From IMG/VR virus record IMGVR_UViG_3300043436_003696, positions 26,099 to 90,098 of that record: a stretch of 64,000 nt of DNA. One strand, given 5' to 3'. Shown one piece after another: positions 1 to 64,000 of this stretch. Origin of the DNA: a virus. The notes beneath the pieces are model-generated. The model saw only the letters and a list, made by a program, of their open reading frames with translations. It did not search any database and was not told the origin of the DNA. Both the position numbers and the translations under genes were made by a program. Positions within the stretch are counted from its first letter, which is position 1; each line of letters begins with the position of its first letter.

Positions 1-1
1 A

Positions 2-205
2 GAATTAGTTAATACTTATAATAAAATGTCTTCTACTAGAAAAACAGAATTTGCTAATAGTACTGGAATTAAAAACTCACAACAATTTGAAAGTAATGTA
101 ACTGAAATTGTAAATAAACTTTCTGAAAATGAAAATTTAACAACAAAAGATATTGATACAATAATTAGAGATACAATTAATAAATGTTTTAAAGGAAAAG
201 TATAA
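2..205 (+). CDS. 3' end of upstream large virion protein (partial)
   Basis: Open frame from base 2 (ELVNTYNK...INKCFKGKV*). Its TAA overlaps the next ATG (TAATG). Position matches the crAss giant-protein block. Confidence 0.7.
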   Translation, partial: ELVNTYNKMSSTRKTEFANSTGIKNSQQFESNVTEIVNKLSENENLTTKDIDTIIRDTINKCFKGKV

Positions 206-3200
206 TGGCTACATGTATAAACAGAAATCACCCTAATTTTAAACAAATTAGTGAAGCTAATAATAATAATGATATATTAGCTAATATTTTAATTGATAAT
301 TGGCAACAACGTAATAATACGGATATTATACCAACTTTAGAAGAATTAAAAGGTAAATCTTTTAGTGTTATTAAACCAGGTGTAGAAGAATTATTTGATT
401 CTAACCCTGAATTACCATCTCAAGTATATGAAGCTTTAGGGTTTGAAAATTTAACAAGAGACCAATTTAATAATATTACGAATATGAATTCTGATATTAA
501 TAATGGTTGGAAGTTACATTTATCTATAAAAGGAGTAGAAGAATATGAATCAACTGAAGACAGTACACCATCTAAAGAAATTGAAAAAAGAGCTACTAAA
601 ACAATTTCTATTTTAAATACTTTAAAAAATAGAAATTTAATACAAGATTATAAAATAGGAAATGATGGAGGGCAGCCAGGTAAAAACATTACAGTCTATA
701 TCGGAAATTCAAAAACTATAGATGAAGTTGTTAAAATATTATCAACAGATGAATTAAGAGAGTCTAACATAGAAGGAAATTTAAGTTTAGCTAAAGGTAT
801 TTCTGCAAGATTTGATTCTCATAGAAACGATTTAAAAGTAGATTCTGAAAAATATAAACTATTTAGATATGGTGTAAATGGAATACCAAATATAAGATAT
901 GGCTCTAGTGGAGTTAATCAATATTCAAATGAAGAAATTCCTTATAGTTTAGAATTGTTACAAGCATCATTAGGTAGTTATTTTAATAGTTCGTCTATTA
1001 TAAATAATAAACTTAATAAGCTATATCCTAATACTGTACAGATTAGCAGTCAAATAACCCCACAACAAAAACAACAAGCTTTACAACAATATTCTCAATA
1101 CTTAGATACTATATTTCCTGATAGTAAAGTAAAAGATATTGTTTATCATGGTACAGAAGATAAATTTGACAAATTTGATATAAAGTATTTTGGAAAAAAT
1201 GATTTCGGAGATTTAGGTAAAGGTTTTTATTTTGCTTTTGATAAAGCTAGTATATTTAATGAACCTATTGTTGTATCTGCTATTGTTAATGATACTAACA
1301 GTAAACAAAGTCCTGGATATGAGATAATGATTCCCAATGCAGAACAAATTCATATACTAGGAAATAAACAAGATATAGAAGGGTTTAAAGAGTTTGTAGG
1401 CAAAAAAAATAATTTAGAATCTTTTCAAAAAGATAAAGAAGGCAAAGTAATTAAAGTAGAAAGTAGTGACGAATTAATTGATTGGTTAAAACAAAATAAT
1501 ATAATTACAAAACAAACTGAAAAAGGTGATTGGTTATTAAAAGTTTCTATTGATGCAACACCTACAGGTATTCAAACTAATAAAAACTTAGATAAATTAA
1601 AAAGTATTAAAGGTAAAAATATAATAAGAATTAATAAAACCAATGAAAAATTTAAAGAAACTTTTAAAACTAATTTAAATATAATTGAACCTAATTTATT
1701 AAATAGTGGTATAGTTAAATTTAATAAAGAAGCTTTAACTTTATTAAATAGCCCCACTATAAATTTTCAATTATCTTCTAAAGATACTGAAAATTTTATA
1801 CCTGATGAACAATTAGATTCTCGTATTAGAGAATTTTGTACTAAACTTGGTATTAAAGTAAATATTGATTCTGTTTTAGATGCAGAAGGTAATCCTATAC
1901 CAGACGTTGTAGCCAGAGCTAAATTTGTTAGAGAAAACTTATCTGCTATTATTGATATTGCTCAAAATAAACAAGGTTATGACACGTTAACAGAAGAAGC
2001 TGTACATTTTTTAGTATGGATGATGCGAGGAACTCCTTTATATAATTCTATGATTAATGATGTAATAAAAACAGATACTTATAAACAAGTTAAAAAAGAA
2101 TATGCAAATGTATATTCTTCTGAAATACAGTTTAAAGAAGAAGCTATTACTAAATTAATAACTGAATCTGTTATTCAACAACACCAAAAAGGAACTAAAC
2201 TTACTTTTGATGAATATACCAATATTAATAATAGAATAAATCGTTGGTTTAATAAAGTAATGTCGTTTATAAAAGATTTATTAGCTAAATATTCTGTTAA
2301 TGAATATGATGTAGCTGCTATGAAACTTTTATTTAATGATACATCTGATTTATCTTTAAATAATATAAATAACAATGAAGAAATGTATCAATTAGAAACT
2401 AATGATATATCTTCTAAAATTAATGATGCGATTAATAAAATTAAAAGTAGACATATTAAAAGAGATTCTAACCATAAGTATAGTGAAGATGGTTTTGAGT
2501 ATTCAAAAAGTGTTACTGAATATATTCAAAGAAATAAACAATTTCCTGATAGAAGCCCTTCTGAAAAAGAACAAGACGAATTTGCTAGAAAAATAGGAGA
2601 TTTAGGTCACGCTGATTTTAATAACTCATTAAAAAGAGCAATTGAATTAAAAGAAATTGGTAGTTATAAAACAGCAATAGAAATATACACTAATCCCTCT
2701 ATTAGAAGTAAAATTGATACTTTAGTAGATGATATAGTTTCTTCTTATGGAGAAAATGCTAGATTCTTAACTGAACAAATGATTGGTGATAAAAGTAAAG
2801 ATATTGCAGGAGCATTTGACTTTTTAGTAGTTTATGAAAAAAATAATCAGGTAGAAGCAGAAATTTTAGATTTTAAATTTACTCAATTTAAAAAAGAAAA
2901 AAGTAAAGTAATTGCTGATGAAATACCTGCTTATAAAAAGAAAGATTATCAAGAACAGTTAAAAACATATAAAAATATTTTACAAAATGCTTATGGGTTA
3001 AAATTTAATATTAATGCGTCATTAATACCTATTGGATTAAACACTATTAAAAAAGACAATAATTGGTTTTTAACTGGTGTTGAAATAGGTTCTACTAAAT
3101 TTAATGAAGAAAAAAAATATTTAAATCCTATACCTTTAGAAACAAATAAAACAGGTAATGATTCTGTAGATTCTATAGTAGCTGGTTTAGTGGCACAAAA

Positions 3201-6141
3201 AAATATAATTACAAAACAAGAACCTGAAACAGAAGAAGAAAAAAATAAAAAAATTATACGTCTTAAATCAATTAATGCAACTATTAAAAAAATTATTCTT
3301 ACAAAAGATTTAGAAGAATTTTTTAACGAAGCTAAATTTGAATTAGATAATATTTTATCTGGTAATATAACACCTGAAAAATTAGAAGCTGCTGGAGAAA
3401 TTTTACCTTTTTATAAAAACTTAAACTTTAGTGATTATATTAGTTCTTTTTCAGAAGATAAAGAATTACAAAAAACAGCTGTAAATAATTTAGGTAATTT
3501 TTTAATTAAAATACAAAAAATAGAAAAAATTTATAACGAAAATTTAGATAAAATAGCTGATAGTATTGGAGAAAAACTTGGAGTTGATGGTATAAATATA
3601 CCACAAAAAGATATTGGGTGGTGGTCTAAAATACTTAGTTACTTTTCAAGTAGCCAAAATCCGCATATACAAAGTTTATATAAATTATGGATTTCTGCAA
3701 AAGATACTGCAAGATTAGCTTTTGAAAAAGATTTAACAGAAATTGAAAAACTTCATAAAGATGTTTTAGAGTATGCTTCTAAAAACGGTATTGAATCTAA
3801 AAATGCTTATAAATTCATGCTTAAAAGAGATAAATTTAATAATCTTATTTTAATTGATAAATTTAGTAAAGAAGCTAGAAAAAAAATAAATAAAGCTAGA
3901 GAAGAAAAAAATTACTCTTATCTAAAAAAAGTTTTAGAATTTGATGAAAAGAAATACCTTGAAAAATATGAACAAGATAAAGCTTTTTATGAAAAACGAT
4001 ATGAAGGGGATAATAAAAAAATAAAACAAATGTTAGAGTTAACTAAAAAACAATTTGATGTTAGAAAATCTGAATATGCTTTATTAAATAAAAATAATCG
4101 CTTTGTAAAACTAAATGAAAAAGAAGTAGAAAAATCTAGTGAGTATGAACACATACAAAAAACACCTGAATTAAAAGCTTTTTACGATTATTTTGTAGAT
4201 AAAGTTTCTAATACTAGAAAAGAATTAGGTTTAGAATATGATTATAAGTTTGTACCACAAATAGGTAAGTCTATTATAGAAGCTATAACAGATGACGATA
4301 CTAAATTTAGTTTTGGAGATAATTTTTGGAATAGTGTTTCTACTAATAAAAATGGTAGTTATGGTGAAGTAAATGTTTTAACAGGTAATGTTGAATACCA
4401 AATATCTATGCCTTATCAAACTAAAATTGGTGAAAATTCTTCAGCAGATTTAGGTAAAGTTTTAGCATTATGGAGTAAAGCTGCACATGATACTAACCAA
4501 CTTAAAAAAATAGAAACTAGTAGTAAAATATTATTACAACACCTTGAAAAACAAGAATTTTATTTAACAGATTTTTTTGGTGACCCCAAAACTAAAAAAG
4601 ATTCACAAGATTTAGCATTAGTCAATGCTGAAAATAGTAACACTCTATCTGCATATATTAGTTATATGCAAGAAGCTATTTACGGTGTACAAAACGCTAA
4701 TGGTATGGCATTACCTAAAACAAGAAAAAGAGCTAAACGTGATTCAGAAGGTAATGTTGTAAAAGATGAAAATGGTAATATTGTAATGGAAGAATATGAA
4801 TTACCTGTTAGTGTAGATAAGTTAGTACAAAAAGTATTATCTTATATATCTGGTAATGCTTTAGGTTTTAATGTAATTTCAGCAGGAGCTAACTTAGGTG
4901 GAGGATTAGCTAACGGTTATTATATAGCACATCAAGATAAATTTTACAATAAAAAACAATTTACTAACGCAATTAGATTATTTAGTGCTGGTAGTATGAA
5001 TCTTCAGACAAAAGCTTTATTAAGGTACTTTGATATTACAGGTAATATGGAAGGTTTTAATAAAGCAAATGCATTATCAGTAAGTGCTGCTGACAGATTT
5101 TTAACTTATGATAAGTTATATACACTACAGAAAAAAGGAGATGATTTAATACATAACACAATTTTATTATCATTACTTCAATCTCATGGTATTTCAGAAA
5201 ATGGTAAAATAAAACTTTTGTCTAAATTACCAGAAGGTACTAAATCTTTACTAGAATCTACTGAAATTAAAGAAGATGAAATTTATATTAAAGGATTAAC
5301 TGATAATAAAGATAAAACAGAATATTTAAATTTTAGACGTAAAGCACATGAACTATCTAAAAAAATAGTAGGTGTTAGTCCTGACCATGATATTAGATTA
5401 GCTAATCAAACTATTATGGGTAGAATATTAATGCAGTTTAGAAATTGGTTGCCTAGAATGGCTGAAGAAAGATTTATGATTGGTACTAGATTTAATAAAA
5501 ATTTAGATGATTTTGAAAAAGGTAGATACATTAGTTTTGTACAGTTTCTTAATAAAAATATAACTGATGGTATGCTACAAATAACAAAATCATATATTGG
5601 TATAGGTGGTAATTTTGATGAAGTACTTTCTAAAAAATGGGAATTATTAAATCAAGAAACTAAAAACAAATATTTAAATAATACAGCAAATGAAGCAGAA
5701 GCAAAAGCGTCTTTCATATCTACTGAAAAAGCTAATTTAAAAGCAACAGTTTTAGAATTACAACTCATGTCTTTATTATTTGCTGCATTAATGCTATTAA
5801 ATGGTGGGGATGATGATGATGATAAATCACCAGTTAAAAAAATGCTTATAGCTATGACAGATAGATTACATAGTGAACTTTCTTTTTTTGTTTTACCACC
5901 ATCATTTTTAACAATTATAAAATCTCCTGTAGCTGCAAGTAGTACACTTAATGATAGTTATAACATAGTTGAAGATATTATAGGTCAAACAGTAGGTTTT
6001 ATTACAAATGATGAAGATAGAATGGATAAAAATAAACCTTTAAAAAGAACAGGTAAAATGTTTCCGCTTTTAAAAGAAGGTATAAAAGATTTTGACATTA
6101 TGTTTGATGACAGTTATCTTGATAATATTAAAAGTTGGTAA
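205..6141 (+). CDS. Giant (1978 aa) crAss-like virion/ejected polyvalent protein with lyase-like, ART-like, zincin-like and PD-(D/E)xK-like segments
   Basis: N-terminal MATCINRNHPNFK; GWKLHLS...GKNITVY; VYHGT...GKGFYF; TLTEEAVHF; AGAFDFLVV...ILDFKFT; long helical C-terminus. Last gene of a + block, followed by a terminator. Confidence 0.7.
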   Translation: MATCINRNHPNFKQISEANNNNDILANILIDNWQQRNNTDIIPTLEELKGKSFSVIKPGVEELFDSNPELPSQVYEALGFENLTRDQFNNITNMNSDINNGWKLHLSIKGVEEYESTEDSTPSKEIEKRATKTISILNTLKNRNLIQDYKIGNDGGQPGKNITVYIGNSKTIDEVVKILSTDELRESNIEGNLSLAKGISARFDSHRNDLKVDSEKYKLFRYGVNGIPNIRYGSSGVNQYSNEEIPYSLELLQASLGSYFNSSSIINNKLNKLYPNTVQISSQITPQQKQQALQQYSQYLDTIFPDSKVKDIVYHGTEDKFDKFDIKYFGKNDFGDLGKGFYFAFDKASIFNEPIVVSAIVNDTNSKQSPGYEIMIPNAEQIHILGNKQDIEGFKEFVGKKNNLESFQKDKEGKVIKVESSDELIDWLKQNNIITKQTEKGDWLLKVSIDATPTGIQTNKNLDKLKSIKGKNIIRINKTNEKFKETFKTNLNIIEPNLLNSGIVKFNKEALTLLNSPTINFQLSSKDTENFIPDEQLDSRIREFCTKLGIKVNIDSVLDAEGNPIPDVVARAKFVRENLSAIIDIAQNKQGYDTLTEEAVHFLVWMMRGTPLYNSMINDVIKTDTYKQVKKEYANVYSSEIQFKEEAITKLITESVIQQHQKGTKLTFDEYTNINNRINRWFNKVMSFIKDLLAKYSVNEYDVAAMKLLFNDTSDLSLNNINNNEEMYQLETNDISSKINDAINKIKSRHIKRDSNHKYSEDGFEYSKSVTEYIQRNKQFPDRSPSEKEQDEFARKIGDLGHADFNNSLKRAIELKEIGSYKTAIEIYTNPSIRSKIDTLVDDIVSSYGENARFLTEQMIGDKSKDIAGAFDFLVVYEKNNQVEAEILDFKFTQFKKEKSKVIADEIPAYKKKDYQEQLKTYKNILQNAYGLKFNINASLIPIGLNTIKKDNNWFLTGVEIGSTKFNEEKKYLNPIPLETNKTGNDSVDSIVAGLVAQKNIITKQEPETEEEKNKKIIRLKSINATIKKIILTKDLEEFFNEAKFELDNILSGNITPEKLEAAGEILPFYKNLNFSDYISSFSEDKELQKTAVNNLGNFLIKIQKIEKIYNENLDKIADSIGEKLGVDGINIPQKDIGWWSKILSYFSSSQNPHIQSLYKLWISAKDTARLAFEKDLTEIEKLHKDVLEYASKNGIESKNAYKFMLKRDKFNNLILIDKFSKEARKKINKAREEKNYSYLKKVLEFDEKKYLEKYEQDKAFYEKRYEGDNKKIKQMLELTKKQFDVRKSEYALLNKNNRFVKLNEKEVEKSSEYEHIQKTPELKAFYDYFVDKVSNTRKELGLEYDYKFVPQIGKSIIEAITDDDTKFSFGDNFWNSVSTNKNGSYGEVNVLTGNVEYQISMPYQTKIGENSSADLGKVLALWSKAAHDTNQLKKIETSSKILLQHLEKQEFYLTDFFGDPKTKKDSQDLALVNAENSNTLSAYISYMQEAIYGVQNANGMALPKTRKRAKRDSEGNVVKDENGNIVMEEYELPVSVDKLVQKVLSYISGNALGFNVISAGANLGGGLANGYYIAHQDKFYNKKQFTNAIRLFSAGSMNLQTKALLRYFDITGNMEGFNKANALSVSAADRFLTYDKLYTLQKKGDDLIHNTILLSLLQSHGISENGKIKLLSKLPEGTKSLLESTEIKEDEIYIKGLTDNKDKTEYLNFRRKAHELSKKIVGVSPDHDIRLANQTIMGRILMQFRNWLPRMAEERFMIGTRFNKNLDDFEKGRYISFVQFLNKNITDGMLQITKSYIGIGGNFDEVLSKKWELLNQETKNKYLNNTANEAEAKASFISTEKANLKATVLELQLMSLLFAALMLLNGGDDDDDKSPVKKMLIAMTDRLHSELSFFVLPPSFLTIIKSPVAASSTLNDSYNIVEDIIGQTVGFITNDEDRMDKNKPLKRTGKMFPLLKEGIKDFDIMFDDSYLDNIKSW

Positions 6142-6150
6142 TTAATAAAT

Positions 6151-6180
6151 AGAAAAGGGGTTATTAACCCCTTTTTCTTT
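6151..6180. terminator. Bidirectional rho-independent terminator between convergent gene blocks
   Basis: AAAAGGGGTT-ATT-AACCCCTTTT hairpin with A and T tracts on either side. Confidence 0.85.
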
Positions 6181-6246
6181 GCGATAAAAACTTTTAGCCT
6201 TGCCCTATACTTAAAATTTTTAGTTTCTACTGGCTAAAATTTTTAA

Positions 6247-6786
6247 CTATTTTAAAAAAGTATTAGTTGTTACTATTTCTAAGGTTTTTCGTTCTTCATC
6301 TAAATTTCTATTTAATGCAGCTTCTTCTGTAAACTTTTCTGGATAACGTACTTTTAATTTTTCTATGTTGTTGTATAAACATTTTTCAAAATTTAAATTA
6401 TAATATTCTGCTATACATTTCATAGTAAATATTATATCATTATGATTATTACGTTGTATATCAAAATATAAAAGATGTCTTAATATTTCATCAAAATCTT
6501 CTATTTTATAATTAGCTATATATTTTTCTAATGTTACTTCGAGATTTAAAAAAGTAGCTTCATTACAAGCATACCAAGCTACATCTGCTAATTCTTCACC
6601 TAAATTTACTATATCAATAGATTTTTTATAAGCTAATTCTTTTTTAAATATATCTAATATTTCACCTATTTCTGTTAATACCCCTAATTTCATGTGTAAT
6701 AAATCTTTTTCTAAACTTCCTAAACTTACGCAAGTTCTTTTAGCTAATTGTTGGTATTCTTGTATTGTTAATGTATTATTGCTCAT
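6247..6786 (-). CDS. MazG-like nucleotide pyrophosphohydrolase
   Basis: EYQQLAKRT, LGVLTEIGEILDIFKK, EELADVAWY, NIEKLKVRYP motifs. Confidence 0.85.
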   Translation of the reverse strand: MSNNTLTIQEYQQLAKRTCVSLGSLEKDLLHMKLGVLTEIGEILDIFKKELAYKKSIDIVNLGEELADVAWYACNEATFLNLEVTLEKYIANYKIEDFDEILRHLLYFDIQRNNHNDIIFTMKCIAEYYNLNFEKCLYNNIEKLKVRYPEKFTEEAALNRNLDEERKTLEIVTTNTFLK

Positions 6787-6859
6787 ATTTTTTTTTCAAT
6801 TAAATTTAAATCCTCATAATTTTACATAAAAAGATAAACTTTCATATAGTTCTTTGTAA

Positions 6860-7162
6860 CTAATTGTTTTCTGTTTTAGTTTTATATTGCTCATAAAGTA
6901 TATCTAATATTTTCATACCTTCTTCAAATTCTTTGTCTAATTCTTCAATAGGTAATTGTTTATCAATTCGTTTTATAAAATAATCATTTCGTTCTATAGC
7001 TTTTTTAATTAATTTTTTATAATCATTATTTATATATTCTTGTAAAAACAAAAATTGTTCATTTAATGCTTTACTAAGTCTATATAAAATAATAATGTGT
7101 TTAATTAATTCTTTTCCAGTTAATTTATTGCTTAAATTACCATTCAATTCTGTCATAACCAT
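6860..7162 (-). CDS. Hypothetical protein
   Basis: 100 aa ORF in the operon, overlapping the ung end. Confidence 0.6.
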   Translation of the reverse strand: MVMTELNGNLSNKLTGKELIKHIIILYRLSKALNEQFLFLQEYINNDYKKLIKKAIERNDYFIKRIDKQLPIEELDKEFEEGMKILDILYEQYKTKTENN

Positions 7163-7817
7163 TATCCATTAAAAATTTATTAGCTAAACTAAAACAATTA
7201 TTATAATTCCATTTTTTATCTTCATTATATAATGAAGCATTAGGGTGTTCACATTCTATAATTAATGCTTTTTTATTTACTATGTGTAATTTAACTTCTT
7301 TGGTTTTTTTACCAAATAATAAATAAAGAACAGGTTCATTTTTTTCTTGTAATTTATAAATAATAGCTGTTATAAATTTATCCCAATCTAAAATAGTATG
7401 ACTTTCAGGTTTTTGTTTTTCAACAGATAATGTTTTATTTAATAATAAAATTCCTTGATTAGCCCATCTTTCTAAATTACCATCTTGTTCTACTTTAAAC
7501 CCTTTGTAAATATCTTCTTCTATTGCTTTAAATATAGTTTCTAAAGCAAAAGGATATTTCATAGCATCTTCTCTACAGCTAAATGCTAGTCCATCTGATT
7601 CACCATTAGTATAAGGTTCTTGACCTACAATTACAATTTTAGTATTTTTATAAGAAGTTAATTTTAAAGCTTTAAAAAAATCTTTAGGTTCTGGATAAAT
7701 TGTTTTACCTAATGTTATTTCATTTTGAATATAAACACCCATTTTATGAAAATAAGGTTTATGTAGTTCATCTTGTAAAATTTCATCCCAATCATTTTTA
7801 AAAAGATTTACTATCAT
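7137..7817 (-). CDS. ung: Uracil-DNA glycosylase, family 1
   Basis: KIVIVGQEPY, GLAFS, LERWANQGILLLN, HP motif and NCFSLANKFL...IEW C-terminus. Confidence 0.92.
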   Translation of the reverse strand: MIVNLFKNDWDEILQDELHKPYFHKMGVYIQNEITLGKTIYPEPKDFFKALKLTSYKNTKIVIVGQEPYTNGESDGLAFSCREDAMKYPFALETIFKAIEEDIYKGFKVEQDGNLERWANQGILLLNKTLSVEKQKPESHTILDWDKFITAIIYKLQEKNEPVLYLLFGKKTKEVKLHIVNKKALIIECEHPNASLYNEDKKWNYNNCFSLANKFLMDNGYDRIEW

Positions 7818-8002
7818 TATAATTCAGCTCCTTTTCTTGGTGGTATAATAATTGATACAGGTTCTTTTCTTTTAAAAACTTGTACCCAACTTATTTTTTC
7901 TTCATACATTTTTTCACCAAAAAATTCTTTAGCTTTTTTTTGTGCTTTAAAAATATCTTCAGCTTCTATATTTAATGTAAATTCAAATTGTCGTAACATC
8001 AT
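7817..8002 (-). CDS. Hypothetical protein
   Basis: Small ORF translationally coupled to its neighbours. Confidence 0.5.
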   Translation of the reverse strand: MMLRQFEFTLNIEAEDIFKAQKKAKEFFGEKMYEEKISWVQVFKRKEPVSIIIPPRKGAEL

Positions 8003-8196
8003 ATTTCTATTTCTTCATCTAAATTGTTAATAAACTGTGTATGTAAATGATTAAAAGATTTTTCTTCATCATCAATAAAAGTTGTGCAACCACATGTTGC
8101 ACAACTATGTTTTTTACTTGGAATTGGATTTAAACAATTTCTACATTGATTAAATTTATCAGGATTATTTATTACTTCTTCAATCGTCACTATCAT
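7999..8196 (-). CDS. Small zinc-ribbon protein
   Basis: CRNC...CATC. Confidence 0.55.
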   Translation of the reverse strand: MIVTIEEVINNPDKFNQCRNCLNPIPSKKHSCATCGCTTFIDDEEKSFNHLHTQFINNLDEEIEI

Positions 8197-8286
8197 TTTT
8201 ATGTATTAAATCTACATGTTCATTACAATTATTACACCAAGTATCATTACTTTCCCCATTTACTATTGCACCTAAATCTGCCATAA

Positions 8287-8502
8287 TTATTCTATTTTTA
8301 GCAATCCTAGTTTTTTACATTTTATTTTAAAATCTTTAACTTTTTCTTGTATTGCTGAAAAAGGTATATCTTGATTATCTCCACCATTTTCTACAAAATC
8401 TACTAAAGAAACTTTAATATACGGTTCTGCTGAATCAGTTTTTAAAATTACCCATCCTGTATCATAAGGGTAACTAATTTCAAGGCTTATAATATTTCCC
8501 AT
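8287..8502 (-). CDS. Hypothetical protein
   Basis: 71 aa ORF immediately downstream of polA. Confidence 0.5.
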   Translation of the reverse strand: MGNIISLEISYPYDTGWVILKTDSAEPYIKVSLVDFVENGGDNQDIPFSAIQEKVKDFKIKCKKLGLLKIE

Positions 8503-8505
8503 AAT

Positions 8506-9024
8506 TTATTTCTCCCAACATTCGCTTATTTTACAATCTACTTCTACAGGAACACGTTTTAAAACTACTTTAGCCGATTCAATCATTATTCTATTTATTT
8601 CTTCTTTCCACCATTCAGAAATATTTATAGGACATTCTGTTCTAATTTCATCATAAACAGATAATAATATTTTAATAGGTAATTTTTCTGTAGTTATTTT
8701 TGTTTGAATAGTATATAAAGCCCATTTAATAATATCTCCATTAGTTCCTTGTATAGGAGTGTTTTTACCAGCTCGTTCTATTTCTCCTAAAACTGTAAAA
8801 TCATTATTAACTTTTGCAGTTGTCCATTCTGGAAAACGCCTCATTCTTTTAAAAGGTGGTGCTGTTCTAATGTAACCATTAGATTTTGCTACATTACCTA
8901 ATTCATCAAGTAGTTTTTTAACTTTTGGTACAGTGTTAAAAAATTTATCAATAATATTTTTAGCTTCTCTTATAGATATATCCATAGTATCAGCAAGTTT
9001 AAATTCAGACATTCCGTATGCCAA
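8506..9024 (-). CDS. polA: DNA polymerase family A, exon 2
   Basis: Starts LAYGMS (second half of motif B); contains ERAGKNTPIQGT and motif C LSVYDEI. Confidence 0.92.
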   Translation of the reverse strand: MAYGMSEFKLADTMDISIREAKNIIDKFFNTVPKVKKLLDELGNVAKSNGYIRTAPPFKRMRRFPEWTTAKVNNDFTVLGEIERAGKNTPIQGTNGDIIKWALYTIQTKITTEKLPIKILLSVYDEIRTECPINISEWWKEEINRIMIESAKVVLKRVPVEVDCKISECWEK

Positions 9025-9057
9025 CACGGTTACCCTGCATTTTCATACAGGTGTGGA

Positions 9058-9582
9058 CTATCCCTTTGCGTATCTTCCTAGTTCATCTCTTGTTTCGTGA
9101 TGTTTTTGGTGACATCTTTTACAAAGTATTTCTAGGTTATCTAACTCATTATTACTTCTATTTTCATCTTTATGATGAACTAATAGATTTTTTAAAGATT
9201 GACATCTGTTACACATATTAGGTAAATTAGCAAAACCTTTTTTACTATAATTACCTATACCTGTTTTGTACTGATGATTTTTTTCTCTTATTTGATTACC
9301 TCCGCTACCTACTCCAGGTTTTTCAAATTTACCTTTTCGTAAACACCATTGATAAGCATTATACGCATTTCTGCATTTAGGAGAACAAAATTTTAATCCT
9401 TTTCTTTTATTAGTAATAACATTATTACATTTAATACACACTCCCTGTCTAGTCTCTACACACGCCTCTACAACATTTATTGTAGTACTTGGTTCGGGAT
9501 TACCATCAGCATTATCTGTTAAGGTTTCCCCGACTTTAAGGAGTTTTACTTCGGCTTGGCTTTTATTTTTTATTTTTTCCAT
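9058..9582 (-). CDS. Intron-encoded HNH homing endonuclease
   Basis: CNRC...LLVHHKDENRSNNELDNLEILCKRCHQKHH; upstream CIKC/CSPKC zinc finger. Confidence 0.9.
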   Translation of the reverse strand: MEKIKNKSQAEVKLLKVGETLTDNADGNPEPSTTINVVEACVETRQGVCIKCNNVITNKRKGLKFCSPKCRNAYNAYQWCLRKGKFEKPGVGSGGNQIREKNHQYKTGIGNYSKKGFANLPNMCNRCQSLKNLLVHHKDENRSNNELDNLEILCKRCHQKHHETRDELGRYAKG

Positions 9583-9586
9583 ACAT

Positions 9587-9594
9587 CAAAGTTA
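9587..9594 (-). promoter_or_regulatory. Bacteroidota -7 promoter box for the HNH gene
   Basis: TAACTTTG 4 nt upstream of the ATG at 9582. Confidence 0.6.
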
Positions 9595-9637
9595 ATACTT
9601 TTTGCATAAAAAACAATAAATTTTAAATATTTATTTA

Positions 9638-11008
9638 ACCGAAATTTATAGTTTTTTGAATATCTCTATATGTAATATCAGGTTTTTGAGGAAATGGTTT
9701 TTTTACATCTTCAACAGGTATACCAAAAGTCATACTACACAAAATACTGTGTAAATCTTTACCATTATCAAAAGCATCTAACCAAATAGGGTCGTTACTA
9801 AATTCAGCTATAATTCTAAGTTCTATACCAGAATAATCTCCACCAACAAGAACATTACCTTTTTCAACTATAAAACAACTTCTAATTAATTTACCAAAAT
9901 TTCCTTTACTAGGAATTTGATTTAAATTAGGATTACTTACACTTATTCTACCTGTTTGTAAAACTTGCCATATATCACAATGTATTCTCTTAGTGTTAGA
10001 ATTAACATTATTTAAAAATTTTTCACCAAAACTTGTTTTAAGTTTAGAAAATTTATTGTATTCTATTAATTCTTTAGCTATTTTATTTTTCTTTTTTATT
10101 TTTTGCAGTTCTCTATCACCAGTAGATTCTAATTTAGGGTTTTCTATTTGTAATATTTTTAATTTTTGTAACGAACTACTCCAATTAATTTTTAATAATC
10201 TATCAGGTTTATCAAATAAGCTTCCTTGTGAGTATAAAGGTAAAAAAGCTTTGTACTTATCATGATTACTTATTAAAATATTATCTAAAGATTTTATTTG
10301 TTCTTTTTCTAGGTTTTTAACTTCTTTTGCAACCTCCATCCATTTAGCTGTATCAATTTTTATACCGTTGTATTCTAAATGCGCAAAAGCAATTACAGCT
10401 TTATTTTCTAAATCAATTGTATTTAATAATTCTTTTGATTCAAGAAGTTTCATTTGTTGTTCTCTTATTAAAGTTAAATACGCAACATCTTCAGCAGCAT
10501 ATTTTATAACTCTATCAGATAATCCTTCTGAATGTATTTTATTTCGTATTGTTTTATTTAGTTCAATGTTTAAGTATTTTTTACATAAAGCTTCTAATGA
10601 AGTACCTATATAATGTTCAGAATCTTCTAGTCTAAACTCATAACCTGTAAATAAAACACATTCAGCTAAAAACACATCAAAAAGATTAACTATGTTTATT
10701 CCTTTTTTAATAAAAAATTTTAAATCAAATTTAGCATTAGCAAATAAAAATAGTTTATTTTTATTTTGTAACAAGTCTTTAAAATAATCTAAATTTTCTT
10801 TAGTATAAGGAATTACAAATTGATTATCAGGATTACCTAATTGAAAACATAATAATTCACAATTATGAACGTCTAATCCAGTAGTTTCTGTGTCTACTTC
10901 TATTATGTCTAATTGTTCCAAGTATTCTTTACAATATAAAAGGCTACAAATTTTATGTTCTGTAGCCTCAAATAAAATAGATTGATTTTCATTTACTAAA
11001 TAACGCAT
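9638..11008 (-). CDS. polA: DNA polymerase family A, exon 1 (3'-5' exonuclease and polymerase)
   Basis: EVDTETTG (ExoI), NAKFDLKF, YAAEDV, TGRISVSNPNLNQIP, motif A GDYSGIELRI; ends QKTINFG. Confidence 0.95.
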
Positions 11009-11009
11009 A

Positions 11010-11585
11010 TTATTTTAAAGTTAATCCAAATTTTTCTACTATTGATGCACCTTCGATTTGATTACCATCTTCAATAGCTTTTTTAATATTAGTTTTAAGA
11101 ATTACAATAGTTGTTTCTAAATTTCTACCTAGAACATCAGCAACTTTAGCTAAATCTTCTAAAGATAATTTATCTTTAACAGTTACTTGTTTCCATTCAT
11201 TTCCAATCAATTCTTCATCAATTTGAACAGATTGTGATTTTCTAGTACTTAATTTAAATGTACCTAATTCTAGTCTCCAAATATCTTTTTTAGAGTCTTT
11301 TTGTCCAAATGTGATTAAAGCATCTAAAATAAATTGTTCTAACCTATCTACTAAATTACTTTTAATTAATTTTAATTTAGAAATTCTTTCAATTTCACTA
11401 TCACAAAATTTAATTTCTGATTCTAATGTTTTTACAATTTTAGAATATTCTTCAATTCTTTCTAAATAGTTTTCTTGTACTATTTTTAGTTCTTGTACTT
11501 GACCGTCTTCTAAAATACCTTCTTGTTGTTCAGCTAAACTCATTAGTTCTAGCCATTCTTGTTTTATATTATAAATTGGTTTCAT
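11010..11585 (-). CDS. Siphovirus Gp157-family protein
   Basis: Coiled coil, EIERISKLK, FKLSTRKSQSVQI, KTNIKKAIEDG.IEGA. Confidence 0.8.
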   Translation of the reverse strand: MKPIYNIKQEWLELMSLAEQQEGILEDGQVQELKIVQENYLERIEEYSKIVKTLESEIKFCDSEIERISKLKLIKSNLVDRLEQFILDALITFGQKDSKKDIWRLELGTFKLSTRKSQSVQIDEELIGNEWKQVTVKDKLSLEDLAKVADVLGRNLETTIVILKTNIKKAIEDGNQIEGASIVEKFGLTLK

Positions 11586-12219
11586 TTTTATTTTCTTTTA
11601 AAAAATCTAGTTTTAAATTAATTAATTCTGGTTTTACTATATCAACTGGTTTAATTGATATATTTACAAACTGCTCTAAACTAACAATAGGAAAATGTAT
11701 TATTCTTTGTTGTTTACCAGTATCAGTAAGTAAATATTTTTTAGGTGTGAAAGTATCTTTAAATATATCAGGCACTTTAATTAGATTAACAAATATACTA
11801 TGTTTTTGATACATCCATCTTCTATTTAATTGATTAAGTCTAGTCATATTATTTTTATCAAAAGAAGGTTTAATTTCAATAATAGATTTACAACAAGTTT
11901 CACTATGACGTTCAAATTTAGCTAATAATAAATTTGTATTTATTTTATAATTTGCTCCTAAATGTGGAAATTCATGATAAAATAATTCAAAAGCACTTGG
12001 ATTCCAATTTATTTCAAAATCAGGAGTATATTCAGAACCACTAAGAATAGTTTGTTCTTTTTCTTTAGATTTACTTTTTAGTTTTTCAACATATCTATTA
12101 ATAATTTTTTCACCTAATTCATAACTTTTACATTGATTCCAACTATCTATGTAACCAGCTTGTTCTAATTCCTCACACCACCATGAAAAATATAATTCTT
12201 CTTTACTATCAAATTGCAT
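11569..12219 (-). CDS. PD-(D/E)xK endonuclease-like protein
   Basis: FDSKEE...YTPDF...IIEIK. The probable start is the ATG of MQFDSK (12219) rather than the ORF-track start. Confidence 0.65.
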   Translation of the reverse strand: MQFDSKEELYFSWWCEELEQAGYIDSWNQCKSYELGEKIINRYVEKLKSKSKEKEQTILSGSEYTPDFEINWNPSAFELFYHEFPHLGANYKINTNLLLAKFERHSETCCKSIIEIKPSFDKNNMTRLNQLNRRWMYQKHSIFVNLIKVPDIFKDTFTPKKYLLTDTGKQQRIIHFPIVSLEQFVNISIKPVDIVKPELINLKLDFLKENKNETNL

Positions 12220-12230
12220 ATTTTTTTTGT

Positions 12231-13277
12231 TTAAAATGGTAACTCTAGTCCTTTTTTTAATTCTTTTGTTATTTCTACAGCTTCTTGAAAACCACATATT
12301 TTAGCTACATCTGTAATATCTTTAGGCATATTAGATGGATTACAATAAAAAGGAACTCCTAAATTATTAGATTGTGAGTTCATAGCTTCAATACCTGCTT
12401 TATCATTATTATAATAAAGTACTACGTTTTCATATTTAGATTTAAAAAATTCTATTTTTTCATCAGAAACAGGAGTTGTTTCACTCATAGATGCAACAGA
12501 TTCGTAATCTAAATTATACAGTTTCTCTATTTTTTTTAATAGTTTTACATCTTTATAACTAGACGTTAATATAATAGTAGATTTATTATATTTTAATTTA
12601 GTTTCTCCTTGTAAAACAGTTGCATTATTATGTATAAAACGCAATTCACTTTTCTTTTTATCTGCTAAAGGACAATAAACTTTTTTATCTTTGTTAAATA
12701 TATAAACAAACCCTAAATCTTTAGGTGGGTAAAATTTATTACCGTTTAACCAGTAAGTTTTTATACTAAAAACATCATCTTCTAAATCTTCTAAATCTAA
12801 ATAATATTGTTTCCAATATTTTATATCTTGAATAGTAAAATCTCTTTTTTTAACAAGTAATTCTATTTCAGAAGATGTTTTAGCTAATTTTTTAATAGTT
12901 TCAATTGGTAATACATATTTAAAATCTTTATTTTCTTCAGCAGATAATAAGTTAAAATGGTGGGCAATTAAACATAAAGCGTCAAAATAAGTGCAATTAT
13001 TTGCTATTTTTTGTACTAATCCTATACAATCATATCCTTTAGAATCTGCCCAATCTCTAAAATTAATCATCACACCTTCTCTTGGATAAGATACATTATT
13101 AATATATACAGCAAAACTACATGTTGGATTATCATCATCTCTTAAAGGATTACAAAATAATTTACCATCTAGTAAATCTGCAATACTTATTTGTAAATAT
13201 TTTTCAAACACTTGTTGTTGTGTTATTTTAGAAAATATAAATTCTTTTGTTATATTTGAAGCTCTAGGTTTTATCAT
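12231..13277 (-). CDS. crAss-type DNA primase
   Basis: FCNPLRDDDNPTCSF...FRDW zinc-binding-like N-terminus; TOPRIM-like ILTSSYKD, YYNNDKAG, KDITD. Probable start MIKPRAS. Confidence 0.85.
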   Translation of the reverse strand: MIKPRASNITKEFIFSKITQQQVFEKYLQISIADLLDGKLFCNPLRDDDNPTCSFAVYINNVSYPREGVMINFRDWADSKGYDCIGLVQKIANNCTYFDALCLIAHHFNLLSAEENKDFKYVLPIETIKKLAKTSSEIELLVKKRDFTIQDIKYWKQYYLDLEDLEDDVFSIKTYWLNGNKFYPPKDLGFVYIFNKDKKVYCPLADKKKSELRFIHNNATVLQGETKLKYNKSTIILTSSYKDVKLLKKIEKLYNLDYESVASMSETTPVSDEKIEFFKSKYENVVLYYNNDKAGIEAMNSQSNNLGVPFYCNPSNMPKDITDVAKICGFQEAVEITKELKKGLELPF

Positions 13278-13285
13278 ATTAGAAT

Positions 13286-13314
13286 AAAAAAAGGGCAAGT
13301 ATTAACTTGCCCTT
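13286..13314 (-). terminator. Rho-independent terminator after the SSB-like gene
   Basis: AAGGGCAAGT-loop-ACTTGCCCTT followed by a T tract on the minus strand. Confidence 0.75.
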
Positions 13315-13323
13315 ATTGTTAAT

Positions 13324-14151
13324 CTACAAAAAAGCTGATTTTGTAGTTGGTTGTTCTGAATCTGGTGTGTCTACTTCAATTTTTGGATAAAATACTTTTA
13401 ATTCAAACCCTGTAAAAGGTGATTTAGTATCTCCATATTGTTCTTTAAATGCGTTTGCAAATAAAGTTTCTGGGCTTTTAGCAGTTGGTCTACTAAATGC
13501 TTTTCCATAAATTACTTGATAATGCTTACTATTTTTTTCAGTTACGTCTAAATAAACCGTAATTTCATTATTAGGATGTTGTTTTAAATAACCTCTTAAT
13601 TCTGTAACATCTGCGTTCATAATTTTAGTAACATCAGCAAAATTACATTCATCATTAGTTGCTAAATTTAACCAATTTCTTACAAAAGAAAGCAACATTT
13701 CTTCTCCTATATAAGCATTATGATATGGCGGTTTAAAGAACCATTTCATTTTAGGGTTGCTTAAAATAGTTTCTTTTGTTCCCCAAGAACATTGACCTAA
13801 AGCATTAACTAATTGAGTTTTACCTGTTTGAGAAACTCTTTCTTTAGGAGCTACTAAAAATTCTATTCTAGTTTTAATAACAACATCTTTTAAAGAACTA
13901 TCTTTTTCTTTAGCTTTTGTTGTAGCTTCTAAATGAAAAACTACTTTATTTTGTAAATTACCATCATTTTGTAAATCTAAATCTGTATATTGTGGTTCTT
14001 TTTCTATTTTACCTTCTTCTAATCCTAAAAGTTTTTCTAATTCTGATTTAGAAGGATTAATTGCTACTACTTTCATATTAGCCAATCCTGTAAATTGGTC
14101 TATTGAATTTAAAACTACTTTGTCACTACTGTTTCCTGATATTCCACTCAT
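13324..14151 (-). CDS. Conserved crAss-like replication protein, probable ssDNA-binding protein
   Basis: FTGLANMKVVAINPSKSEL, SQTGKTQ, GEEML; acidic tail ending in a hydrophobic residue; lies next to the primase. Confidence 0.65.
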   Translation of the reverse strand: MSGISGNSSDKVVLNSIDQFTGLANMKVVAINPSKSELEKLLGLEEGKIEKEPQYTDLDLQNDGNLQNKVVFHLEATTKAKEKDSSLKDVVIKTRIEFLVAPKERVSQTGKTQLVNALGQCSWGTKETILSNPKMKWFFKPPYHNAYIGEEMLLSFVRNWLNLATNDECNFADVTKIMNADVTELRGYLKQHPNNEITVYLDVTEKNSKHYQVIYGKAFSRPTAKSPETLFANAFKEQYGDTKSPFTGFELKVFYPKIEVDTPDSEQPTTKSAFL

Positions 14152-14188
14152 TTTTATGTTGTTTTATTATTATGTTAATTTTTAAAGA

Positions 14189-14219
14189 TAAAAAAAGGAG
14201 ATATAAAATATCTCCTTTT
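14189..14219 (-). terminator. Rho-independent terminator
   Basis: AAAAGGAGATAT-loop-ATATCTCCTTTT. Confidence 0.75.
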
Positions 14220-14241
14220 AAGGTTTTTGTTTTTACTATAA

Positions 14242-14784
14242 TTATTCAGCAGAATTACTCATTGCAGTTAATTCGTCTGTAGAAACTTCTGATTTACTTT
14301 CTCTAGGATTGTAAACTTTAGGTTGTACAGATGAAGGTATAATTTTTAAATACGAAACACCTTCGTTTTCACCAATTGATTCTAAATCAAAATACTGACT
14401 ACCTTCAAAAGTAATGTCAAGCATACCTACTTGTTCTAAGTATTTAACTAATACTGGAACGCTTACATTACGTGCTTTATCTTCACCACGTTTAGCAGTT
14501 CCTAAAAAGATTGCATTAGCAGCAGGTACTACAGCAATACCAGCAAAAGTTGGGTTTTCAGCATCATCTACAAATGGTACTGCACCTACTTCTTGAGAAG
14601 ATAATCCAAATTTAGCTAAAGCACCTTCAGTAAATGCAAATTGATTTACTTCTTGTGAACCTGATTTAGTATCTTTTGTGTAATGTGCAAAACGGAAAGC
14701 AAAATTTGATTCACGAGTTGCTCCTTTTGTAGATTTACGTACTGTACCTTTTGTTTCTGCTAATTTAAAGTTTGAAAAATTCAT
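14242..14784 (-). CDS. Hypothetical protein with its own promoter and terminator
   Basis: 180 aa ORF flanked by a TATATTTG box and a terminator. Confidence 0.7.
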   Translation of the reverse strand: MNFSNFKLAETKGTVRKSTKGATRESNFAFRFAHYTKDTKSGSQEVNQFAFTEGALAKFGLSSQEVGAVPFVDDAENPTFAGIAVVPAANAIFLGTAKRGEDKARNVSVPVLVKYLEQVGMLDITFEGSQYFDLESIGENEGVSYLKIIPSSVQPKVYNPRESKSEVSTDELTAMSNSAE

Positions 14785-14827
14785 GTTGTTTTTTGTTTAA
14801 TTGTTTAAAATGTTAAAATTTATGATT

Positions 14828-14858
14828 CAAATATACCTCTTTTAATTTAAATAGTCAA
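14828..14858 (-). promoter_or_regulatory. Bacteroidota sigma-type promoter
   Basis: TTG...TATATTTG (-33/-7) upstream of the ORF starting at 14784. Confidence 0.65.
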
Positions 14859-14978
14859 GTTTTTTTTATTTTTTTTCTATACTTTTTAGTTCCTTTATAA
14901 TTTGTTTTTATAATTACTGACAAGTGCTGCCAATATGACTTAACTATTTATAATTAAAATTAGTATGGTTTTGCTTAA

Positions 14979-15671
14979 TTATTGTTCATTCCAATCTTGA
15001 ATTATCTTATCTGTTATAAGTTGTAAATTGTTTGGAATAAACTCTGTTTCCCACATTCCCATAGGACTTCTTGCTGTATCGTTGGAAGATACTGTTCTTA
15101 ATTGGTATCTAGTAGGGTCTGTATTTTTTTTATCTTCGTCTACATGAGTATAATAAGTATGACTTAATGCACCTTCTATATTATATTTAGTAGCCATTTT
15201 ACCTAATACTTTAAGTCGTTGTCTTAAAATATCTCCTTTTACTTTATAATCTTCTATATGACCTAACATGTAGACAATTAAAGGTGTTTTAGCTGCTCCT
15301 GAAATAGCTTTTAAATTATCTTTAACTTCTTTATAACCAGTTAAAATAGCATAATTCTTTTTTTCTAAATTATACATTTTTCTAGCACCTACAAAAGTTA
15401 AAGGTTTTTTATCTATATTAAAATAAGCTGTTTCATCAGGATTTAAAAAACTTGCACCTACTGTTTTTCCACTACCCTCGTATCCAAGTACTTGAACAGG
15501 TACTACATTAGGTAAAGATTTAATATAATTATATAAATCTAATAAATCTACACCAAAATCACGCCATTCATCGTAAGTTGCACCTCTATTTTTAGCTTCC
15601 ATTAAAGCTACATGTTGGTCATTCATAATTTGATTTATAGTATCAATAACTACATTTCTAAATTTACTCAT
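14979..15671 (-). CDS. AAA_24/Sak4-like P-loop ATPase with rearranged motif order
   Basis: GYEGSGKT...LNPDET.FNIDKKPL, VVIDT, LGHIE, ARSPMGMW...IPNNL. Confidence 0.8.
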   Translation of the reverse strand: MSKFRNVVIDTINQIMNDQHVALMEAKNRGATYDEWRDFGVDLLDLYNYIKSLPNVVPVQVLGYEGSGKTVGASFLNPDETAYFNIDKKPLTFVGARKMYNLEKKNYAILTGYKEVKDNLKAISGAAKTPLIVYMLGHIEDYKVKGDILRQRLKVLGKMATKYNIEGALSHTYYTHVDEDKKNTDPTRYQLRTVSSNDTARSPMGMWETEFIPNNLQLITDKIIQDWNEQ

Positions 15672-15889
15672 TTATTTTACCTCCTTAAAATTAAATTCAT
15701 TTTTTGTTACACTAGAACCTATTTCAAATACACCTTCATAAACAATAAAAGAAGATTTATCTGTAAATGTAATTTGTATTTTTTTACGTGTTTTAAAACT
15801 ATCTAAAATGTTACCATCATTTTTATTATATTTTTCATGTGTATCATTTTCTATTTTTAAACAGTCTTCTATTTTAAGTATTAAATCAT
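15672..15889 (-). CDS. Hypothetical protein
   Basis: Small ORF overlapping the dnaB stop (ORF-track start 15893). Confidence 0.45.
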
Positions 15890-16858
15890 TCATTTATTAG
15901 TTCATTAAACGGTTTACTAAAATCAGGTATTTTTTTATACCATTTTGGATTTTCTTTAAAATCTTCTGATTTTGGTATTTCTTCATAATACCCACATATA
16001 CCTAAAAATCTAAATGCTATATAAACACCATCTCTACCACCTCTATTTTTAAGTACAAAAGCAGTTCTAAAACTATCTAATATATCATGACTTTGAGTTT
16101 TTAATTCATAGTCTAAATAATTAGTAATATTGTATCTTTTAGGGTGAAATAATGCTATAACTACATTAGCAGATTCTTGAGTATTACCAGAATCTTTAAA
16201 ATCTGTTAATTGAGGTCGTAACTCTTTAAATTTTTGTCTTTGTATGTCACCTAATTCTCTATTAAATTGACTAATAACTACAGGGCTACATCTATATTTA
16301 TTTCTTAATTCTATTAAATGCTCGTCTAATTTATCTATATTAGCTTTTTTCTGTAGTTTTTGTTCCGCTTTTACTAACCCCACATGGTCTACAATTACAA
16401 TAACATATTCATTAATATTATTTGGTTTATAATATTTTATTTTTTTAGGTTTACCTTCAACTATTTTTTCGTATTCTACAAATTTACCGTTTTCATTACA
16501 ATAATTTTCTACTTGTTTTTTAATGCCTGTAGGATTAATAGGAATATCTTCAAATTGTATTTTATCAAACAATTCTTCAAAATATTTTTTGTAACTTAAT
16601 ACTAATTTATAATTTTCTTCTGAAAGTTTATTTTTGTCATCGTCTTCATCTTTCATATCCATACCCAAAATGTGTTCTGGGTCTATTTCTATTTTATGGT
16701 CTTGAAAAATTCTATATGATACCCATTTAGCTAATTTACTTTCTAAATCAATTTCAAAAGAATAATAAAATACTTTTAAACTTTCTTTTCTATTATTTTT
16801 AATTATTTCTTCATACGGATTTAATATAAACATTTCATCAGCTAAAGCAGTTTTACCA
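15886..16858 (-). CDS. dnaB: DnaB-like replicative helicase, exon 2
   Basis: Begins (V)GKTALADEMF; YYSFEI, VIVDHVGL, VISQFNR, DFKDSG, LKNRGG. Confidence 0.92.
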
Positions 16859-16923
16859 CATTTTATTATCTCATAAGTTCTTTATCTTATGATTCTACAG
16901 TTTCGTTATGTTATATCTGTAGT

Positions 16924-17886
16924 TTAGACTATCTCATCTATTGATTCATTATCAATAGCCGATATTTCGTGGATGAGTTGTATGTCTTTACTATCATCTA
17001 GTCGTTGAACCTCTATACTACTATTTAGACTTTGTATAGTTGGTAACTGATTGTCCTCTTCAGGAGTTTCCAGTTTTAAATCGGTTTTTCGGGGGCAAGT
17101 AAAACTATATCTACTTTTATATAATTTTTTTTTCGATGTTAATATTTGACTTATTGAAGGGCTTGGTAAATTAAAATATATAGAACATTCTTTTATAGAA
17201 TTAAATATTAATTTTTCATTTGTTATTAAATCTGTAACTTCTACTATTTTATTTAATTTAGAAACGTCTTTAGGTTTATAAACAATTTTTGATATTATTT
17301 TTTCAGTATCATTACTTAATTTAAACTGATAACCTTTGTTTTGTTTATGTGTACCTAATAAAACCCTATCTATGCCAGACCTTGAAATATTAAGATTCTT
17401 AGAAGCTTCTTCTATAGATTTATAACTAATTATATAATTACCATCTTTATCATATACATCTACAGCTTTATTAACAGGATTTTCATAACCTAATTCATAA
17501 TTTTTCTTTAATTTTTTAGAAATAGATTTTTTTATATCTTCTGTTATAATTTTATTTAATTCTCCTTCTCCTCTATCATCAGCGTTAGTTAAATTGTATT
17601 TACCTTTATATTTATTTATTAAATTTCTTTCAAAAATATGTGATTCTTTCCAACCATCAACAGTTGTTAACAATTTTATTTTTGGTTCTTTTCCTTCTTT
17701 TAATAAAGATTTTATCCAATTTACTTTATGACTGTATTTTTTATTAGGATAATATTTTTCAAAATATTTAGCTTTAGTTATATGTTCTATTAATCTATAT
17801 TCTAATATTTCTTTTTTAGTTCTTCCTATGTAACGTATTTTACACTCATTGTAATCGTAAAGACAATATATTTTAATTTTTTCCAT
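16924..17886 (-). CDS. Intron-encoded GIY-YIG-type homing endonuclease with NUMOD1-like repeats
   Basis: IYCLYD...IRYIGRT...RL.EH...E...LTN catalytic pattern; two VDVYD...YKSIEEAS / FNSIKECS DNA-binding repeats. Probable start MEKIK. Confidence 0.85.
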   Translation of the reverse strand: MEKIKIYCLYDYNECKIRYIGRTKKEILEYRLIEHITKAKYFEKYYPNKKYSHKVNWIKSLLKEGKEPKIKLLTTVDGWKESHIFERNLINKYKGKYNLTNADDRGEGELNKIITEDIKKSISKKLKKNYELGYENPVNKAVDVYDKDGNYIISYKSIEEASKNLNISRSGIDRVLLGTHKQNKGYQFKLSNDTEKIISKIVYKPKDVSKLNKIVEVTDLITNEKLIFNSIKECSIYFNLPSPSISQILTSKKKLYKSRYSFTCPRKTDLKLETPEEDNQLPTIQSLNSSIEVQRLDDSKDIQLIHEISAIDNESIDEIV

Positions 17887-17890
17887 AAAA

Positions 17891-17898
17891 CAAATATA
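17891..17898 (-). promoter_or_regulatory. Bacteroidota -7 promoter box for the GIY-YIG gene
   Basis: TATATTTG 4 nt upstream of the ATG at 17886. Confidence 0.6.
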
Positions 17899-17958
17899 CA
17901 AAATATATATTGATTATTCAGCGCAGAAATAATAAATTTTTAAATTTATTAATATTTT

Positions 17959-18104
17959 ACCCCCGTTTCAGCACCTACTAAATAATATTTCTTTTTTTGT
18001 AACCCTCTTAAATATTTATCTAATCTAGGAAAACCCATTGGTATACCAGCATTTAATCCTTTTCTACCATCATCAACGTATCTTATAAAATTGTCATATA
18101 TCAT
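17959..18104 (-). CDS. dnaB: DnaB-like helicase, exon 1 (absent from the ORF track)
   Basis: MIYDNFIRYVDDGRKGLNAGIPMGFPRLDKYLRGLQKKKYYLVGAETG; ATGA overlap with the upstream gene. Confidence 0.9.
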
Positions 18105-18775
18105 ATTTGTGTTCCTACATCTTTGTCAGTTTCTTCTAAAGCTAACAGCTCTTCAATATCATTATAAAGTTTACTTTCTAAAGCTTTAACTAATCCAACA
18201 GGATTTAAAACAGGTACACCACCTTTTTTTGTTTCTGTTAATCTTTTTACATGCTTAAACATTTCAACTATAAATTTATGTTTTAAAATATCTCCTTGTA
18301 TAATACTGTTGTAATATTCATAAAAAGGTTCTTTATCAAAAGGTATTCCTTTTAAATAAGTTCTACTTCCTTTAATTATCATCCAAGATGGATAAGCTTT
18401 TAAAACTTCTTCGGCAGCAATTTCAGGGTCTATATAAACTTTGTTTTTAAACAAAGGAGTTACAATAAGTAAATCTAATAAAACAACATCTTTTAATTTT
18501 TTATATTCTTTTTTATAACCAGATTGTTTATTTATTACAATTTCTACAGTTTTTTCTATTTCATTATTATTACCGCAATCTTCAACATACCCTAAATTTT
18601 CTAGTTTTAAAATATCCATATAATCTATTCCATCATGTTTTTCTATATAGTTATAAAACAATTCTTTTTTATATTTAAAGTTTTGTTCTAAAAGCATTAT
18701 ACATATCCATGCTTGATTAGGCGTAATATTTAATTCTTTTAATATATTATTTGTTCTTTTAAAATCATAGAACAT
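18101..18775 (-). CDS. Hypothetical replication-block protein
   Basis: 224 aa ORF coupled to dnaB; AEEVLKAYPSW motif. Confidence 0.65.
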   Translation of the reverse strand: MFYDFKRTNNILKELNITPNQAWICIMLLEQNFKYKKELFYNYIEKHDGIDYMDILKLENLGYVEDCGNNNEIEKTVEIVINKQSGYKKEYKKLKDVVLLDLLIVTPLFKNKVYIDPEIAAEEVLKAYPSWMIIKGSRTYLKGIPFDKEPFYEYYNSIIQGDILKHKFIVEMFKHVKRLTETKKGGVPVLNPVGLVKALESKLYNDIEELLALEETDKDVGTQI

Positions 18776-18796
18776 AAACCTCCTTATTTTATATTG

Positions 18797-20002
18797 TTAT
18801 AATTCAATTTCATTTATGGATTCAATCCATCTTACATTAGCAAAAGATTTTTGACTAGTTTTTAACCAACCTATTTCCATAGTATTTTTACAATAAAGAC
18901 TTACAAAAACAGCAAATTCTTTATTTTCTTCTTTTCTAATAACTCTACCTAATGTTTGAATCATTCCTCTTTCAGTAGAATCATAAGAAGCTCTAATACC
19001 ACATTGTAACCCTTTTACGTCTAATCCTTCTTGTAAAGCTTTTACAGATAATATACAATTATATTTATCTGTTATTATACCTAATAAAGCAGCTTCTTTT
19101 TCTTTAGGTTTTAAATTAGAATGATATATTGTACTTTTATCAACAAGTTTTTTAGCTTCTTGGCAAAATTTAATTGTTTGTGAAAATACAATAGTTTTTT
19201 TGTTTACTAATTTTACTATATCTGCAATAATTTGTTTTTTGTTAAAAGCATTATAAACAATTGATTTTCTTTTGGATATTGCAGCAGTAGCTCTTACAGC
19301 TCTCATTGCAATATCTTGTTCGTTAAAATCATTTTCATTACAATAATTTAATCTTGCTTCTTTATTTTGTAATAATTCATAAAGTAGTTTTAAATCATTA
19401 TTAAAATAAGGAAAGTGAGACTTGAAAATGTTATCTACTTTAATATATTCTTCTTCTTCTTGTGTAGTTAAATCAATAGCTAAATTATAAATTTTATATT
19501 GGCTAACCCAATTATTTTTTTTAGCTTCTTCAACAGTTATTTTACTAATAAGTTTAATGTCTTTAGATTCTAAAAATAATAATTGTTCAGTTGTAAATTT
19601 AGCTGATAAAATCCAACAATTAACAAAAGTACAAATATCTAAAACTAAACTAAACATTACTGCATCTTTATTTGATATTTTGTGACCTTCATCAATAAGT
19701 AAAAAATCACATACTCTTAATTCCATAACATAAGTATTTATAATAAATACTTTTATGTTATAATTAGGTAATTGTTCAAGTATTAACTTTTCCCATTGGT
19801 TTTTTAAAGCTTCAGTAGGTACAATAACATGAACAATTTTATTAATAGGTATACGTTTAATAGCTAAAAAAGCCATGTAAGTTTTTCCAAACCCAGTTGG
19901 AAATTCACCTGCTACTCCTCTTGATACTCCACTAATAAAATGATTAATTACTTTATCTACTTCTATTGTTTGTCTTGCTAATCTATTCTCGTCTATTTGC
20001 AT
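18797..20002 (-). CDS. Superfamily 2 (DExH) helicase
   Basis: PTGFGKT, LIDEGH, LSA, EGLDV, QTLGRVIR. Confidence 0.92.
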   Translation of the reverse strand: MQIDENRLARQTIEVDKVINHFISGVSRGVAGEFPTGFGKTYMAFLAIKRIPINKIVHVIVPTEALKNQWEKLILEQLPNYNIKVFIINTYVMELRVCDFLLIDEGHKISNKDAVMFSLVLDICTFVNCWILSAKFTTEQLLFLESKDIKLISKITVEEAKKNNWVSQYKIYNLAIDLTTQEEEEYIKVDNIFKSHFPYFNNDLKLLYELLQNKEARLNYCNENDFNEQDIAMRAVRATAAISKRKSIVYNAFNKKQIIADIVKLVNKKTIVFSQTIKFCQEAKKLVDKSTIYHSNLKPKEKEAALLGIITDKYNCILSVKALQEGLDVKGLQCGIRASYDSTERGMIQTLGRVIRKEENKEFAVFVSLYCKNTMEIGWLKTSQKSFANVRWIESINEIEL

Positions 20003-20492
20003 GTTTTAATACTACACTATTTATTTTTGTATGTTTTTGTTTATTACCTATTAAAATATCAACATGTCTTAAAAATCTACTATTCATACAATCAGCAACA
20101 ATATAATAACCATTATAATTACCAGCATTTTCTAATATTACAATTTCACCGTAATGAAATTCTTCTAATAAATCTCTACTTAATCCTATAAATTTTTGTG
20201 TAAATGGATTTTTTTTGTCAATTTTATATTGAGCTGAAGTTAAATTAGGAGTTTTATCTGTTTGTTTATCTGTTGCATTATAAGTAGTTACAGTTACTAA
20301 ATAAGATTCTTTTTCCATTGTATCTACAATAGAATAATATAAATCTTTCCATAAACTATCTTGTTCTCGATTTACTTTATTTACAGTATTTATTCTAACA
20401 TTTGTTATATAATGTGTAGAAGCAGAAAGTATAAACAAAAAAAATGTTAAAAACCATAATTTATTAATTGTTTTTTTTTCTTCGTATATCAT
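19983..20492 (-). CDS. Membrane-anchored 3D-domain cell wall hydrolase
   Basis: N-terminal TM helix; VTTYNAT..QTD.TP...IGLSRDLL...VADCMN...VDIL. Confidence 0.8.
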   Translation of the reverse strand: MIYEEKKTINKLWFLTFFLFILSASTHYITNVRINTVNKVNREQDSLWKDLYYSIVDTMEKESYLVTVTTYNATDKQTDKTPNLTSAQYKIDKKNPFTQKFIGLSRDLLEEFHYGEIVILENAGNYNGYYIVADCMNSRFLRHVDILIGNKQKHTKINSVVLKHANRRE

Positions 20493-20712
20493 ATCTATAT
20501 TTATTTATTTTGTTTGATAATTGAGTCACTAATATTTTTTCCATATTCATACCTAATTCTTCTTCTAATTTATATGCTACCGATATACTAATTTGTCTTG
20601 TTCCTAATAATATTTGATTTAAAGTTCCATATTCAACACATAATTTTTCAGCTAATTCTTGTCTTGTAAATTTAGCTATTTCCATTTTTTTAAGTATTTC
20701 AGTACTAATCAT
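20464..20712 (-). CDS. XRE-family HTH regulator
   Basis: TRQELAEKLCVEYGTLNQILLGTRQIS. Confidence 0.85.
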   Translation of the reverse strand: MISTEILKKMEIAKFTRQELAEKLCVEYGTLNQILLGTRQISISVAYKLEEELGMNMEKILVTQLSNKINKYRYDIRRKKNN

Positions 20713-21446
20713 ATTTTTATTATTCTATTATTGACAACATTTATATAATTTTTAAAAATATTTATTTCATCTTCTTTAATATTCAAAGATTTTAATTTAA
20801 GTTTTAACTCAGCTAATTTTGCTTCAGGAGTAAATTGATTTTTTAAATATTTTACTATTCTGTTAGCATCTATTATTCTTTTTGATATAACATTATAATC
20901 AAATGTCATTTCTCCAATTCTTATTTCACAAGTTTTAAATTCAGATTGAAAATTAACCCACCCCCTAGAATTTAAAAAACATGCAGCAGATGATGATGAA
21001 GTATCTTTAGCAGTACCCCATTTAATTAGTTCATTTATTATATAATCATTATGTTTGTAAATAAATTCTTTGTCAATAGAATCAAAAACATCAGTCATAT
21101 CAATGTGATAATGTATTCCACTACCTTCATTTAATGTAAAATAATCTGGTAATAAATTACATATTTCTTGTAAACAAATTAAACCATTTAATTTAGAAGG
21201 TATTCTAAATCTAACTTCTCCATCTCCACCACTAACGTGCATTATATTCGGTATGTTTGAAAAAACTTCTTCTATTTTATTAGAATCATGTATTGAATTA
21301 CATTCTATTTCAAAACCTGTTGAATATGGTAACATATAATCTACAATTTTAAGTAGATTTTTATTTGTTAATTTTAATAAAGCTTGAGGATGATTATATA
21401 CAGCATCCTCAAGCAATTTTATTATTTTAAACGTATCGTTCTCCAT
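20709..21446 (-). CDS. Putative amidoligase (COOH-NH2 ligase-like)
   Basis: GFEIEC, EVRF, SGIHYHID, TCEIR. Confidence 0.65.
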   Translation of the reverse strand: MENDTFKIIKLLEDAVYNHPQALLKLTNKNLLKIVDYMLPYSTGFEIECNSIHDSNKIEEVFSNIPNIMHVSGGDGEVRFRIPSKLNGLICLQEICNLLPDYFTLNEGSGIHYHIDMTDVFDSIDKEFIYKHNDYIINELIKWGTAKDTSSSSAACFLNSRGWVNFQSEFKTCEIRIGEMTFDYNVISKRIIDANRIVKYLKNQFTPEAKLAELKLKLKSLNIKEDEINIFKNYINVVNNRIIKI

Positions 21447-22029
21447 TCCAAGTTTTACCTGTTTTAGGATGTTTATAACCTACATATCTTAAATGTCTAG
21501 CTAATTCTGCTATTTGTTCTACTTCTTTTAAATCTTTTTTTTCAACAAGTTTTTCTGGTTTTAAAATTTCTTTTTCTTCTACACCAGCAGCTTTTTGTTG
21601 GTTAATTTCTTTTTTTAAAATCTTTTTAGTAGTTTTAATATTATTAGATTCTTTTTCTTTTTCTACTTTTTTTTGTTCTTCTACAGCAGAAATTTCAGAT
21701 TCAATAGACAATCTTATTTTCATAGCAGCTATAGTAGTTTTATCTTTAAGTTTATTATATTTAGTAATTTTAGTTATAATAACTGCTATTTCATCTGATG
21801 TGCCTTTTTTAGTAAGTATTGTTTTACCTTTTTTTACATTTAAAGTAGATTTTTTACCTGCTTTAATTTCTTGGTACTTAATTTCTGTAGTTTCGGCTTT
21901 AATTTCAGGTTCTTTATTAACTACTTTTTTAGCAGCAGTCTTTTTTGGAGCAGCTTTCTTAGCAGCAGCTTTTTTAGGAGCGGCTTTTTTAGTTACTTCT
22001 TTTTTTGCAGGTGTTTTTTTAGTTCCCAT
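21427..22029 (-). CDS. Lys/Ala-rich histone H1-like protein
   Basis: N-terminal KKAAPKKAAAKKAAPKKTAAKK repeats; highly basic. Confidence 0.6.
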   Translation of the reverse strand: MGTKKTPAKKEVTKKAAPKKAAAKKAAPKKTAAKKVVNKEPEIKAETTEIKYQEIKAGKKSTLNVKKGKTILTKKGTSDEIAVIITKITKYNKLKDKTTIAAMKIRLSIESEISAVEEQKKVEKEKESNNIKTTKKILKKEINQQKAAGVEEKEILKPEKLVEKKDLKEVEQIAELARHLRYVGYKHPKTGKTWNGERYV

Positions 22030-22411
22030 TTTGAATTGTTATTTTAGCTATTATTTTATGAATTGAAAAGTTTTTTTCTTTATTTATTGTTATTTTTTTT
22101 CTAACATCTTCTAATAATTCTTCAACACAAGATTCTTCTATTTGTTTTAAAGATTCTTGACCAAATTCTTTAACTTGAAAATCAGAAATTTCTTTTTCTA
22201 CTACAAAAGTATTTAATTTTTCTAATTCTAATTTTATCTCATTTCTTAATGTAATTAATTCTTCTGCTGATTTTTCTAATTCTTTAATTATTGTTAAATT
22301 CTTTTTAGTATTGGTATAAAATTCTAAATTTAAATTTTGATAATTTTCTTCTGCGCTATGATATTTTTGCATTAAATTATCATACTTTTTTTTACTTATT
22401 AATCCAAACAT
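22019..22411 (-). CDS. Hypothetical coiled-coil protein
   Basis: 130 aa E/K/L-rich ORF. Confidence 0.55.
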   Translation of the reverse strand: MFGLISKKKYDNLMQKYHSAEENYQNLNLEFYTNTKKNLTIIKELEKSAEELITLRNEIKLELEKLNTFVVEKEISDFQVKEFGQESLKQIEESCVEELLEDVRKKITINKEKNFSIHKIIAKITIQNGN

Positions 22412-22412
22412 A

Positions 22413-25067
22413 TTATTCTTCTCCTTCTGATGTGTTAAATTGTTGTAATTCTAATTCTTGGTTTTCTTCTAAATCTTCTTCATAAGTAATATCATCACTT
22501 TCAGGAGTAGATTCTTCACTAGTTAAAAAAGCATCTGCTTGTTTTTGCTGTTCATAAGCTTTTCTATTAGCTTCTTCTTGTTCTTTTGTCATAAATTGTT
22601 TATTTAAATATTTAAAAGAATTTTTTATTACGTCTTCTGGGTCTATTAATCCAAAACTATTAATAAAAACATTTGATAATTCTTTTTGTTTTTGCTGTGG
22701 TATATTTGAATTATTATAATGTATATAATTAAGTTTTTTACCCCTACTTTTTAAATAATCTATTATATATGGTAAAGAATCTTCATCCCAATTTAAGTGT
22801 TGTAGTATTTCACAACCATCAAAATAATTATTTACCCATTCAAAAACATCACAAATAGATTTATCTTCGTATTTAATAATACCAGATTTTGTTAAACTTA
22901 ATAATTCTTTAGCAAATTCTTTATTTTCATCTATTCTCCAATCTACTTTATCTGTATAAGATTCTAATTCTTTAACAGCTAAATAAATATTAAAATTAAT
23001 TTTTTTCAATATATTTAAAGCTGTAGAATTACTAAATAAAGATTGATATTTTTTTCTTATTTGTATTGTTTGTATTAATCTACATACTATTTTATTATTA
23101 CTTTGCATAAATAAATTTACATGTGCCGCATTAGGCATTTTATTAAATAAATATTCATTTGATTGACTTATTCTTATTATTTTAATAGCTTGTTCATTAA
23201 GAACAGATTCAGAATAAATAAAAGATTTATTTAACTGAAGAAGTTTTGAAATAAATTCTAATTTTGTATTATCTTTTAAAAATCCATATATAAGAATACC
23301 TTTAAAATTTTTTAATGTATTTAAATGTAAATCACCTACATAAGAACTTGAAATATTTTTATAAGGTATAATACCATCTAATTTAAGTTTTGGTTGTCTA
23401 TTTGCCTTAGCAATTGCTTTTTGTTTAGCTAACCATTCTTCAGGTATTTTAAAATCTTTATATTCAATTACTTCAAAATCTTTTTTTAATTCTTCAAAAA
23501 TTATATTTCTATATTCTAATAATTCTTTAATAATACCTACAGGTTTATTAAAAACAGTAGTTTTAACTTTTTTATAAGAAACAATTAAATTACCTTCCCC
23601 ATCTCTTTTTTTTACTGGAACTGTTTTATTAATTTCAATTTCATTAAATTTTATACCAACACTTTCTAACCAAGCATTATAATAATATTTAGATATTTTT
23701 TTACGTTTTACAAATATACAATTATTAATATATTTTTTAAATTCCTTACTTTCTGGTATATTATCAGTTTCTTCTAATAAAACTATTTTAGTAATTACAG
23801 AATCATAATTAATTAAATTTAAATCATTATTTTTAACTTCTTTACCATATACTATTTTTTTATTAAGCACGTTAAACGAATATAAAATATTTTCTATTTT
23901 AGCAGGATTAATTACTTTAAAATGTGTTATAGGTTTAAATAAAATAGATGTTAAATTATATAAACAAGTTGCATCTAAACTGTAATTAAAATTATCACTA
24001 ATAGGAAAAATTAAATATTTGTTTTTACCTTTAGAAAAATTTATTTTTTTTACATAATTAATTAAACCTTCTACAGGTAAATTTTGTTCATTATATCTTT
24101 TTATTAAGTTTTTAACTACATCAGCTATTTTATTTTTTATTAATAATATAGTTTCATCTGAATAAAGAATAGATTCTCTAGTCATTGTTACTTGAATATC
24201 ACCAATATTAAACTTAATGCCTATAGGTATATTAATTTTTTCAACCCCTATAGTTTTCCAATCTATTGGATAACAAACTTTTCCTAAAACTAAATGTATT
24301 TCTTTAGAATATTGGTTAGTAGTACGTAATTTAAATAAATCAGATTCAACAATTTTACCTGAATTATATGATTGTTCTAATTTATATAATTTATAATCAT
24401 CGTAATAACAGTAATTATCTTTAAATTCAAAAATAACATTATCAAAAAAAGATAATTCTTTAACAACTATACTAGCAATATAATTTATTTCTTTTACTTC
24501 ACTATAATTATTTATTTTATAATCTTCTTCTTTTAAATAAATTTTTACTGTAGTTCCATTAGTTAAATTAGTTTCTTCATTTTCAATTAATAATGTAACA
24601 TCAGGCATACCTGAAGTTTTACGGTAAACATTAAATTGATTTAATAATCCATTTTTTACACTAGTAACAATAAAATTATTTTGATAAGATAAAGGTGACA
24701 TTCTTCCTATACCAAAACCACCTATTTGTTCATTACTTTGGTCTTTTGTAGAATCTAAAATTTGAGTGTATCTTTTTGTAATAAACTCATAATCCATTCC
24801 AATTCCTTTATCTATAATTTCAATATAATTTCCACCATCATCATCATCTAATTTAACAATAACTGGATTAGGATTATTAGCTTCTTTCATAGCATCCCAA
24901 GCATTTGATACAGTTTCTCTAATAAATGAAGCTCTAGGATTATGATAACCGCCAATTAAAATATCAAATAATTTATCTGTTTTGTCTAATTTAATACTTG
25001 TTTTAAGAGTACTTTCATCATTAAAATTTGTATTAATTTCTGCTAAATTTTCTTCTTTTAATTTCAT
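22413..25067 (-). CDS. rIIA-like protein with a GHKL ATPase N-terminus
   Basis: RETVSNAWDA, IIDKGIGM, STKD...IGGFGIG, NGTTV, TRESILY. Probable start MKLKEEN. Confidence 0.85.
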   Translation of the reverse strand: MKLKEENLAEINTNFNDESTLKTSIKLDKTDKLFDILIGGYHNPRASFIRETVSNAWDAMKEANNPNPVIVKLDDDDGGNYIEIIDKGIGMDYEFITKRYTQILDSTKDQSNEQIGGFGIGRMSPLSYQNNFIVTSVKNGLLNQFNVYRKTSGMPDVTLLIENEETNLTNGTTVKIYLKEEDYKINNYSEVKEINYIASIVVKELSFFDNVIFEFKDNYCYYDDYKLYKLEQSYNSGKIVESDLFKLRTTNQYSKEIHLVLGKVCYPIDWKTIGVEKINIPIGIKFNIGDIQVTMTRESILYSDETILLIKNKIADVVKNLIKRYNEQNLPVEGLINYVKKINFSKGKNKYLIFPISDNFNYSLDATCLYNLTSILFKPITHFKVINPAKIENILYSFNVLNKKIVYGKEVKNNDLNLINYDSVITKIVLLEETDNIPESKEFKKYINNCIFVKRKKISKYYYNAWLESVGIKFNEIEINKTVPVKKRDGEGNLIVSYKKVKTTVFNKPVGIIKELLEYRNIIFEELKKDFEVIEYKDFKIPEEWLAKQKAIAKANRQPKLKLDGIIPYKNISSSYVGDLHLNTLKNFKGILIYGFLKDNTKLEFISKLLQLNKSFIYSESVLNEQAIKIIRISQSNEYLFNKMPNAAHVNLFMQSNNKIVCRLIQTIQIRKKYQSLFSNSTALNILKKINFNIYLAVKELESYTDKVDWRIDENKEFAKELLSLTKSGIIKYEDKSICDVFEWVNNYFDGCEILQHLNWDEDSLPYIIDYLKSRGKKLNYIHYNNSNIPQQKQKELSNVFINSFGLIDPEDVIKNSFKYLNKQFMTKEQEEANRKAYEQQKQADAFLTSEESTPESDDITYEEDLEENQELELQQFNTSEGEE

Positions 25068-25339
25068 AAATTTTTGTCTTCGTATAAATGCCAAACAAAT
25101 AAATCTTCTTTTTGTAATATTGTACCTATATAAATTAAATTACCTTTAAAAAACATATCACCTGTGCGTATAATACAAAATTTTCTTTTTACTTGTTTTA
25201 TAATTTCACTTGTTTCAAACTCATACCATATCATAGGTACTTCATTTTGAGTTTTAAAACATAAAATATTAGCATTTTTAGGTAAAGACAAAAAAAAATT
25301 ATCACTAATAGGTATTTCTTTTTTAAGTATTACATTCAT
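25064..25339 (-). CDS. Conserved phage hypothetical protein
   Basis: LPKNANIL...IW...RTGD...YIGT...FVWHLYE pattern. Confidence 0.6.
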   Translation of the reverse strand: MNVILKKEIPISDNFFLSLPKNANILCFKTQNEVPMIWYEFETSEIIKQVKRKFCIIRTGDMFFKGNLIYIGTILQKEDLFVWHLYEDKNL

Positions 25340-25647
25340 TTTGTTTCAATATTAAATTCATGTCTCCAAAATCTTACTCCTGTGTATTCTTTTTTACCAT
25401 CAGGTTTTTTTTCTTGAATAAATTCTTTTAAATAAACTATTTTAATACCTTCAGATTCTTTAAATATTTGCTTTAATTTACTTACAAAATAACTTATTTT
25501 AGTTTCAGCTAATTTATCTTTTGGAATAACAAAAGATTCATCTTCTGAAGTAATTTGTTTTAAACATGCTATAGCATTATTAAATACTTCATTTACATCT
25601 TTTTTATTAGGGTGTAGATATTTTTTACCTTTTTCTATTCTAAACAT
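25336..25647 (-). CDS. Hypothetical DNA-binding-like protein
   Basis: FRIEKG...ESFV...GVRFWR. Confidence 0.5.
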   Translation of the reverse strand: MFRIEKGKKYLHPNKKDVNEVFNNAIACLKQITSEDESFVIPKDKLAETKISYFVSKLKQIFKESEGIKIVYLKEFIQEKKPDGKKEYTGVRFWRHEFNIETK

Positions 25648-25649
25648 AG

Positions 25650-25904
25650 TTATATTTCTTTAAGTTTTTTGGTTTTATAATAATTTTTTAATCCGTGTTC
25701 AGCTAATAATTCTTTATTGTGAGCTTTTATAGCTATATTAAACATTTTTCCTATAAAATGACAATGTTCAAAAGTTCCTTCTGCTAATTTAAACAATTGA
25801 TTATTTTGTTGAACTTCTACCCGCCAATTTTTAGTTTCCATTGTATCACAACTACGACTAAAAGAATTTTTTTTTCTATTTGTATTGAAAAGATTTATTT
25901 TCAT
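25650..25904 (-). CDS. Hypothetical protein
   Basis: Coupled ORF in the operon. Confidence 0.5.
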   Translation of the reverse strand: MKINLFNTNRKKNSFSRSCDTMETKNWRVEVQQNNQLFKLAEGTFEHCHFIGKMFNIAIKAHNKELLAEHGLKNYYKTKKLKEI

Positions 25905-26326
25905 AATATTTTTACATTAAAATCAACCAATTCTCTTTTTATTATCTGCTCTAAAATATTCCACCTAACACCTTCTATTTTAGGTATTGCTATAAATTCA
26001 TCACCTTTTAATACAGCACAAATATTTCTTAATCCTAAAGCAAAAGCAGTATATTCAAAATTAATTGGTATTACTTTATATTCATAACTAGTATATATAT
26101 TAAAGATAGTTAAATCTAAATTTTTGTAATAACAACTACTAAATTCACCTAATTTAAATATATCACCTTTTATTGTTTTTAAATCAGCTTTATTAACTTC
26201 TGGAAAAGCTTTAGCTAATTCTTTGTTATTCATATTACAAAAGCAATTACAAAAATTAATTATAACATCAAATTCTCCTTTAATCGCTTCTATAACAATG
26301 TTTTTATTTTGAGTATGTTCAATCAT
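25901..26326 (-). CDS. Macro-domain-like protein (phage type, degenerate)
   Basis: FDVIINFCNCFCNM...FPEV..AD...KLGEFS...NIYT...IAIPKI. Confidence 0.7.
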   Translation of the reverse strand: MIEHTQNKNIVIEAIKGEFDVIINFCNCFCNMNNKELAKAFPEVNKADLKTIKGDIFKLGEFSSCYYKNLDLTIFNIYTSYEYKVIPINFEYTAFALGLRNICAVLKGDEFIAIPKIEGVRWNILEQIIKRELVDFNVKIL

Positions 26327-26337
26327 AAAATTTTTGA

Positions 26338-26904
26338 TTAATCCAATAATTTTTCAAGTTCTTCATATTTTTCAGTTGTAATTATATTTTGTTTTAAAGC
26401 TTCTAAAATTTCTTCTTTAATAACAGGTTTAATTGTACAATATTTATTATTAGAATCCCACCAAACAATAATTGTTTCTGTTTCTAAATTAAGATTGTTA
26501 TTTTGTAACAATTTAATGTATTCACTGTTTTTTAATAATATTAATTGATTAGGTTCTTTAATAGCTAAATGATTATCAAATAAAAAAAGATTAAGATTTG
26601 AAAAATGTTTATCAACTCTTAAAAGTTTATATGTCATAGATTTTCCTGCTTCTACAGCTTCTTCTTTAAAACTTTTTTCTTCCTCTTCACTAAATTTAGA
26701 TATTACTTTCCAATCAATTTGATTACGATGTTCATCTGTAATTTCTTCTTCTTTAGAAACACCTAATTCTTCTAATTTTTTTTCAGCTCTTTTAATAATT
26801 TCTTTTTGTTTTAAATCATCTATTAAAAATTGAGTATATTCATCACTAGCTAACTTTTCTTTTCCTAATCCTTTTAAATATAATTTATTTATTTTTATGT
26901 TCAT
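26338..26904 (-). CDS. Hypothetical protein
   Basis: 188 aa ORF. Confidence 0.6.
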   Translation of the reverse strand: MNIKINKLYLKGLGKEKLASDEYTQFLIDDLKQKEIIKRAEKKLEELGVSKEEEITDEHRNQIDWKVISKFSEEEEKSFKEEAVEAGKSMTYKLLRVDKHFSNLNLFLFDNHLAIKEPNQLILLKNSEYIKLLQNNNLNLETETIIVWWDSNNKYCTIKPVIKEEILEALKQNIITTEKYEELEKLLD

Positions 26905-26967
26905 TTTATAATATTTTAAAAACCCCTACCATTTCTGATAGGAGTTTAACCAACAATTAATTATTAA

Positions 26968-27321
26968 TTAAAATGAAGCTAGCATACTTTCAAAATAAAT
27001 AATTGATTTTCTTACTTCTTCAAGTTTTTCAGTAGATTCATCAAATCTTAATTTATAAGATTGAATGTTTTGAATGTAACTTTGATTATTTGTAAATACT
27101 GTAGTTGGGTATTTAGCGTTATGTAAAGCTTCTAAAGAATCTTCTACCTCATTTTCTAAATCTACTTCTTTAGCTCTTAATGCTGCTAATTGCCCTTCTA
27201 CTGCTGAAATTGCTTTTCTTGCAATTTTTTCTGATAATACAGCTGCATCATCACCCTTTAATTTCGCTAATATTTCTTTTGCAAAACTTTGACCTTTTTT
27301 TACTTTTGTTTCTAATGACAT
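26968..27321 (-). CDS. Hypothetical coiled-coil protein
   Basis: 117 aa helical ORF followed by a hairpin at about 26920-26947. Confidence 0.65.
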   Translation of the reverse strand: MSLETKVKKGQSFAKEILAKLKGDDAAVLSEKIARKAISAVEGQLAALRAKEVDLENEVEDSLEALHNAKYPTTVFTNNQSYIQNIQSYKLRFDESTEKLEEVRKSIIYFESMLASF

Positions 27322-27332
27322 AATTTTTAATT

Positions 27333-28373
27333 TTAAATGATAAATAATTGTTTTACTTTTTGTTTTTTGTTGGTTATTATTATAGGTTCTTGAAATTCAA
27401 GATTAATTGTTGGTGTTAATGGATATTGGCTATTTACAGGACTACTAGCTGTATGAATTTTACTTTCATTATCTGTTGAAAATAAAAATGTAGTACCAGA
27501 ATCAATTGTATCTGCTGAAGTTCCCAATGCAGTATTAAAATTACCTGTAATATTATTATAAAGTCCTTCTACTCCCAATGTCGAGTAAAGACAGTTATTT
27601 GTTTTTACTAATTTAGCAGATTTAGCAAATAGAGAATTATCAGAAAAATAATCAAATCTTTTAGTTGTATCAGAATTAATAAGTATATCACCAGATATAT
27701 GTTTGTGTTCATAAATACAAGTATTAGATTTTAAATTCCAAGTAGAATTATTAGAATCTAATAAATTATTCATTTTTTGAATATCTGTATGAATATTTAC
27801 AATTTCTATTATTTCTTTATTATTTTTATCATCTGTAATTTCATAATGATTACCTATTTCTAATTTAACTACTGGTTCTTTTTTGGTTTCAAGATTACTT
27901 TCAGAAATAAAATCTTCGGGTATTAGTTCATATTTAGTTTGATTTTTTTCAAGTACGCCAGAACAAAGATATCCATGTTGACTAGGAAAATTAGCTTCTA
28001 ACGAAGTTTTTTCATGGTTAGTAATTAATCCATATTCTCCTGCTTTAACGTTACCTGCCTGAGGGTAATCAATTAAAGCTTTTAAATATCTACCAACTAA
28101 CGATTTTTTTTCAAGTTCTTCTTTCAATACCCATTTTTTAAATTGCTCAAATGAAATTTCTGTATGCGCAGAACGTTTATAAAAACCCCAATTATTGTTA
28201 GATAATCCTTTTTCTATTACTTCTTCTAATTTTGATGGATAAAATCCGATTTTTCCTTCAATTAACCCACATTCAATTTTGTCAAAATATTCAGCTACAA
28301 TTTTAGCTTCTTCTAATGTATTAGGTTTAATATACCATTTTTCAGGTAATTCTTTTAATTCATTGTCTATCAT
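27333..28373 (-). CDS. Hypothetical multi-module protein
   Basis: 346 aa; LPEKWYI...EISFEQFKKWVLK N-terminal module. Confidence 0.65.
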   Translation of the reverse strand: MIDNELKELPEKWYIKPNTLEEAKIVAEYFDKIECGLIEGKIGFYPSKLEEVIEKGLSNNNWGFYKRSAHTEISFEQFKKWVLKEELEKKSLVGRYLKALIDYPQAGNVKAGEYGLITNHEKTSLEANFPSQHGYLCSGVLEKNQTKYELIPEDFISESNLETKKEPVVKLEIGNHYEITDDKNNKEIIEIVNIHTDIQKMNNLLDSNNSTWNLKSNTCIYEHKHISGDILINSDTTKRFDYFSDNSLFAKSAKLVKTNNCLYSTLGVEGLYNNITGNFNTALGTSADTIDSGTTFLFSTDNESKIHTASSPVNSQYPLTPTINLEFQEPIIITNKKQKVKQLFII

Positions 28374-28594
28374 AATTTTGTATCTTCTAATTGTATTACA
28401 ATTTCTAATAAATCATTAACTTCTTTTTCAAGTTTTTCATGTTCATTACGAAGTTCTGTAAAAAACCTAACTGCATCATGGTGTTCAACTTTTACCATAT
28501 CTTGCATAACTTGTAAAACATATTCAAAAGATTTTTCTTCTGCTTTACACCATTGATTTATTGTAGCTAATTTAAGTTTTGTTATTTGTTTCAT
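28370..28594 (-). CDS. Hypothetical protein
   Basis: 74 aa coupled ORF. Confidence 0.55.
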   Translation of the reverse strand: MKQITKLKLATINQWCKAEEKSFEYVLQVMQDMVKVEHHDAVRFFTELRNEHEKLEKEVNDLLEIVIQLEDTKL

Positions 28595-28775
28595 AGTTTA
28601 ATATATTTTAAAACATTTTCTTTTTCTTGTACCATACCATATCCAAATCCCTTCCTTAGAAACATCTATTCTAGGTTTAAAGGAAAGTTCTACTATTATG
28701 TAGATTAATAATATTGTTGTTAATAATTCAAAATCCATAATTTTATTTTAGTTTAATTCTTTTGTAATTAGTTTG

Positions 28776-29122
28776 TGGAGATGTGGGGAGTCGAACCCCA
28801 GTCCGAATAGTTGCTATAATACAACTTGATTACATGCTTAAATCTATTATTGCTAATTGATTAGTATTAGGCTGAACCGAAATTCAGCTCCACCAGTTAG
28901 TTTAAAGTTCTAACAAACTTTTGATTAAGCAGCTAAAGCTACTTTTTCAGTTTTAGCAAATAAAGCTACAATGTTATTTGTAGTTGTTTCAGCAAAATTC
29001 CTAGAATTTTCTGAAATTGTATTGTTGTTTGCGTTTGTTTTTGATACTAATTTAGATGTAATGTATCTACCATCGCATGATTGTATTAAGGCTTAACACT
29101 CTCGTCAATTCCCGTCATCCCC
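28776..29122 (-). ncRNA. ssrA: tmRNA
   Basis: 5' GGGGATGACGGGAATTGAC; 3' GGACTGGGGTTCGACTCCCCACATCTCCA; acceptor stem GGGGATG/CATCTCC with G3:U70; internal tag frame 29032-28925 ending ALAA-stop. Confidence 0.95.
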
Positions 29123-29183
29123 ATTATTTTTATTTAAAATTATAAAAAACCTGTTTTATGTCGTGTGTAATTAATGTCTTCTA

Positions 29184-32067
29184 TTATATTTTAAATCTGT
29201 TATTTGGATAAGATGATACCTTAACCCCATTTTCATTAAAAAGTTCAACAAAAATACAACCCTTATCTTCATAGTCGTTAAAAGCTTTTGTGGTTGTTTC
29301 GTAATACTTTTTAAGGGGGCTTTTACCCCTAAAATAAATTATTGCATACTTTTTACTTTTTTTTGTAGTTGCCATAACATTTATTCAGTTGCCTATATTC
29401 TGAAAGGTTCTAATTTATAAAAGCTATTGGCAAGTGCTACAACTCGTCCATAACAGCCATTAACATTAACGGACTAAAGCATACATAGCAAAATATTACA
29501 AACAACATTCCACCTCTTGCATCTTGCGACCATAGAAATGGGTTTGTTTCTGCTTTTAAAAAAGCTATTGCTATGTAAGCAAGTACCGACCAAATAATTA
29601 GTCCTAATGAAACTAATCCTAATGCTTTTACTGTGTTATTCATTTTTCGTTTAATTTAAAGTTTTAGTTTTCAAAATAGCCTTCTGGAATTAAAGACATA
29701 AATCTGCTCATTGGTCTTGGTGTTCCTTCTTGTTCTTTTCCGTAAGCGTATTGAAATGCTCGAACACTACTAAACACTTGTTCTTCTTGTTCTCCGAATG
29801 AGCAAATAGTATTGCTTATTGTATCATAAAAAGCAAAGTCGTTTTGTCCTTCGCAGATTTGGTTTTTTAAATTTAAAAATATAATCATATTTTTGTTGAA
29901 TTTACTTGTGAATAAACCGCACTACTACATAACGTTATAACATTCTAATATATGCCTCTTCAAGTTTCCATTCACAATGAGCTATTGCGTTTGCCTGCTT
30001 TTCTTTATTACTATCATCATTGTACCAGTCGTATACTTCGGAGTCGTTTGTGTATGTTTCAACTTCTTCCCCATTTACAGTTCCACTAATTACGTATCTT
30101 CCATAAGATGAAGTGCTAGATACTTTGATGTTTTCTATTGTGTGTGTGAATTTCATTTTGCGAGTTTTTAAATTGTTATTGTTGTTGTTATTGTTATTTA
30201 ACGGTACGAATGTAAATTTATTATTGACAATAGTTTAGTGTTCCAAAATTTTCTACTTCGCCAAGTCCTGTTCGTTGTATGCAATTTTATTTTACAGTCA
30301 CTAAATAATTTTCTCCAACGTAGTTACCTAACAATCTAAAAGTTAAACCTTTAGGAAGATATTGTCTTTTTAAATGCTTTATAACTGATTTTACCGATGT
30401 TAAATGTGCAGTATTGGTATTATGAGGATATGGAGTATCATAGCTGACCCATATATTTGTTTCATTATTGTACCAAAAATCACCTTCACATTGTAACCAC
30501 CATTTGCTTTTACCATCTAAAGGTTTTCTACGCAACGGAAATTTAGTGTATTTATCACGTGTAATTTTAATTACTCTATTTTGCTTAAAGGTTTCTTTTG
30601 GTTTTGCTGTTAAATCAATTGTTTTAAACTGTTCAAATGATTCTTCACTATAAACATTTTTCATTCTTTCTAAAACAAAATCATTTTTACAATTTTGGAT
30701 TAAATATATATCTAACCAAGTTGGAGTATTCATAATAGGAATTTCACCATTTAAAAAATCTTTTTCTTCATAAGTCCAAACCCAATCACTAATACAAACT
30801 GTTAACCCATCAAAAAATGTTAATTTTTGACTATCTGCCCAAATTTTAAACTCTTTATAATCTTTATAAGAGTTTGTGTATGTTTTATCTATTCCTGCCA
30901 TATTAATTTCTGCGTTTATTACTTTACGTTATAAGTAATGCTTACTAACGCACTCAACTAACTCATTATATTCCTCAATCCATTCAATGTTAATCTTTAA
31001 CCCAGCATTATAGTATCGAGCAATTGCTCCACGCACTTTATTAAATCGTTCTACTTTTACTCGTTCAAAGAAAACATCGTGAAATCTTTTAGGTATCAAT
31101 CCTAATGGTGGTTCGATAGCATTACCGCTAATAGCACTTATATTTAATTGGGCGGTTTTTTGGTTATTCAAATTTTCTACTTTCATCTTTTATTTGTTAT
31201 TTAAAGTTTGTACTATTTAATCCTCTCCTTTCATCACTTATAAATAAATTCTTTATAAAATTGTCAATATCTTTAATATTTTCTTCCCAAGAATATTCGT
31301 TGTCTAACATATATAAAGAAACTTCACTTGAATCAACTTGTGAATTTCTACCATAAACACCTTTATAAAACCTCAATAATATATTATCATCTGATTTATC
31401 ACCAAATATATAATAAGCTATTGCATCCGTAGCATAAGGATATTTATTACCATATTTTTTGTATAGTTTTTGAATGTTATCAACAACACTCACATTTTTA
31501 TTTACAAATTGCTTAAAGTTCTTAATTTTATCAATCATTTTTTTAATATCTTTACTCATAGGTTTTTTCATTACATAAAATATTAATAATTAAATAATTA
31601 AGTAAAACTACATATATAATATAGTTATATGCTATTTTAACCCATCACACCCAAAATGGTTATAAAGTATTATTTGTTTCTTTACAATCATTATAGTTGC
31701 ATCAGGACTTTCGATTGTATCTGTTTCATATTTTGTTTGGCATTTGTAATACTTTTCTCCATGTACTGTTATATAATATTTAATAGTAGATGGTATAAAT
31801 GCCACCAAAAATATGCAAACAAATAAAATCCATTGCTTAAATAGTAGTATTTTTGAAATTAATCTTTTCATATTTATTTTATTTTAACATTTGTTCTTTA
31901 AAAAGTTTCATCGCTTCCTCGCACATTACTTTTATTGTTTTAGAACAAATATTATTTGAAAATGCCCCTTGCACTTCGTTATTATGCCATTCATAGTTAA
32001 TAACAGTATTGTTATTATTGTCATCTACTTCTATTTCAATGTCTTTTACTTTTACTTTTATTCTCAT
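29184..32067 (-). other. Array of small unrelated ORFs separated by degenerate attC-like arms
   Basis: ORFs 29184-29375, 29437-29643, 29664-29888, 29935-30156, 30287-30901, 30929-31186, 31197-31571, 31632-31871 and 31879-32067. Minus-strand GTTATAACG, GCATACAACG...CTTGGCGAAG, ACTTATAACG and GCATATAAC occur at or right after stops. Confidence 0.6.
30287..30901 (-). CDS. Hypothetical protein
   Basis: 204 aa ORF, largest in the array. Confidence 0.65.
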   Translation of the reverse strand: MAGIDKTYTNSYKDYKEFKIWADSQKLTFFDGLTVCISDWVWTYEEKDFLNGEIPIMNTPTWLDIYLIQNCKNDFVLERMKNVYSEESFEQFKTIDLTAKPKETFKQNRVIKITRDKYTKFPLRRKPLDGKSKWWLQCEGDFWYNNETNIWVSYDTPYPHNTNTAHLTSVKSVIKHLKRQYLPKGLTFRLLGNYVGENYLVTVK

Positions 32068-32238
32068 TTTGATTAAGTTTTGTTTTTAATTTTAACATTT
32101 AAAACAATATCTAAAGCTATATCTATATTAATTATAATGAGTTATAGTCCATTGATTACATTATATGACTTCCGTATACTATGAAAATATATTTTATAGC
32201 TTGTAATTAATATAGTAGATATTGTTTAATATTTTAAT

Positions 32239-32556
32239 TTAAAAAGTTCTTTCTTTTACTATTGCTTGCACATAAGTGTTTTCAATATAATCAATTTCAA
32301 ACTTTTTTTCTTGAGCAACTTTTTCAAATTTTTCTAATAAATCTTCCCAACCATTAGCTTGTCTGTAAAGTTCAGCTATTTTATGTTGACATTTTAATGC
32401 TGCCTTTTTAATATGTTTTTCGCTCATTTCATGCATATTAAATTTTACAGTTTTTTCAGTTTTTCCTTCCAAATATACTTGTCGCCAAATATAAGGATTT
32501 TTTTCTGTTTTAACTACGTTTTTTTTATTTATAAATAAAGCTTTTTGGTTATTCAT
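32239..32556 (-). CDS. Hypothetical protein
   Basis: 105 aa ORF. Confidence 0.55.
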   Translation of the reverse strand: MNNQKALFINKKNVVKTEKNPYIWRQVYLEGKTEKTVKFNMHEMSEKHIKKAALKCQHKIAELYRQANGWEDLLEKFEKVAQEKKFEIDYIENTYVQAIVKERTF

Positions 32557-32583
32557 AATTGTAATTTATTAGATTGTTATTTA

Positions 32584-33126
32584 TTAAAATACTTTTGTAG
32601 TTTCTTTTTCAGGTACTTCTTCTACATTTTTACTTATTACTAAAGCTTGTTCAACATTTTCAGAAGTTAATTTAAAAATACCTTCTTCATCTTTAGTTGT
32701 TAAAAAAGAATGTTCGTAAATAGGAGCGTCTTCAAATAATATTTGTTCTCCTGCTGCTGGATGCGTTGAAGGATATACTTTAGGTGCTTGACTTTCATAA
32801 GCAGGTAATTGTTTTTCTTCTACACGAATACCAAAACCTTCTAAAACATCTCCAATACTAAAAGCGTTAGCAATTTCTGTTGTTGAATTTTGAATACATC
32901 TGATAATACGAGTATTAGACCATCCTAAAAATGTATTTAATACTTTATTATTATTAGCAGTTTTAATACCTTGTACTAAAAACATACTTGTATAAGATTC
33001 ATTTTTAGTTTCTTCTAATGCAAAAATTCTTACTTTACCATCATTTAAAGTTTCTTCACCAAAAGCTTCAATAATTTCTTGGTTAGTGCTGTTTTTTGTC
33101 AATGATTTAATTTTTTCTAAGTTCAT
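32584..33126 (-). CDS. Hypothetical protein
   Basis: 180 aa ORF with an acidic tail. Confidence 0.65.
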   Translation of the reverse strand: MNLEKIKSLTKNSTNQEIIEAFGEETLNDGKVRIFALEETKNESYTSMFLVQGIKTANNNKVLNTFLGWSNTRIIRCIQNSTTEIANAFSIGDVLEGFGIRVEEKQLPAYESQAPKVYPSTHPAAGEQILFEDAPIYEHSFLTTKDEEGIFKLTSENVEQALVISKNVEEVPEKETTKVF

Positions 33127-33154
33127 AATGTTAATTTTTAATTTGTGGTTAAAA

Positions 33155-33187
33155 TAAAAAAGCTACTAACATTACATTAGTAGCTTT
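33155..33187 (-). terminator. Rho-independent terminator
   Basis: AAAGCTACTAA-loop-TTAGTAGCTTT with a T tract on the minus strand. Confidence 0.7.
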
Positions 33188-33462
33188 AAATCTGCAAGCA
33201 ATTACTTACAAATATTGTTTGGTGTTTTTATTTAATTAGTGTTAATGTTAAACTATCACAATTAAGTGTTTTTTGATTTAATATAATAGATAAACATTCA
33301 TCACGTAATTGATTATTAGTTATTTTATTACTAATATTTTTTATTTTTTGTAATTGAATTTTTTCTTCTTTTGTTTTAACAAAAATAGATTTATCTAATT
33401 TAATTAAAGGTAATCTATTGTTATTTTTTACCATCCAATCATCGTTGGTAGGTTTAATTGCA

Positions 33463-33699
33463 TTAGGATGCAAAGCTGTAATTTGATTGTTTGACATTAT
33501 TAGTTAATTTTAATGAGTTTCTATGTTCTTCAATTTCTTTTGAAGACAAAAGAATAAAACCTTCACGCATACCCATATAATCACAGCAAGTACATTTTAC
33601 TGTTTTTATTTTTTGATTGCTTTCGTATTGAGGTAAATGGTCAATAAGAGGTACTGAACATTGTGGGCAGCCAATCATGTTGTAGTTAGGTGTATTCAT
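33463..33699 (-). CDS. Small zinc-ribbon protein
   Basis: CPQC...CTCC. Confidence 0.55.
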   Translation of the reverse strand: MNTPNYNMIGCPQCSVPLIDHLPQYESNQKIKTVKCTCCDYMGMREGFILLSSKEIEEHRNSLKLTNNVKQSNYSFAS

Positions 33700-33735
33700 A
33701 ATTTTATCTCCTTTCTTTGTTATTAATTAACAATA

Positions 33736-33761
33736 CAAATATAATACATTGTTTTATCAAA
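33736..33761 (-). promoter_or_regulatory. Bacteroidota sigma-type promoter
   Basis: TTTG...TATATTTG upstream of 33699. Confidence 0.6.
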
Positions 33762-34153
33762 TACAAGTTAAAGATAATATTTTTTACCATCTTCAATATT
33801 ATTTTTTATAAGCGTGTTATTTTCTTTTTCTTTTACCTTTTTTTCCTTTTCAATGGTTAAAATATCTGAAAAAATGTCAGTATTATAAAAAATTAAACTA
33901 ATGCTTATTATAAAAGGAGAAAAAATTAAAAAATGATGATTTGTAATAAAACCTATAAAACCTAGTACAGCACTAATAATGTTTAAATATATATTAGTTG
34001 ATATTTCATTTTTATAGTTCATCATATAATTCTTCTTTAACTTTTTCAAATTTAGATTTTATTTTAACATAGCCTATATTAACTACATATCGTATTTTTT
34101 TTAAGCTAATTAACCAATCCATTAAAGCATTTGTGTTTTGTTGATGTGTATTT

Positions 34154-34567
34154 TTACTCATATTGTTTTAATTCTTTTTTTAATTTACTTAATACATGAA
34201 GACTTATACTATCAAATATAAATAATATAATTATTCCAATTACAATGTCGTTAATAGTTGTTGTTAAACAAATTAATAAACAAGTTAATAAAATCCCTAT
34301 TCCAAAATAAAGTATAATAAATAATAAAAAATTTAAAACATTAAATAAGTTTTTATTTTCTATTTTTAACATTGTATTATTATAATTATTTATTACATAA
34401 TCACCAACAGCAGAAAAATATTCTTCAACAGGTACATTAATATTACCGTCTTTAATAATATTAATATTATTATCTTTTAAAAATTTAATTCTTTTAGATA
34501 ATTGTATTATATTATGTTTTTCTTTTGAATAAAGATTATTTAAATCTTCAACCATTATGTATTTCAT
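34154..34567 (-). CDS. Membrane protein
   Basis: Two C-terminal hydrophobic helices. Confidence 0.55.
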   Translation of the reverse strand: MKYIMVEDLNNLYSKEKHNIIQLSKRIKFLKDNNINIIKDGNINVPVEEYFSAVGDYVINNYNNTMLKIENKNLFNVLNFLLFIILYFGIGILLTCLLICLTTTINDIVIGIIILFIFDSISLHVLSKLKKELKQYE

Positions 34568-34568
34568 A

Positions 34569-34838
34569 TTAATTATTTACATGTTTAATAACTTTACCTT
34601 TAATACCTAATTTTTTATTACCTACAATAATTTGATTATAAGTTTTAGGTTTTTCACTAGGTGATTTTTTATTTAGTAAAGCAGGTTCTCTATATTCTGT
34701 TTCTACTACAACAGTTTTACAATCTCCTGTTTTTTTATCACATAATAAAGAATGTATTGTGTGTTTTACATTTTCTTGATTTTTTAACATTCTTTTACCA
34801 CCAATAATAGCGTAGGTTTTTGAATTACGATTACTCAT
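34569..34838 (-). CDS. Hypothetical basic protein
   Basis: 89 aa ORF. Confidence 0.55.
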   Translation of the reverse strand: MSNRNSKTYAIIGGKRMLKNQENVKHTIHSLLCDKKTGDCKTVVVETEYREPALLNKKSPSEKPKTYNQIIVGNKKLGIKGKVIKHVNN

Positions 34839-35135
34839 TTTTATTTGTTATTAAGTTATTAATTAAATTTGTTTTTGTTAAAACAGCAGAACTACATTTC
34901 AACCTAGTAGTTATTTGTATTATAAAGAACGATAATTGGTTTTAAACTGCTGTTTAATTAATTGATAGGGATAATTCTAATTTTCCCATATTCTTTATCA
35001 TCAGTAAATCCTTTTCTAACTAAATTACAATCTAAATAATAAGATAATCCAATATATTTATCAGGAGTTACATTATAAACTAACTTATTTGGTTTATTTG
35101 TTGGTACGTGTATATTTTGTTTCATATCTTATTTG

Positions 35136-37979
35136 TTAAAGGTTTTGTTGTAGTATTACTACAACAAAACCTTGTTTTGCTGTAATTACTTCATAAGGTC
35201 TATCTTTAAAAAAAGTTATACCCTCAATAATCTGTTGCTTTTCCATTTCTTTGGCTTGTTTTTTTAACTGCAAATAATCTTCAACCTTAATTGAAATTTT
35301 AATTGTTCCCATACTCACATTTTCCCAAGAGTCACCTTGTTTCTCAAGTTGCTCTATAAATTGTTCTACTGCTGTTTGTTTCATATCTTATTTCTTTTTA
35401 AATTGTTTAACAAGCATACTAAATTCAGCTTCTATTGCTTCCTCACAAGTACTTACTGATTCTTCTTTAAATAATATTGCGTGTTTAAAAAATATTTTTA
35501 CTTCTTCCTCACTATAACCTTTTTCTTGTTGATTTGCATATTCATCCATTGCATCAATTATTGTTAAAGGTAAAAGTTCAATAGTTTCTGACTGGTTTAC
35601 ATCTTCAAATTGTATATATTCTCTTAAAACACTTTCTGTTGTTTTCATAATGTTATTTCTTTTTAAATTGTTCATCCCAATAAGATATTACTAGTCTATC
35701 TTGCATCATAAAACCTACTGCAAAATCACACATTTGTTTCTTCTCCATTTCTTTGGCTTTTTCAAAAGTTTGTTCTAATTTTACCCATTGACTATTATAT
35801 AATTCTAATTCAAAATCTAATTGGTCAATTAAGTATTCTACTGCTGTCTGTTTCATTCTATTCTGATTTAAAGGTTTCGTTGTAATATTGTTCTGCTATT
35901 TGTTGATTGTCTAATACATGTTCAGATGGGTATGTATTTTGCCCTTTTATAAAAAAATCAACTATCTGTTGCTTTTCCATTTCTTTGGCTTGTGGTAAAC
36001 ATTTTTTGATTTGTTCTAAATTTGCTCCACATTCAATTAATTCTTCTAACCATTCTACTGCTGTTTGTTTCATATCTTATTTCTTTTTAAATTGTTCAAA
36101 CCATTTATCAATTTCATTACCATTTATTACAATGTTATGTTGATATGCAAAGTGTCCTAAACACTCATATAGTTTTACTAAAACTTCTTCCTCACTATAC
36201 TTATTCTTGTCTTGTTGAAATTCTTTAAACCAATAGTCTCTTGCTGCATATGATTTAGCACCTTGTTGAAATCCTCTATATACCTGTTGATGTTTTAAAG
36301 TATTATTAGAATTACCAAAATAGTTTAACAAATATTTTTCAGCTGCTTCTTCAATTGTTTCTTGTTTAGGTTCTTCTTGTTTCATCTTATTTCTTTTTAA
36401 ATTGTTCAATGATTTTATCTTCTTTTTCTTTAGAATAGATACCTCTATCAACTCCTAATAAAAATGATGTTAATATTGCTTTCCTTAAATCTTCCTCACT
36501 ATACATTCTTTCAGCTTGCCATTTAGCACCATCCGTCCAAATCATTCTTATATCTTCATTTGTATCATAGTCCAATATAATATTAGTAGGATATAATCTT
36601 TCAGCAGCTTCTTCAATTGTTTCTTTATTTTTCATCGTTTTGATATATTAAAGTTTTGTTTAAGAACAGTCAATACTTCATAATTAAGTCCATACTGTTT
36701 TATTTTAGCAAACACATTACCCCATAACTCGTTTTCAAGTGTTTCTTGTTTAGCTTTTTCTTGTGGAATGATGATTTTCCAACCATATTTAGTTTGGAAT
36801 TGTCCATTATGTTTTGACAAATCAACTTCAACCTTAACTTCCTCACACTTTGGATTTTTAATAAACCATTCAAGAAACTCATCATCAATAGCTTGTACAC
36901 CGTCTTTGATTAAGTTTTGGTCTGTTGTTAAGATGATTTTTTTGCAATTATCTTTATGTCTTGTAGAAATTACATCAAAATTGTTACACCAAACATCATC
37001 AAGTTTAGTACATTTTTCAATATGAAACCCATCAGATTCTCCTGTGATTTTGAATAATTCAACCAAATACCAATCTCCTTCTTTAATTTCTGAATCATCA
37101 GTGATGTAGATGTTTTTGTTTTGACACTCATCTGTTGATAAAGCATATCCTTTTTCAAAAATATATTCATGTGTTGTTAAATATAACCTACTTGGTTTAT
37201 CTGTTGGTAATACGTGAATGTTTTTCATCTTATTTCTTTTTAAATTGTTTAAACCATTCTTTACCTTGAATTAATTTACCTCTAACATTTAATGCTTGTC
37301 CTTCATTAAAAGCATTTATTAAATCTTCCTCACTATACATTTTCTTGTCTTGTTCTTGTTGCCATTTAGCACCTGCAATAAAAGAATCACGTTGCGTTTT
37401 AAATTCATCATACACCCTTGCACTTTTCCCACTACCTATCCAAAAGGGTTTATGTGGGTACATTCTTTCAGCAGCTTCTTCAAGTGTCTCTTGTTTAGGT
37501 TCTTCTTTAGGAATGATGAGTTTGTAATCACCATATTCAGTAGCAATTCCTCCTAAGTGATTTCCAACTTCTCTTTCGTCTCTATCAACCTCAACTTCAT
37601 TACAACTTGGATTCTTAACAAACCATTCTAAAAATTCATCATCAATAGCTTGTACACCATCTTCGATTAGGTCGGTGTCTGTTGTAAGAATGATTTTTTT
37701 AAAGTATTCTTTGTGAATATTAATATTTACTAAATCAGTATTTTCATTAACTTTACTAATGATATCTTCTCCAAAATGTTTATAGTAAAACCAATCTCCT
37801 TTTTTAATATCTTCTGAATTAGTGATGTAGATGTGTTGGAATTTTGTAGGATAATCTTTATGACCTACTAAGATATTTTGATGATTAGGTAAAAATGTTA
37901 ATTTATTATTACATAATCCCAATCTACTTAGTTTATTTGTGAATATTAAATGTATGTTTTTTATGTTATTTCTTTCCAT
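35136..37979 (-). repeat. Tandem array of mosaic paralogous ORFs built from shared peptide/DNA modules
   Basis: Eight ORFs share MKQTAVE (x3), AKEMEKxQ (x3), ETxEEAAE (x3), YSEE (x4), QFKKK-stop (x5), KNIH...SRL (x2) and DGVQAIDDEFLEWF (x2), conserved at DNA level. Confidence 0.9.
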
Positions 37980-38047
37980 GATGTATTATTTAAAATATGT
38001 GTTATAATAGATAGGAGTAATATTTCTACTACTCCTATACATGTTTG

Positions 38048-38153
38048 TAGTCAGGACAGGATTTGAACCTGTATGGGATTCTGAGCCAATTACTTCCTCT
38101 CGATGTTCCTCCCAGTTTATTTCAACTTGCGTCTATCATTCCGCCACCTGACT
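38048..38153 (-). tRNA. tRNA-like RNA (Leu-type D arm, non-canonical anticodon arm, oversized variable region)
   Basis: Acceptor AGTCAGG/CCTGACT; D arm TGGCGGAATGATAGACGC; T arm ACAGG-TTCAAAT-CCTGT; 106 nt. Anticodon not assignable. Confidence 0.7.
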
Positions 38154-38303
38154 ATATTTTAAAATGTAGGTTGTTAATAAACTATATTATAGCAATTATT
38201 AACAACACTACATTTAATGCTACTATGATGTTTTTAGGTAATCATTAATGTTACTTATCACATTTTCCCCTAGTCAATTGTAGCTTCTGACTAATATTTT
38301 AAT

Positions 38304-38377
38304 TCCCTCTGCACTCAGTTGTAATAGCTCTTTTTGGGATTTAAGACTAACACTATTACAACTGCTCATTCTTGGGA
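38304..38377 (-). ncRNA. Putative structured RNA motif, copy 1
   Basis: TCCCAAG..TGAGCAGTTGTAATAG-[25 nt]-CTATTACAACTGAGTGCAGAGGGA; strand inferred from flanking genes. Confidence 0.6.
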
Positions 38378-38594
38378 GCTGATTAATTGTGGTTTATTTA
38401 TTTCTGAATCATTTACACACATTTAGCAAGACCATTGCTTATTAATCAGGTAGTTTCACATCTTAATAAATACCTTATTCAGGTGTCCGGGAATTTAAAC
38501 TATTAAGAAGTCTTTATATCTACATGAGTTGTGGTGCATTAGTAATATAATCAGTCAACCCAGCATTACCTGTAATTGACTGATTAAAGTGTTG

Positions 38595-38960
38595 TTATAC
38601 TTTTGCTTCTTTTAATTTATAACCAAATCTTTCAATTAATTTATCTCTTTCAGATATTTTAATTGGTTTATCGTTATATTTATAAGCATATTCAAGGTCA
38701 TAGATATTTTTAGTTAATAATAAATCATCACTCGAATAATTAGCTTTAGTATTTGATATTTCAATTACTTCATTTACTGAACAATATTTAGGTAAATCTC
38801 TAACTAAATTTTGTATAGTTTGTTTATGTTGTAATGCTCTATTAGATAATTCTTTAAGAAGTCTAAAATTACCATCAGCTATTTCACTAAGTATTGAACT
38901 TTGTGTTGATTCTAATTGAGATAAACTATCTTTAAGTTTGTCAATGAAATATTGTTTCAT
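38595..38960 (-). CDS. Hypothetical protein
   Basis: 121 aa ORF within the ncRNA-rich region. Confidence 0.6.
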   Translation of the reverse strand: MKQYFIDKLKDSLSQLESTQSSILSEIADGNFRLLKELSNRALQHKQTIQNLVRDLPKYCSVNEVIEISNTKANYSSDDLLLTKNIYDLEYAYKYNDKPIKISERDKLIERFGYKLKEAKV

Positions 38961-39173
38961 AATTTTGTTATTTAATCAGTTAATAATTTATTTGTGTTTT
39001 ACACCTAAAACTTTGATAATAAACAATATGTTGTGGTTATTTTATTGTAACAAAACTTATTTCAACGCTTTTATACCTTGAGTATATGCGAACCTGAAAC
39101 TTGCTTCATTCTGTTCAATTAATCAAAGAAACTGGTGTCCTCAACATCTTGGAATGTTATTGAGTTTTTTATC

Positions 39174-39315
39174 TCCCTCTGCACTCAGTTGTAATAGGTT
39201 TAAACTAACAATTACTAACGCATAGGAATACCTACTAGGATATTAAGAAGATTTACTTGCTAACTTCTCAACTCTACATGTTTCATTGTTCTATTACAAC
39301 TGCTCACCCTTGGGA
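39174..39315 (-). ncRNA. Putative structured RNA motif, copy 2
   Basis: Same arms as copy 1 enclosing a 93 nt insert. Confidence 0.6.
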
Positions 39316-39708
39316 AGTGAGTTGTGGTGCATTAATAAAGCAGATTCATAAAGCATTTCAATCTCTTTTCCTGTTAATGTTTCCCATCTACGAACACTTC
39401 CAACTAATTCTGTACTAGTGTCGCAAATTTGAGTTTTACGCAAAGATGAAAGTCCGTTCCACCATTGCATTGCTTCTTTTCTTTTAGTCATTTTGTTTTC
39501 AAATTAATTTAGTGCTGATAATCCACCCAGTACATAACAGCAGATTATAGTGATGCTAGCACTAATTGTTTTTACAACTTGTAGGTTTAAAGGTAAAAAT
39601 GCTTGAATAATGGGTAGGTAAAATTGATTAAAAGTAAAAAACCTTTATAATCTATGATTGAGTAAGAGATAATTGAGTAATAGTTACGATAAATGTGTAA
39701 GGAGGAGT

Positions 39709-39812
39709 TCCTACACATCCTATTCCATCACTTTTAACTCCATCACTTTTAATTCAATTAACTTTAACTCAATCACATTCTATTCAAGTAAGTTAAATCA
39801 ATCAGTAACTGG
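39709..39812. repeat. Degenerate 15-bp tandem repeats
   Basis: TCCATCACTTTTAAC/TCCATCACTTTTAAT/TCAATTAACTTTAAC/TCAATCACATTCTAT... Confidence 0.65.
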
Positions 39813-39914
39813 ATGAACTAAATCATCATCAATTACAATCACTTTCTTTTTCATAATGAGTATGTTTACACGTTAGTTATAATTGAGTAGTACACACGAA
39901 AAATTAATAGAAGC

Positions 39915-40154
39915 CTAAGCTTCTATTAATTTACTTGTGTCAGCACTCATGATAACGAATGTTGCATCATCATTAAACTTAATCTCACCTTTCGCTTCTC
40001 TTTCAATGATTGATTGTAATAACCACCACTTAGGCTCTCCACCTTTGCTTGATTTTACTTTTACCCATTCACCAGTAGTATCTTGTGATACTACTGTGAA
40101 TACTGTTTTTTGTGCTGTTTTTTTTGCAGCATATTGTGCTGCGATTTCTTTCAT
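39915..40154 (-). CDS. Hypothetical protein, first gene of the minus-strand block
   Basis: About 80 aa ORF next to the strand switch (start at 40154 or 40163). Confidence 0.6.
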   Translation of the reverse strand: MKEIAAQYAAKKTAQKTVFTVVSQDTTGEWVKVKSSKGGEPKWWLLQSIIEREAKGEIKFNDDATFVIMSADTSKLIEA

Positions 40155-40450
40155 GGTTGTCATAGTACGGTATAGTTGGTTGTTAAGGTTTCATGGGGGT
40201 CTAGTGGTTTAGTACATACCCTTCTTCTAACATATTTATTATTTTAAAAATGTAAAAAAAAATTTAATTTACTTGCTTTTTAACAACGTAAAATAACTTA
40301 CTTAATTAATGATTTTCACAACCACCTTCATTTGATTTTATTTGCTTGAAAGTTAACAATAAAAAGATAACCCACCACGTCATATCGGTGTATTACTATA
40401 CAAAAAAATTATACCCTTTTGAGGATTAACAGGGCTTTAGAGCCTCTTTT

Positions 40451-40630
40451 ACTGTAACCCCATTACAGTTCAGATAGAACCCCATTACATTAACTACCCT
40501 ATTTTGACCCCTCGTAAGATAATGTAATAATTAAATAAAGCAAGAAAAAAAATAAATTATTTCAAATAGGAAAATAAATTTGCATTTAAACTGTAAATTC
40601 GCTAGCTTTGTACTGTACCCCCGTTACAGT
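40451..40630 (+). promoter_or_regulatory. Promoter with repeated palindromic operator/iteron-like sites
   Basis: ACTGTAACCCCATTACAGT (40451), ACTGTACCCCCGTTACAGT (40612) and partial AACCCCATTACA (40478); TTTG...TAGCTTTG promoter (40579-40610). Confidence 0.65.
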
Positions 40631-40651
40631 TAAAGTGTACTCAAAATTACA

Positions 40652-41116
40652 ATGGAAAATAAAAGATTAAACATTAGGTATATAGATAGGTTTATAGAAG
40701 AAGATGGTATTAAATTACCTGTCTATAAAAAGTTTAGTGCCACTACATCACACACTAAAAGGTATCATAATACATTATATTTATTAGCTGATTTAAAAGG
40801 TTGTGCTAGAAATTTAATGGATTTTTTTACAGAAGTAATGGATAATGATAATTATGTTAGTAGTAATAAAGGTATAATAGAAAAATTTATATCTGATATG
40901 AATGACGTTAATGTAAAGTACGGTGTAGATTCTATTAATAAAGCTATTAAAAAATTAAAAGATAAAAACTTTATTATATTAGTAACTAGAGGATATTATC
41001 AAGTTAATCCTAAATATTTTATGAAAAACAATGATAATAAACGAGAAGAATTAATTAAAATTAATTTAGAGTTTAATAAAAATAAAGATTACACTGATAT
41101 AGAAATAGAAGAATGA
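40652..41116 (+). CDS. RepL-like winged-helix protein
   Basis: SINKAIKKLKDKNFII...RGYYQVNPKYF; crAss-like phages are known to carry RepL-like genes. Confidence 0.7.
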   Translation: MENKRLNIRYIDRFIEEDGIKLPVYKKFSATTSHTKRYHNTLYLLADLKGCARNLMDFFTEVMDNDNYVSSNKGIIEKFISDMNDVNVKYGVDSINKAIKKLKDKNFIILVTRGYYQVNPKYFMKNNDNKREELIKINLEFNKNKDYTDIEIEE

Positions 41117-41409
41117 TACATATAGTAATAACTGAAAAAGAATTTAAATTTAAATTCACTGGTGGCATATCGTTAAAAGATATACTTACTTTAAAAGAAA
41201 AATATTTACAAGCTACAGGTAAAGATAAATTATATGAATCAACTGAAAAGTATTTTAATACTACTGAGTTTTTTCCTTCTACTAAAAGATTTGATAATAG
41301 TATAACCATAAGTTTAAAACAATGAACAAAAACTTAAAAAATATAAACTAATACAAGAAAAAAATAGATTACAAACTAAATTTAATTAAACAATTTAATA
41401 CAAAACAAC

Positions 41410-41841
41410 ATGATTAAGAATCAACAAACATTTAACATTTCATTAGAAAATCACGATACAGATATTATCGTATTTCCAGTTCCTTCATTAGAATCAATTA
41501 AAAAATTAAATTCTACTATTCATGTAGATGAAAAAACTAAAAGACAATTACAAGAAGATGCCCAAAAAGAATCAGCTAGACCTTATGTAGTATCTAAAGT
41601 AGGTAAAGGTGTTGAAGGATTAAAAGCAGGAGATTTAGTATTTTGTAACCCTGATGCTATGGGAGTTGCTACTGTAATTAGATTTAATCCTTCTACATTT
41701 TGGTTAAATCCTATTATTATTCCTGCGTTTTATGCTTATAAAGTAGTATATACAGAAGAATATGAAAAAGAATTTGATGAAATAATTGACTGGTATAATG
41801 CTGAACAAATTAAAAAAGAACAAATTTTAGCAAATTCATAG
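41410..41841 (+). CDS. GroES-like protein
   Basis: DIIVFP...VVSKVGKGVEGLKAGDLVF. Confidence 0.55.
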   Translation: MIKNQQTFNISLENHDTDIIVFPVPSLESIKKLNSTIHVDEKTKRQLQEDAQKESARPYVVSKVGKGVEGLKAGDLVFCNPDAMGVATVIRFNPSTFWLNPIIIPAFYAYKVVYTEEYEKEFDEIIDWYNAEQIKKEQILANS

Positions 41842-41842
41842 C

Positions 41843-42181
41843 ATGGAAAAAACAATAACATTATTAGTACAATTACAAACAGTTATAAAACTGTTTCACT
41901 GGTCTAGTAAATCTTATAGTGAACATATAGCTCTTGGTGAGCTATATGATTCATTATCAGAATCAATAGATACTTTAGTAGAATCAGTACAAGGAGAAAC
42001 TGGTATATTAGATATTAAAATACCACAAGTTTCTAAAGAAGGGTTAAACCCTATAACAACTATTACTAATGTTTGTAAACAATTAGAAACTGTTAAAGAA
42101 GAAGATTGGATTACAAATCAAATTCAAGAAATACTTAAAGATTTATATAAAACTAAATATAAACTAATTAATTTAAAATAG
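41843..42181 (+). CDS. Ferritin/Dps-like four-helix protein (DUF5856-like)
   Basis: KLFHWSSKSYSEHIALGELYDSL...IDTLVE...KYKL. Confidence 0.75.
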   Translation: MEKTITLLVQLQTVIKLFHWSSKSYSEHIALGELYDSLSESIDTLVESVQGETGILDIKIPQVSKEGLNPITTITNVCKQLETVKEEDWITNQIQEILKDLYKTKYKLINLK

Positions 42182-42655
42182 TATGGCACAAGCTAAATTA
42201 TCAATGTTAGATTTTATTGAAGGATTTAAATATAAAGTATTAACAAGTATTAGTAAAGGTATTTGGGAAAATAAAATTGTAACTAAAGAAACTTTAGAAG
42301 ATGTTGAATATTTAAGATTCATTGAGAATGAAATAAAAGTTAATAGAGTAAAACACGTATAAAAACAGTAAACTTAATAAAAAATTTTAATGGTTACGAA
42401 AGAATTAATAAGCGTATTAAAAAAACAACTTGATGCAAGAAATACAAATAACACAAGCAACAACTAATAACGTACCTGAAACTAGAACTATGTATATTGG
42501 TGTTTGGGAAGGTGAAAACGGAAGTGTAAATGTTGTTGGACTACCACAACAAGATATTAAAATCGCAGAACACCATTTAATTATTTCTAGTAGACAAAAT
42601 AAAGGTTGGAAAAGAATTATAAGTTTTGAAGTACCATATTTTAAAAAAGCAGATA

Positions 42656-43096
42656 ATGATTATTAAAATAGATAATAATTGGTTTAAAAATGTAGAAAAA
42701 AATGATTATAAGAACTATATTAAAGAATGTAATGAAGCTAAAGAGAAAGTTACATTTAAAATACATGAAGGCAAAGTAGTTTATAAAGTAGTAAATTCTG
42801 TAGAATTAAAAAAATTAAATGTAGCGGAAGAACCACAAAAAGAACAAAAACAAATTAAAGATAATCCTGTTGATAGTCTTTTATCTGTTGTATTGTTAAC
42901 AACAGGGGGTAAAACTATTAGCGTGCCTAAAATAAATATACCAGTATTAAATACTTCTATTAGTAAACAAGTTCCTTTTATAATAGGACAATCTTTAAAT
43001 TACCAATATTGTGATAGATGTAATACAACTGTTAATCATTATAAAGTAATGGGTGTACTAGCTTGTGGTAATTGTAGATACGGTGTTGTTTTGTAA
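42656..43096 (+). CDS. Hypothetical protein with C-terminal zinc ribbon
   Basis: CDRC...CGNC; probable ATG at 42656. Confidence 0.55.
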   Translation: MIIKIDNNWFKNVEKNDYKNYIKECNEAKEKVTFKIHEGKVVYKVVNSVELKKLNVAEEPQKEQKQIKDNPVDSLLSVVLLTTGGKTISVPKINIPVLNTSISKQVPFIIGQSLNYQYCDRCNTTVNHYKVMGVLACGNCRYGVVL

Positions 43097-43147
43097 AAAT
43101 AAATTTATACCTAAAAAGTAAAAAGTAAATAATCGACGTAAAATTAT

Positions 43148-43155
43148 TAAATTTG
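43148..43155 (+). promoter_or_regulatory. Bacteroidota -7 promoter box
   Basis: TAAATTTG 5 nt before the ATG at 43161. Confidence 0.5.
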
Positions 43156-43160
43156 TAACA

Positions 43161-43412
43161 ATGTCAGATAAAATTTTAGATAAAAATATTAAACTTATAG
43201 CTCAAAAACATGGTGTTGAAGAAAGTTTAGTTAAAGAATTATGGGATTTTCAAAGTAGACAAGTAGGTAAATTTTTATCTAGTATACCTGTTGATGAAAC
43301 ACCTGATAAAATAAAAATGACATGGATAGGCAGTTTTAAATTTAAAAAAACGCAATATGATAAATTTAATGAAATTAAAAAACTTAAACAAGAAAGCTCC
43401 ATTAAGGATTAA
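43161..43412 (+). CDS. IHF/HU-like DNA-binding protein
   Basis: IKLIAQKHGVEESLVKEL...IKMTWIGSFK; position before the terminase. Confidence 0.6.
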   Translation: MSDKILDKNIKLIAQKHGVEESLVKELWDFQSRQVGKFLSSIPVDETPDKIKMTWIGSFKFKKTQYDKFNEIKKLKQESSIKD

Positions 43413-43613
43413 CTTAAAAATAACTTTAGACTTTTGGGCATTTAAACCGTATAAAGAAAAATTAACTTACGGTATTGATGGATTAACATATTCACCAACT
43501 TCTTATAGATTCTTATGTTTTGCAATTACAACTGTAAAAGAATCTGATAGAGTAGTATTTGAAGTTGCTAGTTATAAAGTATCTGGTAATGAAGGTAAAA
43601 AATTTAATAAATC

Positions 43614-44204
43614 ATGATTAAACTTATTAGTATACAAGATGAAAAACCTGTAATATCTGCTGAAGCTAGAACTATTGCTATTTTTAGAAAAATAATAGAA
43701 AGAGATAGAGGTCAATGGAAATTACAAGGAGATTCAGACGGTAGAAAAAAAATTCTAGCTATGCTAGAACTTTCTTTTATTTATTTTTTTGCTGACCCAA
43801 GAAGTCAATATACTGAAACTTATGCAGGTGATAATGATTTACGTGCAGAAAAAGTTAAACGTATTTTAGGATTACCAGAAACTTGGAAACCAGATGAATT
43901 AATAAAAGAAGCTATTGAATTTTATGTATCAGAATTAAAAGAAGATTTTGATATAGGGTTTTTAGAAGATTCTTTATTAGCTGCTAAAAAAACAAGAGAA
44001 TATTTTAGAAATGTTGATTACGATGAAACTATTCAAGTAGGTAAATCAGTAGTATTAAAATATAAAATTAAAGAAGTTACATCAGCACTTAAAGAAGTAC
44101 CTAGCGTAATTGAAAATTTAAAAATAGCTAGAGAAAAAGCTTTTAAATCTGAAAAACTTAATACTAAAGTTAGAGGTGGTGGTGCTGTAGGTAGATACGA
44201 ATAA
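43614..44204 (+). CDS. Conserved crAss-like protein upstream of TerL
   Basis: ELSFIYFFADPRSQY, LGLPETWKPDELI, C-terminal VRGG. Confidence 0.7.
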   Translation: MIKLISIQDEKPVISAEARTIAIFRKIIERDRGQWKLQGDSDGRKKILAMLELSFIYFFADPRSQYTETYAGDNDLRAEKVKRILGLPETWKPDELIKEAIEFYVSELKEDFDIGFLEDSLLAAKKTREYFRNVDYDETIQVGKSVVLKYKIKEVTSALKEVPSVIENLKIAREKAFKSEKLNTKVRGGGAVGRYE

Positions 44205-44207
44205 TCT

Positions 44208-46436
44208 ATGAGAAAAGAAGATGTTAAATTAATTGACTTTACTGCATTAGGTATAAATACTAAATTATTTAGTCCTGCTGCTGCATACTATGATACTCAT
44301 GGTAATTATCCTGATTTTAAAGATACAATTTATTGGGATGAAGAAGAACGTAGATGTATTGAAGGTTATAGCATAACTAGTACTAAAGGCGTAACAATCA
44401 ATATAACAGGGGAACATTACAGTTATCTTAATTACACAAGAATTAAATTAACTGATGACCCAGATGCTAAAAGTAAAAAATCGTTCTTTAAACGAGCAAC
44501 AACTAAAAAAGAAGCTTTTCCAGATTTTTGGGATGGTGATTATATTTTTTATTGGTGTAAAATAATTGCACGATATGGTGCAAGTAATTACCCTGAAATT
44601 AAAAAACAAGGTGGTATTACTTTAGAAGAATTTACAAACTTACATTTTCCAGACGAAGTAAAAATAAAAAAGCAATCATTTTTTGTAAATGGTATTGAAC
44701 AAGATTATTTTGAAGAAGATGGAATTAAATATTATTTGTATGGTTCTGGTAAAAATGTAGTAGTAGGTAAAAAAAGACGTGGTGGTTATTCATATAAAAT
44801 GGGTAATGCTGGTAGTAGAAGATACCATTTCTTTAAAAAATCTACAACTTTATTAACTGCTTATGACAATGCGTATCTTTTAGATGATGCGTTAATGACT
44901 AAAACAGTTGAATGTATTGACTGGATAGATAGTAAAACACCGTTTACTAAACGAAGATTAATAAATCTTGATGACCATAAAATGTGTGGTTACAAAGAAA
45001 ATGTTGGTGGTGTAGAAGTACATAAAGGTAGAAAAAGTCAAATTATTGCTATTTCATTTAGGGGTAATAAAGGTGCTGCAAGGGGTAAAGATGCTGATGA
45101 AATATACGTAGAAGAATCTGGTAAAGCACCTAACCTTATTGAATTTAGTGATGCTACTATAGATTCATTAAGTGATGGATTAATGAATAGTACTGGGCAA
45201 ATTATTTGGTTTGGTACTGGTGGTGGTGATAATACAGATTGGGAAGGTTTTAAAGAAATTTTTTACAACCCTAATAAATATAATTGTCTTGAATTTGAAA
45301 ATGTTTGGGATGAAGGTGCTACTGGTACTTATTGTGGAATGTTTATTCCTGATTATTGGACTGCTGTAGGATTTATTACACCAAATGGTGAATCTTTAAT
45401 TGAATTAGCAAAAGAAGCTGAATTAGAATATCAAAAAAATAAATATTTAACTAAAGGAGATGGTAAAGGATTAGTTGCTCGTAAAATGGAGCATCCAATG
45501 TGTCCAGCAGAAGCATTTGCAATTTCTAGTAGTAATATATTTGATGTTTTAACTGTTAGAGAATGGCGATTAAAAGTAGAAAGAGAAAAACTACATCAAA
45601 AATTTGCAACTGTAGGTTCATTTAGTTACGATAGTTCTGGTAAATTAAAATTTAATGTTGACGATACTGGAACATTACAACCTTTTTGGGATTACCCAAT
45701 TAATGAAAATACTCCTAATAAAAAAGGAGCGGTAGTTATTTGGAATCCACCTTTAAAAGAAGGTGGTCAAGTACCAGCAAATAGATATATTATAGATGTA
45801 GATACATACAGGTATGACCAAAGTACAGGTAGTTCTGTTGGAGCAGCTTATGTAAAAATACTATCTGGTGCTAAAGTACCGTTTAATTTAGATAACAGAA
45901 TTGTTGGGCAATATGTTGGAAGACCTGCAAAAAAAGATGACTTTTGTAGAATTATATTTCAATTAGCTGATTACTATAATGCTAAAATAGGTTATGAAAA
46001 TGATGACCAAACATTATTAGATTACGCTAAAGCTAAAAAATTAGATTTAATGAAATATTTTGAAGGGGAATTTCAATTAGCTTTTGATGAAAAAATAGCT
46101 ACAAAAAATTCTAAAGTTAGGCGTAAATTTGGTATGCACATTGGTGATGGTAAGTTATCACAACGTAAGTATACTGGAGATGAATATATAAAAGATAGTA
46201 TTGAAGAAGTTAGAGGAACTTACGAAGACGGTTCAACACAAACTAATTTAATGACTATATATGATATTGGATTATTAAAAGAAATTGAATCATATAATCC
46301 AGAAAAAGGTAATTTTGATAGAATTGCTGCTTTAAGAATACAAGCTTACCATGAACGAGAAATTGTTTATGAAAATAGAAAAGAAACTGTAAAAAGAAAA
46401 ACATTCTTTTTAGATAACCACCAATGTTTTAAATAA
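44208..46436 (+). CDS. terL: Terminase large subunit
   Basis: GKKRRGGYSYK Walker A-like, YVEESGK Walker B, FGTGG, nuclease-domain IIDVD...GNFDRI; directly upstream of the portal. Confidence 0.92.
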   Translation: MRKEDVKLIDFTALGINTKLFSPAAAYYDTHGNYPDFKDTIYWDEEERRCIEGYSITSTKGVTINITGEHYSYLNYTRIKLTDDPDAKSKKSFFKRATTKKEAFPDFWDGDYIFYWCKIIARYGASNYPEIKKQGGITLEEFTNLHFPDEVKIKKQSFFVNGIEQDYFEEDGIKYYLYGSGKNVVVGKKRRGGYSYKMGNAGSRRYHFFKKSTTLLTAYDNAYLLDDALMTKTVECIDWIDSKTPFTKRRLINLDDHKMCGYKENVGGVEVHKGRKSQIIAISFRGNKGAARGKDADEIYVEESGKAPNLIEFSDATIDSLSDGLMNSTGQIIWFGTGGGDNTDWEGFKEIFYNPNKYNCLEFENVWDEGATGTYCGMFIPDYWTAVGFITPNGESLIELAKEAELEYQKNKYLTKGDGKGLVARKMEHPMCPAEAFAISSSNIFDVLTVREWRLKVEREKLHQKFATVGSFSYDSSGKLKFNVDDTGTLQPFWDYPINENTPNKKGAVVIWNPPLKEGGQVPANRYIIDVDTYRYDQSTGSSVGAAYVKILSGAKVPFNLDNRIVGQYVGRPAKKDDFCRIIFQLADYYNAKIGYENDDQTLLDYAKAKKLDLMKYFEGEFQLAFDEKIATKNSKVRRKFGMHIGDGKLSQRKYTGDEYIKDSIEEVRGTYEDGSTQTNLMTIYDIGLLKEIESYNPEKGNFDRIAALRIQAYHEREIVYENRKETVKRKTFFLDNHQCFK

Positions 46437-46442
46437 AATACA

Positions 46443-48761
46443 ATGAATATATCAAGACCAGAACAACGATTACTTTTAAGTAAAAAGAATCAAGATTGGA
46501 AAGAAAAAAACGTAATATATTGGTGTGGTAGAACTAATTTATATCCTGTTGTTAATAGCGATGCTTTAGTTTTATACGCAGCAGCAGCAGGTAAAATGGA
46601 TGAAAGCGTATATACTTACGTTACAAATCCATTAAATACTAACGACACTAAATTAAAAGGGTATCCAGCTAAAATGCGTAATATTGACATTTTATCTGGT
46701 AATATTCAAACTCTTCTTGGAGAATTAAGTGAAAGATTGTTTAACCCAATGGTTATAGCAATTAATTCTAATATTGAAAGTTTAAAAGAAGAAAAAGAAT
46801 ATGAATTACTTCTACAACAATTAAAACAAGAATTTGTAAATAATTTAGTAAAAGAAGGATTAGCTCCGCAAGAAATAGCTCAAACACCATTATCTGATGA
46901 TATTATTAGAAAAACTGTTTCTAATATTAAAGACCAATTAGCATTAATGGGTCAACAAGGGTTAGATGTTATTTTAAAAGATTCTGAAGTTGATTTAATT
47001 AGACGTAAAACACTTTATGATTTTATTGTTTTAGCTCGTATGTTTACTTACAGAGATATACAATATAATGATATAGTTTATAATTGGGTTAGTCCATTAG
47101 AAATTAGTTTTACTAATACACCTAATGTTGATTTTATAGAAGACTGTGAAGCAGTTAAACGTGCTGTAACATTACCTATGTCAGAAATAATGGATATTTT
47201 TTCTGATAATAAAGATTTTCAAAAAATATTACCTGAATTAGAATTACGTATTGGTAATGTTGGCTATCAATCTGTTTATACAGGTATAACTACAGATATG
47301 TTAAAAGGAGATATGTCACAACCATTTACTACTCAAACCGAAGGATTAATGGTAGAGCATATTAATTGGACTTCTATGAAAATGATGAAACGTGTTACTG
47401 GTAAAGACGTTTTTGGAAATTTTTATAAAGAAGATTACGATGAAACTTATATAGCTTTAGATACAGAAGAAGTAGAAGAATATTGGGTTAATGAAAAATG
47501 GGAAGGGTATAGAATAGATGGTCAACATATATTAGGAGTACAACCAATTGAATTTCAACGTGGTACTTATAATAACCCTAATAAATGTAAAAATTTATAC
47601 AACGGTAGAATATTTATGAATAATTATATTATTCCTCAATCTATTATAGAAAAAGGAATTGTATATCAAATTAAATATAATATAATACATTACCATTTAG
47701 AAAAAATTATAGCTAAAAATAAAGATAAAATAATGACTATTCCTTTAGGGATTATACCTCAAAAAGAAGGTTGGGATGAATTTACTATGATGTATTATGC
47801 TGATGCTCATGGTTACTTATTTATGGATGAAACTAATCCACAAACAATGCAAGCTATGCAATACATGAAAAGTATTGATATGGGGTTAACACAATACATT
47901 AAAGAAATGTATGGTATTCTTAGGCAGATAAAAGAAGATTGGGATGAATCAGTTGGTATAAGTAGACAAAGAAAAGGTCAAAATATGGCTTCTGATGGAA
48001 AAGCTGTAAATGAAGAAGCTATATACAGAAGTTCTGTTATTAGTGAAGAATTTTTTAAACAACATGAAGAAACAATTATTAGAGATTTACAATGTTTATT
48101 AGATTTCTCTAAAGTAGCTTGGGCTAATGGTAAAAAAGGTGCTTATGTAAATAGTGATATGAAAGAAGTTTATTACAATTTAGACCCTACTGTTTATCCT
48201 TTTTCAGAACATGGTATTTATGTAGAAAATAGTACAAAAGCTACTAAAGAACTACAAATGATGAAACAACAATTAGGTAATGTAGCACAACAATCTAACC
48301 AAATAGGATTATTACCTAGAATTGCTAGAGCTACTAATATGAGTAAATTGATTGAAGAAATAGATGCGATAGAAGCTAAATTCAATGAACAACAACAAGG
48401 TAATGTTCAAGCAGAACAACAATTAAAAGCAGAAGAAGTTGCTGATAAAGAAAAAGATAGACAGCTTAAAATATATGAAATTGATGAAAACAATGATACT
48501 AAAAAATATATAGCTGTTTTACAAGCACAAGCACAAGCATTATCTTTTCAAATGGGTGAAGAAGGTACTGTAGATGCTGTTAAAATACAAGAACTTGCTA
48601 TTAAACAACAAGAAATTTTTAGAAAAATTGATTTAGAACAACAAAAATTAGAAGAATCGAAACAAAAAAGAATGGATGATGTTAAAATAGCTAGAGAAAA
48701 TATGGTAAATGATTTAGAAATAGCAAAGAAAAATGCTTCAAATAGAGGAGCAAAAAAATAA
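46443..48761 (+). CDS. Portal protein
   Basis: 772 aa, follows TerL; WVNEKWEGYRI, VGISRQRKG, coiled-coil C-terminus. Confidence 0.88.
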   Translation: MNISRPEQRLLLSKKNQDWKEKNVIYWCGRTNLYPVVNSDALVLYAAAAGKMDESVYTYVTNPLNTNDTKLKGYPAKMRNIDILSGNIQTLLGELSERLFNPMVIAINSNIESLKEEKEYELLLQQLKQEFVNNLVKEGLAPQEIAQTPLSDDIIRKTVSNIKDQLALMGQQGLDVILKDSEVDLIRRKTLYDFIVLARMFTYRDIQYNDIVYNWVSPLEISFTNTPNVDFIEDCEAVKRAVTLPMSEIMDIFSDNKDFQKILPELELRIGNVGYQSVYTGITTDMLKGDMSQPFTTQTEGLMVEHINWTSMKMMKRVTGKDVFGNFYKEDYDETYIALDTEEVEEYWVNEKWEGYRIDGQHILGVQPIEFQRGTYNNPNKCKNLYNGRIFMNNYIIPQSIIEKGIVYQIKYNIIHYHLEKIIAKNKDKIMTIPLGIIPQKEGWDEFTMMYYADAHGYLFMDETNPQTMQAMQYMKSIDMGLTQYIKEMYGILRQIKEDWDESVGISRQRKGQNMASDGKAVNEEAIYRSSVISEEFFKQHEETIIRDLQCLLDFSKVAWANGKKGAYVNSDMKEVYYNLDPTVYPFSEHGIYVENSTKATKELQMMKQQLGNVAQQSNQIGLLPRIARATNMSKLIEEIDAIEAKFNEQQQGNVQAEQQLKAEEVADKEKDRQLKIYEIDENNDTKKYIAVLQAQAQALSFQMGEEGTVDAVKIQELAIKQQEIFRKIDLEQQKLEESKQKRMDDVKIARENMVNDLEIAKKNASNRGAKK

Positions 48762-48816
48762 ATCTATACACAATTAATACACTTAAAATAGTTTAAAATA
48801 ACTGTTGTAAATTGTG

Positions 48817-48824
48817 TAAATTTG
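48817..48824 (+). promoter_or_regulatory. Bacteroidota -7 promoter box upstream of the scaffold/capsid genes
   Basis: TAAATTTG in the intergenic gap. Confidence 0.5.
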
Positions 48825-48867
48825 TATTCGGTTTTAAATAAATACACACAACTTAAATTTAATAATT

Positions 48868-49944
48868 ATGGTAGAACCACAAATTTTTGTTTCAGACGAA
48901 ATGGCTGAAATGATGAACCAAAAGTTTAATCTGGAAGACCCAGAAAAAACCCCTGATGCGCCTAGTAACAATGCAACTAACAATGCAACTAATGATGAAC
49001 CTGATGGTACTGATTTATCTTGGGATGAAGAATCATCAACATCTAAAGATTTAAATTTTGCATTTAACAACGATTCTAACAACGATGATGATGAAGATAA
49101 AGATGAAGATGAAGATGAACCATCTACATTAAAAACTTTATTAACTAATTACGGTTACGAAGATGATGATGATTTTAAAGAACTAGATTTAAAAGACAAC
49201 TCTGTTGAAGCAATTAAAAAGTTTTACGAAATTAGAGATGTTAAAAAAGTTAAAGAAATAGCAGCTCAAATCTTAGAAGAGGATGAAGACATTAAAAGTC
49301 TTTCTGAATGGAAAAAAGAAGGTAAATCAGTAGCTAGTTGGAAAGCTCAAAAAGAAGCTGAAGCTTTTACAATTGAAATTTCTGATGATGATATTGAAGG
49401 GCATGAAAAATTTGTTCGTTCAGTGTATGAACAACAAGGAATTAAAGGTAAAAAACTTGATGCAATTATTGAACAATTAAAAGATGATGATGAATTATTA
49501 ACTGAATCTAAAGATTTTCAAGAAAAAATTAAGCAGAGTGTAAAACAAAATGCTGATGCTATTGCAAAACAAGAAGCGGTAAAAGCTAAAACAGAACAAG
49601 AACTTAGAGATAAAGAAATAAAAGAAGTTAATGAAATTATTAAAACAGGTAAATTAGCAAATAGATTAATTATACCTGAAACAGAAAGAACTACTTTTAA
49701 CAAATATCTTTTTTCAAAAGACCGTGAAGAAAAATGGAATAAATTAGATACAGAAACACAATTACTTATTGAATATATGCTTTATAAAGATTTTAATATC
49801 AAAGGTGTAGAAAAAAAACAAGTAGTTGCAGCATCTAGTGGAAATAGAAAACCAGCATTAGCTGGTAAAGCAGGTGATTCTAAAGATATTCCAGAAATGT
49901 CTTTTGAAGAATTAAAAAGAAAACTAGGTAATAAACAAACCTAA
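48868..49944 (+). CDS. Acidic putative scaffolding protein
   Basis: D/E-rich, coiled coil, lies between portal and MCP. Confidence 0.7.
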   Translation: MVEPQIFVSDEMAEMMNQKFNLEDPEKTPDAPSNNATNNATNDEPDGTDLSWDEESSTSKDLNFAFNNDSNNDDDEDKDEDEDEPSTLKTLLTNYGYEDDDDFKELDLKDNSVEAIKKFYEIRDVKKVKEIAAQILEEDEDIKSLSEWKKEGKSVASWKAQKEAEAFTIEISDDDIEGHEKFVRSVYEQQGIKGKKLDAIIEQLKDDDELLTESKDFQEKIKQSVKQNADAIAKQEAVKAKTEQELRDKEIKEVNEIIKTGKLANRLIIPETERTTFNKYLFSKDREEKWNKLDTETQLLIEYMLYKDFNIKGVEKKQVVAASSGNRKPALAGKAGDSKDIPEMSFEELKRKLGNKQT

Positions 49945-49974
49945 TAACTATAAACAACTAAATAAATAAACAAC

Positions 49975-51489
49975 ATGAGTGGAAAAATTAAACCAGAGTT
50001 GAAGCTTTATCAAGATACATATAAAGATAAAGACTACAGTTCTATTACTGAACTATCAAGAGCAATGCAGTCAGAAGCTACATTGTTAACTCCTATTGTA
50101 ACTCACATGATTTACAATGACAAAGAATATGGTAAGAAAAACTTTCCTATTCTAGCTTACACAGAAGGAAGCAAAGCAGGTATTGAAGGTAAAGCTAAAA
50201 CTATTACCAAAGTAAAACTTGATGATGCTAACTTTGAATATAAATATCCAGTAATGGGCGCACCTAAAAAATCTTCTTTAGTAGTAAGAAGCTATTATAC
50301 TGCTGGTGATAGACCAGGTTTAGGTGGAAGTATTTTTAAAATTGTGTTTGCAGATAGATGGTTTTATCGCCAACAAACATTGTACCCACCTACAATTAAT
50401 AGAGCGCAACTACAATGTCGTGTACAAGAAGACCCTATTCCAGTATCAGATGGTTGGGAATATACTGTTAAAATCTTTGCAGGCACTTCTGGTTTATATA
50501 TGCCACTTAGCTGTTTAGCGCAAGGTAGTGTTTGGACTGGTGGTGTTGCTAAAGTACCTTTTGAAGGTTCAAAAGGAACTGAATCACGTTCACAAATGCC
50601 TAGTATGGCTACTAACATGATTAGCATGCATCGTAATTCTTACAAATACAAAGGAAATCTTGCTAAAAAAGTAATGCGTTTTCATATTCCTATTGATGGT
50701 AAACTATTCAAATCTTATATGGATTATGAATTGTACATGTCAATGTTATATTTTAATGAGGCTCGTGAACATGATATTTGGTGGTCGCAATACGCAAAAT
50801 CAAATACAGGTGAATTTTATACAGTAGATAATGAAACATCTATTCCAATTACATCTGGAGCTGGTATTGACCAACAAATTCCTACAAGTAATATTGATAC
50901 TTACTCAATATTGACCTATAACAAGTTCTTTAACATGGTTCGTGATGTTACTTTTAACATTACAGATGAAGTATCTGATATTCACGTTTACACAGGTAAA
51001 GGTGGTATGGAAGGATTTGATAAAATGATTAAAAATGAGTTAAAAGGATTTACTCAACTTATTGATAGTAGACAATTCTCTAAAGGAGAAAATACTTGGG
51101 ATATGGTTTACGGTTCGTTCTTTAGTTCATTCCGTCATATTGATGGTCAAATGTTAACAGTACATTATCATCCAATGTTTGATAGAGGTGTATATGCAGA
51201 AGGTCAACCTAAACATCCAGTTTCAGGATTACCAATTTGTTCACATCACTTCTACTTTATAGACCAAACAGTATATCAAGGAGAAGCTAATCTTCAATAT
51301 ATTGTTCAAGATGGTGCTGAGAACATTAACTTTGTAGTTCCGGGTGTTTATACCCCAATGGGTTACCCAGAAACAGTTTATCGTGCTACTGATAGAGATG
51401 CAACAAGTATTGAAAATGTAAGAACAGGTGGTATTCAAATTAAACGCCCATCATCTTGTTTCAAATTGTTATGTAATCTTGGTCAATAA
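49975..51489 (+). CDS. Major capsid protein (crAss-type)
   Basis: 504 aa; GAGIDQQI, VYTGKGGMEGFD, YGSFFSSFRHIDG...HPMFD; synteny. Confidence 0.9.
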   Translation: MSGKIKPELKLYQDTYKDKDYSSITELSRAMQSEATLLTPIVTHMIYNDKEYGKKNFPILAYTEGSKAGIEGKAKTITKVKLDDANFEYKYPVMGAPKKSSLVVRSYYTAGDRPGLGGSIFKIVFADRWFYRQQTLYPPTINRAQLQCRVQEDPIPVSDGWEYTVKIFAGTSGLYMPLSCLAQGSVWTGGVAKVPFEGSKGTESRSQMPSMATNMISMHRNSYKYKGNLAKKVMRFHIPIDGKLFKSYMDYELYMSMLYFNEAREHDIWWSQYAKSNTGEFYTVDNETSIPITSGAGIDQQIPTSNIDTYSILTYNKFFNMVRDVTFNITDEVSDIHVYTGKGGMEGFDKMIKNELKGFTQLIDSRQFSKGENTWDMVYGSFFSSFRHIDGQMLTVHYHPMFDRGVYAEGQPKHPVSGLPICSHHFYFIDQTVYQGEANLQYIVQDGAENINFVVPGVYTPMGYPETVYRATDRDATSIENVRTGGIQIKRPSSCFKLLCNLGQ

Positions 51490-51546
51490 GTAGCTTTGTA
51501 AAAATCCAAATAAAATAAATTTCAACTTAAACTTAATAAAATAAAA

Positions 51547-52497
51547 ATGGAAGCAATAGCTAAACAACAAGAAAAACCAACTGAAATAAAAACAGTTGAA
51601 CAAATCTATAAAATCACAGTTAATAGGAGAGAGGATGATTATCATCCTCTCCCTAAACAACTGCGAGATAGTTCATATTACAAAGGTAATATAAGTTCTC
51701 AATATAAAGTTATTAACGGTTATACTACTACCGCAATTATTAGAGGATTAGATACAAATCAAGAACGATTTTATTCTTCTCAATTAATTAATAAAAATCC
51801 TAAAGATTTAGGATTTGATGATGCAATGACAACTTTTTGGGCAGAATTTACTTTAGCTGTACCAGAAAGAGGTTTAATTTTAGATGCTTCTTACACTGAA
51901 GAAAAAGTTAAATTAGATGGTGAAGAAATATTTATTAAAAAACCTAAATATTTAGACCAGTATATTAAAGCTGAATTTGCAAAACAATCTAATGGAGTAG
52001 CTTTCTTACCAGAAGAACGTGATAATCCAGATTTGTTTAAATTCATTATGAATGATTTATCTGTAGCTAAAGCAGAAAGTCGTAAGAAATTTGACCAAAT
52101 ATCTATAGCAGATGCTAAATATGTTGAATTAGTTACTTTAGTAAAAGAAACTGGTAAAACTGAAAAAGTAGAATACATGTTAGACTTATTAAAAGAAGAC
52201 CATGAATTATTCTACAATGTAGATTTAACAGATAAATTAATGCGCCTTAAAGAAATAGCTAACCAAAAACCTGTTGAATTTGTTACAAAATACAACGATG
52301 ACTTATTGGAAGTAAAAGCTTTATTATATAGATTAACTCAAACAAGATTAATAACACTAGAAGGTGGAACATATTTCCTAGATAATAAACAAATTGGTGC
52401 GTATAAAGAAGCAATTACTTATTTAAATGACCAAACTAATTCTGGAGAAGTATCAAAACTAAAAGCTAGATTAAAAGATATTTTACTTAAAAAGTAA
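51547..52497 (+). CDS. Conserved crAss capsid-block protein
   Basis: Directly follows the MCP; 316 aa. Confidence 0.7.
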   Translation: MEAIAKQQEKPTEIKTVEQIYKITVNRREDDYHPLPKQLRDSSYYKGNISSQYKVINGYTTTAIIRGLDTNQERFYSSQLINKNPKDLGFDDAMTTFWAEFTLAVPERGLILDASYTEEKVKLDGEEIFIKKPKYLDQYIKAEFAKQSNGVAFLPEERDNPDLFKFIMNDLSVAKAESRKKFDQISIADAKYVELVTLVKETGKTEKVEYMLDLLKEDHELFYNVDLTDKLMRLKEIANQKPVEFVTKYNDDLLEVKALLYRLTQTRLITLEGGTYFLDNKQIGAYKEAITYLNDQTNSGEVSKLKARLKDILLKK

Positions 52498-52528
52498 AAA
52501 CAAATAAACAATCTAATAAAACAAAACA

Positions 52529-53851
52529 ATGAAAAAAATCTTAATCTTTACAGGCAACCAAGCCTATGCACCATCTAAAACTTCTAGTACTACTTTAACT
52601 GGTACTAACACAGAAAATTTAGCAAGTGGAGCAGTTGGTATTTACGGATTAGTTGAAATTGATGCAACTACCGCAGCTAACAACAATCGTTTTACATTAC
52701 TAACTAATGGAACTTCTTCAGCAGGTCTATGTCATGTAGATGATTTTATAACAGGTGGTGGTTCATTATTCCGTATTGTACAAGGTTACACTGAAACACC
52801 TGTTCAAACAGGTGATATTCAATGTAAAGGAATTACACGTATTATTAAACAAGCTTATACTGCTCCTGTACAAGGTGTGGCTGTAATTGGTTACAATGGT
52901 ACAAGCGGTTCTTTAAATTTACCTACTATCGTACAAAATGATTCAGCTACTTTGTTAGCTGTTCAACAAGAAGTTTCTACAAATGACCAGATTAGAGAAC
53001 AATTGCAATTTAATACTGCAACATTAGCCCCTTCTACAGCTGCTTATGACATTTTAGTACAACTTGCAAATGCAATTAATAGTGTTGCTAATATTGGAGT
53101 TGTAAGAACACATATTGCTGAAATTTTAGCTAATGGTGCTAGAACTACAATTGCAATTGGAGGTTCAATTACTGGTACTGGTGCTGCTGCTGTACAATTA
53201 GGTACAGCTACAAACGGTAGTAAAACAGTAACAATTACTTCAACAACTTTAACAGCTACTACAATTGCAGCCGGTAGTTTAATTACTATTGGTGGTGTAA
53301 CTTACAAAGTTGTTGGTACTCCTAACATTGCTGCAAATGTAATGACTATTACTTTAGATAACCCTTATGAAGGTGTTACTACTACAGCAACTCGTTTAGA
53401 TGGTAATGGTGGAGCTTCTCCAGTATTTGCTACTCAAGCAGCTTCTACAGAATTTGGATTACAGCTAACTACAATTAGCCCTAATTCAGTATTTAATTAT
53501 GCTAAACAAGGTGTTATTGAAAACGCTACTGTAACTTACACAGTTAATCCAAGTCAAGGATTAGGTACTGGTGCAGAAATTGTTAAAATTGAAGAAGGTC
53601 TTATTGCTTATAGAGGTCAGTTTGATACTTTCAGCAAATGGATGAAACAACTTCCTCGTTTTGCTAATGCAGATACTAATTACAATATCTACAGTATCTT
53701 ATTCCGCAATACTACTACTGAAAGTGGTGTAGAACATAATAAAGGAGATAATTCAGCAATTCAAATTGCTGTACCTACTACATGGACTGCCGTTACTACT
53801 TTTGAAGCTGTTTTGAAAAAATTAGCTCCAAACGCTATTATTAATTTTTAA
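52529..53851 (+). CDS. Structural protein (auxiliary capsid-like) with a Thr-rich beta insertion
   Basis: Synteny; KQAYTAP...QGLGTGAEIVKIE frame around a T/G-rich segment. Confidence 0.65.
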   Translation: MKKILIFTGNQAYAPSKTSSTTLTGTNTENLASGAVGIYGLVEIDATTAANNNRFTLLTNGTSSAGLCHVDDFITGGGSLFRIVQGYTETPVQTGDIQCKGITRIIKQAYTAPVQGVAVIGYNGTSGSLNLPTIVQNDSATLLAVQQEVSTNDQIREQLQFNTATLAPSTAAYDILVQLANAINSVANIGVVRTHIAEILANGARTTIAIGGSITGTGAAAVQLGTATNGSKTVTITSTTLTATTIAAGSLITIGGVTYKVVGTPNIAANVMTITLDNPYEGVTTTATRLDGNGGASPVFATQAASTEFGLQLTTISPNSVFNYAKQGVIENATVTYTVNPSQGLGTGAEIVKIEEGLIAYRGQFDTFSKWMKQLPRFANADTNYNIYSILFRNTTTESGVEHNKGDNSAIQIAVPTTWTAVTTFEAVLKKLAPNAIINF

Positions 53852-53860
53852 TCTTAACTA

Positions 53861-54544
53861 ATGACAGTTAAAGAAGCGTATATTTACATACAGCAAGGGG
53901 TGCAAGCAATTGCATCCTTTGCTTATGCAAATGTGCAATTACAAGAACTAGATTACAATTGGAATTATTGTACGGATTTATTTATTCAATTAGCTTTTCC
54001 TGATAAATATGCAGTACAAAAACCAGAAAAATATCAAGATGTACAAGCATCTATTGATGATTTAAAAATATTAGAAGTATTAGGAAATACTAATACTTTA
54101 TTAACAACTACTATAGGTAGTTATCCTGTTAGTTACATAACATTACCTGAAAATTACAGGCATTTGTTAAACGACAGTACTTTAGTAAAACCATTAAATT
54201 GTGATATTACAAGAGAAGTACCTAACAGATTAACAGAAACAGAAGATATAAAAACGATATTAGAAAACTCAATATTTAAAACTAGTCAAGAAAGCCCTAT
54301 TTCTCATTTATCTGGTAATAATTTATATGTTTATAATTTTTATAAAAACATAAAACAGTTTAATATAGAAGCTATTTATATGGATTATCTATCTAAACCT
54401 ACTAAAGTAGCTTTTGGTAATAATGGTAGTACAGTATTACAATTTCCTGACCAAACATGTTTTAAAATTATAAAAACAGCTATTATATACATGTCTATAA
54501 TAGCAGAACAAAACCCAAATAAAATACAATTATTAAAACAATAA
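53861..54544 (+). CDS. Ring/tail-tube-like structural protein
   Basis: MTVKE, IDDLKIL, LPENYRHL, MDYLSKPTKV; synteny. Confidence 0.7.
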   Translation: MTVKEAYIYIQQGVQAIASFAYANVQLQELDYNWNYCTDLFIQLAFPDKYAVQKPEKYQDVQASIDDLKILEVLGNTNTLLTTTIGSYPVSYITLPENYRHLLNDSTLVKPLNCDITREVPNRLTETEDIKTILENSIFKTSQESPISHLSGNNLYVYNFYKNIKQFNIEAIYMDYLSKPTKVAFGNNGSTVLQFPDQTCFKIIKTAIIYMSIIAEQNPNKIQLLKQ

Positions 54545-54545
54545 T

Positions 54546-55436
54546 ATGGCTTTAGAATTAATTGCTACAGGAACATTAGATAAAACAGGTAAAATTATTA
54601 CAATAAATGATGTTACTGGCGGAGATAATTTAGCAGGTAGTAAAAAATATTCTACTGGAATAACTAATCTTAATAGAAGTAAAAATAATACAGTAACAGA
54701 AATTGTTATAACAATGGCTAATGGTACTGTGCATACTTTTTATAAAAATGCTTCTTTTAATTCTGTTGATATTAATATTTCAGCAACAGATGAAAATAAT
54801 TTAATGCCTAAAACAGTAGTATCCGTAGATATTAGTAACCTTGAATTAGGTATTAATACTGTTTTACCAGTTGGTATTATAAAAGTAGAATATTATGTTT
54901 GGTATATTTTAAGTGGTTTAACTAGTGGTCAAGGTAAAAAACTTACTACTACTACTATTAGTGTAGCTGGTACAACAAATTTAAATTTAAATAGTTTTTT
55001 ATATGATACTGATTTAATTAAAGTAATTTATTCAAGTACTACAGTACCAATATCTCAAGCTAAAGTAGTTACTAATGTTGTAACTAATATAGATACTTAT
55101 TTAAATACAAAAGTAATTAATTTAAATAAACCTATATTAAATGAGCTAATACCTGAAAATTCTTCTGTAATTATAATGGCTGGTTATAAAACTACTGTTT
55201 ACATAAAATCTGATGTAGAATTATTAGAATGTTTTCAACCAAAAATAGCTAAAACATCTATACAAAAAAAATCTTGTTGTAGTACATGTAAAGGTTCTGA
55301 TATTGATGCTTTAAAAGACGTTTTAGACGGTCTTTTTATTGTAGATGCTCAACTAGAGGCTGAATTATATGTTCAAGCTGATAGTAATTTAAAAACACTT
55401 TTAAAAATATGCAAATCTGATGGTTGTAACTGTTGA
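54546..55436 (+). CDS. Structural protein with Cys-rich C-terminus
   Basis: CCSTC...ICKSDGCNC; tail region. Confidence 0.6.
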   Translation: MALELIATGTLDKTGKIITINDVTGGDNLAGSKKYSTGITNLNRSKNNTVTEIVITMANGTVHTFYKNASFNSVDINISATDENNLMPKTVVSVDISNLELGINTVLPVGIIKVEYYVWYILSGLTSGQGKKLTTTTISVAGTTNLNLNSFLYDTDLIKVIYSSTTVPISQAKVVTNVVTNIDTYLNTKVINLNKPILNELIPENSSVIIMAGYKTTVYIKSDVELLECFQPKIAKTSIQKKSCCSTCKGSDIDALKDVLDGLFIVDAQLEAELYVQADSNLKTLLKICKSDGCNC

Positions 55437-55692
55437 TGAACTAATTCAAATTAATTCTGACCTTGTATATTATTATGCTAATATAGGAGAACATAAATTT
55501 AATAATTTAAGATTTGCTACAGAATTTTGTCTTGATAAACAATCTGTACTAAAAGAATTAACATTATACCAATGGGTATTAAATTATTGGGAACAATATT
55601 TTGATGGTACGCCTAAAGAAAACAATTATATTACTCAAGAAGAATTTAATATAATGATTAATAGAATAAAATTTATAATTTATAATAGATAA
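55420..55692 (+). CDS. Small structural protein
   Basis: Coupled to neighbours; NYITQEEFN...I C-terminal motif. Confidence 0.55.
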   Translation: MVVTVDELIQINSDLVYYYANIGEHKFNNLRFATEFCLDKQSVLKELTLYQWVLNYWEQYFDGTPKENNYITQEEFNIMINRIKFIIYNR

Positions 55693-58600
55693 TGAATACT
55701 AATATATTTGGTAAATATTCAAAAAATTCTAAACCTCAAATAGGTTTAATTTCTTACGATAATTTGTTTGATTTACCTAAACCTTCTAACAATGGTGAAG
55801 ATGGATTAGATGGAAAATCTATATATATTATAAGCTATTCTTACACATTACTAGGAGATACAGAAATATTATTTTCTGATGGTAATACAGTTATTGTAAA
55901 AAAAGGAGATAAAGGAAATAAAGGAGATGGTGGTGAAAATGGATTAGCCCCAGAACATGAATGGTCTGGAACTTTTTTACGTTTTAAAAATCCTAATAAT
56001 ACATGGGGTAGTTACACAAATTTAAAAGGAGATAAAGGGAATAAAGGTGATATTGGAGAGTCAGGAGAATCTATAGAAATAGTTTCATATAGTTATGATT
56101 TATTTGGTAATACAGATATATTATTTTCAGATGCTAGTACTGTAAAAGTTTTAAGAGGTCAAACAGGACTTAGTTCATACAATTTTACTAATGGTACAAT
56201 ACTAGATACTATTAATGTTAAACTAGGAGGTAGTTTAACAGAAAATACTACTATTGCAACAGATGGTTATTCTTTTTATTTAGGTGATAATTTTGCTAGT
56301 TTAAGATATAATCAATTTAATGCTGGTAATTTATTTTTAGCGCATGATAAAAATAATGAATTAAGTTTTAGTATAGCTAACGCTAATGCAGGTGAAAACG
56401 CTTCTATAAATTATGGGTTTATAAATGATACAGCAGCTTATGGCTTATCTTTTTCTTATTACTCATCGTTATATGCACAAAATACTTATGATGATGTAGC
56501 TAATACAGCAGAACTTAAATTTTGGAAAAAGGGTAATATATTACATACTCAAAATGTAGGTTTAGATTTTTGGTATGGAAATCCTACTACTTTAGTTTAT
56601 TATAAAATGCTTTCTTTTTATAATAACAAAGTAGGTATTGGTAATTTTAATACAAACTCAACAGATATTAATAGTACATTACATTTAAAAGGTAGTTATT
56701 CAACATCAGGTTTTACAGGTAAAATAGATAATTATACTATAACAGCAGATGATTATATTGTTACTTTTCATTTAGCTGCTATAAATAGAACATGTACAAT
56801 ACCTGTACACTCAACAGCTAATTTTGGGGCAGGTAAAAGATTTATTATTCGTAATTTAAATCTGTCCACAGGTAATTTAACAATACAATTAAGTGGAGCA
56901 GATAAATTTGATGGTGGTATTTCTGCAATAAATTCTTTAGTTTTATTACCTAATCAATCAGTAGAAATAATATCATTTAATAACAGTAATTGGAGTGTAT
57001 TATCTTCAACAATTGCTAATACTGGTAGTGGATTTGTTCCATATACAGGAGCAACTCAAAATGTAAACTTAGGTGGTTATGATTTGATTGCTAATTCGAT
57101 TATTAAAAATGGAGGTACTTCAAGTCAATTCTTAAAAGCAGATGGAAGTATTGATTCAACATCATACTACCCTAACAGCAACCCAAGCGGATTCATAACA
57201 AGTGCAGCGTTAAGCGGTTACATAAGCGGTTCACTAACTACTGGATATTTACCTGTTGCAACAGGAGCAGGTACGGTGGCAAATAGTGTGTTGCGAGAAG
57301 TATCAGGCAATTTAGGATTAGGAGTTACACCGAGTGCGTGGAGTGGAGTTAAAACATTACAAATTGGTAATTCAAGTTTTCTTGATTCTCTAATAAGTTT
57401 GCAATTAACATATAATGCATATTATAATGGTAGTAATTGGATATATATTAAATCTGATGCTGCTTCTAACTATTATCAAGCAAGTGGACGCCATTCTTGG
57501 AGAACCGCCCCTTCAGGAACGGCAGGTAACGTTTTAACAACCTTTCCCGACTTAATGACGTTAGCAGCTACTGGTAACCTACTAATAGGAACAACAGTCG
57601 ATAACGGAGTAGATAGATTACAGGTTAATGGTAGTGCAAGAATTAATAGTACTCTTACTGTTGGTAGTTTAGCAGGAACAGGTACACGAATAGTAACAGC
57701 CGATACTAATGGAGTGTTGGAAAAAATATTAGGTACATCAAGTCAATATGTGCGTGGTGATGGTAGCTTGGCAACATTCCCAAGTATAACGGGATTAGTT
57801 CCATATACAGGGGCAACTGCAAATGTAGATTTAGGAACTTTTGATTTGACCGCAGATGTTATTACAGGTACAATAGGTTCTTATACAAGTTCTGGTAATG
57901 GTAATACTTTAAGCGTTACCCATTCAAGTGGTAGCGGTATTGCTTTGAATATTACTAAAAGTGGTAATGGAGAAGGTTTATACATAAACAAAACAAGTGG
58001 TTCGGGTAACGCTGCAACAATCATAGGTACGTTAAACGCAACTACTTTAGTTAAGTCAGGAGGTACTTCAAGTCAATTCTTAAAAGCAGATGGAAGTATT
58101 GATTCAAATAGTTATCTAACATCAATAAATGGAATAGCTGCTGGTGGTGATTTAAGTGGTACATATCAAAGTCCAAATGTCAGTGGGTTGTTAGGTTCTC
58201 CTTTACCATTTTTTGGGGGAATTAGTGGTGACACTTTATTGTTAGGAAAAGACATTTCAACAGGAGATTGGACAACAATATCTTTGTCCAACATAATTAC
58301 TTTTAGTAAATTATCTGAACCTTTGTATGTATATACAGACCTTTTTGGTAATAAATTTCTTGATATACGAGTTGCAACAGCAAGCCAAAATGGAGTTTTG
58401 TCATCTAGTGCATTTACTACATTTACTAATAAACAAAATGCAATAACACTAACAACTACAGGAACTTCGGGTGCAGCTACTTTTTTAGGAGATACATTAA
58501 ATGTACCCAATTATACTTTAGCAGGGTTAGATGGTGTTCCAACTGGAAGAACATTAACAATAAATGGAACGGCATTTGATTTAAGTGCAAATAGAAGCTG

Positions 58601-59552
58601 GAATGTAGGAACAGTAACAGGTGTTACAGGAACAACTAACAGAATAACATCAAGTGGAGGTGCTACACCAATAATAGATATTGCTTCTACCTATGTAGGG
58701 CAATTATCAATAACTACTTTAGGAACTATTGGAACTGGTGTATGGCAAGGTACAGCAATAGGAGATGCTTATATTTCAAGTGCAGCTATTTGGAACGCTA
58801 AAATAGGTGGCTCACTAACTACTGGTTATTTACCCGTAGCAACTGGAGCAGGTACGGTGGCAAATAGTGTGTTGTTTCAAAATGGTAATAACGTAGGTAT
58901 TGGAGTAAGTCCACTTTATAATTTACATATTCAAGATTCTAAAGCATTGGGGTTGTATTCTTACTTAGAAAATACTAGTTCTAATTCAATTGCAAGTGCT
59001 AGTTATATAGCTAAATCTCAATCAGGTGTTACAATAGGAATGACTGCTTTAAATCAGGGTGGTGGTGCGCTGATTAATTCTTCACATAATTTAACAATAG
59101 AAGCAAGTGGTGGTGGTGGTATGGTGCTACAAACAAATGGTCAAATTATAACTAATGGGGCGGTTAATAGTGGAGAACATTTTATTATTGGTGGTAGTGC
59201 TAGAATTAGTGGAACTCTTAGAGCTGCACAAATAAGCACAACAAAACAAACACTAACACCTACTGGAACAACGCAAACAATAGATTGGAATAACGGAAGC
59301 ATAGTTGACCTTGTATTAAGTTCGGCAACTGGAAACGTTACTCTCACATTATTGAATGCGCAAAACGCTATTTGCCCTTTAATAGAAGTAACTAATGGTG
59401 CAACTCCTAGAAATTTAATCTTCCCAACAGGAACAATTCAAGCTAATGGAGGTGGAAATGTTTACGTTGGAACTGCAAATAGAAAAGACGTTATTGCGGT
59501 ACTATGGGATGGGACTCAATTTCTAATATCTGTTTCACGAAATTTTGCATAA
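55692..59552 (+). CDS. Tail fibre/receptor-binding protein
   Basis: Collagen-like GDKGNKGD repeats, G/T/S-rich fibre motifs (GGTSSQFLKADGS, VPYTGAT, GNLLIGTT, NVGIG), internal duplications. Confidence 0.88.
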   Translation: MNTNIFGKYSKNSKPQIGLISYDNLFDLPKPSNNGEDGLDGKSIYIISYSYTLLGDTEILFSDGNTVIVKKGDKGNKGDGGENGLAPEHEWSGTFLRFKNPNNTWGSYTNLKGDKGNKGDIGESGESIEIVSYSYDLFGNTDILFSDASTVKVLRGQTGLSSYNFTNGTILDTINVKLGGSLTENTTIATDGYSFYLGDNFASLRYNQFNAGNLFLAHDKNNELSFSIANANAGENASINYGFINDTAAYGLSFSYYSSLYAQNTYDDVANTAELKFWKKGNILHTQNVGLDFWYGNPTTLVYYKMLSFYNNKVGIGNFNTNSTDINSTLHLKGSYSTSGFTGKIDNYTITADDYIVTFHLAAINRTCTIPVHSTANFGAGKRFIIRNLNLSTGNLTIQLSGADKFDGGISAINSLVLLPNQSVEIISFNNSNWSVLSSTIANTGSGFVPYTGATQNVNLGGYDLIANSIIKNGGTSSQFLKADGSIDSTSYYPNSNPSGFITSAALSGYISGSLTTGYLPVATGAGTVANSVLREVSGNLGLGVTPSAWSGVKTLQIGNSSFLDSLISLQLTYNAYYNGSNWIYIKSDAASNYYQASGRHSWRTAPSGTAGNVLTTFPDLMTLAATGNLLIGTTVDNGVDRLQVNGSARINSTLTVGSLAGTGTRIVTADTNGVLEKILGTSSQYVRGDGSLATFPSITGLVPYTGATANVDLGTFDLTADVITGTIGSYTSSGNGNTLSVTHSSGSGIALNITKSGNGEGLYINKTSGSGNAATIIGTLNATTLVKSGGTSSQFLKADGSIDSNSYLTSINGIAAGGDLSGTYQSPNVSGLLGSPLPFFGGISGDTLLLGKDISTGDWTTISLSNIITFSKLSEPLYVYTDLFGNKFLDIRVATASQNGVLSSSAFTTFTNKQNAITLTTTGTSGAATFLGDTLNVPNYTLAGLDGVPTGRTLTINGTAFDLSANRSWNVGTVTGVTGTTNRITSSGGATPIIDIASTYVGQLSITTLGTIGTGVWQGTAIGDAYISSAAIWNAKIGGSLTTGYLPVATGAGTVANSVLFQNGNNVGIGVSPLYNLHIQDSKALGLYSYLENTSSNSIASASYIAKSQSGVTIGMTALNQGGGALINSSHNLTIEASGGGGMVLQTNGQIITNGAVNSGEHFIIGGSARISGTLRAAQISTTKQTLTPTGTTQTIDWNNGSIVDLVLSSATGNVTLTLLNAQNAICPLIEVTNGATPRNLIFPTGTIQANGGGNVYVGTANRKDVIAVLWDGTQFLISVSRNFA

Positions 59553-59555
59553 CAT

Positions 59556-60425
59556 ATGTTTGGTAACGCTTTCTTTTTTTCATCGAGATTAATACTTGAC
59601 GGCTTAAATAGTGCTGCTGCGTATAGTTTACGAAAACTTCGTACTGAATACTTAGGTGCAGCTATTAATGTAAGAAGAAGTAGCGACAGTGCCACTCAGG
59701 ATATTGGCTTTACAGCAAGTGGTGATTTAGATACTGTAACTTTGCTAGCATTTGTAGGTGTTGGTAATAATGGCTTTGTAACAACGTGGTACGACCAATC
59801 GGGCAATGGTCGCAATGCAACTCAAGCCACGGCAGGATCGCAGCCGCAAATTGTTAGCAATGGTGCGATACAGACGGAAAACGGACGGCCCACGCTGCGC
59901 TTTGACGGCATAGATGATTATTTAGCTGCCCCTTCTCCGCTTATTAACACAACGCACAGTTTGTTTATTCTGTTCACACCGAAGATTGAAAATGAATTCG
60001 GGACTGTTTTTGGGCAGTGGTCTTCTGGGCAAACTGACCGTTTTTACATTATTGCAAACCAAAATTCGGCTGGACCTATTTCGGCTGGGTTCTTAAACGT
60101 AGCCAACATTGCAGCGACAGGAGGCAACGGAACCAACGGTTTAGCCGCAGATGTTGCTATTTCAAATACACCCACTTTAATCACATCTATATCAACCACC
60201 GGAAGCGAGCAGTGGAAACTGTTTAAGAACGGCACACAATGGGAAAGCGCAACAATTACGAGCCTCTATACGGGGGTTAATAGTGCTATAGGTTCGTTGA
60301 ATGGAACTGCATCATTGCTCACATTTGACGGCACTGTATCAGAATTGATTTCGTTCCCCTCCGTCCTCTCCACCACCAACCGCCAAGCACTCGAGCGTAA
60401 CCAAGGGCAATTTTACAGTATATAA
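59556..60425 (+). CDS. LamG/ConA-like carbohydrate-binding virion protein
   Basis: AAYSLRKL...VRRSSD...DIGF...VTTWYDQSGNGRNATQ...FDGIDDYL. Confidence 0.8.
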   Translation: MFGNAFFFSSRLILDGLNSAAAYSLRKLRTEYLGAAINVRRSSDSATQDIGFTASGDLDTVTLLAFVGVGNNGFVTTWYDQSGNGRNATQATAGSQPQIVSNGAIQTENGRPTLRFDGIDDYLAAPSPLINTTHSLFILFTPKIENEFGTVFGQWSSGQTDRFYIIANQNSAGPISAGFLNVANIAATGGNGTNGLAADVAISNTPTLITSISTTGSEQWKLFKNGTQWESATITSLYTGVNSAIGSLNGTASLLTFDGTVSELISFPSVLSTTNRQALERNQGQFYSI

Positions 60426-60622
60426 CACCTTTGCGGGGGGGGTGTTAGCCTGAACGCTAACGCCTGCCGCCTTGCGAAGCAAAAGCCTTTTGCGTGACAG
60501 CTGCTGTTTTTTTTCTCGTTGATTTTCAGTGCTTTAGAAAATAATTTGAAAATATATTTGAAAAAGTTTGCACAATCAAAACAAGTGTTATTTATTTGTA
60601 CCAACAAAAACGGTAAAACAAA

Positions 60623-60817
60623 ATGACAAATTTAAAAACAACACTTGGACTTAGAAACAACATCGACCAATTTTCAACTTTGGAAGGTGCTAACAGATGG
60701 GCAAACAACTGCGTAAAATTACATATTGTCTTGCTTGGCGATAACGGCAAATATTGGGTTGCTTGTTTTGTAGATGCTCAAAAACTTTCTAAAATGGGTT
60801 ATGAAATTGCAGCATAA
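60623..60817 (+). CDS. Hypothetical protein
   Basis: 64 aa ORF with an A-rich leader. Confidence 0.6.
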   Translation: MTNLKTTLGLRNNIDQFSTLEGANRWANNCVKLHIVLLGDNGKYWVACFVDAQKLSKMGYEIAA

Positions 60818-60970
60818 GAAAAAAAAAGTGGCGGCACTAGAAAAGGTTCGGGTGCTAAACCTAAATATAATGAGCAAACTAAAACAGTTGCATTTCGCTG
60901 TCCGCTGTCAAGAGTAGATGAGCTGAAATTAATCATTAAGTCTAAACTCTCGGATTGGATGGTAAAATAG
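60801..60970 (+). pseudogene. Small DNA-binding protein gene frameshifted at an A9 tract
   Basis: The frame SGGTRKGSGAKPKYNEQTKTVAFRCP...WMVK* has no in-frame start; the ATG at 60801 is one frame off across A9 (60819-60827). Confidence 0.5.
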
Positions 60971-61022
60971 CCTATAACGCCCGCAGCCTTACGCAGTGCG
61001 GCTTAACAAGTAAAATTTATAG

Positions 61023-61437
61023 TATGAAAACAGAAGATTATTTTAACGAAGGAACACCATTTGAAAGCATGAAAGCATTAAAAGCAAAAGAGCAACTAAC
61101 AGTATTGCTACCAAAAGAAATCAGCTACGGACACACCATTGAAGAAGCCGAAGATCAAGATTTCATTACAGAGGTTATTGAGCAATTTGCAATGATGCAA
61201 GCGCATAACTTTTTAACATGGTTGGAAAACGAACAATACCAGCATATAGGCTCAGGCGATTGGTCTAATGGTGAACAAGTTTTAAACGCATCGGACTTGT
61301 ACCAAAAGTTTATTGAATCAGACATTAAACCGCTGTTAGCGGCTGTGTTGCCGATTCAGAAAGTGCCAAAAGAGTTTTGTCGGTGTAAAAACCCGCTTGT
61401 TCACGATAGTCAATGTCCATGCGGCATTGACCGCTAA
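61023..61437 (+). CDS. Hypothetical protein reading through an attC-like arm
   Basis: Probable start MKTEDYF (ATG near 61023); the stop codon lies in CCGCTAAC. Confidence 0.55.
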
Positions 61438-61502
61438 CGGTTTTGGGCTTGCGAAGGCAGGGATTAAGAAAGAAAAATTATCAACTTAAAACAAAATAAA
61501 TT

Positions 61503-61757
61503 ATAAAAACGAAAATTTCAATTAACCGATTAGCCTTTGCTTTTGCAAGTGTGCTGTTCTGTGCCGTCTTTTCTTCATGTATTGATGAAGAAAAAAAAAG
61601 TAAAAGAGAGAGAGAGTATATTGAGAGAAAAGAGCTAATTTATAAAACAGAACATTGCAGGTATTATTGTTTAGAACGTAATGGACTTGAACAGTGCAAG
61701 GTTGTTATTTGCGAATGTGATAGCGGTTATAACGCTGATGTATCTGTGTCATGGTAA
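61503..61757 (+). CDS. Putative small lipoprotein
   Basis: The frame extends upstream to (I)KTKISINRLAFAFASVLFCAVFSSC, a lipobox-like sequence; the start would be ATA or GTG. Confidence 0.5.
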   Translation: MKTKISINRLAFAFASVLFCAVFSSCIDEEKKSKREREYIERKELIYKTEHCRYYCLERNGLEQCKVVICECDSGYNADVSVSW

Positions 61758-61829
61758 AAGGTTACCTAAGGGTTTGCAAGTATATTTAGTTGCAGTACTT
61801 TATTTAGAACAAATTTAATTTAAAAATAT

Positions 61830-62408
61830 ATGAGAAAAGGAGATTTTACAACACTTGGAGCAACTGCTCATTCTGATGAAGAAAGAGAAGAAAATGATTT
61901 TTATGCTACCGACCCAAAGGCATTAGAATTATTTTTAGACCAAACAGGTATTGAATTACGGAACGTATGGGAATGTGCTTGTGGAGAAGGGCATTTAGCA
62001 AAAGTATTAGATGCAAGAGGATTGCTTGGAAGAGCAAGTGATTTGATTGATAGAGGTTATGGGGTAACAGAAAGTAATTTCTACTACTTTTCTGAAACAT
62101 GGGAAGGAGATATTTTAACAAATCCACCATACAGAGATGCAATGAAATTTTGCCAACACGCTCTTGATTGTGTAGATGAAGGAAGTAAAGTAGTAATGCT
62201 GATGCGTATTCAATTTTTGGAAGGGCAAAAACGTAAACCGTTTTTACTTGCGAACCCGCCAAAGTATGTATATGTAAGTAGTTCAAGATTATTACTTGCA
62301 AAAAATGCAGACTTTGTGAAATACAATACACCCTCTGCCAACTGTTATGCTTGGTATGTTTGGGAAAAGGGATTTAAAGGAGAAACTACTTTGCGTTGGT
62401 TTAACTAA
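61830..62408 (+). CDS. DNA amino-methyltransferase (N6-A/N4-C)
   Basis: DFYATDP, WECACGEG (SAM-binding motif I), ILTNPPY (motif IV), YAWYVWEKG. Confidence 0.9.
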   Translation: MRKGDFTTLGATAHSDEEREENDFYATDPKALELFLDQTGIELRNVWECACGEGHLAKVLDARGLLGRASDLIDRGYGVTESNFYYFSETWEGDILTNPPYRDAMKFCQHALDCVDEGSKVVMLMRIQFLEGQKRKPFLLANPPKYVYVSSSRLLLAKNADFVKYNTPSANCYAWYVWEKGFKGETTLRWFN

Positions 62409-63096
62409 AATGTGCATTGATATGGGCTTATCTGAAAATGAAATGAACAAAGTTCTCGAAGGGGAACAGTGTAAAACTCAATGCGTAGCCTGTGCTTGTA
62501 TTGTTGGCGAACAAAGAATGAAAACTCAAAAATTAATCGAAAAGATTAACGAAGGACGTTCTTAGTATTACTGCTAACGATGGATATTGGCGCAGTGCGT
62601 ATTATTAACAATAAAATGATAGAAATTTATAAAAAAACAGAATTAGGAACTCAAATAAGGGTTAACAACGGATCTATTGAAACTCTTATAAAACGTGAAC
62701 TACCTTATGGATTATTCCAAAGCGAAAGTGGGTACAAAGTGGTAAGAAGTATTACCTCTATTAAAGATTCTGATATAGTAAAATGTGAAACATGGGAACA
62801 ATAACATATAAGAGGCGTAAAGTAAGCGGTGGTGTTGCAAAATACTACGTTGAAATAGATGCACAAATTGGAACTATTCAAATAATTAAAATTCATTTTG
62901 TGCCAAATAATAGTTTGCATCCAACAGCCCACGTAAGCAGGAAATTTAGCACACATAGCTTAGTAATTCAGTGTATACCGCTATTGGTTGAGGATATAAA
63001 TATAATTTATCAGCAAATAGCGGGAGCAAGCAAATTGGTAAAAAATTAAATAGCACAAAACCGCTGTGAGCAGACGGCTTTCTAATATTTTCAATT

Positions 63097-63531
63097 ATGA
63101 CAACATTCGTTTTAATAGTTTCAGAGTTCTTTCCAAAAACTCACAAAAAATCAGGCAAGCCAACAGGTTTTCCTTTGTCAATTAAACATTATGATAAAAT
63201 ACACACTATCAGAGGTAACTATGATTTGTGGGCTAAACGATTTGAAAAAATAAACAAAGGCGAAGCTATTTTGTCAGTTAGAATTTGGTCAGGCAAACCA
63301 TACCAAAGTAAACAGCAAGAGATTTTCAAGTATGATAAAACTCACGGAATAGGTATGCAAAAATTAGAACAACCAAACAATTTTGTATTTGCACCTATTG
63401 AAGGTAAAAAAGTAAACTGGGATTTGGTAGCAAAAAATGACGGATTAAGTTTTGAAGATTTTTGTGAGTGGTTCAAAGTTAGGTCAGACAAACCTATGGC
63501 AATTATTCATTTTACGGATTTTCGCTATTAA
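63097..63531 (+). CDS. Conserved Bacteroidota-phage protein, ASCH/PUA-like
   Basis: KIHTIR, WSGKPYQSKQ, AKNDGLS.EDF.EWF. Confidence 0.6.
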   Translation: MTTFVLIVSEFFPKTHKKSGKPTGFPLSIKHYDKIHTIRGNYDLWAKRFEKINKGEAILSVRIWSGKPYQSKQQEIFKYDKTHGIGMQKLEQPNNFVFAPIEGKKVNWDLVAKNDGLSFEDFCEWFKVRSDKPMAIIHFTDFRY

Positions 63532-63678
63532 GCTGTCTGATAGCGTTTTGTGGCTTGGCGAAGTACCGCCTTGCAGAATGTTGAATTATAGTACAAAGGC
63601 TTGTGGCGGTATTTTGCCAAACCACTGTTATAAGCCGTTTTTTATTCGTGTTTGGCTTAACAATTTAATTTAAAAACA

Positions 63679-63963
63679 ATGACAAGATTAGAAGAAATTA
63701 TCAGAACAACAAGAGCAACTGGAAACACAACTTGGATTTTACAGTCAGCTATCAAAAGACCTAATTGCATAATCGTTTCAAGAAATATGCAACAGGCAAA
63801 ACATTTAGAACAAGCATATAAAAGTTTGTTGTCAAAAAGTGCTTGGTATAAAAAATTATGGTGGAAATGGTTTGGTCGTAAAAGTCCAAAGTTTGTTTCA
63901 CTTGATTTCAGATTTGATGGGTATCGTCTGCCTGTTATTTTTGATAACGGGTCGTTGTTCTAA
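63679..63963 (+). CDS. Hypothetical protein, possible degenerate P-loop fragment
   Basis: RATGNTT...IIVS...PVIFDN. Confidence 0.55.
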   Translation: MTRLEEIIRTTRATGNTTWILQSAIKRPNCIIVSRNMQQAKHLEQAYKSLLSKSAWYKKLWWKWFGRKSPKFVSLDFRFDGYRLPVIFDNGSLF

Positions 63964-64000
63964 AATGGCTTATAGCGCAAAAACTGCCGATAGTTCGGTA

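What the first reader, a model, noticed from the sequence alone, without database searches (positions are those of the whole stretch)
28776..29122. Phage tmRNA with an exceptionally long (35 aa) tag
Seen: the tRNA-like domain is intact with G3:U70, and CCA is not encoded (CAA follows the discriminator). The frame from GCA at 29032 gives ANNNTISENSRNFAETTTNNIVALFAKTEKVALAA*. Known: most tags are about 10 residues, and Bacteroidota tags are of the GENNYALAA type. The resume codon is inferred from its A-rich upstream context. Inference: the extra residues may change protease/adaptor targeting or ribosome rescue during infection. No smpB is seen in the window, so host SmpB would be needed.
Basis: partly seen in the sequence, partly recalled or inferred. 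Interest (0 to 1): 0.7.

Follow-up and report, generated by a model that had tools for sequence, protein, structure and literature searches.

The report
Phage tmRNA with 35-residue tag
A lake-water crAss-like phage carries its own ribosome-rescue RNA (tmRNA) whose built-in peptide tag is most likely 35 residues, the top of the published range, and part of that length arose when the tag's end was duplicated in frame.

Summary
The tmRNA is real: Rfam RF00023 scores 82.4 bits (E 2e-30) and ARAGORN finds it at 28775-29122(-). It lies in a complete 90-kb crAss-like lake phage with no tRNA, SmpB, ClpP, Lon or integrase.

I judge that call an artefact. On 10 of 10 loci of a long-tag phage tmRNA family whose frame is proven by synonymous change, ARAGORN gives a short C-terminal piece or finds nothing.

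- It lies 10 nt after pseudoknot 1, with A at -4.
- It aligns with the Rfam consensus resume codon.
- It is collinear with a related phage tmRNA (L097) that resumes at the same gene position, 91.
- ARAGORN's "start" is the counterpart of the last Ala codon in a significant 27-nt in-frame tandem duplication of the tag end.

Weak points: no close relative could be reached, the open frame alone is not significant, and nothing shows what the extra residues do.

Earlier notes of this scan report long-tag tmRNAs in other crAss-like phages. This tag lacks the conserved core of the family I collected. Verdict: a new variant of a known kind, moderate interest.

The parts
28776..29122 (-). One-piece tmRNA gene, from the mature 5' G at 29122 to the discriminator A at 28776. 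CAA follows at 28775-28773, so CCA is not encoded.
   Evidence: ARAGORN; Rfam RF00023 at 82.4 bits, E 2e-30; sequence; the MFE fold has z -5.14, and 0 of 100 shuffles fold as well.
29116..29122 (-). Acceptor stem, 5' strand GGGGAUG. G3 pairs with U70.
   Evidence: Sequence; Rfam alignment with PP *.
28777..28799 (-). T arm (28785-28799) and acceptor 3' strand CAUCUCC (28777-28783).
   Evidence: Sequence; Rfam alignment. The 29-nt 3' end is shared exactly with 11 viral, 28 metagenome and 4 genome loci.
29043..29074 (-). Pseudoknot 1. Stem 1 is GAUG/CAUC (gene positions 49-52 and 65-68). Stem 2 is GAUAC/GUAUC (gene positions 56-60 and 76-80).
   Evidence: Read from the sequence. Stem 2 is aligned to the PK1 stem of RF00023. 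It is collinear with L097, where stem 2 is GAUAU/AUAUC, a change on both sides, ending at the same gene position 80.
29033..29042 (-). 10-nt single-stranded spacer AAAAACAAAC, with A at -4 and C at -5.
   Evidence: For comparison, E. coli has an 11-nt spacer and a critical A at -4 (PMC2481249).
28925..29032 (-). Tag reading frame: resume codon GCA at 29032-29030, 35 codons, stop UAA at 28927-28925. It encodes ANNNTISENSRNFAETTTNNIVALFAKTEKVALAA.
   Evidence: Translation. The Rfam consensus GCaAACgAc aligns to GCAAACAAC with PP *.
28987..29016 (-). Hairpin inside the tag frame (codons 6-15, -8.8 kcal/mol). Rfam aligns it with the helix-5 hairpin, which in the consensus holds the stop codon. Here the loop holds only an out-of-frame UAG.
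28966..28983 (-). Second small hairpin inside the tag frame (6 bp, -4.6 kcal/mol).
28952..28978 (-). Tandem repeat unit 1 (9 codons, NNIVALFAK).
   Evidence: the repeat finder D1, 70% identity over 27 nt. At least 19 of 27 matches is reached by 0 of 5000 base shuffles and 24 of 5000 codon shuffles.
28925..28951 (-). Tandem repeat unit 2 (TEKVALAA plus the stop).
28955..28957 (-). GCU that ARAGORN takes as the resume codon (gene position 166). It is the counterpart, in repeat unit 1, of the last Ala codon before the stop in unit 2.
   Evidence: codon layout.
28830..28924 (-). Short structured region between the stop and the tRNA-like domain: one H-type pseudoknot candidate (AAAGUU/AACUUU with GUUAG/CUAAC), two hairpins, and the conserved UAAGCAUGUA strand of helix 2 (28831-28840).
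   Evidence: The pseudoknot pairing was read by eye.

Best explanation
This is a working, phage-encoded one-piece tmRNA.

Proposed mechanism (inferred from established tmRNA biology, not tested here):
1. The RNA is transcribed in the infected cell and trimmed.
2. The host adds the CCA end.
3. Host alanyl-tRNA synthetase charges it with alanine through the G3:U70 pair.
4. Host SmpB and EF-Tu carry it to ribosomes stalled on broken mRNAs.
5. Translation resumes at GCA (29032), 10 nt after pseudoknot 1. It runs through two hairpins and ends at UAA (28927-28925). This adds 35 encoded residues that finish in the canonical VALAA degradation signal.
6. The ribosome is freed, and host proteases presumably destroy the tagged product.

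Shown here: the tag is three to four times the usual length because the message part of the RNA has expanded in frame. The last step visible in the sequence is a 27-nt (9-codon) tandem duplication of the tag end, in which the upstream copy's stop position now reads AAA (Lys).
For: Gene identity: Rfam 82.4 bits, E 2e-30, full model; ARAGORN; fold z -5.14.

Resume site:
- The Rfam alignment puts the consensus resume codon and first three codons (GCaAACgAc) on GCAAACAAC at 29032 with the highest posterior.
- PK1 stem 2 ends 10 nt before it, and -4 is A. In E. coli the spacer is 11 nt, A at -4 is the critical base, and U at -5 tolerates C (PMC2481249, passages read).
- The 5' 100 nt align without gaps to L097, a tmRNA from a crAss-like phage with 35% TerL identity. 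Its PK1 also ends at gene position 80, its spacer also ends in AACAAAC, and its resume is also at position 91. ARAGORN itself calls a 26-residue tag from that site.
- In 22 of 22 other one-piece tmRNAs for which ARAGORN reported a tag of 26 residues or fewer, the coding part starts at gene positions 84-96. The window's GCA is at position 91 and ARAGORN's choice is at 166.

ARAGORN's short call is an artefact:
- I collected a family of crAss-like phage tmRNAs with one open frame of 37-42 codons. Its core shows 8 of 14 codon columns varying only synonymously.
- On 10 loci of that family, ARAGORN reports an arbitrary 8-10-residue C-terminal piece in 7 and no gene in 3. It never reports the full tag.

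Duplication:
- The 27-nt tandem repeat is significant (0 of 5000 and 24 of 5000 shuffles).
- It is a whole number of codons.
- It makes ARAGORN's GCU-AAA the counterpart of the terminal GCU-UAA. The sequence upstream of ARAGORN's start is therefore former tag-coding sequence in the same frame.

Not an attachment-site remnant: the gene is full length, and there is no integrase or resolvase.

Weak hint of expression: two metatranscriptome runs of one study hold contigs that lie wholly inside the gene (28864-29114 and 28784-28993, 0 differences). Neither covers 28200-28760.
Against: - No relative close enough to show conservation of the first 25 codons was found in the viral, metagenome, genome-species or GenBank phage collections.
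- The open frame is not significant on its own: 10-22% of shuffles or random 75-mers are also open.
- ARAGORN's site also has U at -5 and A at -4, and it follows a hairpin by 8 nt. A downstream resume cannot be excluded from sequence alone.
- Two hairpins lie inside the long frame.
- The RNA evidence is contigs from one study. It cannot show strand, ends or level, and DNA carry-over is possible.
- The closest complete relatives (TerL 59% and 48%) have no tmRNA at all, so the gene is dispensable for this kind of phage.
- The host, and therefore SmpB compatibility, is unknown.
Confidence: 0.7

Rival explanations
1. Short tag. Translation resumes at the downstream GCU (28957), as ARAGORN says, giving the ordinary-length tag AKTEKVALAA. 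The 75 nt between PK1 and that codon would be an untranslated structured insert of two hairpins.
For: - ARAGORN calls this site, with the 'resume consensus' tttatttgctaaaactga.
- U at -5 and A at -4 precede this GCU, and it lies 8 nt after a hairpin.
- The upstream stretch being stop-free is not significant.
- PK1 can be replaced without loss of activity in E. coli, and the local upstream bases set the frame (PMC2481249).
Against: - ARAGORN makes the same kind of call, or finds nothing, on 10 of 10 loci of a family whose long frame is shown by synonymous change.
- Gene position 166 is far outside the 84-96 range seen in 22 of 22 other one-piece genes.
- Rfam aligns the resume codon at 29032.
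- The GCU is the counterpart of a terminal Ala codon in a duplicated tag end.
- The first codons GCU AAA ACU do not resemble the consensus start, while GCA AAC AAC does.
Confidence: 0.15
2. Not a tagging RNA. The gene acts mainly as a decoy that soaks up host SmpB or blocks host trans-translation, as reported for a tRNA-like-domain-only molecule. Alternatively, it is a decaying acquisition whose message part is no longer read.
For: - A molecule with only the tRNA-like domain strongly inhibits tmRNA, perhaps by titrating SmpB (PMC4131195 passage; PMC11915505 passage).
- Phage contigs here do carry genes of about 82 nt with only the tRNA-like domain and the same 3' end.
- The closest relatives lack the gene.
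- The pseudoknot region after the stop is reduced.
Against: - The message part is complete: PK1, spacer, consensus-like start and a canonical VALAA-stop end in one frame.
- The tRNA-like domain is intact, with G3:U70.
- The identical sequence recurs in lake metagenomes of many studies (20 runs, 16 studies) with no differences inside the gene in the 4 runs laid.
Confidence: 0.1
3. Host fragment or attachment site. The sequence is a piece of host ssrA carried by a temperate phage that integrates into the tmRNA gene.
For: Prophages often integrate into ssrA and carry fragments of it (PMC9004378 passage).
Against: - The gene is full length, covering both ends and model positions 1-374.
- There is no tyrosine or serine recombinase in the complete genome.
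- The phage is crAss-like with rIIA.
- The only cellular genomes sharing the 3' 29-mer are Verrucomicrobia-type MAG contigs with a different 10-residue tag, plus two contigs where ARAGORN finds no gene.
Confidence: 0.03

Closest known systems
Standard one-piece bacterial tmRNA (SsrA, Rfam RF00023), for example E. coli with the encoded tag ANDENYALAA
   Same: - tRNA-like domain with G3:U70.
- Helix 2 and PK1.
- A-rich spacer of 10-11 nt with A at -4.
- Resume codon GCA followed by AAC.
- Tag ending in ALAA plus UAA.

   Different: - The tag is 35 codons rather than 10.
- The hairpin that Rfam aligns to helix 5 holds no in-frame stop.
- The region after the stop is short.
- CCA is not encoded.
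- The gene is carried by a phage that has no smpB.
tmRNA of the crAss-like phage record behind L097 (IMGVR_UViG_3300034121_000850)
   Same: - Nearest 5' module: a gap-free alignment of the first 100 nt.
- PK1 ends at gene position 80.
- The spacer ends in AACAAAC.
- Resume is at gene position 91.
- The tag is long (26 residues).
- CCA is not encoded.

   Different: - The resume codon is GGC.
- The tag sequence is unrelated (GKVKNLSNHVGFVNYAAPRVQYGIAA).
- Whole-gene identity is only about 63% of columns, no higher than with unrelated tmRNAs.
- TerL identity is only 35%.
Long-tag tmRNA family of crAss-like phages with the core ANM(N/S)VVHNIL
   Same: - Carried by crAss-like phages.
- One open frame from the canonical resume position (gene positions 87-90) to an ...AA stop.
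- Tags of 37-42 residues.
- A hairpin inside the frame.
- ARAGORN miscalls or misses them.

   Different: - The window's tag lacks the core motif.
- It starts with Ala rather than Gly or Asp.
- Overall nucleotide identity is at background level, 58-65% of columns.
- The family's translation is shown by synonymous changes. The window's is not.
Mycoplasma tmRNA with a 27-residue tag
   Same: A tag much longer than 10 residues. In vitro work suggests the mycoplasma tag evolved for recognition by Lon rather than ClpXP (PMC8403727, introduction passage read). This is a precedent for tag length going with a change of protease.
   Different: - It is cellular, not viral.
- The host lacks ClpXP.
- No sequence comparison was made here.
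- The window's tag keeps the usual ALAA end.
Previously reported phage tmRNAs (mycobacteriophages of the Bxz1 group, Bacillus phage G, the two-piece tmRNA of phage Melnitz; 402 of 18,146 phage genomes in one survey)
   Same: A phage-borne ssrA without smpB. Proposed roles are keeping the hijacked translation machinery running or recycling amino acids (PMC4131195; PMC9004378; passages read).
   Different: The passages I read do not mention long tags or crAss-like phages. The supplementary tables of those papers were not available, so tag lengths listed there could not be checked.

Membership tests
One-piece tmRNA (Rfam RF00023) | Covariance-model score above the curated gathering score, over the whole model | tested here: met
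   82.4 bits against 47, E 2e-30, model positions 1-374
One-piece tmRNA (Rfam RF00023) | 7-bp acceptor stem with G3:U70 and a T arm (alanine identity, tRNA-like domain) | tested here: met
   GGGGAUG/CAUCUCC, discriminator A, T arm GGGG-UUCGACU-CCCC
One-piece tmRNA (Rfam RF00023) | Pseudoknot 1 followed by a short single-stranded spacer with A at -4 and a resume codon | tested here: met
   PK1 at gene positions 49-80, spacer of 10 nt, A at -4, GCA at position 91. The rule comes from PMC2481249.
One-piece tmRNA (Rfam RF00023) | Tag reading frame ending in a hydrophobic ...LAA-type end and a stop codon | tested here: met
   ...VALAA then UAA, in frame with the resume codon
One-piece tmRNA (Rfam RF00023) | Encoded 3' CCA | tested here: not met
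   CAA follows the discriminator. This is not a defining feature: the position does not always encode CCA (PMC11915505 figure legend).
One-piece tmRNA (Rfam RF00023) | Dedicated partner SmpB | tested here: not met
   No PF01668 match in the complete phage genome. A host SmpB would be needed, and the host is unknown.
One-piece tmRNA (Rfam RF00023) | Alanylation and trans-translation activity | not testable with these tools
   Needs biochemistry or proteomics
Long-tag tmRNA family of crAss-like phages (core ANM(N/S)VVHNIL) | Conserved peptide core in the tag | tested here: not met
   The core pattern is absent from the window's gene. The scan with the core pattern gave 13 viral loci, none of them this phage.
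Long-tag tmRNA family of crAss-like phages (core ANM(N/S)VVHNIL) | Open frame of 35 or more codons from the canonical resume position, in a crAss-like phage | tested here: met
   35 codons from gene position 91; crAss-like genome
Long-tag tmRNA family of crAss-like phages (core ANM(N/S)VVHNIL) | Nucleotide similarity above background | tested here: not met
   58-65% identical columns, the same as with unrelated tmRNAs at 59-63%
tRNA-like-domain-only 'mini' tmRNA (phage DS6A type) | No message part | tested here: not met
   The full message part is present, so this gene is not of that type.

The most novel reading that the evidence does not exclude
Tag lengthening to about 26-42 residues may have happened independently in several tmRNA lineages of crAss-like phages: this one, the L097 type, and the ANM-core family. 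In this gene it happened by in-frame duplication of the tag end, leaving two VAL(F/A)A motifs.

That would point to selection for a long tag as such. Two possibilities:
- A tag about as long as the ribosomal exit tunnel.
- A long unstructured handle with a second recognition motif, which hands rescued polypeptides to a protease or fate other than the host's usual ClpXP route.

Either way, the phage would re-route what happens to unfinished proteins during infection.
Probability: 0.2. Interest if true: 0.7.

Novelty: new variant of a known kind. Interest (0 to 1): 0.45.

Why it matters
Phage tmRNAs are known but rarely studied, and their tags are usually taken from ARAGORN.

Two practical points follow from this work:
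- ARAGORN mis-reports or misses long tags. It failed on 10 of 10 loci of a family whose long frame conservation proves, and it gave the same kind of short call on this gene. Surveys of phage tmRNAs probably underestimate tag length for that reason.
- This gene shows one way a tag grows: an in-frame tandem duplication of its end, with the old stop position now read as a sense codon.

If the long tags of crAss-like phages do more than mark proteins for ClpXP, they would be a simple viral handle on host protein quality control. That can be tested with a non-stop reporter. I found no paper that describes long tags in phage tmRNAs (full-text searches; supplements were closed).

Tried and rejected
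Searches for close relatives of this tmRNA all failed:
- blastn of 501 nt against GenBank phages gave no match.
- The exact 20-nt 5' end gave 0 hits in viral contigs.
- The exact 29-nt 3' end gave 11 viral, 4 genome and 28 metagenome loci. All were other tmRNA types: a 309-nt family with the tag AN(N/I)NVEF(D/E)SVALAA, cyanophage two-piece forms, Verrucomicrobia ADSNELALAA, and genes with only the tRNA-like domain.
- A pattern for ANNN, a gap of 66-96 nt, then ALAA-stop gave 1 chance hit in a two-piece tmRNA.
- A back-translation of EKVALAA-stop gave 4 hits, none of them a tmRNA.
- The neighbouring 346-aa protein has no relatives in viral contigs or in G004-G006.

TerL route:
- A search with the single protein found only identical fragments.
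- A TerL alignment found 260 relatives, of which the best 80 were kept.
- I searched the records behind 50 of those 80, leaving out mostly short contigs and two fragments of the same phage. 49 were searched, because L087 is not held.
- Closer relatives exist only as Logan or JGI proteins P0002-P0006, at 63-71% TerL identity. I could not fetch their DNA.

Population variants: the 4 runs laid showed no differences inside the gene, so no polymorphism test was possible. Parts without cover in RNA contigs are not evidence.

Other ideas dropped:
- The tag frame has no ATG, GTG or TTG start, so I did not look for it among called proteins.
- The sigma-70 promoter scan showed no enrichment and found no terminator.
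- I considered the out-of-frame UAG in the loop of the first hairpin as a stop. That frame has no Ala or Gly resume codon and no hydrophobic end, so I rejected it.
- I recall that ARAGORN's source has an upper limit on the distance to the tag end. I could not confirm this: the ARAGORN paper is not held and the help text is silent. The claim therefore rests on ARAGORN's behaviour.
- I did not make shortened versions of the gene to probe ARAGORN.
Full report
WHAT IS THERE

ARAGORN finds one gene in the 64-kb window, a tmRNA at 28775-29122 on the minus strand. Rfam's tmRNA model RF00023 matches 28773-29122 over its whole length with 82.4 bits (gathering score 47, E 2e-30), and this is the only family hit in the window.

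The RNA strand shows:
- the acceptor stem GGGGAUG/CAUCUCC with G3:U70;
- the discriminator A at 28776, followed by CAA rather than CCA;
- a normal T arm.

The whole RNA folds much better than shuffles (z -5.14; 0 of 100 shuffles fold as well). The frame from GCA at 29032 reads ANNNTISENSRNFAETTTNNIVALFAKTEKVALAA and then UAA, and the other two frames are closed early.

WHERE IT SITS

The window is bases 26099-90098 of an IMG/VR virus record of 90,098 bases that CheckV rates complete.
- It has a large terminase, a portal and a major head protein of about 500 aa from crAss-type PHROG families, plus a DNA polymerase, a primase and helicases and an rIIA homologue.
- TerL is about 32% identical to Flavobacterium phage FpV4 and its kin, and 28-30% to gut crAss-like phages.
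- The DNA is about 25% G+C.
- The stretch occurs in lake-water and freshwater metagenomes (20 runs from 16 studies listed).

A Bacteroidota host is therefore likely, but this is inferred, not shown.

The complete genome has:
- no tRNA gene;
- no SmpB;
- no ClpP, Lon or RF-1/ArfB-type domain;
- no integrase or resolvase.

The genes beside the tmRNA match no Pfam family.

THE CENTRAL QUESTION: WHERE DOES TRANSLATION RESUME?

ARAGORN reports the 10-residue tag AKTEKVALAA, starting at gene position 166. Both candidate starts are in the same frame, so the question is only which one is used.

1. The open frame alone does not decide it. The 75 nt between the two candidate starts are stop-free in 10-22% of shuffles or random 75-mers of this genome.

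2. Geometry favours the upstream GCA.
   - Pseudoknot 1 (GAUG/CAUC and GAUAC/GUAUC) ends at gene position 80. A spacer AAAAACAAAC follows, and GCA is at position 91 with A at -4.
   - In E. coli, 11 nt separate PK1 from the resume codon, A at -4 is the critical base, and the U at -5 can be C (PMC2481249, passages read).
   - Rfam aligns its consensus resume region GCaAACgAc to GCAAACAAC with the highest posterior probability.

3. Homology of the 5' module supports it. The first 100 nt align without a gap to L097, a tmRNA in a 99%-complete crAss-like record with 35% TerL identity.
   - There PK1 stem 2 is GAUAU/AUAUC, a change on both sides relative to the window.
   - It ends at the same position 80, and the spacer also ends in AACAAAC.
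   - The resume codon is also at position 91, and ARAGORN itself reads a 26-residue tag from it.

4. ARAGORN's short call is a reproducible failure. I searched 49 records of TerL relatives (50 handles given out of 80 loci kept; L087 not held). Four genes in three records passed the tmRNA cut-off. Three of them share a peptide core. A pattern scan for that core gave 13 viral loci, 10 of them with an RF00023 hit, making 7 distinct sequences.
   - In all 7, one frame runs from a G-starting codon at gene positions 87-90, preceded by A at -4, to an ...AA stop. The tags are 37-42 residues, despite indels.
   - In the 14-codon core, 8 columns vary only synonymously (including Leu UUA/CUA/CUU), 4 change residue and 2 are invariant. 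Those long frames are therefore read as protein.
   - On these 10 loci ARAGORN reports an arbitrary 8-10-residue C-terminal piece in 7 and no gene in 3. It never reports the full tag.

5. ARAGORN's start looks like a relic of a duplicated tag end. The last 54 nt of the frame are a tandem repeat of a 27-nt unit: NNIVALFAK, then TEKVALAA plus the stop.
   - At least 19 of 27 matches at that period is reached by 0 of 5000 base shuffles and 24 of 5000 codon shuffles.
   - In this register, ARAGORN's GCU-AAA corresponds to the terminal GCU-UAA.
   - So the sequence just upstream of ARAGORN's start is a copy of tag-coding sequence in the same frame. The frame must already have been entered from further upstream.

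6. Points that remain for the short tag. Its site has U at -5 and A at -4, and it follows a hairpin by 8 nt. No relative of this particular gene could be found to show conservation of the first 25 codons.

I put the long tag at about 0.7 and the short tag at about 0.15.

ANATOMY

Two hairpins lie inside the frame, at gene positions 107-136 (-8.8 kcal/mol) and 140-157 (-4.6 kcal/mol). Rfam aligns the first with helix 5, whose loop holds the stop codon in the consensus. Here the loop has only an out-of-frame UAG. The ANM-core family also has a hairpin in its core, but two members carry synonymous changes that weaken it, so there the peptide is what is conserved (read by eye).

After the stop, only about 85 nt separate it from the conserved UAAGCAUGUA strand. 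This region has one pseudoknot candidate and two hairpins.

EXPRESSION

Two metatranscriptome runs of one study hold contigs identical to the window that lie wholly within the gene: 28864-29114 and 28784-28993. One of the two also covers 29186-29410, over a 63-aa ORF. This is a weak hint only.

DISTRIBUTION

The closest complete relatives, G004 (TerL 59%) and G005 (48%), have rIIA at 37-39% identity. They have neither the tmRNA nor the adjacent 346-aa gene. Among the 9 related records that are at least 90% complete, 3 have a tmRNA over the cut-off. The gene is therefore an accessory in a variable region.

HOW IT MOST LIKELY WORKS

The steps follow established tmRNA biology and are inferred for this gene:
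1. The host adds CCA.
2. Host AlaRS charges the RNA through G3:U70.
3. Host SmpB and EF-Tu deliver it to stalled ribosomes.
4. Translation resumes at 29032 and ends at 28927-28925.
5. Host proteases recognise the VALAA end.

Published suggestions for why a phage would carry a tmRNA are keeping the hijacked translation apparatus free, or recycling amino acids (PMC9004378, passage read). What the extra 25 residues do is unknown. The only precedent I read for length going with a change of protease is the 27-residue mycoplasma tag and Lon (PMC8403727, passage read).

COMPARISON WITH WHAT IS KNOWN
- Phage tmRNAs are in print: PMC4131195 lists ten phages, including one with only the tRNA-like domain, and PMC9004378 counts 402 of 18,146 phage genomes.
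- A review gives 8-35 residues as the range of tag lengths (PMC8012679).
- The 2025 tmRNA database paper gives 10 as the commonest length and discusses very short tags. The passages I found do not discuss long phage tags (PMC11915505).
- My full-text searches found no description of long tags in phage or crAss-like tmRNAs. I saw only search listings and the passages named. Supplements were closed.
- Earlier notes of this scan report long-tag tmRNAs in other crAss-like lake phages as a family with an invariant core. I reached what is probably that family by my own route and confirmed that its frame is coding. I could not see the notes' sequences, so this match is inferred.
- The window's gene is not a member by sequence. 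The core is absent and nucleotide identity is at background.

VERDICT

This is a real, probably functional phage tmRNA with a probable 35-residue tag. The tag sits at the top of the published range and is of a distinct lineage, and an in-frame duplication explains part of its length. It is a new variant of a known kind, with interest 0.45.

Noticed in passing
L002:1887-1969, L004:1853-1935, L009:1815-1897, L008:4139-4220, L012:1474-1555; also L114:4789-4870, L126:1814-1896, L128:5201-5282: Phage and metagenome contigs carry genes of about 82 nt that match the whole tmRNA model (51.9-65.5 bits) with the tRNA-like domain only and no message part. They share the window's exact 29-nt 3' end. ARAGORN finds nothing there. 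The only such form I saw in print for phages is DS6A.
   Followed up: partly
L099/L150 and L105/L139 (record IMGVR_UViG_3300025853_000041, G037 at 103911-104311 and 7947-8326): One complete 105-kb crAss-like phage carries two tmRNA genes. Their tags share the first 23 residues or so, including the core, but have different C-terminal halves (42 and 40 residues).
   Followed up: partly
L148:460-485 and 785-1010: A match to the long-tag core pattern lies about 300 nt upstream of a group I intron (RF00028, 82.8 bits), and no RF00023 hit is reported. This may be an intron-interrupted phage tmRNA.
   Followed up: no
L140:5904-5979 and L144:3583-3658: ARAGORN reports a tRNA of unknown identity with a four-base anticodon (ggat) about 370 nt downstream of the long-tag tmRNA. 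Rfam calls it a tRNA at 58 bits.
   Followed up: no
window 29184-29375 (-): A 63-aa ORF just upstream of the tmRNA is covered by a 225-nt metatranscriptome contig (29186-29410) in run X17. It has no Pfam match.
   Followed up: no
window 28860-28867 and 29044-29051: There is an 8-nt perfect complementarity between the 3' strand of PK1 and a stretch after the stop codon (repeat finder I4). It may be chance or a long-range pairing.
   Followed up: no
window 205-6141 (+): A 1978-aa ORF lies at the start of the window and was not examined. From memory, crAss-like phages carry a very large virion RNA polymerase gene, and this may be it.
   Followed up: no
whole record G000: The complete 90-kb phage has no tRNA gene at all. 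The tmRNA is its only ARAGORN-detectable RNA gene.
   Followed up: yes
L003, L005, L011, L111-L137 (many): A uniform 309-nt one-piece tmRNA with the tag AN(N/I)NVEF(D/E)SVALAA recurs next to tRNA-Met and tRNA-Asn genes. Where the contig is long, it is 76-169 kb. It shares the ANNN start and VALAA end with the window's tag.
   Followed up: partly

Follow-up and report, generated by a model that had tools for sequence, protein, structure and literature searches.

Genes, hairpins and inverse core motifs at the end of a stretch of viral DNA

The window considered here, a stretch of viral DNA of 64,000 nt, closes with a run of small genes separated by short inverse motifs and hairpins, which a preliminary description took for an integron-cassette-like array carried by a crAss-like phage. 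It raises the questions of whether these units are mobile cassettes, which enzyme could move them and to which phage they belong. The array takes up the final 3.6 kb of the window. Positions 60426-64000 probably represent a partly decayed array of about nine cassettes of mobile genes, which lacks an integrase, belongs to an integron-like family found in phages, is owned by a phage of ~47 kb and was joined to the remainder of the record by the assembler. The cassette nature of the array, as first proposed, is supported by self-complementary unit ends, by folded AAC...GTT sites between the units, by homology breaks at the cores and by relatives that differ by whole units. The hosts of this array family are phages, and their few database relatives are Flavobacterium phages.

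Architecture of the array

The features are collected in Table 1. Genes had been described as ending at or near core motifs, and 8 of the 11 genes do stop 0-9 nt upstream of a TA[AG][CG] core. Degenerate cores are present as well, and can be read as TAGC (three times), TAAG, GTGA, GTTC and TTTA. About nine junctions can be counted, two of which are intact; the same two are the only ones detected by the site models R1 and R2, of which the latter was trained on relatives. Most junctions of the window no longer have a hairpin and have probably become fixed, in line with what was suggested earlier for parts of the array.

Table 1. Features along positions 59556-64000 of the window.
Feature	Position	Strand	Evidence or remark
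Virion structural gene, 289 aa	59556..60425	+	phrog_10356, 1.6e-34; stop codon within TAAC core 60423-60426
Mini unit of 18 nt, GTTA..TAAC	60444..60461	+	Ends 6/6 complementary; small hairpin in fold
Short junction: TAACG, 5' arm motif, small stem, GTGA	60458..60497	+	Direct-repeat family D1; sequence reading
Cassette: 64-aa gene 60623-60817 and frame 60818-60970 without start codon	60494..60978	+	Closes at TAAC 60975-60978
Truncated hairpin (5' arm alone) and conserved leader	60975..61023	+	Similarity to L001, L002
137-aa ORF reading through collapsed junction 61326-61338 into next short unit	61024..61437	+	ORF list, sequence reading
Short cassette, GTTA 61335-38 to TAAC 61435-38	61335..61438	+	Ends 8/8 complementary; flank motifs are the family flanks
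Hairpin site, long AT-rich loop, degenerate 3' core	61427..61567	+	Cores TAAC 61435-38, GTTC 61556-59
68-aa ORF	61551..61757	+	Open frame from 61500, within hairpin loop
Collapsed junction TAAG ... TTTA, hairpin middle deleted	61767..61788	+	Homology limits in L021, L096
Cassette: DNA methyltransferase 61830-62408 and 51-aa gene 62410-62565	61785..62578	+	phrog_799, 4.1e-54; end TAAC 62575-78
Two small overlapping genes, 74 and 85 aa	62580..63049	+	Downstream of bare TAACG, no hairpin
Collapsed junction TAGC ... GTGA	63051..63069	+	Last ~13 nt of 3' arm all that remains
Cassette with 144-aa gene 63097-63531	63066..63544	+	phrog_8581; 9/11 flank bases pair at ends
Intact hairpin site	63533..63638	+	Cores TAGC 63541-44, GTTA 63627-30
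Cassette with 94-aa gene 63679-63963	63627..63976	+	10/11 flank bases pair at ends
Start of next junction, atypical hairpin	63973..64000	+	Runs past window; in L001 on to about 3775

Regarding the decayed part, the 5' arm motif of the short junction at 60458 is common to two other junctions of direct-repeat family D1, and neither R1 nor R2 gave a match there. The related locus L022 carries 60490-60629 and 60818-60971 in a gene order different from that of the window, and the module of truncated hairpin and leader is also found upstream of two other genes, at 7809-7900 of L001 (97.8% identical) and 2950-3018 of L002 (89.9%). Read by eye, the collapsed stretch 61327-61338 matches 63058-63069 at 11 of 12 positions. 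The 68-aa ORF may specify a lipoprotein-type signal peptide, a candidate that would be encoded through the 3' arm of the hairpin. At the collapsed junction preceding the methyltransferase cassette, homology to L021 and L096 begins at 61786, and in both loci the same 12-nt flank stands behind an intact hairpin; the limits of this cassette are also supported by homology limits in L019-L023. The atypical junction at the end of the window scores 12.4 bits with R1, and 14.9 bits with R2 at positions 3714-3783 of L001.

The two full hairpins singled out in the preliminary description, at 63537-63633 and 61432-61562, both proved to be members of a large structured site family. The arms of the former (63550-63570 and 63605-63625) are 21 nt long and 86% complementary, and its DNA fold is better than that of shuffles on either strand (z = -3.47 on +, -2.76 on -). 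The corresponding site reaches 93.4 bits with R1 and 85.4 bits with R2, scores of a sequence that is a training row in both models and entered R2 training through the identical L001 copy. The free-energy fold of the latter hairpin is no better than that of shuffles (z +0.46); its site, which is outside training, is matched by R1 at 21.5 bits (E 0.018) and by R2 at 58.9 bits (E 4e-11).

A family of folded sites in related phages

A search of 1.35 Mb in 95 related viral loci yielded 99 sites (E<=0.01), all 99 on the strand of the query gene. Their layout consists of TAAC-G, a one-sided bulge of 3-5 nt, a ~20-bp stem that includes G.T wobbles, an AT-rich loop that varies between sites, and GTTA. 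The cores are conserved in most aligned sites (TAAC in 91/99, GTTA in 88/99), G directly follows TAAC in 96 of 98 sites, and the distance between cores varies from about 54 to 130 nt, with the length variation residing in the loop. Structure is maintained across the 18 aligned sites: 80.4% of cells are paired versus 67.1% in shuffles, the covariation score is 0.412 versus 0.169 (in both cases reached by 0 of 500 shuffles), and 14 of 19 stem pairs have changed on both sides. Of 76 sites with predicted folds, 43 have a 4x0 loop as their first interior loop. Stem interruptions in these folds are mostly 1x1 mismatches (67); pure bulges occur at 26 places in the 5' arm and 16 in the 3' arm. Folding had been proposed as a way to recognize the extrahelical bases of attC sites; these 76 predicted folds display none at a fixed position.

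Of 92 distinct sites, 76 are more stable on the + strand (Wilcoxon 6e-13), and the longest ORF lies on + in 60 of 67 cassettes. The sense strand owes its better folding to G.T pairs, which are G.U in RNA, and the conservation of such pairs would suit an RNA structure equally well. In a rival view, the hairpins regulate early genes, as RNA or as DNA, and act for example as promoter carriers, processing stems or terminators; modules would be swapped by ordinary homologous recombination at these conserved intergenic stretches, as has been proposed for the stem-loop cassettes of T4-type phages. A conserved sequence motif in the loop of the model consensus and T runs after several sites are consistent with this. 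No Rfam family matches the sites, and terminator-like sites, G+C-rich stems with a T run right behind them, show no clear enrichment in 60300-64000 (4 versus 2.3 +/- 1.8 in shuffles); the two full hairpins are not among them.

Complementary cassette ends

In 45 of 71 consecutive site pairs, the six variable nucleotides next to GTTA are complementary, at five or more positions, to the six next to the TAAC that follows on the far side of the ORF, versus 4/98 for the same pairing within a site's own hairpin and 3/71 in the wrong direction. Such pairing across the ORF is the signature of integron cassettes, and is not predicted by homologous exchange of regulatory elements. In the window, three end pairs had been claimed. 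Two of them, 63627/63962 (10/11 flank bases paired) and 63066/63530 (9/11), stand out from shuffles, while 61335/61431 does not: it is complementary at 8/8 positions, yet pairing ends after four flank bases. Among the 260 GT[TG]A...TA[AG]C candidates of 60421-64000, at least 9/11 is attained only by the former two, and two or more pairs of this quality occurred in 3 of 1000 dinucleotide shuffles of the same region. For these two pairs, end complementarity is better than in shuffled controls.

Exchange of units between relatives

The homologues of the 144-aa gene in L004 and L006 are 93-94% identical, but this likeness is confined to the unit bounded by the GT[TG]A and TA[AG]C-G cores; these loci match the window at 63071/63074-63547, and their flanks are unrelated to it. 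Of the 57 ends of homology blocks inside arrays, 17 are no more than 15 nt away from a core (random expectation 3.7 +/- 1.8, maximum 10 in 500 trials); the other 40 are not close to any detected core. Lake metagenome contigs, one of them from run X5, join 61330 to 63062 inside a shared 7 nt containing G|T, and in another contig the methyltransferase unit is located after 63067; the contigs with these joints were matched at 90% likeness, and related phages may be their source.

The hairpins themselves do not always go together with a particular adjacent gene. Where two loci agree in the downstream unit, the hairpin is shared in 5 of 12 pairs, and where they agree in the upstream unit, in 0 of 4. 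Among 32 pairs of loci with a common hairpin, 27 point to its exchange without either neighbour. A classical single-point crossover would preserve the link between hairpin and gene; independent exchange is what regulatory elements swapped by homologous recombination would show.

Recombinases associated with the arrays

It had been supposed that the array uses a host IntI or an enzyme encoded elsewhere. No IntI was found anywhere in the search, and the only recombinases beside such arrays, which occur in relatives, are Xer-like and below the IntI cut-off. The genome of the record (G000) has neither TIGR02249 nor PF00589; PF00589 is also absent from G001 (94% complete), the phage record to which the array is assigned below, and searches of both for other kinds of recombinase were negative too. 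PF00589 is present in 2 of 10 related array-bearing records; none was detected in the other 8, nor in those of the examined records whose completeness is 90% or more (G001, G002, G005, G010). In both PF00589 records, all sites lie upstream of the recombinase gene on the same strand, with none downstream, and the last cassette closes at a TAAC 40-50 nt before it; in G003, 43 sites at 77,769-114,902 form an array ending before its recombinase. The enzyme of these relatives is a Xer-like tyrosine recombinase of 278-298 aa (NF040815, 112 bits). It scores 66.8 bits on the IntI model TIGR02249, the cut-off of which is 265, and is not an IntI.

The lack of a recombinase in most array-bearing phages agrees with the regulatory-element explanation. 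The two records with a tyrosine recombinase gene, in which the arrays stop right at it, speak against this explanation, which is considered unlikely. In the cassette reading, each cassette starts at a GTTA-type core, comprises one or two small genes and ends at a TAAC-type core, its ends forming inverted repeats of 8-15 nt. A tyrosine recombinase would excise and insert cassettes, presumably as circular intermediates, by recognizing the site as a folded single strand. This would be the gene-sense strand, the counterpart of the classical attC "bottom" strand, with crossover at the AAC/GTT cores. Because the owner of the array encodes no recombinase, present-day shuffling would need the enzyme of a co-infecting phage or of the host.

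Which phage carries the array

The attribution of the array to a crAss-like phage did not survive comparison with other contigs. The owner is a lake-water phage of ~47 kb and ~44% GC (record G001), and the array was most likely joined by the assembler to a crAss-like genome of 86.3 kb and 25% GC, the bridge being the 3' end of a virion gene, which is nearly identical in the two. Window positions 60252-64000 are 100% identical over 3749 nt to L001 (44% GC), at the end of the ~47-kb contig. In G001, the array lies between the virion gene and a primase/SSB module, and the 5' part of that virion gene is found at the opposite end of the record.

Alternatively, the contig may be correct and represent a crAss-like strain in which an array gained from a G001-like phage is inserted after the virion gene. 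The record is indeed one assembled contig, a natural recombinant is conceivable given that the virion gene is common to both phages, and GC content already exceeds that of the backbone in the tail genes at 55.7-60.4 kb. However, positions 1-214 of the genome repeat window positions 60202-60415 at 97.2% identity, so that the contig start repeats the gene end followed by backbone genes and the genome forms a closed circle of 86.3 kb that leaves the array out. The same array-free arrangement is seen in an independent contig (L112), where the virion gene runs straight into the genome-start genes (99.8% over 2423 nt). The array runs on at 100% identity into the replication module of G001, not back to the backbone. 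Contig depths of backbone and array are 36.7 versus 4.7-8.3 in X1 and 47-49 versus 98-257 in X5, their ratio changing between runs, and are uncoupled across four runs. The backbone has a GC content of 25% versus 35-44%. A genuine insertion is, all things considered, very improbable.

Comparison with known systems

In transposons of the IS200/IS605 type, a HUH (Y1) transposase cuts one strand next to hairpins, and inverted repeats at cassette ends are not a known trait; strand specificity and hairpins adjoining a fixed tetranucleotide recall these elements, but with no PF01797 (HUH) in five array-bearing records, a single hairpin per junction instead of distinct left- and right-end hairpins, inverted repeats at the cassette ends and a tyrosine recombinase at the array end, they can hardly account for the units. 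The promoter-early stem-loop (PeSL) mobile regulatory cassettes of T4-type phages resemble the present units as small early genes flanked by conserved intergenic stem-loops, the modules of which shuffle between related phages. Their exchange is attributed to homologous recombination at direct repeats, a model that predicts neither unit-specific inverted-repeat ends nor an associated tyrosine recombinase.

Clusters of attC sites lacking an integrase (CALINs) are already known in virulent phages, particularly in Polaribacter phage P12002L, where they carry methyltransferase cassettes (Qi et al., 2023, Front Microbiol, PMC9892861). Like the array of the window, the P12002L CALIN belongs to a virulent-type phage, has no integrase, includes methyltransferase cargo and has sites between small genes. 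R1 gave five weak matches on P12002L (16.5-21.7 bits), all intergenic, on the gene strand and beside methyltransferase or Mom genes, and R2 gave no match at E<1; the link between the two site families is weak. IntI1, the only enzyme tested there, was active on one P12002L site, which is not equated here with the R1 matches (PMC9892861). Pairing of ends across the ORF, a Xer-like partner and inverted polarity are not described in the portions of that account considered here (PMC9892861), and no publication describing this type of recombinase, the inverted orientation of the genes or the extended pairing of ends came to our notice.

Several traits set the present arrays apart from integrons. The enzyme of the relatives is Xer-like instead of IntI, and the array of the window has no recombinase and is mostly decayed; a complete integron needs IntI and an adjacent attI, which a CALIN does not. 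In classical cassettes, genes are on the top strand and the bottom strand is recombined, whereas here the genes lie on the equivalent of the bottom strand and point toward the recombinase. End pairing extends over 8-15 nt versus about 7, and inheritance does not tie the hairpin firmly to a single adjacent gene. The two or three conserved extrahelical bases that set strand choice from one arm of attC (Bouvier, 2009) have no fixed counterpart in the predicted folds. On the other hand, the arrays share with attC sites and CALINs the inverse AAC...GTT cores, an imperfect palindrome in which an unpaired spacer interrupts the paired segments and the terminal loop is variable, and a structure that is kept while the sequence varies. 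The G following AAC on the better-folding strand corresponds to that on the recombined strand of classical attC (Bouvier, 2009). Also in common are one or two genes per unit, first bases that pair with the core region at the unit's own far end, relatives that differ by whole units and, in some relatives, a tyrosine recombinase at one end of the array, as in integrons.

The array and its owner

The array of window 60426-64000, described preliminarily as integron-cassette-like, is real: it is borne out by covariation within a family of hairpin sites, by pairing of cassette ends measured against shuffles and by homology breakpoints at the cores. Its assignment to a crAss-like phage does not hold. 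The IMG/VR record is 90,098 bp long, of which the window covers 26099-90098, and its GC content is 21-32% over most of the length and 32-40% in the final 6-8 kb. Record bases 1-214 repeat window 60202-60415 with 97.2% identity, a segment in which the gene for a 289-aa virion structural protein terminates, and past this initial repeat the record continues into AT-rich backbone genes. Because the record start repeats the end of this gene and then enters the backbone, the latter is an 86.3-kb circle closing at the virion gene, with window 60426-64000 overhanging beyond the closure. In L112, a contig of the same backbone from another sample, the virion gene leads directly into the first backbone genes and the array is absent (94.6% identity to window 59192-60415, 99.8% to genome 1-2423). 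The backbone is distantly crAss-like, its major capsid protein being 27-29% identical to those of crAss-like phages.

Window 60252-64000 matches one end of a lake-water phage record, G001 (47,171 bp, CheckV 94%, around 44% GC in the fetched part), with 100% identity over 3749 nt, and at the opposite end of G001 lies the 5' part of a virion gene homologue (79-90% identity). From the perfect match and the 5' part at the far end it follows that G001 owns both gene and array, so that the array belongs to the 47-kb phage and not to the crAss-like one. Past the end of the window, G001 encodes an endonuclease, a 926-aa primase, an SSB, a nucleoside deoxyribosyltransferase-like protein and an HNH endonuclease, an order that places the array between the virion and replication modules of this phage. 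Two phages that have a gene end in common appear to have been joined there during assembly, which makes the contig a chimera.

Contigs from four lake-water metagenome runs (X1, X2, X3, and X5) were placed on the region; those from X1-X3 show zero differences from the window and those from X5 show 2-22 differing letters per listed piece. Depths of backbone and array contigs are uncoupled across the four runs, with 36.7 vs. 4.7-8.3 in X1, 14.5 vs. 9.9-20.9 in X2, 19.3 vs. 20.9-29.3 in X3, and 47-49 vs. 98-257 in X5. Among the pieces listed in these runs none spans 59687-60386, a gap that in itself proves nothing. Over window 59345-60680, contigs of the lake metagenomes show many variant letters and sum to a depth of 1,500-2,600, compared with 15-50 in the neighboring stretches. 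Many abundant phages of these lakes seem to have the 3' half of the virion gene in common, which would account for both the assembly break and the chimera. Elsewhere on the backbone, an X1 contig (19,433 nt, no differences) omits 948 nt within a 1286-aa tail-fibre-like gene (window 57110-58059), which looks like a repeat-length variant. Although real, the array lies on a chimeric contig and is therefore uninformative about crAss-like phages; caution is needed with this window.

Genes and junctions within the array

The array genes are small and all lie on the plus strand, and the stop codon falls 0-9 nt ahead of a TA[AG][CG] core in 8 of 11 genes. Only three of ten proteins compared with PHROGs have matches, namely the virion protein, a DNA methyltransferase and a member of an unknown family. 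Both covariance models of the site family, R1 and R2, detect only two junctions in the window, the rest being remnants, and the array is integrase-less and largely decayed.

Genes, remnant junctions, and portable module copies of the array region (window positions unless a locus is named; L001 is the array-end locus of G001, L002 another viral-contig locus)
Feature	Position	Strand	Basis or remark
Virion structural gene, 289 aa	59556-60425	+	phrog_10356
DNA methyltransferase	61830-62408	+	phrog_799
Gene of unknown family, 144 aa	63097-63531	+	phrog_8581
Remnant junction, 5' arm only	60975-61023	+	sequence reading, models
Remnant junctions, last ~13 nt of 3' arm	61326-61338 and 63056-63069	+	mutually 11/12 identical
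Remnant junction, collapsed middle	61767-61788	+	sequence reading, models
Remnant junction, bare TAACG	62575-62579	+	sequence reading, models
Portable module copies	60983-61074; L001 7809-7900; L002 2950-3018		97.8% and 89.9% identity

Two full hairpins had been proposed. The one at 63537-63633 is confirmed by arm complementarity and DNA folding. For 61432-61562 the free energy is no better than in shuffles, whereas R1 and R2, neither of which was trained on it, recognize it with 21.5 and 58.9 bits, respectively. Free-energy folding alone also fails to single out the short junctions 60436-60515, 60965-61015, and 63045-63085. The three pairs of complementary cassette ends read as first noted; against shuffles, however, only 63066/63541 (9/11 flank bases) and 63627/63973 (10/11) stand, while 61335/61431, with 8/8 counting the core, ceases to pair after four flank bases and falls below 9/11. 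Flank pairing of at least 9/11 occurs in only 2 among all 260 candidate GT[TG]A...TA[AG]C pairs of the region, and two or more such pairs are found in 3 of 1000 dinucleotide shuffles.

Several reading frames touch on these junctions. Immediately 3' of the TAA of a 64-aa gene, and in the same frame, a frame without start codon (60818-60970) opens on a run of nine A, to which the X5 contigs add one A (depth 44.6 of 44.6). With the extra A, the ATG at 60774 would read to 60970 as one small protein; a homopolymer error, variation between strains or frameshifting at this site may underlie the discrepancy at ~60818. The frame of a 68-aa ORF (61500-61757) is open from 61500, within the hairpin loop, and specifies basic residues, a hydrophobic segment, and a Cys with acidic residues behind it, a pattern resembling a lipoprotein signal peptide. 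Since this frame has no ATG, GTG or TTG 5' of 61551, the 3' arm of the hairpin and the core would be coding. A portable module, consisting of a truncated hairpin, a leader of ~25 nt and the first codons, stands ahead of three different genes, and a related leader motif is also found ahead of the ATG at 63679.

The hairpin site family

Relatives of two array genes were taken from viral contigs and scanned for TAAC...GTTA with a constrained fold, and their sites display one recurrent architecture. TAACG is followed by about four unpaired bases, a 4-bp stem, a C/A mismatch and a stem of ~15 bp with G.T wobbles, then by an AT-rich loop, the return arm, one or two bases and GTTA. The core-to-core span is ~54-130 nt, most of the variation in length coming from the loop. 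In 18 aligned sites, paired cells amount to 80.4% vs. 67.1% in shuffles and the covariation score is 0.412 vs. 0.169, with 0 of 500 shuffles as high in either case; slid controls score 0.06-0.25, and 14 of 19 stem pairs have changed on both sides.

With R1, the model built from these 18 sites, 99 sites in 95 loci totaling 1.35 Mb reach E<=0.01; all 99 have the same orientation as the query gene and cluster in arrays (17 in L029, 13 each in L019 and L033). R2 was built from these 99 matches. In G003, a 169.7-kb viral record including loci L019 and L109, R2 detects 43 sites on one strand over 37 kb and none elsewhere in the record; the sites lie at 77,769-114,902, within contig stretch 77,769-116,572, and their run stops ~0.8 kb before an Xer-like recombinase gene. 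On the 60-kb AT-rich backbone of the window, R1 (filters off) and R2 give no convincing match, the best having E ~0.3 (16.2 bits at 54395-54493 and 16.0 bits at 35124-35183), and window 29184-31871 on the minus strand holds zero matches to either model at E<1. No Rfam family matches the sites. The unpaired loops, e.g., window 63571-63604, contain a sequence motif conserved across the family in the R1 consensus, possibly a promoter or a signal for translation initiation of the gene downstream.

Cassette ends and breakpoints

For consecutive sites of an array, the six variable bases after GTTA were compared with three kinds of partner. Across the ORF, with the six bases that precede the next TAAC, at least 5 of 6 pair in 45 of 71 cases; with those preceding the TAAC of their own hairpin they do so in 4 of 98, and in the wrong direction in 3 of 71 (mean paired bases 4.41, 2.32, and, for random partners, 2.28). 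Long intervals, which may hide a decayed junction between the two sites, make up most of the 26 misses across the ORF. Such pairing is what integron cassettes show, and neither terminators nor homologous exchange at conserved motifs would be expected to produce it. Terminator-like sites show no clear enrichment: window 60300-64000 has 4, compared with 2.3 +/- 1.8 in shuffles, neither of the two full hairpins being one of them.

Breakpoints between relatives also concentrate at the cores, as had been anticipated. In 13 arrays, a detected core is no more than 15 nt away from 17 of 57 homology block ends, compared with 3.7 +/- 1.8 at random. The 144-aa gene has homologues in L004 (93%) and L006 (94%) that match only over 63071/63074-63547, beginning shortly inside the GT[TG]A core and ending shortly beyond the TA[AG]C-G core; the flanking hairpins differ in every copy, and the ends of each copy are complementary to one another (13/15 and 11/15). 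Homology of the methyltransferase unit to L021 and L096 begins at 61786, on a degenerate TTTA core; at both of these loci the hairpin is intact and the identical 12-nt flank comes after it. In L022 units of the window occur in a different order. One X5 contig joins 61330 to 63062 within seven bases common to both sides, the G|T of the two cores among them, dropping five genes, and another places the methyltransferase unit after 63067; both joints, placed at 90% likeness, may derive from related phages. An X1 joint (61340 to 63976) was set aside, one of its sides having merely 25 letters.

Recombinase

The preliminary description invoked a host IntI or an enzyme encoded outside the window. Neither intI nor any other tyrosine recombinase is found anywhere in the record or in G001, and neither HUH transposase nor serine recombinase in five array-bearing records. 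Two of ten further array-bearing records encode a PF00589 protein, and in both all sites lie upstream on the same strand and none downstream, the TAAC of the last cassette being 40-50 nt ahead of the recombinase gene start. The recombinase (278 aa; 30% identical to its 298-aa counterpart) is Xer-like, with an integron-integrase score of 66.8 bits against a cut-off of 265. A search of bacterial genomes with it returns only two Fusibacter loci (27-30% identity), and a viral scan with the alignment of both recombinases returns three loci, two of which are the queries; the third, L110 (27% identity), has no hairpin sites.

Relation to integrons and published phage arrays

In published work, 17 CALINs are reported in phages, one of them with methyltransferase cassettes in the virulent Polaribacter phage P12002L, where IntI1 recombined one site (Qi et al., 2023, PMC9892861). 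On P12002L, R1 gives five weak matches, all intergenic, on the gene strand and beside methyltransferase or Mom genes, and R2 (default filters) gives zero at E<1; since only R1 matches there, the tie to the published CALIN is weak. An Xer-like partner, inverted polarity, and long end-pairing are undescribed for phage cassette arrays among the literature matches listed.

We tentatively propose, with a little less than even confidence, that lake and marine phages with affinities to Flavobacterium phages run an integron analogue of their own, in which a small Xer-like enzyme, and no IntI, recombines promoter-bearing hairpins in the form of single sense strands. In this analogue the genes would face the recombinase and the cassettes would have self-complementary ends of 8-15 nt. 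Arrays of up to 43 sites (37 kb) would then underlie the gain and loss of anti-restriction and other accessory genes by integrase-less phages such as this one in natural populations. If the sites are recombined as proposed, phages possess a dedicated means of swapping accessory genes, in this array a methyltransferase and small genes of unknown function, which would help account for the extreme turnover of early genes in phages without an integrase of their own. Operation would be integron-like, but with a different recombinase and the opposite gene polarity.

The departures from the classical integron are several. The fixed extrahelical bases expected of attC-type sites are absent from the predicted folds of the family. 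The hairpin is not strictly co-inherited with a neighboring unit: among 32 locus pairs with a common hairpin, 27 have neither flank in common, 5 have the downstream unit in common and none the upstream unit, and the hairpin differs in 7 of 12 pairs with a common downstream unit. The enzyme, moreover, is missing from most of these array-bearing phages. Regarding the strand, classical attC sites recombine through the bottom strand, which is marked by a G behind AAC (Bouvier, 2009); here AAC-G lies at the 5' side of the site on the gene-sense strand, with the G present in 96 of 98 sites. This strand also gives the better fold in 76 of 92 sites and carries the ORFs in 60 of 67 cassettes, which points to the gene-sense strand as the one probably recombined. 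When the arrays are turned over, recombinase, junction, cassette, site, and cassette follow each other as in an integron but, unlike in an integron, the genes face the recombinase.

Follow-up and report, generated by a model that had tools for sequence, protein, structure and literature searches.

The array and its features

The window is a stretch of 64,000 nucleotides of viral DNA, and its positions 60426-64000 form an integron-like cassette array. The array begins directly 3′ of the stop codon of a virion-protein gene (59556-60425) and carries small ORFs, all on the + strand, each followed by an element of the type ...TAACG plus CTTGCGAAG. Its features are listed here, the slash in box motifs marking the crossover or breakpoint position.

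60444-60461, strand not assigned: palindrome GTTAGC-CTGAAC-GCTAAC (R′-type box, 6 nt, R″-type box)
60453-60501, +: first short attC-like site, with R″ box AACGCTAAC, an interior with the CTTGCGAAG motif and degenerate R′ box GACAGCTGC
60968-61068, +: decayed attC-like site before the ORF, with R″ box CCTATAAC at 60971-60978
61024-61437, +: composite ORF of 137 aa (leader, core and tail), here also ORF137
61069-61326, +: core gene, M16 to I101, 86 aa, a conserved unit with no assigned function
61327-61342, +: junction AAACCGCT G/TTAGCGG, combining the R′ core with the 3′ end conserved among attC-like sites of this family
61339-61437, +: small cassette X, beginning TTAGCGG and ending CCGCTAA(C), with 8-nt inverted ends
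61430-61465, +: 5′ half of the next attC-like site, CCGCTAAC GGTTTTGGGCTTGCGAAGGCAGGG
61551-61757, +: small lipoprotein-like ORF, with a signal-peptide-like start upstream of the first canonical start codon
61779-62579, +: methyltransferase cassette, with a probable degenerate start TTTAGTTGCAGTAC and its own R″ box ATTACTGCTAAC
61830-62408, +: methyltransferase (phrog_799)
62410-62565, +: 51-aa ORF in the methyltransferase cassette
62570-62616, +: 5′ half of an attC-like site, with CTGCTAAC, a hairpin and an A-rich leader region; ORFs 62617-62804 and 62792-63049 lie 3′ of it
63047-63072, +: minimal site AATAGCAC-AAAACCGCT-G/TGAGCAGAC, the start of the ORF144 cassette

The initial annotation had described genes nested inside attC-like elements whose arms lie far apart. 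The motifs it pointed to are genuine, while the nesting of genes in split attC sites for the most part is not. We regard the locus, with moderate confidence, as an integrase-less (CALIN-type) cassette cluster of a low-GC lake phage, situated after its tail genes, in which ORF 61024-61437 runs as one chimeric frame through three recombination modules. A profile built from eight copies of the element matched only the array and one related contig, L004. No additional array of this type was found at 80 loci round relatives of the virion gene; two scans of metagenome contigs, one with alignment and one with protein, yielded pattern matches of which none was confirmed; and neither the terminal-element pattern nor a back-translated tail pattern recovered, in viral contigs, anything beyond two contigs that were both already known.

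The palindrome at 60444-60461 is paired in the fold of 60436-60505, yet with a z of -0.83 this fold is no better than those of shuffles. Its arrangement of box, 6 nt and box resembles a lox/dif-like double-strand core site, which was dropped as a general model because this spacing exists only at 60444-61. The degenerate R′ box of the short site that overlaps it reads GACAGCTGC in the window and GTTAGCTGC in the related contig L091, whose homologous segment (3733-3870) begins at window position 60490. The decayed site at 60968-61068 contains a bulged hairpin (GCCCGCA...TGCGGC), an A-rich leader region, an ATG at 61024 and 15 leader codons, and lacks an intact R′ box; folded by itself, its hairpin does not surpass shuffles (z 0.15). 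The TAAC left edge of the ORF137 unit adjoins four different upstream sequences.

A composite frame with alternative predicted ends

The initial annotation gave this ORF as 61023-61437. The frame is real and encodes 137 aa from its ATG; its start is 61024, one base away from the position given. The start lies inside the decayed site and opens a leader of 15 codons, and the C-terminal 36 aa are a CxCx5Hx3C tail coded by the next small cassette. Module 1, the start codon and leader, would be a property of the decayed upstream site, module 2 would be the 86-aa core gene, and module 3 would be the coding body of cassette X. It had also been noticed that the frame reads through the right arm and stops in the next left arm, and this is correct: AAA CCG CTG TTA GCG GCT GTG encodes KPLLAAV across CCGCTGTTAGCGG at 61330-61342, and the stop codon TAA occupies 61435-61437, within CCGCTAACGG. 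The junction at 61327-61342 has no stop codon in the window variant, while L004 has TGAG for AAAC. Since AAAC stands where relatives have a stop, the frame continues into cassette X, and since the crossover or breakpoint motif CGCTG/TTA lies inside the frame, exchange of the downstream cassette alters the predicted C-terminus.

Homologues of the N- and C-terminal parts, sought separately as had been suggested, were not always full length. Seven of eight homologue clusters (19 sequences) lack the tail and terminate at ...KFIESDI or ...KFIE, just 5′ of the core motif; only P0001, with 16 member sequences, has it. Six of the seven tail-less clusters start at or near M16, and P0003-P0005 and P0007 are 86 aa long, exactly coextensive with the core at 61069-61326. 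The starts of Logan contigs fall at 61047-61076, their ends at 61326 or 61340. The core gene had no Pfam or PHROG match, and its matches in Atlas scored below 0.9 and were unnamed.

The tail is the sole open frame of cassette X, with its TAA in the R″ box CCGCTAAC, and the cassette's DNA folds with z of -2.5 and -2.9. The same tail forms the C-terminus of six further proteins (P0010, P0011, P0015, P0016, P0017 and P0018), whose N-terminal parts are mutually unrelated save for about 9 residues beside the tail common to P0010 and P0011. CxCx5Hx3C is invariant in 6/6 aligned tail sequences, which represent seven contexts, P0010 and P0011 having one tail. A search among proteins of 75-240 aa had returned P0001 only, and it was the exhaustive search that revealed these partners; the back-translated tail pattern gave no match in genome contigs.

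Mosaic breakpoints at the junction

The places named as junctions in the initial annotation, 60971 and 61335, are genuine mosaic breakpoints, marked also by the Logan contig ends given above. The sole long block common to the window and L004 is 60975-61340 (366 nt, 96.7%), and a lake-metagenome contig has a different sequence up to 60975. At the other end, a contig of run X5 (depth 104, lake metagenome) joins 61330-61336 to 63062-63067, at CGCTG/T. The partner switching foreseen at PLLAAV/GTTAGC does occur, in three forms. In the window, ...ESDI is followed by the 98-nt cassette; in L004, TGA comes immediately after ESDI and the sequence diverges after CGCTGT into a different segment; in X5, the joint brings in the ORF144 cassette, with a predicted end of ...ESDIKPL and stop. 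The X5 joint lies within a 10-nt exact repeat, AAACCGCTGT, common to the minimal site 63047-63072 and 61327-61336, and its shorter side is just 30 nt; replication slippage or short-homology recombination would therefore explain this joint equally well.

Could the array, or the junction of ORF137 with X, never have stood on one molecule? An assembly artefact or chimera would fit several features of the contigs: the window's contig wraps a circle, its first 214 nt repeating window 60202-60415 at 97%; a 47-kb contig has the identical 3749 nt joined to a phage of 52-56% GC; and the shared virion-gene end is at about 100 times the depth of the array. These points concern which phage carries the array, not ORF 61024-61437. 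Separate Logan contigs of X4, X5 and X8 (three runs from three studies; records 11, 21 and 29) span the window-type sequence at 61326-61340, and array parts without contig cover in some runs were excluded as evidence. The same fused protein constitutes cluster P0001, with its 16 members. Degenerate copies of the array elements occur within the low-GC backbone as well (29900-31700), and L089 and L091 are other low-GC contigs that likewise have higher-GC arrays. We therefore consider an artefact highly improbable.

Breakpoints are not confined to G/TTA boxes but occur at ...TAAC boxes too, as in the methyltransferase block of the related contigs L088 and L091, which ends at a ...TAAC box; this is not predicted by classical integron exchange at G/TT alone. 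The proposed methyltransferase arms at 61763 and 62503 did not hold up. There is no break at 62503, and the closest to 61763 is at 61757, after which run X5 has a different sequence. Six other contigs have homology to the methyltransferase unit from 61786/61797 to 62408-62415, and X5 joins 63067 back to 61799 with 14 letters between.

A further possibility is that no site-specific system acts here, the locus being a hyperplastic phage accessory region in which conserved intergenic sequences, made up of terminator-like hairpins and translation-start regions, offer general or illegitimate recombination the short homologies it needs. T4-type phages provide a precedent, with promoter/stem-loop cassettes that act as short homologies for recombination. 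Breakpoints at start codons agree with this explanation (the window/L091 block stops at 60629, and run X8 has a joint of 61020 to 63094 at ATTATG), as do the X5 joint in its 10-nt repeat and the lack of a recombinase in the window's genome. The block ends themselves divide: by our classification, 9/19 lie away from any TAAC/GTTA-type box, while 10/19 lie at most 5 nt from one, against 21% expected. The significant complementarity between cassette starts and their own 3′ boxes (see below) would not be expected from a shuffling of intergenic repeats through homology. Hairpin sites of diverse sequence have a common shape, and a Xer/IntI-like gene adjoins one array. On this evidence we judge it unlikely that no site-specific system acts here.

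Complementarity and folding of the sites

Integron attC sites fold as imperfect hairpins, about 57-141 nt long and bounded by RYYYAAC and GTTRRRY boxes, and their structure is conserved more than their sequence. The left and right arms that had been paired across hundreds of base pairs, in the order TAAC...GTTA, are not enriched: 12 such pairs were observed and 8.2 expected, and 33/200 shuffles reach the observed number. It is the opposite polarity that is enriched. Pairs of GTTA...TAAC with at least 9/11 matches numbered 22 against 9.0 expected, and those with at least 10/11 matches numbered 6 against 1.2 (0/200 shuffles in both cases; five arrays pooled, L089 left out). The significant pairing thus joins a cassette start (GTTA...) with the cassette's own 3′ box (...TAAC), which is an integron signature. 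Examples are GTTATACGC with GCGTATAAC and GTTAGCTGCTG with TAGCAGCTAAC in L091, and GTTATAAGC with GCTTATAAC in L092. The complementarity is weaker in the window, with 8 contiguous bases for cassette X (the pair round 61335-61437) and 11/15 by eye for the ORF144 cassette, and no arm pair in the window's own array reaches 10/11 matches.

By eye and by folding, attC-like hairpins were recognised in L088, L089, L091, L092, L096, L004 and window 63529-63645. The related phage arrays, in which relatives of the methyltransferase lie, have attC-like sites of about 95-148 nt between genes, mostly non-coding, with long bulged hairpins, and some of these fold with their ...TAAC and GTTA... ends paired. 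Folds of 10/11 sites had z of -1.45 to -5.0, the exception being L088:3990-4135 (z -0.6), and 5/11 were beaten by no shuffle. These long hairpin sites are diverse in sequence and common in shape. The loop of a 141-nt site in L004 (z -3.1, 0/200 shuffles) contains an ATG with a leader of 22 codons. In L088 (three times), L004 and L091, frames cross a G/TTA box from a start 45-66 nt 5′ of it.

The sites that flank ORF137 (60968-61068 and 61327-61342) are truncated and fold no better than shuffles, and the 5′ and 3′ pieces, in our reading, pair no further than 6/8 box bases. The block 60971-61342 was accordingly rejected as one giant foldable attC because its flanks do not pair. The description of genes lying inside foldable split attC sites is likewise not borne out, the related sites being short and mostly non-coding.

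The array may still be a dedicated device for shuffling protein termini, in which split sites carry whole genes between their arms and selection preserves the reading frame across separately mobile leaders, bodies and tails. ORF137 indeed lies between a 5′ half-site (box plus hairpin) and AAACCGCT plus GTTAGCGG, the entire block travels together in L004, and the ORFs at 62617-63049 lie likewise between 62570 and 63066. The leader in the loop of the L004 site, the frames that cross 6/15 G/TTA boxes (our count), the invariant CxCx5Hx3C of the tails and the commonness of the fused form (16 sequences of P0001 against the 19 tail-less ones) fit this explanation as well. It is countered by the lack of enrichment of the TAAC...GTTA polarity, by the non-complementary ORF137 halves and by the absence of the tail from most homologue clusters. 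Two different frames are in use across the G/TTA boxes, so that random exchange would often break the frame, and internal GTG, TTG or ATG starts just 3′ of the boxes are possible. The apparent conservation of the tail's frame carries a discovery bias, since a protein search detects intact frames only. A selected device of this kind is, in our judgement, unlikely. The domain-shuffling idea of the initial annotation stands in that the downstream partner switches and the predicted C-terminus changes; a selected device, as opposed to a side effect of exchange and a missing stop, is unsupported.

Recombinase and proposed mechanism

No match to Phage_integrase (PF00589), Resolvase or Y1 transposase (PF01797) families was found anywhere in the 90-kb phage contig. 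Among five related contigs, two have a tyrosine recombinase, and in one of them it is adjacent to the array: in L092 the gene for a Xer/IntI-like recombinase of 276 aa begins about 50 nt past the last ...TAAC box. Against the integron-integrase profile TIGR02249 the array-adjacent recombinase scored 163 bits, where the cut-off is 265, and matched the profile in two separate stretches. A complete integron has an attI site, a Pc promoter and, beside its array, an integron integrase, a tyrosine recombinase with an IntI-specific extra segment; no such integrase was found here.

In the mechanism that we propose, each cassette would start with a G/TTA... box and end with a complementary ...TAAC box. 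Hairpin-forming attC-like sites, several of them decayed in this window, would lie between cassettes, and exchanges would be carried out by a Xer/IntI-like tyrosine recombinase encoded by the phage or its host. The fusion protein is a predicted product.

A bolder form of this reading is a phage-borne relative of the integron, in which a Xer-like recombinase without the extra segment of integron integrases exchanges DNA at both end boxes of the hairpin sites, the sites carrying start codons and short leaders and the cassettes carrying stop-less bodies and tail modules. We consider it conceivable but rather doubtful. If true, cassette exchange would recombine pieces of small proteins and not whole genes only, and the fusion of ORF137 with its tail (16/35 sequences, 8 clusters) and the CCHC tail behind seven different partners would be its products.

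Relation to known systems

The locus is an unusual variant of an already known type of system, not a new type. In the account of Qi et al. (2023, PMC9892861), CALINs in phages number 17 in all, and one Polaribacter phage CALIN encodes two putative methyltransferases. The features of CALINs that recur in the window's family are promoter-less small ORFs on one strand, ORF-less mini-cassettes, the lack of an integrase in the phage, hairpin sites with ...AAC and GTT... end boxes (recognised here by eye and by folding), cassette starts complementary to their own 3′ box, methyltransferase cargo and, where the array starts, a palindromic GTT/AAC site resembling a terminator. In contrast to CALINs, the window's sites were identified by hand, not by that field's attC models, and many are truncated; breakpoints are found at either box, the sites themselves contain start codons and leaders, and frames run across the crossover core. 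The sole associated recombinase, in a relative, is Xer-like and below integron-integrase cut-offs.

The end of a cassette protein is set here by the neighbouring module, and partial site loss fuses two cassettes, which is also the case in class 1 integrons. These have fused cassettes and junction-spanning frames, and N-terminal variants of aac(6')-Ib depend on the upstream sequence. Here, by contrast, the C-terminus varies, the tail recurs behind unrelated partners, and the setting is phage metagenomes with no resistance genes. A literature search on junction-spanning cassette ORFs found no directly relevant paper among those listed.

In shufflons and the invertible segments of tail-fibre genes (Rci, Gin/Cin), a dedicated invertase flips DNA that lies between inverted repeats, and alternative C-terminal ends are encoded on each of the two strands. 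They share with the present array a C-terminal part changed by recombination and an occurrence in phages, with tail genes adjacent. The array differs in its one-strand ORFs, its deletion and insertion of cassettes and its lack of a recombinase in the genome, and a shufflon or invertible tail-fibre segment was rejected on the uniform + orientation and the lack of Resolvase and Phage_integrase matches. Transposition of the IS200/IS605 type, which uses a Y1 HUH transposase and subterminal hairpins with a fixed cleavage tetranucleotide, was also considered and rejected. To the left of the ORF137 unit, TAAC is followed by a hairpin, but no matching right-end hairpin was present in the shared block, and there was no PF01797 match. 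In CTX-type phages, folded single-stranded phage DNA is integrated by Xer; a candidate Xer-type tyrosine recombinase and putative hairpin-forming sites resemble that process, with the gene adjoining one related array only.

Integrons are understood to move whole genes, and their sites are understood as non-coding. In these arrays the breakpoint motif lies within predicted frames often enough (6/15 boxes) for exchange to alter protein ends, and one gene has at least three alternative ends in natural populations. Should the fusion proteins be made, exchange of cassettes would give phages new small proteins, and gene calls in such arrays (at least seven database 'proteins' with one tail) would need to be read module by module. 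The locus is also a further example of an integron-like array in a low-GC phage, with a Xer-like, not IntI, recombinase nearby in a relative, and the source of the array family is uncultured lake phages.

Setting of the array

The phage genome is a single contig of 90,098 bp with 26.7% GC, of which the window is the final 64 kb; the runs bearing the stretch are lake-water metagenomes. Between the virion-protein gene and the contig end, GC is 33-38%. This part carries an array of about ten small ORFs, on the + strand only, and after most of these comes a short element that in many cases overlaps the stop codon, begins ...TAACG or ...TAGCG and has a CTTGCGAAG-like motif. An eight-copy profile of the element matched only those copies and the copies in the related contig L004, plus one weak site in the backbone (30232-30270, E 0.87).

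55692-59552, tail-fibre gene
59556-60425, virion-protein gene (phrog_10356)
61024-61437, + strand, ORF137 of the array

ORF137 consists of a leader, a core and a tail

The initial annotation had noted an ORF that reads through one attC-like arm and stops in the next, and the frame was recovered: 61024-61437 encodes 137 aa from its ATG, reads KPLLAAV across CCGCTGTTAGCGG, and has its TAA within CCGCTAACGG. Among eight clusters of ORF137 homologues, the window's 36-aa extension occurs in P0001 only (95% identity, 16 member sequences). The seven tail-less clusters, with 19 member sequences together, end in ...KFIESDI (six clusters) or ...KFIE (one), and six of them start at or near M16 of ORF137, four being 86 aa long and two 83 aa. 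L004 has a TGA codon directly after ESDI, and its DNA differs from that of the window beyond CGCTGT. Logan contigs (assemblies of metagenome runs, here X5 and X8) hold separate pieces spanning 61047 or 61069 to 61326, one with 149 other letters ahead of 61069. Judged from the cluster ends, the L004 stop and the limits of the Logan pieces, the conserved unit is 61069-61326, a predicted protein of 86 aa, for which no family match was found. The 15 codons 5′ of this core belong to the upstream element, with its box, hairpin, A-rich stretch and ATG, while the 36 codons 3′ of it belong to the following module.

Frames also cross boxes in related contigs. Cassettes of L088 (three cases), L004 and L091 have a main ORF whose ATG precedes a G|TTA box by 45-66 nt and whose frame crosses that box. 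The ATG of box-crossing ORFs lies directly 3′ of the site hairpin and an A-rich stretch; in the L004 case, it is in the loop of a well-folding 141-nt site. Of 15 boxes, by our count, 6 lie across the main cassette frame and 9 precede its start. Since two different frames are used across the boxes, and a GTG, TTG or ATG near the junction could be the true start, the leaders are predictions only.

The tail stands behind unrelated partners

The tail is encoded at 61339-61437 (98 nt), a segment that starts TTAGCGG and ends CCGCTAA(C), and in which the frame of ORF137 is the only open one. An exhaustive search of the 36 residues against 1.84 billion representatives gave 12 matches (E ≤ 0.001). In six of these, the tail is at the very C-terminus, with 70-79% identity; the rest are long repetitive proteins.

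Proteins bearing the tail at the C-terminus
P0010, 51 aa
P0011, 110 aa
P0015, 166 aa
P0016, 109 aa
P0017, 75 aa
P0018, 60 aa

The N-terminal parts of these proteins are unrelated to ORF137 and to one another, except for about nine residues adjoining the tail that P0010 and P0011 have in common. Thus the partner switching that the initial annotation had proposed as a test was observed, with one tail behind six other, unrelated N-terminal parts. CxCx5Hx3C is invariant in the tails, and the residues immediately N-terminal to them (VSG, VIS, VIY, VGI) are compatible, by back-translation from the protein sequence alone, with a GTTA-type box. A profile search with the tail among proteins over 70 aa returned five matches, all known already, and no further cluster.

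Breakpoints and alternative ends

The arms placed by the initial annotation at 60971 and 61335 are real breakpoints, marked by block limits in L004, joints in X5 and the ends of Logan contigs (61326 or 61340). Besides the virion-gene end and the terminal element, the sole long block common to L004 and the window is 60975-61340 (366 nt, 96.7%). In one X5 contig, other sequence ending ...GGTCGTAAC|GC stands directly ahead of 60975; in a second (depth 104), 61330 is joined to 63062, and six letters, CGCTGT, fit both sides. Four different upstream sequences, with the boxes CCTATAAC, CGCTAAC (two) and GTCGTAAC, adjoin the ORF137 block, which retains its upstream hairpin and leader beside each of them. 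The methyltransferase arms, put at 61763 and 62503, were not borne out: no break occurs at 62503, and the homology of this unit (to L088, L089, L090, L091, L092, L096 and L165) runs from 61786-61829 to 62408-62415. A break is present at 61757, where the ORF preceding the methyltransferase stops.

For ORF137, three ends are documented or predicted. The first is a stop after ...ESDI (L004 and the seven clusters). The second, ...ESDIKPL followed by a stop, is tentatively predicted from one X5 contig, whose shorter side is 30 nt: the variant that lacks a stop meets the ORF144 cassette at CGCTG|T, and the frame is closed by the TGA with which this cassette opens. The third is the 36-aa tail (window, L003, P0001 and bridging contigs in X4, X5 and X8).

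The methyltransferase block that L088 or L089 has in common with L091 extends from a G|TTA box to its ...TAAC box + 2; L088 and L089 also have the preceding site in common, from its ...TAAC box on. In the window, 10 of the 19 listed block or joint ends, which were classified by eye and are in part not independent, are at most 5 nt from TAAC, GTTA, TAGC or GTGA, 4-mers that, counted with 5 nt on either side, make up 21% of the array. Some of the remaining ends coincide with a start codon (60629; 61020 joined to 63094). In classical integrons exchange takes place at G|TT, whereas here both the G|TTA box and the ...TAAC box mark breakpoints. The pattern would be explained if both boxes took part in the exchange, or if similar sites underwent general recombination, but not by exchange at G|TT alone. 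The breakpoint motif is often located within predicted frames, a feature that appears to be new; one gene then has three ends in nature, and one tail stands behind seven partners. The reading of the system as an adaptive 'shuffling device' is unproven.

Arms pair as cassette ends

A published study (PMC9892861) reports attC clusters without an integrase in phages, including a cluster of a Polaribacter phage that encodes two putative methyltransferases, and an array preceded by a terminator built from two inverted GTTRRRY motifs.

Among methyltransferase relatives, 81 of 86 candidate stretches were confirmed and 79 loci kept; arrays were found in L088, L089, L091, L092 and L096. The intergenic sites of these arrays span about 95-148 nt, with ...TAAC GGTTT at the start and AAACCGCT GTTA... 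at the end. Folded as single-stranded DNA, 10 of 11 such sites formed long bulged hairpins (z -1.45 to -5.0), the sole exception being L088:3990-4135, which folds poorly (z -0.6). Both end boxes are paired in several of them, and 5 of the 11 sites were beaten by none of 200 shuffles. In the related arrays, the start of each cassette and the ...TAAC box that closes the same cassette on the 3′ side are complementary, the hallmark of integron cassettes.

Complementary cassette ends in related arrays
L091, GTTATACGC with GCGTATAAC
L091, GTTAGCTGCTG with TAGCAGCTAAC
L092, GTTATAAGC with GCTTATAAC

Arm pairs within 1600 nt were counted in five arrays against dinucleotide shuffles, L089 being omitted as a duplicate of L088. 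GTTA...TAAC pairs with at least 9/11 matches numbered 22, against 9.0 ± 3.7 expected, and those with at least 10/11 numbered 6, against 1.2 expected; neither count was reached in 200 shuffles. The opposite polarity, TAAC...GTTA, on which the initial annotation had drawn its sites, was not enriched in the same arrays (12 pairs against 8.2 expected, reached by 33 of 200 shuffles). Therefore, the gene-enclosing arms are real, but as ordinary cassette ends and not as halves of one split site. Of these arrays, that of the window shows the most decay: no pair reaches 10/11, the one around 61335-61437 amounts to 8 contiguous bases, and the ends of the ORF144 cassette (63066/63531) pair at 11/15 by eye.

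Recombinases

No match to Phage_integrase, Resolvase or Y1 transposase was found in the window's genome. A tyrosine recombinase is encoded in two of five related contigs. That of L092, a 50-kb phage contig, has 276 aa (3248-4078) and starts about 50 nt after the array's last ...TAAC box. Its top match is an Xer/integron-integrase model (188 bits, cut-off 220); against the integron-integrase subfamily model, it scores 163 bits (cut-off 265), with the match divided between two stretches. Because the scores are below the cut-offs and the match is split, the predicted protein is assigned to the Xer/IntI group but not to IntI proper. A second Xer/IntI-like recombinase, of 298 aa, is encoded at L166 1183-2079, in a 170-kb contig where some 30 kb separate it from the array.

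The phage that carries the array

A mis-join at the virion-protein gene is possible; the array may be present in very different phages, or one assembly may be chimeric. Window 60202-60415, the 3′ end of gene 59556-60425, recurs at 97% identity as the first 214 nt of the contig; L003, a 47-kb IMG/VR contig, has the array's 3749 nt at 100% and then replication genes of 52-56% GC; and in lake metagenomes the shared virion-gene end is about 100 times as deep as the array. However, related elements lie within the low-GC backbone, where degenerate copies were read by eye on the minus strand (29900-31700), and such arrays also occur in other low-GC contigs. Gene 59556-60425 appears to be a very widespread lake-phage module, and the question of the carrier leaves ORF137 itself unaffected.

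Relatives of gene 59556-60425 are encoded by 494 of 511 candidate stretches in IMG/VR. The summed contig depth of its 3′ part (window 59800-60500) is 500-3000 in four lake metagenomes; that of the array is 2-25 over most of its length in three of the four runs and higher in X5. The genes at L003 3840-7183 (52-56% GC) are, by eye, nuclease-like and primase/helicase-like. The minus-strand set in the backbone is a second, more eroded one, with GTTATAACG...AGTGCGGTTTATTCACAAGTAAATT near 29935 and GCATACAACG...CTTGGCGAAG near 30285 as examples.

Other features of the array

A run of eight Gs (60436-60443) lies directly 5′ of the array's first GTTAGC box, and one X5 contig has a GAG insertion after 60434. 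After the TAA of ORF 60623-60817, 50 codons in the same frame are homologous, at 83% DNA identity, to those for the C-terminus of an L091 protein of 170 aa (window 60623-60970; L091 4043-4555) and look like the remnant of a truncated gene. In the lipoprotein-like ORF (61505-61757), a signal-peptide-like stretch (..KISINRLAFAFASVLFCAVFSSC) starts 5′ of the first ATG, GTG or TTG, with no canonical start codon ahead of it. The 15-mer AAAATTAAATAGCAC and the 11-mer CGCTGTGAGCA are common to the window (63042-63072) and L004 (991-1031) in reversed order, the arrangement expected of a circularly permuted cassette. A 119-nt element closes both arrays (L003 3712-3845, i.e. window 63963-64000 and beyond; L004 1322-1439) at 97.5% identity; it folds strongly (z -4.1, 0 of 200 shuffles) and contains the motif CGGTACTCCG twice.
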